The position numbers and the translations under genes were made by a program. Source: Candidatus Krumholzibacteriota bacterium (GTDB taxonomy: Bacteria > Krumholzibacteriota > Krumholzibacteriia > LZORAL124-64-63). From it: a DNA stretch of 36,662 nt. Below, in pieces: positions 1 through 36,662 of the stretch (the stretch's first letter is position 1; each line of letters begins with the position of its first letter). Where the stretch lies: NCBI GenBank assembly GCA_039714075.1, contig JBDLKA010000026.1, positions 1 to 36,662 of the forward strand, read 5' to 3'. The notes under the pieces were generated by a model. That model saw only the letters and a list, made by a program, of their open reading frames with translations, searched no databases and was not told the DNA's origin.

Positions 1-146
1 CAAGCGGGCCGGATACATGGAGGCCCCAAAACGTCCTCGTACCTGCGGATTGTTTTGGGGCCTCCATGTATCCGGCCCGCTTGTTTTCAGAAGACCACTT
101 GGCGAGAAAGGGGGGAACTTCTACCCGGTGTATGCATATCACGTCC

Positions 147-1361
147 ATGAAAAGCCTGCTTCTCCTTCTTGTCTTTCTCCTTTTCGAAACCCTGCCGGCC
201 TTCGGGGCGACGCTGATCGTACGTCGGTGGCACGGTAACTGGTGGAAACACCGGTGGATCCGGCTGGTGATCTGGGTCTTCCCGGTCGCAGGCATATCCA
301 GCGTTGGGTTGATTATCGTGGCCCGGATGACGGGCGCGGACTCGGCAGTCATACCTCTTGGACTGTTGGTGTTTTCTTTGGCTATGGCGCAGATTGCCGG
401 ATTAGCGGCGTTGTCGGTGTCCACATTCCTGATGCAGAAACCCTTGGGGACCCACGCGAAGCCGATCCAGGACAACCAGGTTGAATCTCCCCGGCGACGC
501 CGTTTCCTGCAGGCGGTGGCGGCATCCCTGCCGGTCGCAGCGGTCGGGACCAGCTTGGCGGGAGTGGCGAACACCGCGGGCTCCACCCGAGTCGAAAAAA
601 GAACCCTGACGTTTCCCGGATTACCGGCGGGGCTTTGTGGACTGAGATTGCTGCATCTGACCGACATCCACCTCGGCGGACACATGACCCTGGACAAGTT
701 GGACAAAACCCTTACTGCGGCCGGCCGGTTGCAGCCTCATCTGGTTGTCGTGACCGGCGATATCGCCGACGACTTGCGTTTATTGCCCGCGGCCCTGGAA
801 ATGATTGCCGGCCTGGGCGCCCCCCTGGGCGTCTTCGCCACTCTGGGCAATCATGAGTATGGCGTCGGCGTGTCTGAAGTGCGAAAGATCCTGGGCTCGT
901 CACCGGTGAGACTGCTCTTCAACGAGGGAACCGATCTGGTCTGGGCCGGTGAACGATTCCACCTGGCGGGTATTGACGATTCGGCGGGGGGCCTGATCCG
1001 TAATCATCGTCTCTCCTATCTTGAGGAATCAGTGGCCGCGTCCCTGGCAGGTCGGGACGGGCAGCTGTTCACCATTCTGTTGAGTCATCGTTCCGACGCC
1101 TTCGACTTCGCGGCGCAGCGCGGCGTCGACCTGACCCTGGCAGGGCACACCCACGGCGGGCAACTGGGACTGGCTGGGAAGTCAGCCCTTTCCCTGACCC
1201 GGCTCATCCGGTACCCGTGGGGACTTTACCAAATCGGAAAATGCCGGCTGTATACTTCCTCGGGGGCTGGGGAATGGCTGCCGTTTCGCCTGGGGTGTCC
1301 GTCCGAGGCTCCGGTATTTGAATTGACAAGCGGACCTGTGGGCGACGCCAGTGTGGTATAG
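147..1361 (+). CDS. Membrane-anchored calcineurin-like metallophosphoesterase (YkuE/YaeI-like)
   Basis: Motifs DIHLG, GDIAD, GNHE, SH, GHTHGGQ. N-terminal hydrophobic helices and an internal RRRRFL motif. Start set at ATG 147 (MKSLLL); the ORF is open from 66. Confidence 0.88.
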   Translation: MKSLLLLLVFLLFETLPAFGATLIVRRWHGNWWKHRWIRLVIWVFPVAGISSVGLIIVARMTGADSAVIPLGLLVFSLAMAQIAGLAALSVSTFLMQKPLGTHAKPIQDNQVESPRRRRFLQAVAASLPVAAVGTSLAGVANTAGSTRVEKRTLTFPGLPAGLCGLRLLHLTDIHLGGHMTLDKLDKTLTAAGRLQPHLVVVTGDIADDLRLLPAALEMIAGLGAPLGVFATLGNHEYGVGVSEVRKILGSSPVRLLFNEGTDLVWAGERFHLAGIDDSAGGLIRNHRLSYLEESVAASLAGRDGQLFTILLSHRSDAFDFAAQRGVDLTLAGHTHGGQLGLAGKSALSLTRLIRYPWGLYQIGKCRLYTSSGAGEWLPFRLGCPSEAPVFELTSGPVGDASVV

Positions 1362-1520
1362 GTTGTGCCTCTGAAATTGTGTTTGGCCGCAAGAACACGT
1401 AAAACATCAAAAAGAGGTGTCCCCGGGGACACCTCTTTTTACCATATTGTTATCCTTACAAGAAAATTTCAGCTTTCCCGGCCTCTACCCGGCCCCGGAC
1501 ACAATTTCAGAGGCACAACC
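1361..1520. mobile_element. MITE (non-autonomous IS derivative), 160 bp
   Basis: Perfect 22-bp terminal inverted repeats GGTTGTGCCTCTGAAATTGTGT (1361-1382, 1499-1520) flanked by a 9-bp direct repeat TGTGGTATA (1352-1360, 1521-1529). No transposase inside. Confidence 0.88.
1409..1440. terminator. Perfect 32-bp palindrome, probable bidirectional intrinsic terminator, inside the MITE
   Basis: AAAAAGAGGTGTCCCC|GGGGACACCTCTTTTT: GC stem with A5/T5 tails. Confidence 0.65.
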
Positions 1521-1569
1521 TGTGGTATATTCATCTCAAACGATATCCTAGCTCTGATCGGAGATTTCC

Positions 1570-2475
1570 ATGCCACGGCCGTTGCACGCAGTCATGATGG
1601 TTTGTCTAGCTGCCCTCGCTCAATCCAATCTTTCCGTGTCTGGCCCAACCTCACCGCTGGAAAAATACGGCTCAGGTGGTGAAGACGAAACGAATGCCTT
1701 TATACAGAGCCATGATCAATTGGCTGCTGTCGAACAGTCATTTATCGAAGGTAAGACTATTGATCTCGAAACCTATGAAAAGCTGGTGGATGACATTGAC
1801 AAAACCTGGCTTGAAAAAAACACGGTGTATCATGCCTACTTGATGCGTGATGCCTGCGGGCCGCTGAGTTCTGGCACCTTCAAAGATCCTCGGCAATATG
1901 AACTGGCAAGAAAATATGCACTCTCTGCTCTTGCGATGCCTGACAAGATCCCTGTAATCCTGGAATTGGAATTGATAGGTCATGTAATGACAGTGACGAT
2001 CGGCCCGGATGCTCCAAGAGGAGAACATTTCGCAAAGCGAAGAAAGAATGATGTTGCAGTACGGCTTCATGCTTGGAAGCGGTTGTTGGATGCCATTGAT
2101 CCAAACTGGGATCCTGATGAGTTCTTATGGAGTAAATTTGTTGCGCCACCAGCATCCACGGGCCTTCCGGCTGGAGTTGCGCCTGAAGCCATACAGGATG
2201 CCGATCTGCGAAAGGAGTATGAGGCTGCGATACAACACAATCGGCAGATGGCCGATCATCACATGGAGCAGCGTAAATTGAGCAAGTGGCTAAAGAGGTT
2301 TCCGAGACGGTGTGAGGAAAAAATCATTCTGGCATATTCTCAACCGCCCTTCAAAGTCGGGGAACTGGAAATTTTACTTAATGACTTTCTACCCGATAAG
2401 AATACAAGGCTTCGAATAGTGGACACGGTGGAAAAAAACATAAGAGAGGGAAAAGAGTTAGCCCCCCAATACTGA
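1570..2475 (+). CDS. Hypothetical protein, probably exported, AT-richer than its neighbours
   Basis: 301-aa ORF with GGAGA upstream and a signal-peptide-like N-terminus. 23/60 GC at 2401-2460 versus 38/60 at 2521-2580. Confidence 0.75.
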   Translation: MPRPLHAVMMVCLAALAQSNLSVSGPTSPLEKYGSGGEDETNAFIQSHDQLAAVEQSFIEGKTIDLETYEKLVDDIDKTWLEKNTVYHAYLMRDACGPLSSGTFKDPRQYELARKYALSALAMPDKIPVILELELIGHVMTVTIGPDAPRGEHFAKRRKNDVAVRLHAWKRLLDAIDPNWDPDEFLWSKFVAPPASTGLPAGVAPEAIQDADLRKEYEAAIQHNRQMADHHMEQRKLSKWLKRFPRRCEEKIILAYSQPPFKVGELEILLNDFLPDKNTRLRIVDTVEKNIREGKELAPQY

Positions 2476-2489
2476 TTCTGCCCAGGCGA

Positions 2490-3128
2490 TCAGAACCAGG
2501 CACGCACCAGGGTGAAGAGGCCGACCGCGATCAGGAGAAAGCCCATGGCCTTCATCAGGAGTTCGTGGGCACTGGGGCGAAAACGGGCACGGAAGGCGCC
2601 CAGGAGTTTCAGCAGGACGGTGAACCAGCCCATGATGCCGGCCGCGACGGCCACGGAGAATATCCACGGGGGACCGGCCACCGGATCGAAACCCAGGGAA
2701 ACCGCGACGGTGATCATGGCCAGCCAGGTAAACGGAATCGAGATGTTGCCCGCCACCAGGACAAATCCCAGCCAGAATTCACGCAAGAGAGTGTCGGGGG
2801 TGTCCAACTCCTTGACCGAATCGTCATCAGGCGTGGGCAGGGAGTTGCGGCTCCGCAGGAAATAGATCCCCAGGGCCAGCAGGATGATGCCCCCGACCGA
2901 TTTGGCAACCCCCTCCAGGTTGGGCCAGCGGGACAGGATCTGTTCGGCGCCCACGACGGCGATCAGGCACCAAGCCGCCTCGGCCACCGCGGCTCCGGAC
3001 GCCAGGACCAGCCCGCGGCGGAAGTGTCCGGCCAGGCCCCGCTGGAATACGAAGATGGAAACAGCCCCCGCCAGCGGCATCGAGCCCACCCAGCCCATGA
3101 CAAAGCCCACGGCCACCGATTCGATCAT
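2490..3128 (-). CDS. LysE/RhtB-family translocator
   Basis: 212 aa, about 6 hydrophobic helices, N-terminal GSMPLAGAV and GLVLASGAAVAE pattern. Overlaps the upstream stop (ATGA). Confidence 0.8.
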   Translation of the reverse strand: MIESVAVGFVMGWVGSMPLAGAVSIFVFQRGLAGHFRRGLVLASGAAVAEAAWCLIAVVGAEQILSRWPNLEGVAKSVGGIILLALGIYFLRSRNSLPTPDDDSVKELDTPDTLLREFWLGFVLVAGNISIPFTWLAMITVAVSLGFDPVAGPPWIFSVAVAAGIMGWFTVLLKLLGAFRARFRPSAHELLMKAMGFLLIAVGLFTLVRAWF

Positions 3129-3847
3129 GACCCGGAGAACTCGCGGCGAGCGTGGTCCAGATCCTCGATCGTATCGATTTCCATGCAGCGCAGACCCGCC
3201 AGGTCCACGGGCAGGATCTCGGATCCGTTTTGGATCAACTCCACGAAAGAGGCTTCGTAGTATTCGTTGATCCGGTTTTCGACCTTCATCCTCCGGTCCA
3301 GAACCCCGGCCAGGGCCGTCACCGTCGGAGCCGAAAACACCTCCAGTCCCACCGATTCTCCCGCCGCGGCGGCGGGCGGCATTTCCTTGCTCAGGTCGGC
3401 CACCCGGCCGGCGGGATCCAGGCGGACCTTCATTTCCTCGTCCCCCACTCCGCCGGTGGTGCGCAGGCCCAGGCGGTTGGCGGTCCCGCCGTCCAGGATC
3501 CGGTCGATGACTTCCGGTTCGAAAACGATGTCGCTGTCGAGCAGGAAAACGGGCTCGTCGCCTGCCAGCGCGTCACAGGCCAGCATCAGGGACCAGGCGT
3601 TGTTGGTGGTGGTGAAGTCCTCGTTGCGGACGAAGGTGAAATCCAGGCCGGGGAAGCCCGTGGTCAGGGCCTCGCGGATCAGGTCCCCCCGGAAGCCGTC
3701 GACCACGGTAAACCGCTTCAAGCCTCGGGAGGCCAGGATCCTGATCGCTCGGGCCAGGATGGTTTCGGGGCCCACGGGCAGCAGGCATTTGGGGCAATTA
3801 TCGGTCAACGGACGCAGCCGGGTCGCCTGCCCGGCCGCCAGCAGCAC
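3125..3847 (-). CDS. NTP transferase, phosphocholine/sugar-phosphate cytidylyltransferase family
   Basis: LLAAGQATRLRPLT..PKCLL, TNNAWSL, LDSDIVF, EEMKV, EIDTIEDL. The true start may be ATC at 3856 (see findings). Confidence 0.85.
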   Translation of the reverse strand: MLLAAGQATRLRPLTDNCPKCLLPVGPETILARAIRILASRGLKRFTVVDGFRGDLIREALTTGFPGLDFTFVRNEDFTTTNNAWSLMLACDALAGDEPVFLLDSDIVFEPEVIDRILDGGTANRLGLRTTGGVGDEEMKVRLDPAGRVADLSKEMPPAAAAGESVGLEVFSAPTVTALAGVLDRRMKVENRINEYYEASFVELIQNGSEILPVDLAGLRCMEIDTIEDLDHARREFSGS

Positions 3848-3857
3848 GGCTCTGATC

Positions 3858-4760
3858 TCAGGCCCCTTTCGTCAACCGGGAGGCCAGCTGATGATCGATC
3901 ATCGCGCGGGCCGTCAGGACGATCGCACCCCAACCGGTGCCGAAAAGCAGGGCGAACCACAGGTACCATTCCAACCTGTTGAAGACCCCGGCCATCATGA
4001 TCAGGAAAAGGTGCATGGTCGGTCCCATCAGGGCGGCCATGGTCAGGATGGGTTTCCGGGCGTGCATCCAATCCTCGAGGGGAACCTGATCACGGTCGAC
4101 GATCTTGCGGTGGGCCGGTCCGGAATACCAGAACTTGGCGTAACCCGAATAGATGGCTACCAGGGCGCGCTCCGGACGATGCGACCTTTCCGCCTTCCAG
4201 ATGGCGGTCTGCTTCCCGAGCTCGGCTAATTCGACCGCCGGATCGCGCCGCTTACCGTAAACCCGATCCAACCACTCGTTGCGGATGCGGTCCAACATGG
4301 CGGACCACCAGGCGACGCTGAAACTGGCGGGAATCCCGATGGCCATGATGTACATCGGCCGGCCGGTAAGAACCGCCATGCCGTGGAGCACTCCGATGGC
4401 CATGGCAATCTGAACCACGTAATCGACGAACCCATCCAGCACGTACCCCACGATGGATCCGGTGCCGCGGATGCGGGCGAGCATTCCGTCGACACAATCG
4501 AGAACATTGGTCGTGAAAAGGAGAAGGGAACCGGCAATAAAATATTCCGGCGTGCCTTGCCAGAAGCACCAGGCAGAGGCCAAGCCCGGCAGGAAACTGA
4601 ACAGCGTGACGTGGTTGGGAGTGATCGGGGTCGGTTGGATCCATTTGACGATGACAAAAGCCACCGGCCGGAACAGAACCAGGTCCAGGAACTCCTCCAG
4701 TTCCGGAGCCTTCAGCATGGAGCGGTATTCCTGGACGAGGTTGCCCAGCCTGTTGCTCAC
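3858..4760 (-). CDS. CDP-alcohol phosphotransferase family membrane protein
   Basis: ITPNHVT plus the signature DCVDGMLAR...GYVLDGFVD (DxxDGxxAR...GxxxDxxxD). Multiple TM helices. Confidence 0.9.
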   Translation of the reverse strand: MSNRLGNLVQEYRSMLKAPELEEFLDLVLFRPVAFVIVKWIQPTPITPNHVTLFSFLPGLASAWCFWQGTPEYFIAGSLLLFTTNVLDCVDGMLARIRGTGSIVGYVLDGFVDYVVQIAMAIGVLHGMAVLTGRPMYIMAIGIPASFSVAWWSAMLDRIRNEWLDRVYGKRRDPAVELAELGKQTAIWKAERSHRPERALVAIYSGYAKFWYSGPAHRKIVDRDQVPLEDWMHARKPILTMAALMGPTMHLFLIMMAGVFNRLEWYLWFALLFGTGWGAIVLTARAMIDHQLASRLTKGA

Positions 4761-5833
4761 GCCACCTCACCGCCGGAAGCCTCTTCGGCCTCAAGAGCGG
4801 GCCAGGCCCGGAGAATGGCATCCATGAGGGCGGCGTTTTCTTCTTCGGTGCCCAGACTGATACGGGCGTAACCGATGAAGGCCGGCTCGGTGAAGAATTT
4901 CACGATCAAGCCCTGGGCGACCAGTTCTTCCTTGAGCCCGGGAATGATATGGTGCGGGAACTTGACCAGGATGAAGTTGGCGTCGGATTCGAAAACCTCG
5001 CAGCCCTGGTAGGCACTGAAAAAATCATAGAATTTTTGGCGGTCCGAAGCCATGCGCTCGGCAATATCCAGGTAGTATTCGGGGCTGTCGAGGGCGGCCA
5101 GGGCAACCTTCTCGGAAAGGCGGTTGTAACCCAAATTGCGGGCGCAGAACTTCCGGAATCCGTCCAGCCCCTCCCCGATGACGCCGTAACCAACCCGCAC
5201 CCCGGCGAGGGCGAACAGCTTGCTGAACGTGCGCAGGATCAACAGGTTCGGGAATTGGTCGGTCAGGGGGCCGAAATCATCGGTCTGGCCGGGGATCAAC
5301 CCGAAATAGGCCTGGTCCAGAACCACCGGACGGTCATGATAGACGGCCAGGATCCGCAAAAGATCTTCCCGGGAGAGCGAATTGCCCGTGGGGTTGTTGG
5401 GCGAGGCGATCAGGACCATGCCCGGGTCGTGCTCCTCGCGCATGGCGATCAGGGCATCGACATCGAATTCGTAGGTATTGGTTTTCTCCACCAGGGGAAA
5501 CTGGACGGTGACCCCGCCCACTTCGTCGGCGATGGCCGTGTAGTACCACCAGGAGGCCGAGGGGATGAGAATCCGGCGGCCCTTTTTCAGGAAATAGTGG
5601 ACGGCTTCCTTGAGGATGTCCTCGCAGCCATACCCCAGAATGATCCGCTTTTCCTCGACCCCGTGGATTTCGCCGACCCGGACCGAAAGATCGCTGTAAT
5701 TGCCCTGCTGAAAAGCCCGTGTGTAGTTGAAAAGCAGTTCGGGATCCGCCTGGTGCAGGACCTCGAGACAGGCGGGAGCGGGGCCGTAACGATTCTCGTT
5801 GCGGTCGAACAGAATGGGGTTGCTGTTGGCCAT
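4757..5833 (-). CDS. PLP-dependent class I/II aminotransferase/decarboxylase (HisC/CobD-like)
   Basis: DRNEN, SPNNPTG, LDQAY, RTFSKLFALAGVRVGY (PLP lysine), ARISLG. Confidence 0.88.
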   Translation of the reverse strand: MANSNPILFDRNENRYGPAPACLEVLHQADPELLFNYTRAFQQGNYSDLSVRVGEIHGVEEKRIILGYGCEDILKEAVHYFLKKGRRILIPSASWWYYTAIADEVGGVTVQFPLVEKTNTYEFDVDALIAMREEHDPGMVLIASPNNPTGNSLSREDLLRILAVYHDRPVVLDQAYFGLIPGQTDDFGPLTDQFPNLLILRTFSKLFALAGVRVGYGVIGEGLDGFRKFCARNLGYNRLSEKVALAALDSPEYYLDIAERMASDRQKFYDFFSAYQGCEVFESDANFILVKFPHHIIPGLKEELVAQGLIVKFFTEPAFIGYARISLGTEEENAALMDAILRAWPALEAEEASGGEVA

Positions 5834-6126
5834 GAAAAACCTCGTCGAATGACCCGTTCAGAACTGGCAATGCCTGATCAGGTACTTGCTGGTGGCGGGA
5901 ACTGAATCAAAAAAACGGATCAGCGTCAGCCGGCTCCGAAAATTCCCAGTCAAATCCTGGCATCAATGTAACGGGACAGGTTTCCCAAAGACAACCAAAA
6001 CCTTACAATCTCAAATATCCATTGTTTCGAATATTTGAATACTTTATGACCGGGAAACGGTTACAAGCATCGTTACTGGCATCCGGGGGATATGTGAATT
6101 AGAATTCGCCCCATAGCCCACTCCCC

Positions 6127-6165
6127 CCAAGTGCCACGCCAACCAAGTGCCACGCTAACCAAGTG
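6127..6165 (+). repeat. 16-bp tandem repeat (about 2.4 copies) just upstream of queF
   Basis: CCAAGTGCCACGCCAA / CCAAGTGCCACGCTAA / CCAAGTG. Confidence 0.8.
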
Positions 6166-6178
6166 AAAAGGGATGCTC

Positions 6179-6550
6179 ATGGCCACCAAGCCTTCAAAAA
6201 TCCTCGAGAGTTTCGACAATCCCAACCCCGAACGGGACTATGAAATTGAATTTGAGTGCCCCGAATTCACTTGCCTGTGCCCCCTGACCGGGCAACCGGA
6301 TTTCGCCAAGTTCCGCATCACCTACGTTCCCCACGAGAAATGCGTGGAACTGAAATCCCTGAAGCTTTACCTGTGGTCGTTCCGGAACGAAGGGGCCTTC
6401 CACGAGAAGGTGACCAACCGGATCCTGGACGACCTTGTCGCCGCGGTCCAACCAAGGCTGATGGATGTCACCGGGGAATGGTTCGTCCGCGGCGGGATCA
6501 CCACGAACATCACGGTCAGTCACGTGGACGAGGAATGGGACAACGCCTGA
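6179..6550 (+). CDS. queF: NADPH-dependent 7-cyano-7-deazaguanine (preQ0) reductase, unimodular QueF
   Basis: PEFTCLCPLTGQPDF, QueF motif VELKSLKLYLWSFR, FHE, RGGI. Alternative ATG at 6173. Confidence 0.95.
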   Translation: MATKPSKILESFDNPNPERDYEIEFECPEFTCLCPLTGQPDFAKFRITYVPHEKCVELKSLKLYLWSFRNEGAFHEKVTNRILDDLVAAVQPRLMDVTGEWFVRGGITTNITVSHVDEEWDNA

Positions 6551-6560
6551 TTCGGCCCGG

Positions 6561-7556
6561 TCAGTCGCCGACCACCGGAATCGGGATCGAGCAGCCGGGG
6601 CACCGGTTGCCCGCGGCCATCCTGCCGACGCCGCGATAGCCCGACCTTTCAACAACCATGGTTTCGCATTCGGGGCAGACGGTGTCCCGTCCCTCGCTCG
6701 TATGCGCGTTGCCCAGGTAGACGTACTTCAGTTTTTCCGCGGCAAGTTCCCGCGCTTTCAGCAGCGTGGCCAAAGGGGTCGGCGGAGCGTCGAACTTCCA
6801 GGCGGGGTGGTAGGCGGAAAAATGCAGGGGCGTATCGACGTCCAGTTCCGCGACGAAATCCACCACCTCGGCGATCTGGTCCTCCCGGTCGTTGTAGCCC
6901 GGAATAAGCAGGTTCGTAATTTCCAGATGCACCCCCGCGTCCTTGAACTGTCGGATCGACGTCAGGACCGGCGCGAGCCGGGCCTTGCAAATCTTGCGGT
7001 AGAACCGGTCGTCCATGGATTTCAGATCGATGTTCGCCGCATCGATCCAGGGCAGCAATTCGGCCAATGGTTCCGGATTCAGGAAGCCGTTGGTCACCAG
7101 GACGTTCTTCAGCCCCTTTTCCCGCACGATTTCGGCCGTATCCCGGACAAATTCGAACCAGACCAACGGCTCGCTGTAGGTAAAGGCGATGCCCACCGAC
7201 TCCTCGGCCTGGGCCATGGCCACCAGATCGGAGGGCGAAGCCTTCTGGGTCCTGGCCTCACCGTCCTGGCTTATATTCCAGTTTTGACAGAATTGGCAAT
7301 GCAGGTTGCATCCGGGGGCCGCCACCGACAGGATCGACCGGCCGGGATGAAAATGATACAGGGGTTTTTTCTCGATGGGATCGACCGCGGCCGAAACGAT
7401 GCGGCCGTAGTGGAGCGGGACCATGGTCCCGGCATGATTGGCCCGGGTGGCGCAGGGGCCGGTCTGCCCCTCGCGCAGACGGCAGTTTATCGGGCACAAA
7501 TCGCAGGCGACCTGTCCGTTGTCCAACGGGCGCCACCAGGCGGCGGTCTTGGTCAT
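6561..7556 (-). CDS. amrS: AmmeMemoRadiSam system radical SAM enzyme
   Basis: N-terminal CDLCPINC...C, DPIEKKPLYHFHPG, CNLHCQFCQNW (CxxxCxxC), FTYSEP, C-terminal CPEC...CPGC. Confidence 0.9.
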   Translation of the reverse strand: MTKTAAWWRPLDNGQVACDLCPINCRLREGQTGPCATRANHAGTMVPLHYGRIVSAAVDPIEKKPLYHFHPGRSILSVAAPGCNLHCQFCQNWNISQDGEARTQKASPSDLVAMAQAEESVGIAFTYSEPLVWFEFVRDTAEIVREKGLKNVLVTNGFLNPEPLAELLPWIDAANIDLKSMDDRFYRKICKARLAPVLTSIRQFKDAGVHLEITNLLIPGYNDREDQIAEVVDFVAELDVDTPLHFSAYHPAWKFDAPPTPLATLLKARELAAEKLKYVYLGNAHTSEGRDTVCPECETMVVERSGYRGVGRMAAGNRCPGCSIPIPVVGD

Positions 7557-7560
7557 GGCG

Positions 7561-8664
7561 TTACCCCCCGGCCAGGTTGTCCCTCACTACTGCGGCGTTG
7601 GCCCGCATCCCCTCGGGGTGGCAGCGCCACAGGGGGGTGCGGCGGAATCTCTCCTTGAATTCATCGTCGCCGAGAACCAGCAGATCCGCCAGTCCAATTT
7701 CGGCATGGGCCGGCAAAGGGGCATATTCCCCGCGCACGGGCACCGGGGCTGATGATTCAGCCGCCCGCTGGTTCCAGGGGCAGACGGCCTGGCAGATATC
7801 GCAGCCAAATAAAATGCCGCCCTGTTCGGAGCGACGTTCGGGCGGGGCCTTTCCCCGCCATTCGATGGTCCAGGTGGAAAGGCAGCTACCGGCGTCCAGT
7901 CCCCCGTCCGGCAAGATGGCCGCCGTGGGGCAGGCGTCGAGGCAACGCGTGCAGCTACCGCAATGGCTGGCGGCCACCCGGACCGGGGTCCGGCGCCGGC
8001 GCGCCTGCACCGCGTACAGGGGTTCGGCCGCGGGTTGACCAGCCGGAGGCAGACCCGTGACATCAAGGTTGGTGGGCGCCACGCCGAGGAACAGGCCCGA
8101 CCCCAGCTTTTCGTGGATCAGGCAGGTGTTCTTGCCCAGGAAACCCAGACCGGCCAGCCAGGCGTACTCCCGCTCCAGATAGGGTCCCGTATCGGTCGCC
8201 GGAAAAGCCGCCATGGCGGGCCAGACGGCGCTCAGACCCGCCACCACCTTTTTGATGTCCCGCAACAGGATGTCATGGTAATCCAGCCCGCGCGCGTAAC
8301 GGGACACGCGGTCGGCCCAGGGCGGGGTTCCGGCCTCGCCCGGAGGTCCGCCGGAGGCGGGCGCGGAATCGTCGGCAGGCCAGCCGGCGGTGTAGCGTTG
8401 GGCAAAAACCAGCAACGACCGGGCCCAGGGGTTGGCCACGGTGGGATCGAGCCGGCCCGCGGGATCCCCGGTCAGGTAATCCAGGCCGGCGTGGCGCCCC
8501 TCGGTAAGAAAGGACCACCACCTGGCTTCGTGGTGCATTGTGCAGGGCAGGGTTACGGCCCCGGCCAGATCGATCCGGTGTTCCGGGCACAGCCGGGACA
8601 AGTGTGCAGTCAGTTCCTCGGCGGTGACCCGTATCGGCTCGAAATTTCGCTCCAACCGGGCCAC
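7561..8664 (-). CDS. queG: tRNA epoxyqueuosine(34) reductase QueG
   Basis: SRYARGLDYH, DTGPYLERE.A..AGLGFLGKN, CGSCTRCLDACPT, CLSTWTIE, GCDICQAVCPWN. Confidence 0.92.
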   Translation of the reverse strand: MARLERNFEPIRVTAEELTAHLSRLCPEHRIDLAGAVTLPCTMHHEARWWSFLTEGRHAGLDYLTGDPAGRLDPTVANPWARSLLVFAQRYTAGWPADDSAPASGGPPGEAGTPPWADRVSRYARGLDYHDILLRDIKKVVAGLSAVWPAMAAFPATDTGPYLEREYAWLAGLGFLGKNTCLIHEKLGSGLFLGVAPTNLDVTGLPPAGQPAAEPLYAVQARRRRTPVRVAASHCGSCTRCLDACPTAAILPDGGLDAGSCLSTWTIEWRGKAPPERRSEQGGILFGCDICQAVCPWNQRAAESSAPVPVRGEYAPLPAHAEIGLADLLVLGDDEFKERFRRTPLWRCHPEGMRANAAVVRDNLAGG

Positions 8665-8671
8665 GCCAACC

Positions 8672-10237
8672 TCAATCCTGGGGATGGGCCTTGATCCACT
8701 TGTCGTAGACCGAGAGCAGCACCACCGAAACCATGGCCAGGCCGGCGAAGATCACCCACATGACGTTGGTGTTGTCCACGCCTCCGCGCTCGATCGGGCC
8801 GAAGTGCTGGTACAGCCCGCCGCTCAGCAGCCCGCCGAACAGGTTGCCCAGCGCAACGCACCAGTAGAAGTAGCCCATGTACATGCCGACCTTGTTCGGC
8901 GGCGCGATGTTGCCGGCGTATTCCTTGGACCGCGGGCTGGCCAGCATCTCGCCGATCGAAAACACCAGCACCGCGATGACGATGATCCAGCCGCCCTGCC
9001 CGATCAGGTAGAGCAGGAAGCTGAGCACCGTGATGAAGCTACCCAGGATGATGCAGGTCAACGGCGCCAGTTTCCGCACCGAGTAGGCGATGGCCACCTG
9101 GCCGACGATGATGCCCAGGGCGTTCAGGTTGATCAGGTGCTCGGGCTTGACCTGGCCGTGTTCGAGCACCGCCCGGCCCCATTCGGCGGTATTCAACCCC
9201 ATGGATTCCGCCACACCGGTGATCCAGTTGGCCACCGGCCCCAGGCTGTGGATCAGGTCGCTGGTGTCGGCATAGTCGCGGATGTATTCGGGCAGCGTCA
9301 TGAAGATCTGGTTGAAGCTGGTCCAGAAGAAGGCCATCAGCACCAGGAAGACGAGGTAGCGGCCCTCGCCCACCTGCATCGGTTCGAGGAACCAGGAACG
9401 GGAAACGTTGGGAGAGCGCTTCATGCCCCGGGTGGCGAAATCCCAGGCGAAGTTGGCGATCAGCCATCCCCCCGCCAACGGCAGGTAGACCCGTGGTTCC
9501 AGCCACTTCGAACCCATGACCAGCAGGAACAAAAGACCGGCGATGAGCACGAAGAACCGGCCGTTGCCCACCACGCCGATCATGCCGCTGAAAACCTCGC
9601 CCAGGGAGCGTTGCCCTTCGGCTTCCGCATCACGCGGCGGCTCCTTGTAGACCAGCATGGCGATCACGCCCATCAGCACGATCCAGCCCGCCGAACAGTA
9701 GAAGACGTACTGCCAGTCCCAGCCGCGGACGATGCCCGCCACGATCGGGCCCAGGAAACCGCCGATGTTGACCATCATGTAGAAGATGCCGAAGCCCATG
9801 CTGCCGGTTTTCTCGGTGGTGGACTTGGCGACCGTCGAGATCACTACGGGCTTGAACATGCCGTGGCCGATGGCGACCAGGAAGTAGACGGCCAGAAAAC
9901 CCCAGAAGCCGTTGGGTATGCCGAGCAGCAAATAGCCGGGGATCATCACCAGGCAGGACGACAGGAACATGCGCTTGAAGCCGTAGCGGTCGGCCAGGGC
10001 ACCGAAGACCGCCGGAAACAGATACAGGAAAAAGGTGGCCAGACCCTGGATGACCCCGCGGTCCTCGCTGGAAAGGCCCAGACCTCCGTCAGCCACGGCC
10101 CCGGTCAGGTAAAGGCTGCTGACGGCGTAGAAACCGTACCAGCCCATCCGTTCGAATATTTCCATGACGTTGGCGGCCCAGAAGGACGACGGGAACTGCT
10201 TCCAGATCGATACTTTGGGAGTGGCGGCGTTTTCCAA
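8672..10237 (-). CDS. MFS transporter, POT/peptide-transporter-like
   Basis: EIFERMGWYG (ExxER-like), GALADRYG, GMFKP, FYMMVNIGG. More than 12 TM helices. Confidence 0.85.
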   Translation of the reverse strand: MENAATPKVSIWKQFPSSFWAANVMEIFERMGWYGFYAVSSLYLTGAVADGGLGLSSEDRGVIQGLATFFLYLFPAVFGALADRYGFKRMFLSSCLVMIPGYLLLGIPNGFWGFLAVYFLVAIGHGMFKPVVISTVAKSTTEKTGSMGFGIFYMMVNIGGFLGPIVAGIVRGWDWQYVFYCSAGWIVLMGVIAMLVYKEPPRDAEAEGQRSLGEVFSGMIGVVGNGRFFVLIAGLLFLLVMGSKWLEPRVYLPLAGGWLIANFAWDFATRGMKRSPNVSRSWFLEPMQVGEGRYLVFLVLMAFFWTSFNQIFMTLPEYIRDYADTSDLIHSLGPVANWITGVAESMGLNTAEWGRAVLEHGQVKPEHLINLNALGIIVGQVAIAYSVRKLAPLTCIILGSFITVLSFLLYLIGQGGWIIVIAVLVFSIGEMLASPRSKEYAGNIAPPNKVGMYMGYFYWCVALGNLFGGLLSGGLYQHFGPIERGGVDNTNVMWVIFAGLAMVSVVLLSVYDKWIKAHPQD

Positions 10238-10262
10238 GGTCGCTCCTGTTCGATGGTTGATT

Positions 10263-11216
10263 TCAGGGAAGCGGCAAACGGTCCACGGCCTGGCCGTAAC
10301 CGTCCAACAGGCGGTCCATGATCTCCTGCGCCGTCGGAATGTCGTCGATCAGCCCCGACACCTGGCCGATTTCGAGTTCGCCCTCGTCCAGGTCGCCCTC
10401 GAGCATGCCCCGGCGCGCGCGGCCGGTGCCGAGTTCGGAAGCCAGGTCTTCGCGCGTGGCCCCCGCGGATTCCAGGGCGGTGATCCTGTCACGAAAAGCG
10501 TTTTTCAGCAAGCGAACCGGCACGTGGGCCTTGAGGACCAGATGGGTGTCCCCCGGTCCGGCGTCGACCACGGCCTGTTTGAAAAGGTCGTGTCCGCTCG
10601 ATTCCACCGAGGCCGCAAACCGGGAACCGATCTGCACACCCTCGGCGCCCAGGGCCATCGCGGCAGCCATCTGCTGTCCCGTGGCGATGCCCCCCGCGGC
10701 GATCACGGGAATATCCACGGCCGCCACGCATTCGGGCACCAGAACCATGGTGGTGATCTCTTCGCGCCCGTTGTGCCCTCCGGCTTCGAACCCCTCGCAG
10801 ACGACGGCGTCGCAGCCGGCATCCCGGCACTTCCGCGCCAGAAAGGGATTGGCCACCACGTGGACCGAAACAGCCCCGGCATCCTTCAAGGGTCCGATGA
10901 CTTTCCGGGGCGACCCGGCCGAGGTGAAAAAGATCTTGATCCCTTCAGCCAAGGCAATTTCCAGGCACTCCGGGCTGTGCGGGTACAGCAGGGGGATGTT
11001 GACCCCGAAATCCCGGCCGGTAAGGGTCCGGGCCTTGCGGATCTGGTCGCGAAACAGATCCGGACGCATGCTGCCTGCCCCGATCAGCCCCAGACCGCCG
11101 GCTTCGGACACGGCGGCGGCCAACTTGGCGCCGCTGTTGCAGATCATGCCGCCCTGGATGATCGGGTGATCGATTCCCAGCAAACGGCAGATCCGGTTGT
11201 CTCCCCAATTTTTCAT
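10263..11216 (-). CDS. Nitronate monooxygenase / FabK-like FMN oxidoreductase
   Basis: HPIIQGGM, AVSEAGGLG, EGFEAGGH, AAGGIATG, GVQIGSRF, GQVSGLI. Start set at ATG 11216 (MKNWG). Confidence 0.87.
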   Translation of the reverse strand: MKNWGDNRICRLLGIDHPIIQGGMICNSGAKLAAAVSEAGGLGLIGAGSMRPDLFRDQIRKARTLTGRDFGVNIPLLYPHSPECLEIALAEGIKIFFTSAGSPRKVIGPLKDAGAVSVHVVANPFLARKCRDAGCDAVVCEGFEAGGHNGREEITTMVLVPECVAAVDIPVIAAGGIATGQQMAAAMALGAEGVQIGSRFAASVESSGHDLFKQAVVDAGPGDTHLVLKAHVPVRLLKNAFRDRITALESAGATREDLASELGTGRARRGMLEGDLDEGELEIGQVSGLIDDIPTAQEIMDRLLDGYGQAVDRLPLP

Positions 11217-11322
11217 GGGCGGGATTCTACCACGGCAACACGTTTTGCAACCAACATTTCCAACTCTCGTTTGTATACACGGATGGGAGAGATCATTTTC
11301 ATCATTATGGAGGGGGAATTCA

Positions 11323-11673
11323 ATGCGAATCAATATCCAGCACAAAGGCGATATCTCAGTGGTCAATCTGGCGGGAGATTTCGACGGGGGAAAAGACTGC
11401 GAGAAATTCCAGAACACGATCAGCGGCCTGCTTGACGACGGCTGCCGCAAGTTCATTCTCAGCTTTTCGTTGATCCGCTGGATCAATTCCTGCGGTCTGG
11501 GCAAAATTGTGGCCATCCACACGGAAGTCACGGACCGGGGCGGCCGGGTGATCCTGTGCAATCTGGAAGGCCGGCCTTTGAGTGTCATTTACACGGCCCG
11601 GCTCTTCGAGGTTTTCGAAGTCAGGGATTCTCTCCGCAAGGCCCTGAACGAATTCGAGACCGTCGCGTCCTGA
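11323..11673 (+). CDS. STAS-domain anti-sigma-factor antagonist
   Basis: 116 aa with RBS GGAGG. LAGDFD and WINSCGLG (phosphorylatable Ser motif), LFEVFE. Confidence 0.85.
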   Translation: MRINIQHKGDISVVNLAGDFDGGKDCEKFQNTISGLLDDGCRKFILSFSLIRWINSCGLGKIVAIHTEVTDRGGRVILCNLEGRPLSVIYTARLFEVFEVRDSLRKALNEFETVAS

Positions 11674-11730
11674 GTGGGTGAATGATGGCGAAATACCGGT
11701 AATTATCTGAAATTGTATTGTCACCAGGTG

Positions 11731-11755
11731 GGCGGTGGCCCGGACGGGCACCGCC
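11731..11755. other. GC-rich hairpin between the STAS and HEAT genes
   Basis: GGCGGT-g-GCCC-ggac-GGGC-ACCGCC. No U-tract. Confidence 0.4.
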
Positions 11756-11809
11756 GGCCGCGTCCCTGTATCTTTGCGACCTTGACCAATTCCAGGAAAG
11801 GGGAGCCGC

Positions 11810-12595
11810 ATGACCACCGACCTCCAATCCCTCACGTCCCTGTTCACCAGCTCCGATCCCGAAAAAATCCGCCAGGCCATGCAAATGGTCCGGGAGGAAG
11901 TGTCCCGCGTCGGCAGCGACCAGGCCCGCCCCCTGTTCCAGATGGTCTCCTCGCTTTTCTACATCGATCCCCACGACGATCCCGAGCTGGCGGCCATCCT
12001 GGACGAGGCGATCTCCCTGGTCACCGGTTTCGGCCGGTGGGTCATTCCCCATCTGGTGGACAACCTGGACCAGGGCGACCTCAAGGCGCAGATGGCCTCG
12101 GCCGAAGCCCTGGGACGTATCGGCGCCGACGCGGTCGATCCCCTGGTGGAGAAGTACCACGCCACCCGGGATCCCGAAAGCCGGTCCTTTGTGCTGTATG
12201 CCCTGGGCAAGATCAACTCGCCGCAGGTGGGCCGGGCGGCCGACCTGGCCCTGGCCGGGGCGCGGTCACCGAATCTGGAATTGCGGGACACCGCCACCCG
12301 CACGATCGGCCGGTTCGCCGCGGTGATCCCCGCCGACCTGCTCAGTCCCGACATCCTGGACAGCTACTACGAATGCCTGCGCGCCAACCTCGCCGACCCC
12401 AACAAGGGCGTGAAGGCCAAAGCCGTGCGCAGCCTGGGCAAGCTGGCCCGGTTCGGACACCTGGATCCCGGCCGGAAGGAAGAGTTGAAGGTCATCGCCT
12501 TGAATCTGCTGGGCGAGGATGACGAATTCCGCTGGGACCGGACCTTCGTCGTTAGGCGGGAGGCACGGGAGGCGCTGGATTACTTTCAGGAGTGA
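11810..12595 (+). CDS. HEAT-repeat protein
   Basis: Repeated ASAEALGRIG, VLYALGKI, ATRTIGRF, AVRSLGKL helical hairpins. RBS GGGAG. Confidence 0.82.
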   Translation: MTTDLQSLTSLFTSSDPEKIRQAMQMVREEVSRVGSDQARPLFQMVSSLFYIDPHDDPELAAILDEAISLVTGFGRWVIPHLVDNLDQGDLKAQMASAEALGRIGADAVDPLVEKYHATRDPESRSFVLYALGKINSPQVGRAADLALAGARSPNLELRDTATRTIGRFAAVIPADLLSPDILDSYYECLRANLADPNKGVKAKAVRSLGKLARFGHLDPGRKEELKVIALNLLGEDDEFRWDRTFVVRREAREALDYFQE

Positions 12596-12643
12596 TGAAC
12601 AACGGGTTGATCTTATGTTTGGATTTTTGTCCGATTTGACGAA

Positions 12644-12663
12644 AAGTGCCCCCGGGGGCACTT
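12644..12663. terminator. Perfect 20-bp palindrome between convergent genes (terminator or operator)
   Basis: AAGTGCCCCC|GGGGGCACTT. Confidence 0.5.
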
Positions 12664-12767
12664 CTAGCACAACGCTTCCCGCGCCGAATCGAGCATTTCC
12701 TGAACCGTGGATTTCCCTGGAACTTCACCTTCAAGCCATAGTCCGCCTCCCTGGTCCTCTCTGAAAT

Positions 12768-13331
12768 TCAGAGGCCCAGTTCCTCCCCCACGGGTACGAG
12801 GGCTTCCAGTACATGGGTGATCACCTCGTCCAGCTCAAGCCCCAGGTCCGCAGCCCCCTCGCGGATCTCCTCCCGGTTCACCTTGGCCGCGAAATCCTTC
12901 TTCTTCAGCTTCTTCTTCACCGATTTGACCTTCACCTGGGCGATTTTCTTATCGGGCTGGACCATGGCGCAGGCCATGCAGAACCCGCATAGCTCATCCA
13001 CGGCGAACAGCCAGCTGGAGCAGTCGTTTTCGCGGGGAACGCCGGTGTAACTCGCATGAGAAAGGATGGTGCGCACGAACTCCTCGGGATACCCCCGCTC
13101 GCGCAGGATGTCCGCCCCCTTGAGCGGATGGTCAGGTGCCTCGGGATGCATCTCGTAGTCGAAGTCGTGCAGCAGACCGACCGCCGACCAGTAGGAGACA
13201 TCGCCGCCGGTCCGCTCGGCGGCCGCTTTCATGGCCGCCTCGACCGCGTAGGCGTGCCGACGAAGGCCGTCGGTCTTGGTGTATTCATGCAGCAGGGCCA
13301 GGGTTTGGTCGCGATCGTAGAGATCACTCAT
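12768..13331 (-). CDS. HD/HDIG-domain metal-dependent phosphohydrolase
   Basis: RRHAYAVE, GLLHDFDYE, HPLKG, ILSH, AVDELCG. Confidence 0.87.
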   Translation of the reverse strand: MSDLYDRDQTLALLHEYTKTDGLRRHAYAVEAAMKAAAERTGGDVSYWSAVGLLHDFDYEMHPEAPDHPLKGADILRERGYPEEFVRTILSHASYTGVPRENDCSSWLFAVDELCGFCMACAMVQPDKKIAQVKVKSVKKKLKKKDFAAKVNREEIREGAADLGLELDEVITHVLEALVPVGEELGL

Positions 13332-13379
13332 GGGTTACGCCTCCGGGTCGGGGTCCGGTCCGAGCATATCACATTCGGC

Positions 13380-14117
13380 CTACAACTGAAGATCGTCGTG
13401 ATGATCCACCAGCCATTTCATCCACTTGCGGTGGTCCGGACAGACCTTGTCCAGCAGGGCGTAGAAGCGGCGGCTGTGATTCATGTGGGCCAGGTGGCAT
13501 ATCTCATGGGCCACCACCGCGTCGATCGCCTCGGGTGCAGCCATGACCAGGCGATAGCAGTACGAGATTGTGCCCCGCGCCGAACAGCTGCCCCAGCGGC
13601 TGGTGCGGTCGCCGACGATCATCTTGCGGGGAAAAAGGCCGATGCGGTCCGACCAGTAGGCCGTGCGTTCGGTTAAATCCTTGCGGGCCAGACGGCGCAG
13701 GTATTTTTCCAGGATGGGCCGGATCTCGAAGACATCGGCGGGAGCCAGGGCCAGCGACAGGGTGTCGTCAGCCAGTTCGACAACGGGCCGCTTCCTGCCA
13801 TTTGGCAGATTGGATACTGCCAAATGGCGAGGCCGGCCCAGTACCAGAATCTCGCTGCCGCCGGCGTACTGACGGATCAGTGGGCCGTGGCGAACCCCCA
13901 GTTCATCGGCCTTGGCGTCGATCCAGTCCGCCCAGTGCTCCAGCAGTTCCGGCACGACTTTCAGACCGACCTTCTGCGGCAGAATGATGACCACTCCGTC
14001 CCGCTTGCAGACCCGGACCCCCAATTTGCGGGCCCGGCGGCTGCGCCGGACCCGGTAACGAACGGGTTTGCCCTTGATCAGGGTCAGGGTGGTTCGGTCG
14101 GGCAGTCGGTCGGTCAA
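13380..14117 (-). CDS. YgjP/DUF45-like zinc metallohydrolase (M48-like)
   Basis: SRWGSCS, VVAHEICHLAHMNHSRRFY (HExxH). Confidence 0.87.
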   Translation of the reverse strand: MTDRLPDRTTLTLIKGKPVRYRVRRSRRARKLGVRVCKRDGVVIILPQKVGLKVVPELLEHWADWIDAKADELGVRHGPLIRQYAGGSEILVLGRPRHLAVSNLPNGRKRPVVELADDTLSLALAPADVFEIRPILEKYLRRLARKDLTERTAYWSDRIGLFPRKMIVGDRTSRWGSCSARGTISYCYRLVMAAPEAIDAVVAHEICHLAHMNHSRRFYALLDKVCPDHRKWMKWLVDHHDDLQL

Positions 14118-15463
14118 GCGGCGGCGGCCTTTCCTTCATCGAGTTTTTTGGTCACGGCGATGAATACCAGCAGGGCGATCAGCGAGATCAACCCGACCCC
14201 CACATAGGCGTACCACAGGTAATGGGCCTGCGAGTATTCCACCGGCATGGGTCCCTGCCCCAGCAGCGCTGCGTCATGGGCCGCCTTCACCGCGGGTTCG
14301 AGGGTGCCCGGCTCCGGGCAATACTTCTGCAGCAGGAAACCGGAGAAGACGAATCCGAAGATCCAGGCGAAGAAGGTGTTCATGTGGGCAAAACCAAGAA
14401 AGGTGCCTTCCTTGCCCGGAGGCGCCTGCAGCGAAGCGAACTCCAGCCACTTGGGGCTGAGGAAACATTCGGCCAGACCCTGGATGGAGATGCCGATGAT
14501 CATCATGAAGGTGATCGGATGCATCTCGAACCCGAAGACGTTCACGTTGCCGTCGAACCAGGCCGAGGCCGCCATGGCCACGGCGGACAACGGAATCATG
14601 CACATGGCCACCAGGATCGCATTCTGGGGTTTCCAGTTGCGGACCATCTGCGTGATCATCACCACGAAAATGACCACCACCAGGGGGTTGATGTTGGCGT
14701 ACCACTCCGGTTTGTAGGTTTCACCGGCCATGCGCAGCACGTAATCGGGCATCGAAGCGTAGAGCTGTCCCTGGATGGCCCAGAAGCCCGCCGTGATCAG
14801 GATCAGCGCGAAAAAACGCCCATTGCTCATGGCCATCCACATTCCCTCGAGGGTCTCCTTCACGGTGCGGGATTTTTCGTCATGGCTTTCCCGCGGGAAA
14901 TAGATCAGGGCCACCAGGATCAAGGCCAGCAGGGAGGCCCCGGCGGAGAAGAAGGGCACCGTCTCGACACCCATCTGGATACGCATGGGCGCCACCACCG
15001 TCTTGCCGGTAAACGATCCGATGTTGACCACCATGTAGAATATGCTGAAGGCCCGCGCCCGGTTGGCCTCGTCTGAGGACTTGCTCACCGTACCGGTAAT
15101 CACGGGTTTGACAAAAGCCCCGCCCAGGACGATCAGCACCAGGCCCACGATCACGGGCCCCAGGGTGTGGAAGAAACCCAGGGTCCCGTAGCCAAGCGTC
15201 AGCAAGGCGAAGGCCAACATCAGGGCGTTGCGGAATCCCATGCGATCGGCCATGGCGCCGGTAAAGAAAGGTACCAGGTAGATCCAGCCGCCGAACATGC
15301 CGGCGGTCAGCCCGGCCTGGACATCGTCCAGACCGACGACCCGGATCAGATAGGTCCGCAGGGCGATGAAGGTTCCGTAATAGGCGGCGCGTTCGCACAG
15401 TTCGGCGGCGTTGCCGGTCCAGAACATGCGGGGGAAGCGCCAGGTTTGTGCGCCTTGGCTCAT
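14114..15463 (-). CDS. MFS transporter, POT/peptide-transporter-like
   Basis: ELCERAAYYG, GAMADRMG, AFVKP, FYMVVNIGS. RBS AGGAGA 6 nt before ATG 15463. Confidence 0.85.
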   Translation of the reverse strand: MSQGAQTWRFPRMFWTGNAAELCERAAYYGTFIALRTYLIRVVGLDDVQAGLTAGMFGGWIYLVPFFTGAMADRMGFRNALMLAFALLTLGYGTLGFFHTLGPVIVGLVLIVLGGAFVKPVITGTVSKSSDEANRARAFSIFYMVVNIGSFTGKTVVAPMRIQMGVETVPFFSAGASLLALILVALIYFPRESHDEKSRTVKETLEGMWMAMSNGRFFALILITAGFWAIQGQLYASMPDYVLRMAGETYKPEWYANINPLVVVIFVVMITQMVRNWKPQNAILVAMCMIPLSAVAMAASAWFDGNVNVFGFEMHPITFMMIIGISIQGLAECFLSPKWLEFASLQAPPGKEGTFLGFAHMNTFFAWIFGFVFSGFLLQKYCPEPGTLEPAVKAAHDAALLGQGPMPVEYSQAHYLWYAYVGVGLISLIALLVFIAVTKKLDEGKAAAA

Positions 15464-15628
15464 GGGCATTCTCCTGAGGGAGGATTGACGGATTGGCGTG
15501 CGTTGGTTTCCGCCGCACAGTGTAAGGGTTCGGAGGGAATTTGTTAAGAATAGAGTTAAACCGGGAAATTCAGCCCGTCGAACCGCTTCCGCGAACGTCA
15601 ACGGACGGGGACGGTTCCCGCAAATCGG

Positions 15629-16531
15629 TCAATGTTGGTTTCCCCACATCATCTCCCCCGCCGTTACCGCCACCGGCAGGGTGTTGCCCGCCGCGGGCAG
15701 CGGACAGGTGGCGAAGGGCGTAAAGACACAGGGCGGATTGTATGTCCGGTTGAAATCCAGGATCACCGTCCCGTCGGCCGCGGGCGGATCGACGGTCAGG
15801 AAACGGCCCCCCGCATAGGTTGTCTTCCCGTTGGTGGCGTCCCCGAAAACCAGGGACATCCGCTCGCCGGGTGCGCCGGTGGGCGTCAGCCGGAATTCCT
15901 GTTTGTCGATGGTAAAGACCAGAACGCCTGGGCTGGGCGATGCCGTCCGATGCCCAACCACATTGGGCACGTTGATGGTGGCGGGACCCGGCTCGAGGTG
16001 CGCCGTCAGCCGCCAGTGGACATCCACCGGAAAACGCTCGATACCCTGGAATGACTGCAATACTTCCGACTTGCGGTCCTTCACCCGCAGAAACAGCTTT
16101 CCGTCGCGATCGATGACGTAAAAGACCATCGAACCGGTCGCCAGCCTGGTCGGCGGGCCCTCCTTGTCCGTGGCCAGGGTGCAACTCGACAGCCGGCCCT
16201 CGGTCGGGGATTCAAGCACCTCGACTTCCGCGTCCGGATGGGCCGAAAACATGATCTGCTCACTGGTCACCGCGAGCGTGCCGAGCCAGTAGGGCGCACC
16301 CGCGGCCAGGGTGACGTCGGCGTCCGCACTGGCTCCCAGAGAGTTGGCACCTTCGGCCAGGGGATGCAGGCCGACCAGGGTCAGCCACCCCGTGTCGCTG
16401 CGCAGGCGTTCGGTGCGTTCGGCATGCCACTGGTCAATCTCGGCCATGTATTCAGGGCTTGTCTTTTCCCCGCCGCAGCCGGCGATCAGCAAAAACACCC
16501 CGAATATCCCTGCCCATTTCCCCATGGTCAT
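15629..16531 (-). CDS. DUF1684-family lipoprotein
   Basis: Lipobox LIAG-C; GWLTLVGL, FGDATNGKTTYAGGRFL, LDFNRTYNPPCVFTPFATCPLP. ATGA overlap with the kinase stop. Confidence 0.85.
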   Translation of the reverse strand: MTMGKWAGIFGVFLLIAGCGGEKTSPEYMAEIDQWHAERTERLRSDTGWLTLVGLHPLAEGANSLGASADADVTLAAGAPYWLGTLAVTSEQIMFSAHPDAEVEVLESPTEGRLSSCTLATDKEGPPTRLATGSMVFYVIDRDGKLFLRVKDRKSEVLQSFQGIERFPVDVHWRLTAHLEPGPATINVPNVVGHRTASPSPGVLVFTIDKQEFRLTPTGAPGERMSLVFGDATNGKTTYAGGRFLTVDPPAADGTVILDFNRTYNPPCVFTPFATCPLPAAGNTLPVAVTAGEMMWGNQH

Positions 16532-18906
16532 CCTCTTCCTCCGGTTGATCCCGATTTGCCCGGGGATTCCATCTGCGACAGCCGCCATTCCGCCAGCTCG
16601 GATTCGCTCAGGCGGTCCCTCAGATTACCCAGATCTATGGTGTGTCCCATGTCGACGCAGGCAGTAAACATCTCCTTGGCTTCCTCCGCCCGGCCCTTCA
16701 ACAGGTAGACTTCCCCGGCATAGTAGAAACCTTCACATAATTTCTGCCTGTCCCCGGACGGGACCTCCTCCAGCAGCATGGCCGGCGACATTTCTCCCGC
16801 CAGGCAGGCCAGGATGCTTTCCAGCCAGTGATCGTGTTCGATGTTGAGCCGGGCCTCCGCAACGGCGGCTTCCGCCTCCTGATGACGTCCCAGCCCGTGA
16901 AGGACCAGGGCGAGCCGGATGTTGCTGTACGAGGTCCTGGCCAGAAGCAGATAGGCCTTCCGGTAATCCACGACCGCTTCCTCCAGACGTCCCAGGATCC
17001 ACTGGGGGGTTCCCCGATGGTAATAATACCAACCGACAAGGTGGCCCTCGCGCGCGTTTTCAATGGCCTTGGTATAGTCATCCACGGCAGCGGCATAATC
17101 CCCCAGCCAGCGGTGGATCTGGGCGCGTGTTTGATAGCCTTCCAGATAGGCGGGGTTGTTTCCCAGGGCCCGGTCAACTTCCTCCAATGCCTCCCGCGGA
17201 CGGCCCAGACGACACAGCAGGGTGCACCGCAACCCCAACCACTGTTCGGGCCCTCCATCTCCCATTTCCATGAGACGGGAAATCGCCGCCAGACTGATTT
17301 CCAGGTCCCCGGTCAGGGCACTGAACCTCGCCACGTTTTCCAGAGCCAGTTTGTGGTCCGGATCGTGGGTCAGCGCGATATGCGACCAGGCCAGGGCCTG
17401 GTCGTTATCGAGGGTCGTATAGGATCGAAGATACCAGCTGTCGGCCAGGCTGCGGTCCGGGTCTTCATGGGCCCAGGCGCCGAATCCCTCTTCAACGGTG
17501 AGATCCTTGACCACTCCGATCTCCGAACGCAGCGCCCGGTAGATCCATTGGTCGGGCTCCTCCTGAAGCCGCCTGTCCAGCCAGCTCAGCGCCAGACTCC
17601 TTTCCCCGGCCACACACAAAGCCATGGCCTTGATCATGACCGCCTCGAGCAATCCAGGGTACCTGTCCGGAGCATCCAGGGCGTAGTTGATAGCGATCCC
17701 GCTGGGAGGACTGGGAATCATGAACTGGTGCCGCAGGATCAGGGTATCCCTCCGGGCCCGTTCCATGTCGTAGGGCGGCTGGGCAGCCTGCCAGGCCCAG
17801 ATCACACCCAGGACAAGAGCGGCGGCGGCCAACACGCTTGCCAGGCGGTGCCTCAATACGGCCTTGCGCAGGATGTAGAGCCGGGACGGCCGCCGGGCCA
17901 GAATGGGTTCTTTGGCCATGAAACGGCGCAGATCCTCGCCCAGACCCGCCGCGGTGGAATAACGTCGTTCGGGCTCCTTGGCCAGGGCCTTGAGAACGAT
18001 GTTTTCCAGGTCGCCCCGCAAAGAGGAGTCCAGCCGGCTCGGCCGGGCGGGTTCCTCGTCGCAAATGGACGTCACGGTTTCGGGGGTGAAGCTGTGGGCG
18101 TCATGGGGCGGCTTCCCGGTCAGGATCTCGTAAAGGATTACGCCGAGTGAATAAACATCCGAAGGCGCGTCGATATCGGAGGCCTTGCCCATGACCTGCT
18201 CCGGACTCATGTACCGGGGCGTGCCCGCCATCAAACCCGTGCGGGTCATGGTAAGGGCCATTCCCGGATCGGGTTGCGTCAAATGGGCCAGGCCGAAATC
18301 CAGGATCTTGGGATTGCCCTCGTCCGTGACCATGATGTTCGAGGGCTTCAGGTCCCGATGGATCACCCCGCAGTCATGGGCGTACTGGGCGGCCAGGCAG
18401 ATCTTCTGAAACAGGATCAGCCTTTCCCCGCGGGACAGATCGTTGTCACTGAGGAATTCCTGCAGGGACTTGCCCCGGACCAGCTCCATGGCGAAGTAGT
18501 GCAGGCCGTCTTCGGTCCGCCCGGCCTCGTAGATGGTTGCGATGGAAGGGTGATGGAGTCTGGCCAGGGTCTGGGTTTCCCGCACGAAATGCTTCACGTG
18601 CTTCTCGCCCGCAAAACGGCCGCCCCGCAAAACCTTCAAGGCGATGGCGCGGCGGGGCGACTCCTGTTCGGCCTCATAGACCAGGGCCTGGCCGCCCTCC
18701 CCCAGAAGCCCCTTGATGGTGTAGGGCCCGATTTTATCGGGCAGGGGCACTTCCTCGGACAGATCGGCACTGATCCGACGGATATCCTCACGAATTCTGC
18801 CGGCCCGGCGGCGGCATTCCGGGCACTCTTCCAGGTGCCGGTCCAACTCCTGGGCATCCCGGTCGATCCAGCTCCAGAGTTTTGCTTCCGGAAGATCGCA
18901 ACCCAT
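16528..18906 (-). CDS. Hanks-type Ser/Thr kinase with N-terminal zinc-finger anti-sigma (HxxxCxxC) motif, one TM helix and C-terminal TPR repeats
   Basis: HLEECPEC; LGEGGQ, IALKVL, HRDLKPSN, DFG, GTPRYMSPEQ, DVYSLG; TM LASVLAAAALVLGVIWAW; TPR-like helices. Start set at ATG 18906; the ORF is open from 18957. Confidence 0.9.
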   Translation of the reverse strand: MGCDLPEAKLWSWIDRDAQELDRHLEECPECRRRAGRIREDIRRISADLSEEVPLPDKIGPYTIKGLLGEGGQALVYEAEQESPRRAIALKVLRGGRFAGEKHVKHFVRETQTLARLHHPSIATIYEAGRTEDGLHYFAMELVRGKSLQEFLSDNDLSRGERLILFQKICLAAQYAHDCGVIHRDLKPSNIMVTDEGNPKILDFGLAHLTQPDPGMALTMTRTGLMAGTPRYMSPEQVMGKASDIDAPSDVYSLGVILYEILTGKPPHDAHSFTPETVTSICDEEPARPSRLDSSLRGDLENIVLKALAKEPERRYSTAAGLGEDLRRFMAKEPILARRPSRLYILRKAVLRHRLASVLAAAALVLGVIWAWQAAQPPYDMERARRDTLILRHQFMIPSPPSGIAINYALDAPDRYPGLLEAVMIKAMALCVAGERSLALSWLDRRLQEEPDQWIYRALRSEIGVVKDLTVEEGFGAWAHEDPDRSLADSWYLRSYTTLDNDQALAWSHIALTHDPDHKLALENVARFSALTGDLEISLAAISRLMEMGDGGPEQWLGLRCTLLCRLGRPREALEEVDRALGNNPAYLEGYQTRAQIHRWLGDYAAAVDDYTKAIENAREGHLVGWYYYHRGTPQWILGRLEEAVVDYRKAYLLLARTSYSNIRLALVLHGLGRHQEAEAAVAEARLNIEHDHWLESILACLAGEMSPAMLLEEVPSGDRQKLCEGFYYAGEVYLLKGRAEEAKEMFTACVDMGHTIDLGNLRDRLSESELAEWRLSQMESPGKSGSTGGRG

Positions 18907-19066
18907 CGTTTTGCCTTTGGTAGAAGTGCGGGTCATCGCCCGAATCCCAACCCCCATTCTACCTTATTTTGAGCAGGAATGAAAAGGTGGTCCCGATAAA
19001 TTTCCGTCGAATCGGCCCGGCCGATGTTATAGTAGACAGAACCCGGTTCTACGAAAGGGATCGTCC

Positions 19067-19639
19067 ATGCGGGAACCCCAGGGCGCAAACCAGAACCTCG
19101 CCGACCTCACCCCCGACCTGGTGGCCCGTCTCCGTGCGGGAGACGCCGGCGCCGGCAATATGCTCCACGAACTCTACCAACCGCCACTGGTGCGTTATTG
19201 TTTCCGCTTCCTGGCGAGCAAGGACGAAGCCGAGGACGTGGTTCAGGAAGTTTTCCTGCGCGTCCTGAAAAACAAGGCCCAGCCCGAAAATTTCAGGGCC
19301 TGGATCTACAAGATCACCCGCAACCGGTGCCTTGATATGATTCGCCGGCGGGGCCGCCGACGTGACGACCAGGCTCTGCCCACCGCCTCACGCCTGGACG
19401 CCGATTTGACCGGCTGCCTGACCAAACTGGTGCGCCGGGAACAACGGGCCCACCTCAGGCGGGCCCTGGCCGAACTTCCGGAAAACCAACGGGAAGTCCT
19501 GCACCTGCGCTATGCCGAGGATTTGTCCCGGATCGAGATCGCCCTGGTGCTCGACATTTCTGAAAATATCGTAAAATCAAGACTTTACGAAGGCATGGTA
19601 AAACTCCGCGCCCACGACTCCCTGGTTGACCGAAGATAA
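19067..19639 (+). CDS. ECF RNA polymerase sigma factor
   Basis: Region 2 EAEDVVQEVFL, FRAWIYKITRNRCLD; region 4 LAELPENQREVLHLRY...EIA..L..SENIVKSRL. Confidence 0.92.
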   Translation: MREPQGANQNLADLTPDLVARLRAGDAGAGNMLHELYQPPLVRYCFRFLASKDEAEDVVQEVFLRVLKNKAQPENFRAWIYKITRNRCLDMIRRRGRRRDDQALPTASRLDADLTGCLTKLVRREQRAHLRRALAELPENQREVLHLRYAEDLSRIEIALVLDISENIVKSRLYEGMVKLRAHDSLVDRR

Positions 19640-19650
19640 TTCATTTTTTT

Positions 19651-19919
19651 TCCGTCCTTTTCCCTTCCGGCGCGTCCTAACAGTACAGGGATTATTCTGG
19701 CGCAAGGGGGTTAGGCGCCAAAGACAAGCGGGATCAGGGGTCATCCATATACGCTGCCTTGCCGGCTTTGGGCGAGACCGGCAGGTCAGTGGGCAAATAA
19801 CGGAGCCCCTGGTTCCGCCCCGTTGGGTGAATTGAAACGAGTTATAGATGCCCGGGACCGGTTGATGTCCTCTGGGGGTATACGCATCGGCATTGCGCCA
19901 TGGGTATTGGGGGGACGGA
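19651..19919 (+). ncRNA. Candidate structured non-coding RNA (unassigned)
   Basis: Nested helices read by eye, with G-U pairs on the + strand (see findings). No credible ORF and no family recognised. Confidence 0.3.
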
Positions 19920-19993
19920 TTCATGATGTCCTTGTGACAGGCCGTCCTCAATGAGGCCGCCGATACCGGCCCGGGCCCCACATTCAAATTATC

Positions 19994-20452
19994 TCAAAAC
20001 AAGACTTCTCCGGGAGTCTTGATTTTTTTCACCAACGCCGCGGCCGATGGCTCTTCCGCAGTGATTTCCAGCACGCCACATTCAATCCCCACGGCCTCGC
20101 AGGCCAGCTGCAGGGATTGCCGGTAGGGTTCCGCTCCCGGATCCACCGAAGTGGAACGGGTGATGAAGACCACCCGGCGGGCTTCTGACTCGGCGAGTTG
20201 TCCGGCCGTTTTTCGGGCGTGGTCCGGCACCTGGTCGGCCGTCAGCAGATGGTCGTAAGCGGGGATCATTCTGTCAGGTTCCAAAAGCCCGTAGATTCCC
20301 GACAAAATGCGAAAGCCGAACTGCAATCTGGAAGCAGCTTCATCGGCCGCATGAATACGGGCACTGAGATAACGGTCCCGGGCCGGGAGAAGATCCTGGG
20401 ACGGGTCCTTCTCCCGACTGCAATAGGTGACCACCAAAGTATTGTGCCACAT
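19994..20452 (-). CDS. DUF6884 / YaaA-like domain protein
   Basis: VVTYCSREK...PARDRYLS...ILSGIYGLLEP...IPAYD pattern. Confidence 0.65.
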   Translation of the reverse strand: MWHNTLVVTYCSREKDPSQDLLPARDRYLSARIHAADEAASRLQFGFRILSGIYGLLEPDRMIPAYDHLLTADQVPDHARKTAGQLAESEARRVVFITRSTSVDPGAEPYRQSLQLACEAVGIECGVLEITAEEPSAAALVKKIKTPGEVLF

Positions 20453-20650
20453 TTTCTTGATGACCCTTTCCCAAACGGTTCGCTTTGATACACCGGTTCA
20501 ACCGCTCCACCACCCTACATTTGGCCCGCCGGTCTGTCACCGGGTACCTGACCCACAGCGAAACCGGACTTTGCCGGGAAATTGTGGTACTATACCGATT
20601 GAATCCCGATTGCCTCGTCGCCCATTCCCCTTTTCATTCGGTTGGACAAC

Positions 20651-22597
20651 ATGCTTTCAAGCGCCCGACGCCATTTCTGCTGCGGAATCCTGACCCTCAT
20701 TATCGCCCTGGCGGCCGTTCTGCCACCCGCCGCCGACGCCCAGGTGTCGGCCGCCAAACCCTACTCCCAGGTCGTCGCGGAAGTCATGGGTTTTCTGGTC
20801 TCGGACGTGGGCCGGAACGGCATCCGCACCAATGACGACGATCCCCTGGGGTATCCCGTCCCCCCCTATTTCTACAGCTACGCCATCAACGACGGGAACA
20901 ATCTGGACGGTAACCTGAACGGCTATCCCGGATACCTTTCGGTCAGCTATCCCGCCTACACCGCGGCGGTGGCCATCGACGCGTTTCTGGACTGGCGGCG
21001 CTGGAGCGGCGACGCCGAAGGCCTGGCCCGAGCCCGGCAGTACGCCGACTGGATCCTGGAGCATCGCACCCCCGCCGGCGACCTCTACGGCAACCTGCCC
21101 TACAGCACCCAGACCGACGCCGTCATGGGCGGCGGCTGGGACGGCCCGGCGATCATGACCGACAAGCCCGCCATGTTCGGGCTACGGCTGTTGCGCCTGT
21201 ACGATATCACCGCCGAACCGGCCTACCTGGATGGGGCCCTGGAAATCGCCGCTGTCCTGGCGGCCACCCAGATGACCGGACCGGTGGAAGACCAGGGGCG
21301 CTGGCCCTTCCGCGTGGTGCCCGCCGACGGAACCGTCACCCAGGACTACACCAGCCACCTGACACCGGCGGTGCGTTTTTTCGACGACCTGGCCGCGCGC
21401 ACCGGTGATCCCGCCTACGAGCAGGCGCGAGACGGGGCCTGGGCCTGGCTGCTGGCCAATCCCTGCGAATCCACTTCCGCTTCGTACATGCGGTGGGAAG
21501 CTTTCTACGAAGACCAGACTCCCGCCATGCAGACCGGCAAGGGCGATCACTACTCGGGCCATGAAATGGTCGTTGAACTGACCACCCGGCGACCGACCGG
21601 CTGGGAGGATCTGGCGATCGCGGTTTTCGATTCCCTGTCCGCACGTTTTCTCGTGGAGGATCCCCTCAGCAAGTACGCCCCCTTCATACCGGTGACCCTG
21701 GAGTGGTTCGGCTGGCCCGAGGCCACCTACGCCAGCAGCCTGCAGTACGCCCGCACGGCCCTTCTCCTTCACCAAGCCCTGGAAGGAGACGCGCGCCAGG
21801 ATCCCGCCTGGAAGCAGACCGGCTTGGACATGGCGGCCGTCTGCTCCCACGGACAGAACGACCGGGGTACCGCCGCCGACGGCCGCATGTTCACGACCGT
21901 CTACGATCTGGTCACGTACTTCAACATCGACAGCTGGTACGAGCAGGATTTCAACACCGTCAAATACTTCCTGGAGATCATGGACCTGGAACCCGGCCTG
22001 GCTCCGGGTGACGAGTGCCACATCCTGGCCGCGGACCGGGCCCTGACCAGCGTCGCCTACCCCCAGGGAGCCATACTGGTGGAATACGCGACGGCCGGAA
22101 ATGCCGGCAACGAGCGGATCAGGATGCCCGCCGCCCCGGCCTCCGTGACCGCCGCGGGCGTCTTGCTGCCCGAGCTTCCGTCCCCGCCGGCCGGGTCTTC
22201 CGGCTGGCATTTCGACCCGGTTACCGGAGTGCTGCAAGTTTCCCATTCCACGGGTCCGATCGTCGTCACGTCAGCGGTATCAGCGGTTCCCGGCAATGGT
22301 TTGGCCTCGGAAACGGCCCCACTTCTCCAACTCAGGGCGCTTGGGGCTTCGGGGGCGCATCGCGCGGCCATAGGAGTTGACCTTGCACTGGAGGGCAATC
22401 TGAGCCTGGCGGTGTACGACCTGCAGGGCCGCCTGGTGCGCGAGCTGTTGGGCGGGGAACGGTTGGCGGCGGGGTTCCACCGGGTGGTGTGGGACGGCCG
22501 GGACAGCCGGGGCCTACAGGCTGCCAGCGGCGTCTATCTCGTGCAGGGCCGCGCGGGCCGGGCGGTCGCCCGCACCCGCATTCTGCAGGTGCGCTGA
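20651..22597 (+). CDS. Secreted (alpha/alpha)-barrel glycoside hydrolase/lyase-like protein with C-terminal FlgD-Ig/T9SS-like domain
   Basis: Signal peptide ending ADA-Q; helical repeats such as LLRLYDITAEPAYLDGALEIA; C-terminus AVYDLQGRLVREL...WDGRDSRG...SGVYL. Confidence 0.7.
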   Translation: MLSSARRHFCCGILTLIIALAAVLPPAADAQVSAAKPYSQVVAEVMGFLVSDVGRNGIRTNDDDPLGYPVPPYFYSYAINDGNNLDGNLNGYPGYLSVSYPAYTAAVAIDAFLDWRRWSGDAEGLARARQYADWILEHRTPAGDLYGNLPYSTQTDAVMGGGWDGPAIMTDKPAMFGLRLLRLYDITAEPAYLDGALEIAAVLAATQMTGPVEDQGRWPFRVVPADGTVTQDYTSHLTPAVRFFDDLAARTGDPAYEQARDGAWAWLLANPCESTSASYMRWEAFYEDQTPAMQTGKGDHYSGHEMVVELTTRRPTGWEDLAIAVFDSLSARFLVEDPLSKYAPFIPVTLEWFGWPEATYASSLQYARTALLLHQALEGDARQDPAWKQTGLDMAAVCSHGQNDRGTAADGRMFTTVYDLVTYFNIDSWYEQDFNTVKYFLEIMDLEPGLAPGDECHILAADRALTSVAYPQGAILVEYATAGNAGNERIRMPAAPASVTAAGVLLPELPSPPAGSSGWHFDPVTGVLQVSHSTGPIVVTSAVSAVPGNGLASETAPLLQLRALGASGAHRAAIGVDLALEGNLSLAVYDLQGRLVRELLGGERLAAGFHRVVWDGRDSRGLQAASGVYLVQGRAGRAVARTRILQVR

Positions 22598-22616
22598 GGC
22601 CCTCCGCGGGACCAGG

Positions 22617-24110
22617 TCAGGAACTGTCGCCAACCGTCCGCATGCCGCGGGCCAGACTCCACCCGTTGACCCCCACCAGCAGCAACGTGAGCAGCAGGGA
22701 CAAGCCCATGGCCAGCCCCACAGGCATGGACTCGCCATAGGGCACCGCCCCGGGTACGAGAGCCAGGAAGATACCGGCGGTCACCAACAACAACTGCTGG
22801 CGCAGCGGGAAACCGCCCAGCAGAAAGAGCAGCAACCAGAGGCTGCCGAAGGAAACGTAATCACCCCAGGCGGCCGGGCTGGTCAACGAGGCCAGGTTCA
22901 ACAGGGCCAGCCAGCAAAGGGCCCGGCTCCGCGCGTCCTGCACTCGGCCGCTCAACATGGTGGCGGCAACCACCGCGAGAGTGAACAGGCCGTGGACCAC
23001 GCGGGCCAGGTCGTCGGTCATGCCGCCGAGGCCCAGATCACCCAGTTTGCGCACGAACGCGAACAGGGAAAGGTTGCCGGCCAGCAATACGGTCCGGAAG
23101 TCCGGCCAGACCTCTTCGAAGGCGAAGGCCGCACCGCTCTTCAGGCGTGGCAGGTTATAGGTGAAGAAAGCCTCGAAGAGATCAGTGCCCATAACGGCCA
23201 CCGCCAGCAGGGTCAGGCCGGTTCCCCAGACGCCCGTCCAGACGAGGGCCCGCCACCGCCGCCAGAGCAGCAGCGGGACCAGGACGAAGGCGCCGTAGCC
23301 CTTGCACAGGATGGCCAGGGCCAGCAGAGCACCGCCCGGCAGGTCGCGTCGGCGTTCGAAGGCGACGAACGCGGCCATGGCCAGCAGGAAACTGGTTATG
23401 TGCACCTGGCCATATTGGAGGTTGTAGATGGAGGGAACCGAGAACCACAGCAGTGGCGTCAGAACCAGGGCCAATGTTCCCGTCGCCCCGCCGAACCAAC
23501 GCGCCACCAGCAACGACACCCCCACCATCAACAAGGCCTGCAGGCTGTACCAAACGGCCCGGATCACCTGGAAATCATCCGTCAGGGCAATGGCCAGGCG
23601 CGGCAGCATCAGGAACTGGGGCGGATAGACGTAGGGGTCTTCCGGGACCAGGTTGTTCACGGTGGTATGGATCTCGGCGGCGGGATTCATCCCCGGATAG
23701 TGCTCGGCCTCGTAGATGTTGGGTTCGCCCTGCCGGTGCAGGTCGGCCGCATAGACGTAGGCCACCATACAGGCGTGTTCCGACCAAAGGGCCTGTTTTG
23801 TGGTCAGCCACCACCCCCGCTCCGGATCGGCGATGTGCAAGCTCTGTCTTGCGGTCTGCACCATGCCCAGCGCGATCAACAGGAACCAGAGAATGGTCAG
23901 CCACCGGTTCCTGCGGGCCAAAGCGGTCAGTTCGGCGATCAGGTCCAAGGGCAGGCGGCGGTGGAGGACCCAGGCCGCGGCAATCCCCAGCAGCAACGTC
24001 AGCGGCAGGGCCGCCGCGGCGGTGGTCACCTTGAGGGCCGGCCAGGCCATCAGCGCCAGGGTGGTCGCCAGCAGGAGCGCCACCACGATTCTGGTCACGG
24101 AATCTTTCAT
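22617..24110 (-). CDS. Glycosyltransferase family 87 (DUF2029), GT-C membrane protein
   Basis: YVYPPQF, NLQYGQ, LALAILCK, GNLSL. More than 10 TM helices. Confidence 0.8.
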   Translation of the reverse strand: MKDSVTRIVVALLLATTLALMAWPALKVTTAAAALPLTLLLGIAAAWVLHRRLPLDLIAELTALARRNRWLTILWFLLIALGMVQTARQSLHIADPERGWWLTTKQALWSEHACMVAYVYAADLHRQGEPNIYEAEHYPGMNPAAEIHTTVNNLVPEDPYVYPPQFLMLPRLAIALTDDFQVIRAVWYSLQALLMVGVSLLVARWFGGATGTLALVLTPLLWFSVPSIYNLQYGQVHITSFLLAMAAFVAFERRRDLPGGALLALAILCKGYGAFVLVPLLLWRRWRALVWTGVWGTGLTLLAVAVMGTDLFEAFFTYNLPRLKSGAAFAFEEVWPDFRTVLLAGNLSLFAFVRKLGDLGLGGMTDDLARVVHGLFTLAVVAATMLSGRVQDARSRALCWLALLNLASLTSPAAWGDYVSFGSLWLLLFLLGGFPLRQQLLLVTAGIFLALVPGAVPYGESMPVGLAMGLSLLLTLLLVGVNGWSLARGMRTVGDSS

Positions 24111-24246
24111 AATCAATTTCCCCCGGAGAGCGGATTATATGATTTGGCTGGGTAGGAAAATCAAGAAGACGAATTAAATCCTGTTTTGTTTCACCATAAC
24201 GTTAACCAAAGGCGGGCGCCAGCTGAATGACGATACAGACGAGGGG

Positions 24247-25500
24247 TTATTTCCCCTTTATCACGACCACCCCGCGGTCTTCGGATTCCGCAGCCCAGAG
24301 CTCGACGGCTTTTTCGAAATCGACCATCGCCTTTTCCACCAGCAGGTTGTGGTTTTTTACCTTGAGGTTGACGGCCCGGCGTTCATCATTGATCGCCCTG
24401 ATCCTGTCCAGTTCCCGTTCATAGGCTTTCTTGCCCAAAAAATAACTGCCCAAGATCAGCGCCACTCCGGATATCAGGAATGTTTCGGCGGGAAACTGTC
24501 CCTCGCCCTCCGAAACCGCCATCCCCAGGATGCCGGGAGCCAGGGGAAAGACGAAAAAGGTCTCGGCCATGGCATTGTATTGCTGCTTTTTTTCATAGGC
24601 CGTTTTTTCATTCATCATGGGGATTACCGCTATCAGTTCTGGTAGGCCCACCATTTCCCGGGCCTCGTGGACCCACTTCTGCGGATCATGAACGTGGTGG
24701 CAATCTTCGCAGCGGTTCACCGGCCGCACCCTCAACTCCTGGATGTGCCGGCTCAGGACTATGGTCCGCGCGGGTTCCCGTTTCTTGTTGAGGTTTTCCC
24801 GGTCGTGGCACGTCATGCACAGCGTCTGGATTCCCACACCGGTAACAACCTGCATGACGCCGGTCACCTTGCCGTCCGTCACATGGTCCGACAAGGCGCT
24901 GTGGCAATCCTCGCAGGCCAGGGTCCGGTGCTCCCCCACCGCATGGAGCGTCAGGATCGGCGAGTGGCAATCCCGGCAGGATTCATTGGCCATATGCCGG
25001 GGTCCCGCTTCCGCCCAGTAGTCGGCGTCGGGATTATCCGCCCCGAACGGCGGTGAAAGGGCTCGCAACTCCTCGGGCGTGGGCGGTTCGGGAGGGGTTT
25101 CCAGAAGGATGAATTCCAGTTCCATCAACTCGCCGGCCGAAACCGCCAAATCATGGCTCAGGGGTTGGAAACCCTCGGCGTTCACCGTCAGGTGATACCG
25201 TCCGGGATCGAGTTCCAGTTCGGCCGGGGTGCTTTCACCGGTTCTCTGGCCGTCGAGCATGATCCGCTGTTCCGATGGATCGGAAGTGACCACCACCCGG
25301 GCCTTGCTGGGGAAATCCTGCGGGCTGTCGTCCGCCGCATCCTGTCCCAGGGCCGGAAGAGGGGATCCCTGAAACAGCAGCAGGCTCCAGGCAGCACAAA
25401 GAACGGCGGCCTTCCACTTCCTGTTTCTCCGGCCGGACCGGAATTCCAGGACTCTGCGACTGCCCCGGGGGGACTTGAAATCGGCTTGCGGGAGAGTCAT
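24247..25500 (-). CDS. PEGA-domain / tetraheme cytochrome c fusion with C-terminal hydrophobic segments
   Basis: PEGA-like VTSDPS..IMLDG..GESTP..L.PGRYHLTV..EGF; CRDCH, CEDCH, CMTCH, CEDCH. Confidence 0.8.
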   Translation of the reverse strand: MTLPQADFKSPRGSRRVLEFRSGRRNRKWKAAVLCAAWSLLLFQGSPLPALGQDAADDSPQDFPSKARVVVTSDPSEQRIMLDGQRTGESTPAELELDPGRYHLTVNAEGFQPLSHDLAVSAGELMELEFILLETPPEPPTPEELRALSPPFGADNPDADYWAEAGPRHMANESCRDCHSPILTLHAVGEHRTLACEDCHSALSDHVTDGKVTGVMQVVTGVGIQTLCMTCHDRENLNKKREPARTIVLSRHIQELRVRPVNRCEDCHHVHDPQKWVHEAREMVGLPELIAVIPMMNEKTAYEKKQQYNAMAETFFVFPLAPGILGMAVSEGEGQFPAETFLISGVALILGSYFLGKKAYERELDRIRAINDERRAVNLKVKNHNLLVEKAMVDFEKAVELWAAESEDRGVVVIKGK

Positions 25501-25504
25501 CGGG

Positions 25505-26131
25505 CTAGGGGTCGGCGATATAGCTGTTCAACAACCGATTCGAAGTGATGATGTAGTAGATGGTTCCCGTCTCCTCCATGTTGTCGTTGTCCGGACCCTG
25601 ATCCAGGTCGAGAGTCGAATTGAATTTCACGGTGGCGAGGATATCGATGGCCCCGGTGGCTTTCGCTTCCAGGAAGGCGTCCCCGGCGATCTTTCCCCCT
25701 TGATCGTAGGCCCAGTAGATGAGCTTGTCGTGGGCCACGGTCGTCGGTTCGCCGAACCGCGCCATCAGGCCCCCGACCATCTCCTGGACCTCGTTCGCAC
25801 CGACGTCCTCCCGCCTTTGGTAGAGGGCCAGGATCAGATGGGTCTTTTCGTCGGCGACGACGACGGCATCACCGGCGGGAAACTTGATGGTGCCGGGATA
25901 GGTGTCGGCTATCAGGTTTCCCCCGGCCGCCGCAACCTGTTCCGCGGTCAGGCGGGCGCCGATCACGAAAGCCCCTTCGCCCAGCTCGAGATCCTTCACC
26001 GCCGCGGCCAATTGTTCAACCGACTCATCCCCCGCGGCGGGCAAACCGTCCCGGGCATCCTTTCCCCAAGCCTCTGCAGGTGGAGAAAAAAGACACAAAA
26101 TACCCCACAGGACGAGGGTCGGTTTCATCAT
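25505..26131 (-). CDS. Exported hypothetical protein within the cytochrome operon
   Basis: Signal peptide MMKPTLVLWGILCLFSPPAEA. Gaps of 19 nt and 4 nt to the flanking genes. No CxxCH. Confidence 0.72.
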   Translation of the reverse strand: MMKPTLVLWGILCLFSPPAEAWGKDARDGLPAAGDESVEQLAAAVKDLELGEGAFVIGARLTAEQVAAAGGNLIADTYPGTIKFPAGDAVVVADEKTHLILALYQRREDVGANEVQEMVGGLMARFGEPTTVAHDKLIYWAYDQGGKIAGDAFLEAKATGAIDILATVKFNSTLDLDQGPDNDNMEETGTIYYIITSNRLLNSYIADP

Positions 26132-26150
26132 TGCCGGATCCACGGCCGGC

Positions 26151-27686
26151 CTACCGGCCACCTTCCTTGTACCACTGGTGTTCGGGTTTGGCCAGGATCC
26201 CGTTGATCGCCTCCTCGAACACGGTCTTTTTTCCCTTCTGGGCAGCCAATCGCCGCAGTTCAGGCAGGAATTTGTGGTAGAAATTCTCGGCGACTTCGTA
26301 CATGCCGTGCCAGTGGGCGTAGTCGGGCGCCATCTTGGAGGCGCCCACACGGGCGGTGCGGCCTTCATGATGCCACAACTCCCACCAGTACCAGCCCAGC
26401 TTGCTGTTGAACTGGGGGCCGGAGATCAGTCCCTCCCGCTGGGCCATTTCGAAAAGCCTCTGGGCGGGCTTGGCGAACTTGTCGTTGTAGGTAATGACCA
26501 GTTCATCGAACTGCTTGTAGAAATTTTCGACGACCTGGACACCGTGGCACTGCACGCAGATGATCCTCATGTCTTCACGCCGCAATTCCCAGCTCTTGAC
26601 TTCGATGACCTCGCCCGTTTCCTCGATCTCGGTCCACTTCCCTCCGACCTCGGCGTACTTCTTGTACTTGCGCTCCTGGCCGACCTGGGGCGGGATGTCG
26701 CCGTGGACATCGGTGATATCGCCGTTGGCGAAAACGACCCGGTTCATCTTCTTGGAAACGGGTGTCCTGAGGTTCCAGGAAATACGGTCGCCCACGTTGT
26801 GCGTCGGGGGGGTAACGGCACCGTCCGCCTTGAGCGTGGATCCCATGTGGCAGGTGGCGCAGGTCGGCGCGGAGTAATAATCCTTGCCCAGCACCCACTT
26901 GCCCGCCTTGAGGATGTTCATGCCGTTCATGCCGCGCTCGCGTATCGCGGTTTGATAGGCGATACCGTGCTTGGACTCGTTAAAGGCTTCCATCTGGGGA
27001 TGGTCCGGGCCCATGTGGCACTTGCCGCAGTTCTCGGGCTGGCGCGAAACGGAGGAACGGAAGGAATGGCGGCCGTGGCAGGCGGTGCAGGAACCCAGGG
27101 TGCCGTCGGGATTCACCCGGCCGATGCCCGCGTTGGGGTAGGTCATGGGATCGAACATGACCGCCTGGTCCTGGTTCAAGAGGGCCTTGCCGCTGTCGTC
27201 GGTCAGGATCTTGACCACCGAACCGTGGCACTGCCAGCAGCCGTTGGCCGAGCCGGCATTCGTCTGCATCGAGGTGACGACCTCGCCCAGCACGTTGTCC
27301 AGCGAGGCCATGATCAGGCCGGCGGTGGCATGATGGGACGTGGACATCTCCTTGGCTTCGTTTTCATGGCAGAAGGCGCAGTCCGCGGGAGACTGGAGGG
27401 TCTTCATCCACGCGCCCTCGTGCAGATAGCCCGCGGGATCGTCCTTCTCGGCGGCATGGCAGTTGTAGCAACCCACCTGTCCGTCCTGGGCGGCGGCGTG
27501 GGGAGAGTTCTTCCACTGCTGGACCAGCGAGTTGTTCTCCTTCAAGTGGCAGTTGATGCACTTGACGTTTTCCTCCTGGATGACGGTGCTGACGACATCC
27601 TTGGAGGCGGTGGTCGTGGCGAAAACCGAACCGGCGACCATCAGAAAGACTCCGGCCGATCCAATTGCCAGCTTCCACTGTTTCAT
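26151..27686 (-). CDS. Octaheme cytochrome c, hydroxylamine oxidoreductase (HAO)-like, reductive type
   Basis: RBS AGGAGGA and Sec signal; 8 CxxCH (CINCH, CYNCH, CAFCH, CWQCH, CTACH, CGKCH, CATCH, CVQCH); GPDHPQ, WHHEGR, PDYAHWHG. Confidence 0.88.
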   Translation of the reverse strand: MKQWKLAIGSAGVFLMVAGSVFATTTASKDVVSTVIQEENVKCINCHLKENNSLVQQWKNSPHAAAQDGQVGCYNCHAAEKDDPAGYLHEGAWMKTLQSPADCAFCHENEAKEMSTSHHATAGLIMASLDNVLGEVVTSMQTNAGSANGCWQCHGSVVKILTDDSGKALLNQDQAVMFDPMTYPNAGIGRVNPDGTLGSCTACHGRHSFRSSVSRQPENCGKCHMGPDHPQMEAFNESKHGIAYQTAIRERGMNGMNILKAGKWVLGKDYYSAPTCATCHMGSTLKADGAVTPPTHNVGDRISWNLRTPVSKKMNRVVFANGDITDVHGDIPPQVGQERKYKKYAEVGGKWTEIEETGEVIEVKSWELRREDMRIICVQCHGVQVVENFYKQFDELVITYNDKFAKPAQRLFEMAQREGLISGPQFNSKLGWYWWELWHHEGRTARVGASKMAPDYAHWHGMYEVAENFYHKFLPELRRLAAQKGKKTVFEEAINGILAKPEHQWYKEGGR

Positions 27687-27715
27687 GCGATTCCTCCTAC
27701 GACTTGTTTCAGGAC

Positions 27716-28918
27716 TCATGGGACGATACCTCGGATTGTAGACGGATGGTCATCCTGCCAGAAAGGAAAAATTTTCCCCAGCAGATAAAGAACGAAGATC
27801 GGGATCACCATGATGACGACCGCCAGCAGGATCCCTTCCCTTTCCAGCCATTCCGGCTGGTAGAAAACCGAACCGCGCCCGCTCTTGGACATCAGCTGGC
27901 CTCCGATCACCACGTTCCAGCGCATGAAGAGCACCTGAAGAAGGACCATCAGGGCGGAAACGGGAGCCAGAACATTGACCAGGGAGTACCTCTTCTTGGC
28001 CAGGTGGAGGATGCCCATCAGGAGAAGGGGAATGACGGACAGGACCAAGACCTGCCAAATCCAGTAGCTGTTGTACAGCGGGCCCCACAACAGGCTGTGC
28101 AGCGTCTCCCAGTGGCTGGTGGCCATGTAACCGTGGGTAAAGACTTCGAGCATCTCGAAGGTGAAATTCAGGACGAAGAAACCGGCCAGGAACTTGACGC
28201 TGGTGCGCATGCAGCCCCGGTCGATTTCGCGGCGGGAAATCTTCATCAGGATGACGTAGGCGATGATGATACCCGCAATTCCCGAAACACAGGCCGACAG
28301 CAGGAAGATGACCGGCATCAACGGCGTGGCCCACAGCGGGTTGGCCTTGACCCCGCCGAAGATGAAACCGACATAGCCGTGCAGCGCGCAGGCCATGGGA
28401 ATGCCGATGACGGCCAGGAACTTGATGATCTTGCGGTCCATCCTCAGGGCCTCTGCGGAGAGGTTGTCGCTGCCCATGGACAAGGCGAGATAGAAGAGGC
28501 GTTTGATGCCCGTGGACGACTGGTGCCGGGCCACCAGGGTCGGCCGGTAGATGAAGAAGATCTCCAGGACCAGGAGCAGGCCGTAGGCCATGTAGAAGTA
28601 GCCGAAGCCGGCCATGGCCGAGGTCGGGTTCGGGGTCAGGAACATGCTCATCGCCCGCCCCGGTTGACCGAGATGCACCAGCAGGGGCACCGTGGCGCAG
28701 GTCAGGAAAGCCAGGGCGAACAGCAGCGAGAATCCCGCCAGGGGTTTCAGGTTCTCCACCCGGAAAACGTGGTACATGGACGAGACGATGAAGGCCCCGG
28801 CCACGATCCCGGTGATATAGGGGTAGAGCACGATCATCAGGCTCCAGTGAACCTGGAGATCGTTGGGAAAGACGTAACCCGCGGCGGTGGCCGCCAGATC
28901 GGCAATCACGGGAATCAT
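27716..28918 (-). CDS. nrfD: NrfD/PsrC-family quinol dehydrogenase membrane subunit
   Basis: WSLMIVLYPYITGIVAG, HLGQPGR, SAM, HGYVGFIFG...PLW, RWNVVIGGQ. ATGA overlap with the Fe-S gene. Confidence 0.88.
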   Translation of the reverse strand: MIPVIADLAATAAGYVFPNDLQVHWSLMIVLYPYITGIVAGAFIVSSMYHVFRVENLKPLAGFSLLFALAFLTCATVPLLVHLGQPGRAMSMFLTPNPTSAMAGFGYFYMAYGLLLVLEIFFIYRPTLVARHQSSTGIKRLFYLALSMGSDNLSAEALRMDRKIIKFLAVIGIPMACALHGYVGFIFGGVKANPLWATPLMPVIFLLSACVSGIAGIIIAYVILMKISRREIDRGCMRTSVKFLAGFFVLNFTFEMLEVFTHGYMATSHWETLHSLLWGPLYNSYWIWQVLVLSVIPLLLMGILHLAKKRYSLVNVLAPVSALMVLLQVLFMRWNVVIGGQLMSKSGRGSVFYQPEWLEREGILLAVVIMVIPIFVLYLLGKIFPFWQDDHPSTIRGIVP

Positions 28919-29721
28919 GTCACTTCCCTTCTCAGGCCGAGGTAGTGCAGCGAAGGCTTGTTGCCCATGTCGGGCTTCAAAACCGAGATGACATGGGGTT
29001 CGTGCAGCAGCCTGTAGACCTCGGATTCCTTGTCGCCCAGATCGCCGAAAATCCTCGCCTGTGACGGACAGGCCTCCACACAGACCGGGAGCATGTCCTG
29101 GCGCACCCTGTGGTAGCACCAGGTGCATTTCTCGGCGGTCTTCTTCACGGGGTTGATGAAGCGAACCGAATAGGGGCAGGCCTGCACGCAATAGGAACAG
29201 CCGACACAACGCTTCTCGTCAATGAGTATGAAACCGTCCTGGGACTGGAACGTCGCGCCCACGGGACAGACCTGAACACAGGAGGGATTGTCGCACATAT
29301 TACACAATTTCGGCACGAAGAAGGTGTCCCGGAGGGGATTGGTTACATCGTCCCTCCCGGCCGGGAATCCATCCAGCCCGCCGTTGGGCGAATCGACGAA
29401 AACGTTGTCCTGGTCGTCGATCAGATAGCGTTCGACCCAGGTCCGGAAATGACCGTCGGGAACCTGGTATTCGTTCTTGTCGGCCATGCAGCAGGCGCCG
29501 CAGCCGATGCAGTTGGAAATGTTGACCACGAAGGCGAAATGTTTTTCGGGGACGGGAAGTTCCGGCTCGTCATCGGCGCCGGCGACCTGCTGGGCGAGCA
29601 GGCGGGCGCCCGCCGGCAGAACCAGAAGCAACGACCCGCCGATGGCGCCGCTCAGCACCTTCCTGATGAAGCCCCGGCGATCGAGGTCGATTTCCCTTTT
29701 GAGCCTGTTCATTTCATCCAT
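28915..29721 (-). CDS. NrfC/DmsB-family 4Fe-4S dicluster protein, Tat-exported
   Basis: DRRGFI twin-arginine motif; CIGCGAC, CNMCDNPSCVQVCP, CVGCSYCVQACP, CTWC...CVEACP. Confidence 0.9.
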   Translation of the reverse strand: MDEMNRLKREIDLDRRGFIRKVLSGAIGGSLLLVLPAGARLLAQQVAGADDEPELPVPEKHFAFVVNISNCIGCGACCMADKNEYQVPDGHFRTWVERYLIDDQDNVFVDSPNGGLDGFPAGRDDVTNPLRDTFFVPKLCNMCDNPSCVQVCPVGATFQSQDGFILIDEKRCVGCSYCVQACPYSVRFINPVKKTAEKCTWCYHRVRQDMLPVCVEACPSQARIFGDLGDKESEVYRLLHEPHVISVLKPDMGNKPSLHYLGLRREVT

Positions 29722-29724
29722 GGC

Positions 29725-30279
29725 TCACGACCTTTTCCGTTCCAGCGGCAGACCCATCATTTCCCGGGCCTCATGCACCCATTTCAACGGGGCATGAACG
29801 TGGTGGCACTGGTCGCAGATATGATGGGTGCGAAACTTTCTCTCCTCCAGGTGCTCCGGCATGGCCACCAGTTTGATGGTCTCGGGGGGCATGGCCTGCA
29901 CGATCTTGTTGTGGCACTTCACGCACAACGGCTTGATATCCCCGCCACTGGCGACCGGCATGGCTCCGATCACCTGGTCGTCCTTCACGTGGTCCGCGTA
30001 GGCGCCGTGGCAAACTTCGCACATGACGGTCTTGTGGACTCCGTCGACGTGGATTTCCTTGATCAGGGGGTGGCAATCGAAGCAGGACTCGTTGGTCCGG
30101 ATCCTGGTTTCCCGGTTCGCCTCATCCTCCACGGCTCCCGGACGGTAATGGCCGTGCTTGCCGAATTCATCCGGCAAGAAAACCTGCCTCAACACGACGC
30201 TTGCGGTCACGATGACCGCCAGGGTCAGGACGATCCTGACCACATGCGCCTTGGGCGATGATTTGTATCCAGGCTGCAA
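29725..30279 (-). CDS. Membrane-anchored tetraheme cytochrome c
   Basis: TTG start after GGAGG; N-terminal TM helix; CFDCH, CEVCH, CVKCH, CDQCH. Confidence 0.87.
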   Translation of the reverse strand: MQPGYKSSPKAHVVRIVLTLAVIVTASVVLRQVFLPDEFGKHGHYRPGAVEDEANRETRIRTNESCFDCHPLIKEIHVDGVHKTVMCEVCHGAYADHVKDDQVIGAMPVASGGDIKPLCVKCHNKIVQAMPPETIKLVAMPEHLEERKFRTHHICDQCHHVHAPLKWVHEAREMMGLPLERKRS

Positions 30280-30381
30280 ATATTCCTCCCAACAGCACGG
30301 CTTTCATTCCGGGACTTTCCCGTGGAAAACCGTACCCTTTGAGGCCTATATCATCCTAGCCCCCGGGTAGGTGTTCCATGG

Positions 30382-30410
30382 ATTATGGTATCCGGAATGC
30401 CTTCAGGCAA
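30382..30410 (-). promoter_or_regulatory. Putative sigma70 promoter of the cytochrome operon
   Basis: TTGCCT-N17-CATAAT on the minus strand, about 100 nt before the TTG start. Confidence 0.5.
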
Positions 30411-30478
30411 GCGGTGCTTTTACTGCTTATGAGAACCATTTTCGATAGGCTGAAGAGGGACGGAAATCGTGGGAATGG

Positions 30479-30509
30479 AAAACCCCGCTACCACCCGGCA
30501 GCGGGGTTT
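30479..30509 (-). terminator. Intrinsic terminator after the GH13 gene
   Basis: Minus strand AAACCCCGCTGCC-GGGT-GGTAGCGGGGTTTT. Confidence 0.7.
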
Positions 30510-30535
30510 AAACCATCAAATTTCAGGCTGATTCT

Positions 30536-32431
30536 TTACTTCGACAGGATCACCACCGTGTAGGGCCCGATCCCGACGTTCGCGTTGTAGTTCATGCCGT
30601 CCTTGGGCCCCCAGTTCGCGGTGGTCGCGTTGGAGTTCCAGTTGCCGAAGTCGTCCGAGTAGCCGTTCCAGTCGCTGTTGAACCGCACCTGCCAGGTTCC
30701 CCCGCTGGGGAAGCCCAGGTTGTAGCTGGAAAAGCCCTGGCCGCTGAAGTTGGCCACGATGATGACGTCGTCGCCGTCGCCGCCGTTTTCCCAACGGTGG
30801 TAGGCGATGACTTTGTTGTAGTCATTCACGTGGTGGACGTTGATGTTGTTGCCGCGCAACCCGCGGGTGTTGTTGTACCAGTTGCGGCGCAGGCGAATCA
30901 GATCCTGGTAAAGATCCACGATGCCGTCGTGGGTGGTGGCCTTGTTCCAGTCCAGGGGATCGTCGTCGGCGAAGTAACCGTCTTCCAGGAACTCCTGGCC
31001 CATGAAGATCATGGGGATGCCCGGGCTGGTGAAGGTTATGGCCGCACCCAGGGTCGAGCGCTTCTGCGAGTACCAGCTGGCCGCGTTCCCCGGCCAGATC
31101 TCTTCCGGGACACGGGCGTGGCCGTTGGCGACTTCGTCGTGGCTCTCGGTGTAGATCACCCGCTGGGTGGCCACGCCGTTGTAGTAGTGGGTCAGAGCGT
31201 TCTTGACGTCCCACATGTTCCGGCTGGAGTCGTCACCGACGATGATGTTGTCGCGGATGGGGTGCACGAACCCGGCGTCCCACTGCGAGTCGAAGCCCGC
31301 GCCGCCGGAGCTGGTGGGCATGGTCAACCAGGCGTTGTTCTGGAGATCTTCGGCGATCGAGATTTTCCAGCCGGCGGCGGCGTCGATCTCGTCGTTGACC
31401 CACTGCATCAGCGTCCAGCCCTCGTAGATGTCGCCGGAACCGTTGTTCTGGGTGCGGATGTTCACCGTGGAATCCCACCGCAGGCCGTCGGCCCGAAAAT
31501 CATCGAGCCAGTAGAGCGCGTTGTCCCTGACGAACTGACGCACCTCGCCCCGGCCGTAGTCGGGCCGGGTGTCGCCCCAGGGCGTGGTCTTCCGCCAGTC
31601 GCTGAAGAAGTAGATGCCGCCGTTCCCGTAGCTGGGGCCATCGAAGGTCCACAGGGAATGGTCCAGGTCGCTGGGGCCGTAGTGGTTGTGGACGACGTCG
31701 ATATTGACGGCCATGCCCCGGGCATGGGCCGCATCGACAAAGGCTTTCATGTCGTCGGGGGAACCATAGGCGGACTCCGGTGAAAACAGATGCGCCGGGT
31801 TGTAGCCCCAGGAGAAGTCGCCCGCGAATTCGCTGACCGGCATGACTTCGATCATGTTGACGCCGAGATCCTGCAGGTAGTCCAGCTTGTCCATGGCCGA
31901 ACTCCAGGTACCCGGCGTTCCACCGGGCGTGTCGTTGAAGGAGCCGACATGGAGTTCGTAGATGACCAGCTCGTTCCAGGGGATCGGCGACATTCCGTTC
32001 ACCCAGTTGTAGTCCGGATCGGCGATCACGCCGTTGCCGATGGAATTTGTGACCTGGGTCACACGCGGATCGACGCGCCACAGCGTGTTGCCGCTCTCGG
32101 TGATGACATAGCGGTACTCATCCCCCACTGCGGCCGTCGTGATATCGGCTGACCAGTAGCCGGTCGTCTCGTCGACCAAGGGGTTTGCGGTCGTACTCCA
32201 GGAGTTGAAGTTGCCGGCGACGTGGACGGCATCGGCGTTCGGCGCCCAGACGCGGAATCCTACCCCACCGGAGTAGATCAACGGTCCGAGTCCGCTCTGA
32301 GAAGAGGCACCGGCGACTTTTTCGGTGGTCGGCTGGGGAAGATCGACGAGGTCGGGCGTCGTGGCACGCTCGCAAGCGCCGAGGAACAGGAACATCACAA
32401 GTAACGAAATCATAGGCGAGAATTTTCTCAT
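30536..32431 (-). CDS. GH13 alpha-amylase-family enzyme (CBM48 + catalytic domain; branching enzyme/trehalohydrolase-like), lipoprotein
   Basis: Lipobox FLGA-C; FRVWAPNA, IYELHVGSF, WGYNP, DVVHNH; catalytic GLRWD, IAED, SHDE. Confidence 0.88.
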   Translation of the reverse strand: MRKFSPMISLLVMFLFLGACERATTPDLVDLPQPTTEKVAGASSQSGLGPLIYSGGVGFRVWAPNADAVHVAGNFNSWSTTANPLVDETTGYWSADITTAAVGDEYRYVITESGNTLWRVDPRVTQVTNSIGNGVIADPDYNWVNGMSPIPWNELVIYELHVGSFNDTPGGTPGTWSSAMDKLDYLQDLGVNMIEVMPVSEFAGDFSWGYNPAHLFSPESAYGSPDDMKAFVDAAHARGMAVNIDVVHNHYGPSDLDHSLWTFDGPSYGNGGIYFFSDWRKTTPWGDTRPDYGRGEVRQFVRDNALYWLDDFRADGLRWDSTVNIRTQNNGSGDIYEGWTLMQWVNDEIDAAAGWKISIAEDLQNNAWLTMPTSSGGAGFDSQWDAGFVHPIRDNIIVGDDSSRNMWDVKNALTHYYNGVATQRVIYTESHDEVANGHARVPEEIWPGNAASWYSQKRSTLGAAITFTSPGIPMIFMGQEFLEDGYFADDDPLDWNKATTHDGIVDLYQDLIRLRRNWYNNTRGLRGNNINVHHVNDYNKVIAYHRWENGGDGDDVIIVANFSGQGFSSYNLGFPSGGTWQVRFNSDWNGYSDDFGNWNSNATTANWGPKDGMNYNANVGIGPYTVVILSK

Positions 32432-32684
32432 CTAAACACCCTCCAGTCAACAGGTCGGGAATGGTGACGCACCGGTGTCGGGGAAGTGGGTGGAGGTCGG
32501 GCGTCACGCTTTCATATATGGATCCGGGGTGGTTGGCGGGGAGAAGAACTCTGATGATGAGCCACTTGTGGATCCGACGAGCGGGGATAGTAGAGTGGAA
32601 TGGTTTGGTTGTCTAGTGGGGATGTTGGAAATTGGCAGACAAGTACAGTCTCACTTCGGCTGACGGGAAACACTTTCTAAACGA

Positions 32685-35453
32685 TCATTTCACGAGGGTC
32701 ATACGCCTATTCTCAGAATACTCACCAGCTTCCAATCGATAGAAAAACACACCTGACGCAACCTGTTTGCCGTCATCGTCACGTCCGCTCCAGACGACCT
32801 CGTGCGGTCCTTCCCCGAGGTCCTCGTCCACTAGGGTCCGCACGAGTCTGCCGCTCACGTCATAGACCGCCAGGCGGGTCCTGCCCGCCGTAGGCAGTTC
32901 GAAGGCGATGGTCGTTCGGGGGTTGAACGGGTTCGGCTTGTTCTGGGCCAGGAACCCGACGGCCGCAGGCGAGTCTTCCGTCACGGGAGTCCCCACCGGT
33001 ACGAAGATGCTGTAGGTCCCACGGCCGTGGGTGCCCACAGCCACGAAGCCGTCGGCGTGGCGCACCGCCACGTCGTCCACCACGACGTTGCCGATGAGGC
33101 CGGGCGCTTCCAGCTGCCAGTAGGTGTTCGCGCCGGCCATGTAAAAGGTGGAGTAAAGGCCCGTGCTGGTGGCCGCGAAGTAGATCTCCTTGCCCTGGAA
33201 GTCCAGGATCGCCACGTCCCGCACCGAGGGACCGTACAGACCGACCAGGTTGCCCTCCTGGCTGGTCCAGGTGGCTCCACCGTCCTCGGTGTAGAAAATG
33301 CTGTCCACGTTGTAGTTGGAAACGGCCAGCATCACCTTCTGGTCGTCCCCGGGATGGACGGAGATCGACGTCACGAAGGCGCCGGAAACGAAATCCGGAC
33401 CCATGTTCAGCGTCTGGGGCGCCGATCCAACGGGGGCCGTGTGGGCCTGATCGAGGCGGAAGACCGATCCCACTGCAGTCCCGAAGTAGAGCACACGGTT
33501 GCCTGTCCGGGACATGCCCAGTGCCGAGATGTTCTCACCACTCGGTTGTGTGGTCACCTGGTCCCAGTTGATCGCCGTCGGAGAGCCGTTGTTGTCGGGA
33601 ATCCCCGTGAAGTCGTTGTTGCGCCACAGACCGCCTCCGGAAGCCTGGTAGACGACATGGTTGTCCACGGGGTCCATGAGGAAAGGATTGATGAACAGGT
33701 AGTCGGTGACCCCTGCGGGATCCAGGCGGGACCAGGCAAACCACTGGCCCGTGGTATTGTCCACCGTCCGGCGGTAGATGCGTCCTTCCTGGTAGGAGTA
33801 CAGATAGTTCCCGCTGGGGCTGTCGGCGTCCACCACGGCGCTGTGGCCGCCGTCTCCACCGACGTGATTGACCCAGTCGGTTTCCCCGTCTTCCCACATG
33901 GTGAACCAGCTGCCGTTGTCCTGGGTACCGCCCACGATCACCTGGTTGCCGGGCAGATCCTCGTCGATGGCGATGCGGTAGAACTGGCTGGTGTCATAGC
34001 CGTTGTTGAGGCTGAGCCATTCCTCCACGGCGGTGGCGCTGTTGATGTTCAGGATCTTGTGCACGCCGCCGTCCGTCGCGGAATAGGCCATGGCGGACGA
34101 CCCCGGCTGGAAGATGAGGTCATGCTGGTCTTCGTGGTGACCGACGGAGATCCGTCCTCCGATCAGGTCCGTGAAGCCGTCGGTGGCGAAACCGTCCAGG
34201 CTGCGCCACAGGAGGCGGCACCCCATGTAGACCACGTCCGGGCTCACGGGATTGACCGCCAGGGACATGTTGTAGTTGCCCTGGGTGTCGGGCACCCAGT
34301 CCACTGCCCCGGACAGGCCGGGCAGAAGCGCGATCTGCGCGGAGCGGTCCTCCCAGGTTCCGGATCCCGGGGGCTCGCTGTGGGTGTACTTGTAGAGGCC
34401 CACGAGGCCGCTGCCGTTTGTATTCTCGACCAGGGCATAGAGGATGTTCTCGTCACTGGGCGCCAGGACCAGCACCACGCGTTCGAACGAGGTCAGGGTC
34501 GGAGGCGTGATGTCGGTCCAGTTGACGCCGTCGGTCGAGCGATAGAACCCCGACTCGTGGCCTCCCGTACTGAGGGACGCATAGACGACGCCTGTGGAGG
34601 TGACCACCAATTCGGTGAACATCGACCAATCGGCCGGGTTTGCTCCGGCGCCCAGGGTCACCGACCAGCTGTTGCCACCGTTGACCGAGCGAAGGATGTA
34701 GCCGAAGATGGCCGCGTAGACCTCGTCCTCGGTCGGATTGCTCGGGTCGACCCGTAGGCGATGGACGTACTGCCAGAAGGAATTGAAGGTCGAGGGCCGC
34801 CCCCCCGCCGTCACGGGCAGCTGGGTCCAGCTCTGGCCCCCGTCGGTCGATTTGAAAACACCGTCACCCCGGTAGGTGGCTGCATAGACACCCGCCGACT
34901 GCCCCCGAAACTCCCCCGTGCCATAGTACCACACGTTCTCGTGCCCGGGACGGGTATCCTGGGCGACGCTGACCACCGAGTGCAGCTGCGTACTGCCCGT
35001 GGTCAGGGTCCATGAGGCGCCGTCGTCGGTCGAGCGCCACATGCCGCCACTGACGCCCCCGGCCAGCAGGGTCTGCCAGGTCGGGTCGCTCACGTCGAAG
35101 GCCAGGGCCCGGGTGCGGCCGCCGATGTTTTTCGGTCCGCGCGGCACCCAGCCGATCATCTTGTCGGCCTTGGCAGGGTCCTCGGACTGGATTCTCTCCT
35201 GTAGCGCGCTACCCCGGCGGCTGGGCAATTGGCTCGCGAACTCCCGTTCCCGCCTGTGGATGTCGGCCGGGATCTGGTCGGTCACCGGGTCGCGCAGCCG
35301 CATGAACTCGAACTCCCAGCGGCGGCCGCGGCCGGTGTCTCCGGAAGCGTCATTTTCCGGCACCTGGGGAGGAGCGCCGCTGTCGCGCAGCAGCGGAACA
35401 AGGATGGCGCAGGCCAGCAGAATCGACATTACGTTCACGATTCGCTTCAACAT
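32685..35453 (-). CDS. Secreted BNR/Asp-box beta-propeller protein (VPS10/GH74-like) with C-terminal FlgD-Ig/T9SS-like domain
   Basis: GPKNIGGRTRA; repeated S/TxDGGxxW boxes; GGTQDNG, GGDGG, GTHGRG; C-terminus QNKPNPFNP...YDVSGRLVRTL...WSGRDDDG..VASGVFFYRL. RBS GGAGG. Confidence 0.82.
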   Translation of the reverse strand: MLKRIVNVMSILLACAILVPLLRDSGAPPQVPENDASGDTGRGRRWEFEFMRLRDPVTDQIPADIHRREREFASQLPSRRGSALQERIQSEDPAKADKMIGWVPRGPKNIGGRTRALAFDVSDPTWQTLLAGGVSGGMWRSTDDGASWTLTTGSTQLHSVVSVAQDTRPGHENVWYYGTGEFRGQSAGVYAATYRGDGVFKSTDGGQSWTQLPVTAGGRPSTFNSFWQYVHRLRVDPSNPTEDEVYAAIFGYILRSVNGGNSWSVTLGAGANPADWSMFTELVVTSTGVVYASLSTGGHESGFYRSTDGVNWTDITPPTLTSFERVVLVLAPSDENILYALVENTNGSGLVGLYKYTHSEPPGSGTWEDRSAQIALLPGLSGAVDWVPDTQGNYNMSLAVNPVSPDVVYMGCRLLWRSLDGFATDGFTDLIGGRISVGHHEDQHDLIFQPGSSAMAYSATDGGVHKILNINSATAVEEWLSLNNGYDTSQFYRIAIDEDLPGNQVIVGGTQDNGSWFTMWEDGETDWVNHVGGDGGHSAVVDADSPSGNYLYSYQEGRIYRRTVDNTTGQWFAWSRLDPAGVTDYLFINPFLMDPVDNHVVYQASGGGLWRNNDFTGIPDNNGSPTAINWDQVTTQPSGENISALGMSRTGNRVLYFGTAVGSVFRLDQAHTAPVGSAPQTLNMGPDFVSGAFVTSISVHPGDDQKVMLAVSNYNVDSIFYTEDGGATWTSQEGNLVGLYGPSVRDVAILDFQGKEIYFAATSTGLYSTFYMAGANTYWQLEAPGLIGNVVVDDVAVRHADGFVAVGTHGRGTYSIFVPVGTPVTEDSPAAVGFLAQNKPNPFNPRTTIAFELPTAGRTRLAVYDVSGRLVRTLVDEDLGEGPHEVVWSGRDDDGKQVASGVFFYRLEAGEYSENRRMTLVK

Positions 35454-35512
35454 GGTTTTCCCTCCACATGGAAACCGCACGGGGCCGACCTACGCGCCCC
35501 GGTTTTCTGCCG

Positions 35513-36328
35513 ATGACTCATTTCAAGAGTACCATACTCTTCGTCTTGCTCTGGAGAATATCTCCCTCCCCACCAACTCGAGGTTCTGCAACGGAACGCC
35601 AAGCGACCACGCCTGCGGCTGTCAGATCGGGCACTTTTGGCCCTCCTCGCCCACCTTCTCCCCGATTGGCGGCAACACCTGTCCATCGTCCAACCGGATA
35701 CCGTCATTCGCTGGCACCGGGCCGGTTGGCAGCCCTACTGGCGATGGAAGAGTAAGCCAGGGCGTTGCAGGCCAAAAGTCCCGCCTGAAGCTCGCACCTT
35801 GATCCGTCAGATGTCTTTGGAAAATCGCTTCTGGGGCGCTCCCCGCATCCACGGTGAGTTGCTGAAGTTGGGATACGACATCTGTGAGTCCACAATCGCC
35901 AAGTACATCCAACCGCCGATTGGACGAGCCTGCAACTGATCCAAGCATTTCCTTTTGATTCATCACTTCGGTATTTTATTCGGGATCGGGATGGAATCTA
36001 TGACCAGCAAGTCGATGATACTTTCGACATGCTCGATATCGATCAGGTCATAATTTCCCGTCGATCGCCGTGGCAAAATGGGTACTGCGAGCGAGTAATC
36101 GAAACGATCAGGCGGGAGTGTCTCGACCATGTGATCGTTCTGAACGAGAAACATCTGCGGCGGGTTTTGAAAGAGTTCCTGGCTTATTACCACGATTCCC
36201 GTACCCATCTTGGGTTGGAGAAGGACACGCCCAGGCCGAGGGCTGTACAGCCTCTGGACGCCGGGCCAGTGATAGGCCAGTCCATCCTCGGTGGACTGCA
36301 TCACCGCTATAATCGCGACGCCGCTTAA
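35513..36328 (+). pseudogene. Degenerate integrase-core (rve; IS481/IS3-like) transposase
   Basis: Fragments in three frames: LALENISL / HQLEVLQR...VQPDTVIRWHR...WGAPRIHGELLKLG / TADW...IRDRDGIY...SPWQNGYCERVIETIRRECLDH...GGLHHRY. At least one frameshift and an internal deletion. Confidence 0.85.
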
Positions 36329-36662
36329 TCGCTGCTAACCGGATCGGACCGGTGATGGTGGATTGGTCCGTCTCGCAGTGGTGTCAGGCAGGAAATCGGT
36401 GGGACCCGGGCCCGTCTCGCTGCCCCAACACATGCAGTTACGCCAGATAATCCCAACCTCCGACTGTCGGCTGAACATTCACGAAGAGTCACTTGCCTCG
36501 GATAGATTAATTTGTAGGGGGGGAGCATAAACACACCGGTGGGCCGGATGGTTTAAATAGGAAGGACAGGGCATTTACTTTTGCTTTTTTTCTCTCTTCA
36601 ATTTTCGTTTTTCCTTGGCAGTATGCTGAGCCGTTTTCTTTGGCTCCTTCTTGCCCTTGTCT

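Follow-up and report, generated by a model that had tools for sequence, protein, structure and literature searches.

A six-gene operon of a Krumholzibacteriota bacterium that joins an HAO/IhOCC-type octahaem cytochrome to an NrfC/NrfD-like module, a candidate quinol:N-oxide oxidoreductase

Gene content of the operon

The DNA analysed here (the window) is a 36.7-kb stretch (36,662 nucleotides, contig JBDLKA010000026.1) of a Candidatus Krumholzibacteriota bacterium. Six ORFs, which are all encoded on the minus strand and are real at the coordinates given, occupy positions 24247..30279 and are preceded by an intergenic region:

30280..30535, minus strand: upstream intergenic region, presumed promoter region, 256 nt (read directly from the sequence)
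29725..30279, minus strand: gene 1, membrane-anchored tetrahaem cytochrome c, 184 aa (4 CxxCH, N-terminal TM helix at residues 12-30)
28915..29721, minus strand: gene 2, Tat-exported Fe-S protein, 268 aa (RRGFI Tat motif at residue 15, 16 Cys, Fer4_11 E 3.4e-25)
27716..28918, minus strand: gene 3, NrfD-family integral membrane subunit, 400 aa from ATG (Pfam NrfD E 1.3e-39)
26151..27719, minus strand: gene 4, octahaem HAO/IhOCC-type cytochrome c, 522 aa (8 CxxCH, PF13447 E 2.2e-19)
25505..26131, minus strand: gene 5, exported protein, 208 aa from the MMK start (signal peptide)
24247..25500, minus strand: gene 6, PEGA-tetrahaem membrane protein, 417 aa (PEGA E 2.4e-12, 4 CxxCH)

From gene 1 to gene 6, the junctions are a 3-nt gap, two 4-nt overlaps, a 19-nt gap, and a 4-nt gap. 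The initial annotation had described six tightly packed genes with gaps of 29 nt or less, 16 CxxCH in total, and no CxxCK. The packing and both motif counts (16 and 0 over the six proteins) agree with the ORF coordinates and the translations; the figure of 29 nt is valid only if the octahaem protein starts at Met12 of its 522-aa ORF, where its relatives start. The frame of gene 3 is open up to 29209, with the extra stretch overlapping the Fe-S gene. Gene 1 starts with a TTG that has a GGGAGG ribosome-binding site 6 nt before it. In the upstream region, the amylase-family gene is closed by a hairpin that is followed by a T-run, and one sigma-70-like match is located at 30410-30382. The number of promoter-like matches in this region (2 found, 1.7 expected) is not above chance, nor is that of terminator-like sites (5 found, 7.2 expected). 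The operon is flanked by a GT87 glycosyltransferase and the alpha-amylase-family gene, and no molybdopterin gene occurs in or beside it, as had been annotated. No nap, nir, nrf, or hcp gene was found in the window, with no Nap family among the 26 window ORFs scanned.

Gene 1 weakly matches the Cytochrome c3/c7 families of Pfam and the N-terminal haems of TvNiR (E 8.7e-5). It does not match NrfH, and the weak TIGR03153 match in the operon belongs to the octahaem protein itself. The protein is presumed to be an electron relay in the place that NrfB has in Nrf. Gene 2 encodes an Fe-S protein of the NrfC/PsrB/TtrB/DsrO class, whose 16 cysteines fit four [4Fe-4S] clusters. Its NCBIfam matches (TtrB E 7e-64, DsrO 1.4e-46, NrfC 9.5e-45) all lie under the curated cut-offs, and its best solved relative is PsrB (2vpw_B, E 6.1e-46). 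Gene 3, the presumed quinol site, has about 8-9 hydrophobic helices and no cofactor motifs; its DsrP and NrfD matches in NCBIfam are far under the cut-off, and it has no PDB match at E<=0.01. Genes 2 and 3 belong to their families (Fer4_11 and Pfam NrfD) and score below the equivalog models, with 152.7 bits for gene 2 on NrfC TIGR03149 (cut-off 377.6) and 52.7 bits for gene 3 on NrfD TIGR03148 (cut-off 347.6).

Gene 5 encodes a cassette-specific α/β protein of ~185 aa that has no Pfam or NCBIfam match. Its fold is predicted confidently (AF2 pLDDT 87.7), and a Foldseek search of the PDB returned 0 matches at E<=0.001. Searching 1.84 billion representatives with a profile yielded 150 matches at E<=0.001, 102 of them at E<=1e-30. 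Gene 6 is built from a signal peptide, a PEGA domain (69-129), a tetrahaem domain (175-268), and a charged C-terminal tail, with two hydrophobic segments at ~314-330 and ~340-356 by hydropathy. Its haem domain is 46% identical to gene 1 over 117 aa (E 1e-35), and besides itself, it has 30 relatives at E<=1e-95.

The octahaem cytochrome and its active-site motifs

The gene 4 product is the presumed catalytic subunit. Its eight CxxCH motifs and its homology to solved members place it in the HAO family. The best match to a solved structure is IhOCC (4qo5, E 1.5e-40, and 4.7e-55 with the family profile), followed by kustc0458 (6h5l, E 2.4e-15) and Nitrosomonas europaea HAO (1fgj/4fas, E about 2e-13). 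HaoA of the HaoBA type is matched with an hhalign probability of 100 and 41% identity (33% by tblastn); in a neighbor-joining tree without support values, it forms a clade separate from the octahaem protein of the cassette. As initially annotated, the protein is not NrfA or ONR because it contains no CxxCK; no CxxCK pentahaem protein and no match to an NrfA model were found among the six proteins. The AF2 model of the octahaem protein, built from 20 sequences, is poor (pLDDT 55.2, haem core <50).

The two annotated motifs are both present, GPDHPQ at residues 237-242 and PDYAHWHG at 465-472. D239, H240, P465, D466, Y467, H469, W470, H471, and G472 are invariant in 20/20 aligned family members. 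The Asp-His pair (GxDH) follows the sixth haem motif, and in HMMER alignments, D239/H240 fall on D267/H268 of N. europaea HAO (1fgj and 4fas). This pair has a catalytic role in HAO.

In HAO, a tyrosine forms a cross-link with the catalytic haem of the neighboring subunit; we take this residue to be Y467 by the chain index of 4fas, where it stands in the context ‘...hvnpggwtYtegwgp’. None of six local alignments placed a tyrosine of the query on it, in a loop that aligns with low confidence. The position is taken by residue 469 in four of them (His, or Trp in the HaoBA type), by Trp470 in one, and by Val476 in one; hhalign puts Val476 there with a confidence of 0.1-0.2. The better local alignments favor His469, not Trp470, again at low confidence. 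Against the true HaoA of the Ruegeria pomeroyi megaplasmid, the family aligns confidently by hhalign only as far as about residue 437, and global or low-mact alignments that were forced through the C-terminus contradict each other. Two residues before the aligned His469, Tyr467 of the octahaem protein is kept in 76/78 relatives (Phe or Ile in the other two), and this near-invariance makes a cross-link conceivable. The PDY motif is also present in 24/24 sampled HaoBA-type sequences. The initial annotation had argued from a tryptophan in place of the tyrosine. This argument loses force: no alignment puts a tyrosine on the site, but the residue aligned in the better ones is His469 rather than Trp470, and a near-invariant Tyr467 lies close by in a loop of low confidence.

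Distribution and related systems

The conservation survey that the initial annotation proposed covered 45 related loci from Desulfobulbia, Desulfobacterales, and Campylobacterota. Genes 1-4 occur in the same order in 42 of them and genes 1-5 in 40, and two of the three loci without the four-gene core are contig ends. Gene 5 follows the octahaem gene in 41/45 loci, and in none of these 41 does a cytochrome gene follow gene 5; gene 6 is confined to the window's own clade. A genome scan confirmed at least 585 related stretches (tblastn E<=1e-3); the carriers are mostly Desulfobacterota and Campylobacterota that cycle sulfur.

The flanks were scanned for Nap, Hcp, YgbA, an NrfH-like protein, a sigma-54 regulator, and a DASS symporter. 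The cassette is linked to nitrogen-oxide genes (nap, hcp, or ygbA adjoining it) in 14/45 loci: NapA lies within 7 kb in six, NapH alone in one, Hcp directly upstream in three, and YgbA upstream in four. The other 31 have no N-oxide neighbor within 7 kb. No sulfur-metabolism gene is found beside the cassette among the flank matches listed. NapA adjoins 8/35 loci of an octahaem clade that is more distant. The next clade out is of the HaoBA type, and its plasmid loci carry a NapC/NirT gene on the upstream side.

The initial annotation took the operon for a possibly undescribed system. This does not hold for the four-gene core, which is already in print: in Thermosulfurimonas dismutans and Dissulfuribacter thermophilus, Slobodkina et al. 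2017 (PMC5276818) described a locus beside napMADGH that encodes a HaoA-homologous multihaem protein, an NrfD protein, a periplasmic 4Fe-4S protein, and a transmembrane cytochrome c. Nitrite reduction independent of nrfA was proposed for it, and a role in tetrathionate or polysulfide metabolism was also allowed. The same locus and proposal were extended to two more strains, F29 and T. marina (PMC9676032); nitrate-ammonifying isolates without nrfA carry it beside nap. The window contains the same four subunit types as the TDIS_0606-0609-type locus, and its octahaem protein shares 55% identity with P0094, a protein from a Thermosulfurimonas sp. In contrast to that locus, the window lacks nap, and Nap genes occur in 7/45 related loci. 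The fifth gene of the TDIS/DBT loci is described only as a ‘periplasmic protein of unknown function’, a match by description if it is the same gene, and the PEGA-tetrahaem sixth gene was not found outside the window's clade.

The operon shares with NrfABCD (Escherichia coli type) the NrfD quinol subunit, the NrfC-type Tat Fe-S protein, a small multihaem relay, and a periplasmic multihaem reductase. It differs in its catalytic subunit, an octahaem protein with CxxCH at all haems instead of the pentahaem NrfA with CxxCK, and in its relay, which has four haems and a TM anchor compared to the five haems of NrfB. Epsilon-Hao/HaoBA, said to have been described by Haase et al. in 2017, is reportedly a reductive octahaem cytochrome of the HAO family. 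HaoBA-type proteins and the window protein have the block LWHHEGRRAR...PDYxxWHG and GPDHPQ in common. The partner of HaoBA is a NapC/NrfH-type tetrahaem quinol dehydrogenase, whereas the window contains the NrfC/NrfD module and the anchored tetrahaem protein, and no NapC/NirT-type (HaoB) gene lies in the operon. A homologue search started from a HaoBA-type protein returned only sequences of >=67% identity, none of them named Campylobacterota. Epsilon-Hao enzymes were reported to lack the critical tyrosine and to reduce nitrite and hydroxylamine (PMC8042395).

Ignicoccus hospitalis IhOCC, the best solved match, has an HAO-like fold and is listed as an octahaem nitrite reductase without P460 (PMC9250108). 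It differs from the window protein by a valine at the position of His240 of the Asp-His pair and a tryptophan at that of Tyr467. MccACD/SirACD likewise couple an octahaem cytochrome c to an NrfC/NrfD-type quinol module (PMC8076601); MccA is placed in another octahaem clade (PMC9250108). MccA (4rkm) and OTR (1sp3) are not among the 13 (single-sequence) or 17 (profile) PDB matches at E<=1. MccA is further characterized by an unusual haem motif and a copper site.

Three other candidates were set aside. RS02855 of Desulfurivibrio dismutans, whose upregulation during DNRA is the strongest among the octahaem proteins, has 786 aa and lies in a cytochrome-b locus; it therefore belongs to a different system. 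The NrfD protein of D. thermophilus that is upregulated on sulfite (PMC13490349) has another gene context and could not be linked to the cassette, and the ‘novel NrfD complex’ of KSB1/Planctomycetota (PMC10732223) is ACIII-like.

Proposed function and its alternatives

We assign a probability of roughly 55% to the reading that the operon encodes a periplasm-facing, membrane-bound quinol:N-oxide oxidoreductase, whose most likely function is the menaquinol-dependent reduction of nitrite, hydroxylamine, or NO without NrfA. The following account of the physical complex, its substrate and product, and the direction in which electrons flow is a prediction. Menaquinol would be oxidized at the NrfD-family subunit, and the electrons would reach the membrane-anchored tetrahaem cytochrome via the four [4Fe-4S] clusters of the NrfC/PsrB-like subunit and then move on to the octahaem cytochrome. 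Nitrite would be reduced at its fourth haem, with Asp239-His240 above, most likely to ammonium, and hydroxylamine and NO may be reduced as well. The gene 5 protein may be a dedicated periplasmic accessory or structural subunit. Gene 6, a probable lineage-specific duplicate of the small cytochrome, could provide a second membrane-anchored entry or exit point for electrons. The make-up and order of the genes follow the logic of known NrfD-module reductases, which supports this reading. Further support comes from the kept gene order (42/45 and 40/45 loci), the N-oxide neighbors in 14/45 loci, IhOCC as the closest solved relative, the HaoBA-type clade next to the cassette, the alignments without a tyrosine on the cross-link site, and the nrfA-less ammonifiers that carry the locus beside nap. 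No activity, expression, or structure was found for any cassette member in the literature searched, which counts against it. The initial proposal of an NrfABCD-like complex with an HAO-like octahaem protein replacing NrfA stands in its subunit logic (NrfC/NrfD module, small cytochrome c, octahaem protein); the window itself contains no nap, nir, or nrf gene.

The lack of nap, nir, nrf, and hcp from the window and of an N-oxide neighbor from 31 of the 45 loci counts against the reductase reading. So do the low confidence of the cross-link loop alignment together with the poor AF2 model and the near-invariant Tyr467, the sulfur role allowed in PMC5276818, and the activity of kustc0458, which contains GPDHP as does the window protein and reduces nitrite only to NO and not to ammonium (PMC8042395). 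The same complex could instead serve detoxification, removing NO or hydroxylamine or converting nitrite to NO as kustc0458 does, with no support of growth. The shared GPDHP, Hcp (3/45) or YgbA (4/45; NCBIfam ‘nitrous oxide-stimulated promoter family protein’) upstream, and the lack of a nitrate reductase near the operon fit such a role. We consider it unlikely, as a dedicated NrfCD quinol module in a five-gene operon is a heavy investment, and adjacency to Nap (7/45, and in the nrfA-less ammonifiers) fits respiration. That the octahaem protein reduces sulfite, tetrathionate, or polysulfide by analogy with MccACD/SirACD is suggested by the sulfur-cycling carriers, by the Fe-S subunit that best matches TtrB, DsrO, and PsrB, by the recognized status of MccACD as an octahaem-NrfD complex (PMC8076601), and by the alternative named by Slobodkina et al. 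Its HAO/IhOCC type, with 4rkm and 1sp3 missing from its PDB matches at E<=1, and flanks without sulfur genes, both among the matches listed and in the scan for the six named proteins, make a sulfur reductase quite improbable.

The electrons might also run the other way, with the octahaem protein oxidizing a periplasmic substrate or taking electrons from a dehydrogenase and NrfCD reducing menaquinone, as in Nhc or Qrc. NrfD modules can operate in either direction (PMC8076601), and the loop with the near-invariant Tyr467 is the one that holds the cross-linking tyrosine in HAO, although the alignment of this loop is unreliable. This direction has a slim chance: no alignment puts a tyrosine on the cross-link position, and Tyr467 is replaced in two of the 78 relatives. 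HaoBA-type sequences share PDY, and in their gene arrangement they resemble the epsilon-Hao enzymes, to whose family they may belong and which were reported to lack the critical tyrosine (PMC8042395). The kept Asp-His pair argues against a pure electron carrier, and the Nap neighbors indicate an oxidant and not a donor.

Returning to the quinol:N-oxide oxidoreductase, a far-reaching version of it is speculative and rather doubtful. The cassette (NrfD, NrfC-like protein, anchored tetrahaem protein, HAO/IhOCC octahaem protein, and a subunit whose fold has no solved relative) would form a distinct and widespread class of respiratory N-oxide reductases that conserves energy via the NrfD module and is missed by nrfA/onr surveys. 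In the window's lineage, the PEGA-tetrahaem protein would connect the complex with another partner, such as an electron route in the cell envelope or outside the cell, and the enzyme would then be bidirectional or multi-input.

The core of the operon is widespread, its conserved gene 5 has a confidently predicted fold with no solved relative, and the PEGA-tetrahaem protein is clade-specific. The 2021 review of the NrfD family (PMC8076601) lists 14 complexes, and the word hydroxylamine does not occur in it; if the cassette works in nitrite ammonification or as an N-oxide reductase, the NrfD-module complexes would gain another member. Nitrogen could then be retained without nrfA by many Desulfobacterota, Campylobacterota, and uncultivated lineages, and the carriers would be invisible to gene surveys that are based on nrfA or onr.

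Organization of the operon

The operon consists of six head-to-tail genes that run on the minus strand from 30279 to 24247 in the ORF read of the window. The junctions are, in order, 3 nt, a 4-nt overlap, a 4-nt overlap, 19 nt, and 4 nt. The tight six-gene packing and the lack of CxxCK in the octahaem, both proposed in the initial annotation, are borne out by the ORF coordinates, the junctions, and the motif counts.

Genes of the operon (all minus strand)
Gene 1, 29725-30279: tetrahaem cytochrome c, 184 aa, four CxxCH, one N-terminal TM helix (residues 12-30)
Gene 2, 28915-29721: Fe-S protein, 268 aa, twin-arginine motif RRGFI at residue 15, 16 Cys
Gene 3, 27716-28918: NrfD-family membrane protein (E 1.3e-39), 400 aa from ATG, about 8-9 hydrophobic helices
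Gene 4, 26151-27719: octahaem, 522 aa, eight CxxCH, no CxxCK
Gene 5, 25505-26131: exported protein, 208 aa, signal peptide, no Pfam/NCBIfam match
Gene 6, 24247-25500: 417 aa, signal peptide, PEGA domain, four CxxCH, two hydrophobic segments, charged tail

The gene 2 protein belongs with the 4Fe-4S dicluster family (E 3.4e-25) and is most closely related to PsrB among solved structures (2vpw_B, E 6.1e-46); its top NCBIfam matches are TtrB, DsrO, and NrfC, each under its curated cut-off. A GT87 glycosyltransferase gene and an alpha-amylase-family gene neighbor the operon, and the 26 other window ORFs scanned include no member of the families for respiration of nitrate, nitrite, or sulfur. Just past the stop codon of the amylase-family gene lies a GC-rich hairpin followed by TTTTCC (about 30478-30507, minus strand). 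It is absent from the output of a consensus terminator scan and looks like a terminator that separates the operon from the upstream gene.

Elsewhere in the window, two large secreted proteins of 651 aa (20642-22597, plus strand) and 931 aa (32685-35480, minus strand) have a FlgD Ig-like domain at their end (E 1.2e-7 and 1.5e-8, respectively), which may serve as a C-terminal sorting tag. These domains hint that the window comes from a non-proteobacterial lineage without cultivated members. A TPR-repeat Ser/Thr protein kinase (16528-18957, minus strand) adjoins an ECF-type sigma factor (19067-19639, plus strand), and this pair has no evident connection to the operon.

The octahaem and the HAO cross-link position

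Among solved structures, the octahaem is closest to Ignicoccus hospitalis IhOCC (4qo5; E 1.5e-40, or 4.7e-55 with a 20-sequence family profile), followed among PDB matches by kustc0458 (6h5l), Nitrosomonas europaea HAO, and anammox HOX and HDH. The eight haem motifs, GPDHPQ, and the PDYxHWHG block save residue 468 are invariant in all 20 family members. Asp239-His240 aligns with Asp267-His268 of HAO (HMMER), whereas IhOCC has a Val in place of His240. The best identity is 67% in species-representative genomes, among the matches listed, compared to up to 88% in metagenome-derived proteins; the window lineage therefore seems to be missing from these genomes.

Three comparators came from a search of plasmids: one true HaoA from a Ruegeria pomeroyi megaplasmid, with haoB downstream, and two HaoA genes that follow a NapC/NirT gene, as in the HaoBA arrangement. 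These last two pairs lie on plasmids of Desulfobaculum bizertense (locus L082, 2482-4479) and Desulfosarcina ovata (locus L083, 2416-4434); norR and a gene for a nitric-oxide reductase adjoin the Desulfosarcina pair. Alignment of the family profile with a HaoBA-type protein runs over its full length, at a probability of 100 and 41% identity.

The Ruegeria HaoA, aligned with chain 4fas, places a Tyr at chain index 467 within hvnpggwtYtegwgp, which we take to be the HAO cross-link residue. The counterpart stretch of the window octahaem reads R457-V-G-A-S-K-M-A-P465-D-Y467-A-H469-W470-H-G472. Profile-profile comparison with the true HaoA loses confidence beyond about residue 437, and a 78-sequence profile places ELW, Gly459, and Pro465 at the end of the HAO helix with a confidence of 0.1-0.2, leaving the loop unaligned. 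The loop was compared by six restricted global alignments with low scores (6.5-16), in none of which a Tyr of the query falls on the cross-link position; residue 469 takes it in four, Trp470 in one, and Val476 in one. Trp470 is invariant across the 78 sequences from three clades, and Tyr467 is kept in 76 of them (Phe or Ile in the other two). Position 469 is His in the window octahaem; across the 78 sequences it is His or Gln, apart from the HaoBA type, which has Trp.

The PDY motif is also present in the HaoBA-type proteins examined. If the HaoBA type is the epsilon-Hao family, this common motif would argue against the PDY tyrosine as the cross-link residue; the accessible text of Ferousi et al. 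describes four epsilon-Hao enzymes as nitrite and hydroxylamine reductases in which the critical Tyr is missing (PMC8042395). On balance, an octahaem without the HAO-type cross-link is the more likely reading, and the residue at that position is more likely His469 than Trp470. The initial expectation of no Tyr at this position agrees with the six low-scoring comparisons; the Trp that was expected in its place gives way to residue 469, which is His in the window octahaem, in four of them.

Conservation of the cassette and its fifth and sixth genes

The conservation scan used one genome per species and returned at least 80 loci. Among the matches listed, 45 have an octahaem at least 49% identical to that of the window (close loci), and the remaining 35 are distant. 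The close loci come from Desulfobulbia, Desulfobacterales, Arcobacteraceae, Sulfurospirillaceae, and Sulfurimonadaceae. Genes 1-4 occur in the same order in 42/45, and two of the three exceptions lie at contig ends. In locus L024, the octahaem stands without other cassette genes. Gene 5 follows the octahaem in 41/45, and the full five-gene set is found in 40/45. The operon is real and well conserved. In five Desulfobacula-type loci (L020, L022, L025, L028, L029), the cassette is closely followed by an opposite-strand gene for a 623-aa anion symporter of the DASS family.

Neighbor joining, without support values, groups the cassette octahaems in a single clade that excludes the HaoBA type. Six of the 35 distant loci, from Verrucomicrobiota and Cloacimonadota, make up a second group in which the octahaem adjoins Fe-S and NrfD genes of its own, which suggests an independent pairing of the octahaem and Fe-S/NrfD modules. 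NapA adjoins in five of these six, downstream in four and upstream in L071.

Second-group loci
L060, L062, L069, L071, L073, L076, about 4500-7000 in each: Fe-S and NrfD genes beside the octahaem

The gene 5 protein has ten invariant columns across 38 aligned orthologues, including K83, H134, Y139, W140, and K169. Its AF2 model is a confident alpha/beta fold (pLDDT 87.7, pTM 0.78) that had no Foldseek match in the PDB at E<=0.001 (top TM-scores 0.2-0.33), and its ESM Atlas matches are unnamed clusters only. Searched with a profile, a set of 1.84 billion representatives gave 150 proteins at E<=0.001, of which 102 reach E<=1e-30; those that match strongly have a single domain and about 200 aa, or are shorter fragments. 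It is a putative cassette-specific subunit or maturation factor.

Gene 6 is found in none of the 45 close loci, and the ORF after gene 5 contains no CxxCH in any of the 41 that have gene 5. Only 30 relatives at E<=1e-95 were found among 5.8 billion proteins. Because six of these appear to share contigs with the closest octahaem homologues (74-88% identity), the six-gene form appears to be confined to the window's own clade. Judged by sequence, its haem domain is a gene 1 paralogue (46% identity over 117 aa, E 1e-35). Literature pairing "PEGA domain" with "cytochrome c" yielded a single unrelated work in the text accessible.

Proposed electron path and earlier descriptions

NrfABCD and MccACD, both complexes with an NrfD module, are models for the electron path (accessible text of PMC8076601). 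The cassette most likely forms a path from quinol to nitrite, each step of which we infer. By analogy with these complexes, menaquinol would be oxidized at the NrfD subunit, and the electrons would pass onward via the Fe-S subunit and the anchored tetrahaem. Nitrite, and possibly also hydroxylamine and NO, would be reduced at the fourth haem of the octahaem.

N-oxide genes accompany part of the related loci. Six of the 45 close loci have NapA no more than 7 kb from the cassette, and one more has NapH alone; in the distant clade, NapA is adjacent in 8/35. YgbA (NCBIfam "nitrous oxide-stimulated promoter family protein") is upstream in 4/45, and Hcp, the hybrid-cluster hydroxylamine reductase, is directly upstream in 3/45, all Desulfobacterales.

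Hcp genes upstream of the cassette (two Desulfobacterium sp., one Desulfobacteraceae)
L017, 2474-4147
L021, 2342-4000
L059, 2375-4036

In total, 14/45 close loci have a Nap, Hcp, or YgbA neighbor, and none of the three is near the cassette in the other 31. Less probable than respiratory nitrite reduction is a cassette that serves detoxification, or one that has NO as its product. Also less probable are an oxidative, quinone-reducing direction, a reading on which the cross-link position bears, and a role as a sulfur-compound reductase.

Sulfur compounds are also the alternative to the proposed nitrite reduction in the accessible text of Slobodkina et al. 2017, which describes a four-gene locus of precisely these subunit types next to napMADGH, in two isolates that ammonify nitrate and lack nrfA (PMC5276818). 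The accessible text of Allioux et al. 2022 reports the same locus in two further strains (PMC9676032). The window octahaem shares 55% identity with a Thermosulfurimonas protein. The initial view of a candidate undescribed system does not hold for the core, which is already in print with the same interpretation (Slobodkina et al. 2017, accessible text of PMC5276818). A 2021 review of NrfD complexes names 14, and the word hydroxylamine is absent from its accessible text (PMC8076601). Searches of openly accessible full text turned up no biochemical, genetic, or expression work on the cassette. Whereas the Slobodkina-type locus lies beside napMADGH, the window operon stands without nap context and carries a clade-specific sixth gene.
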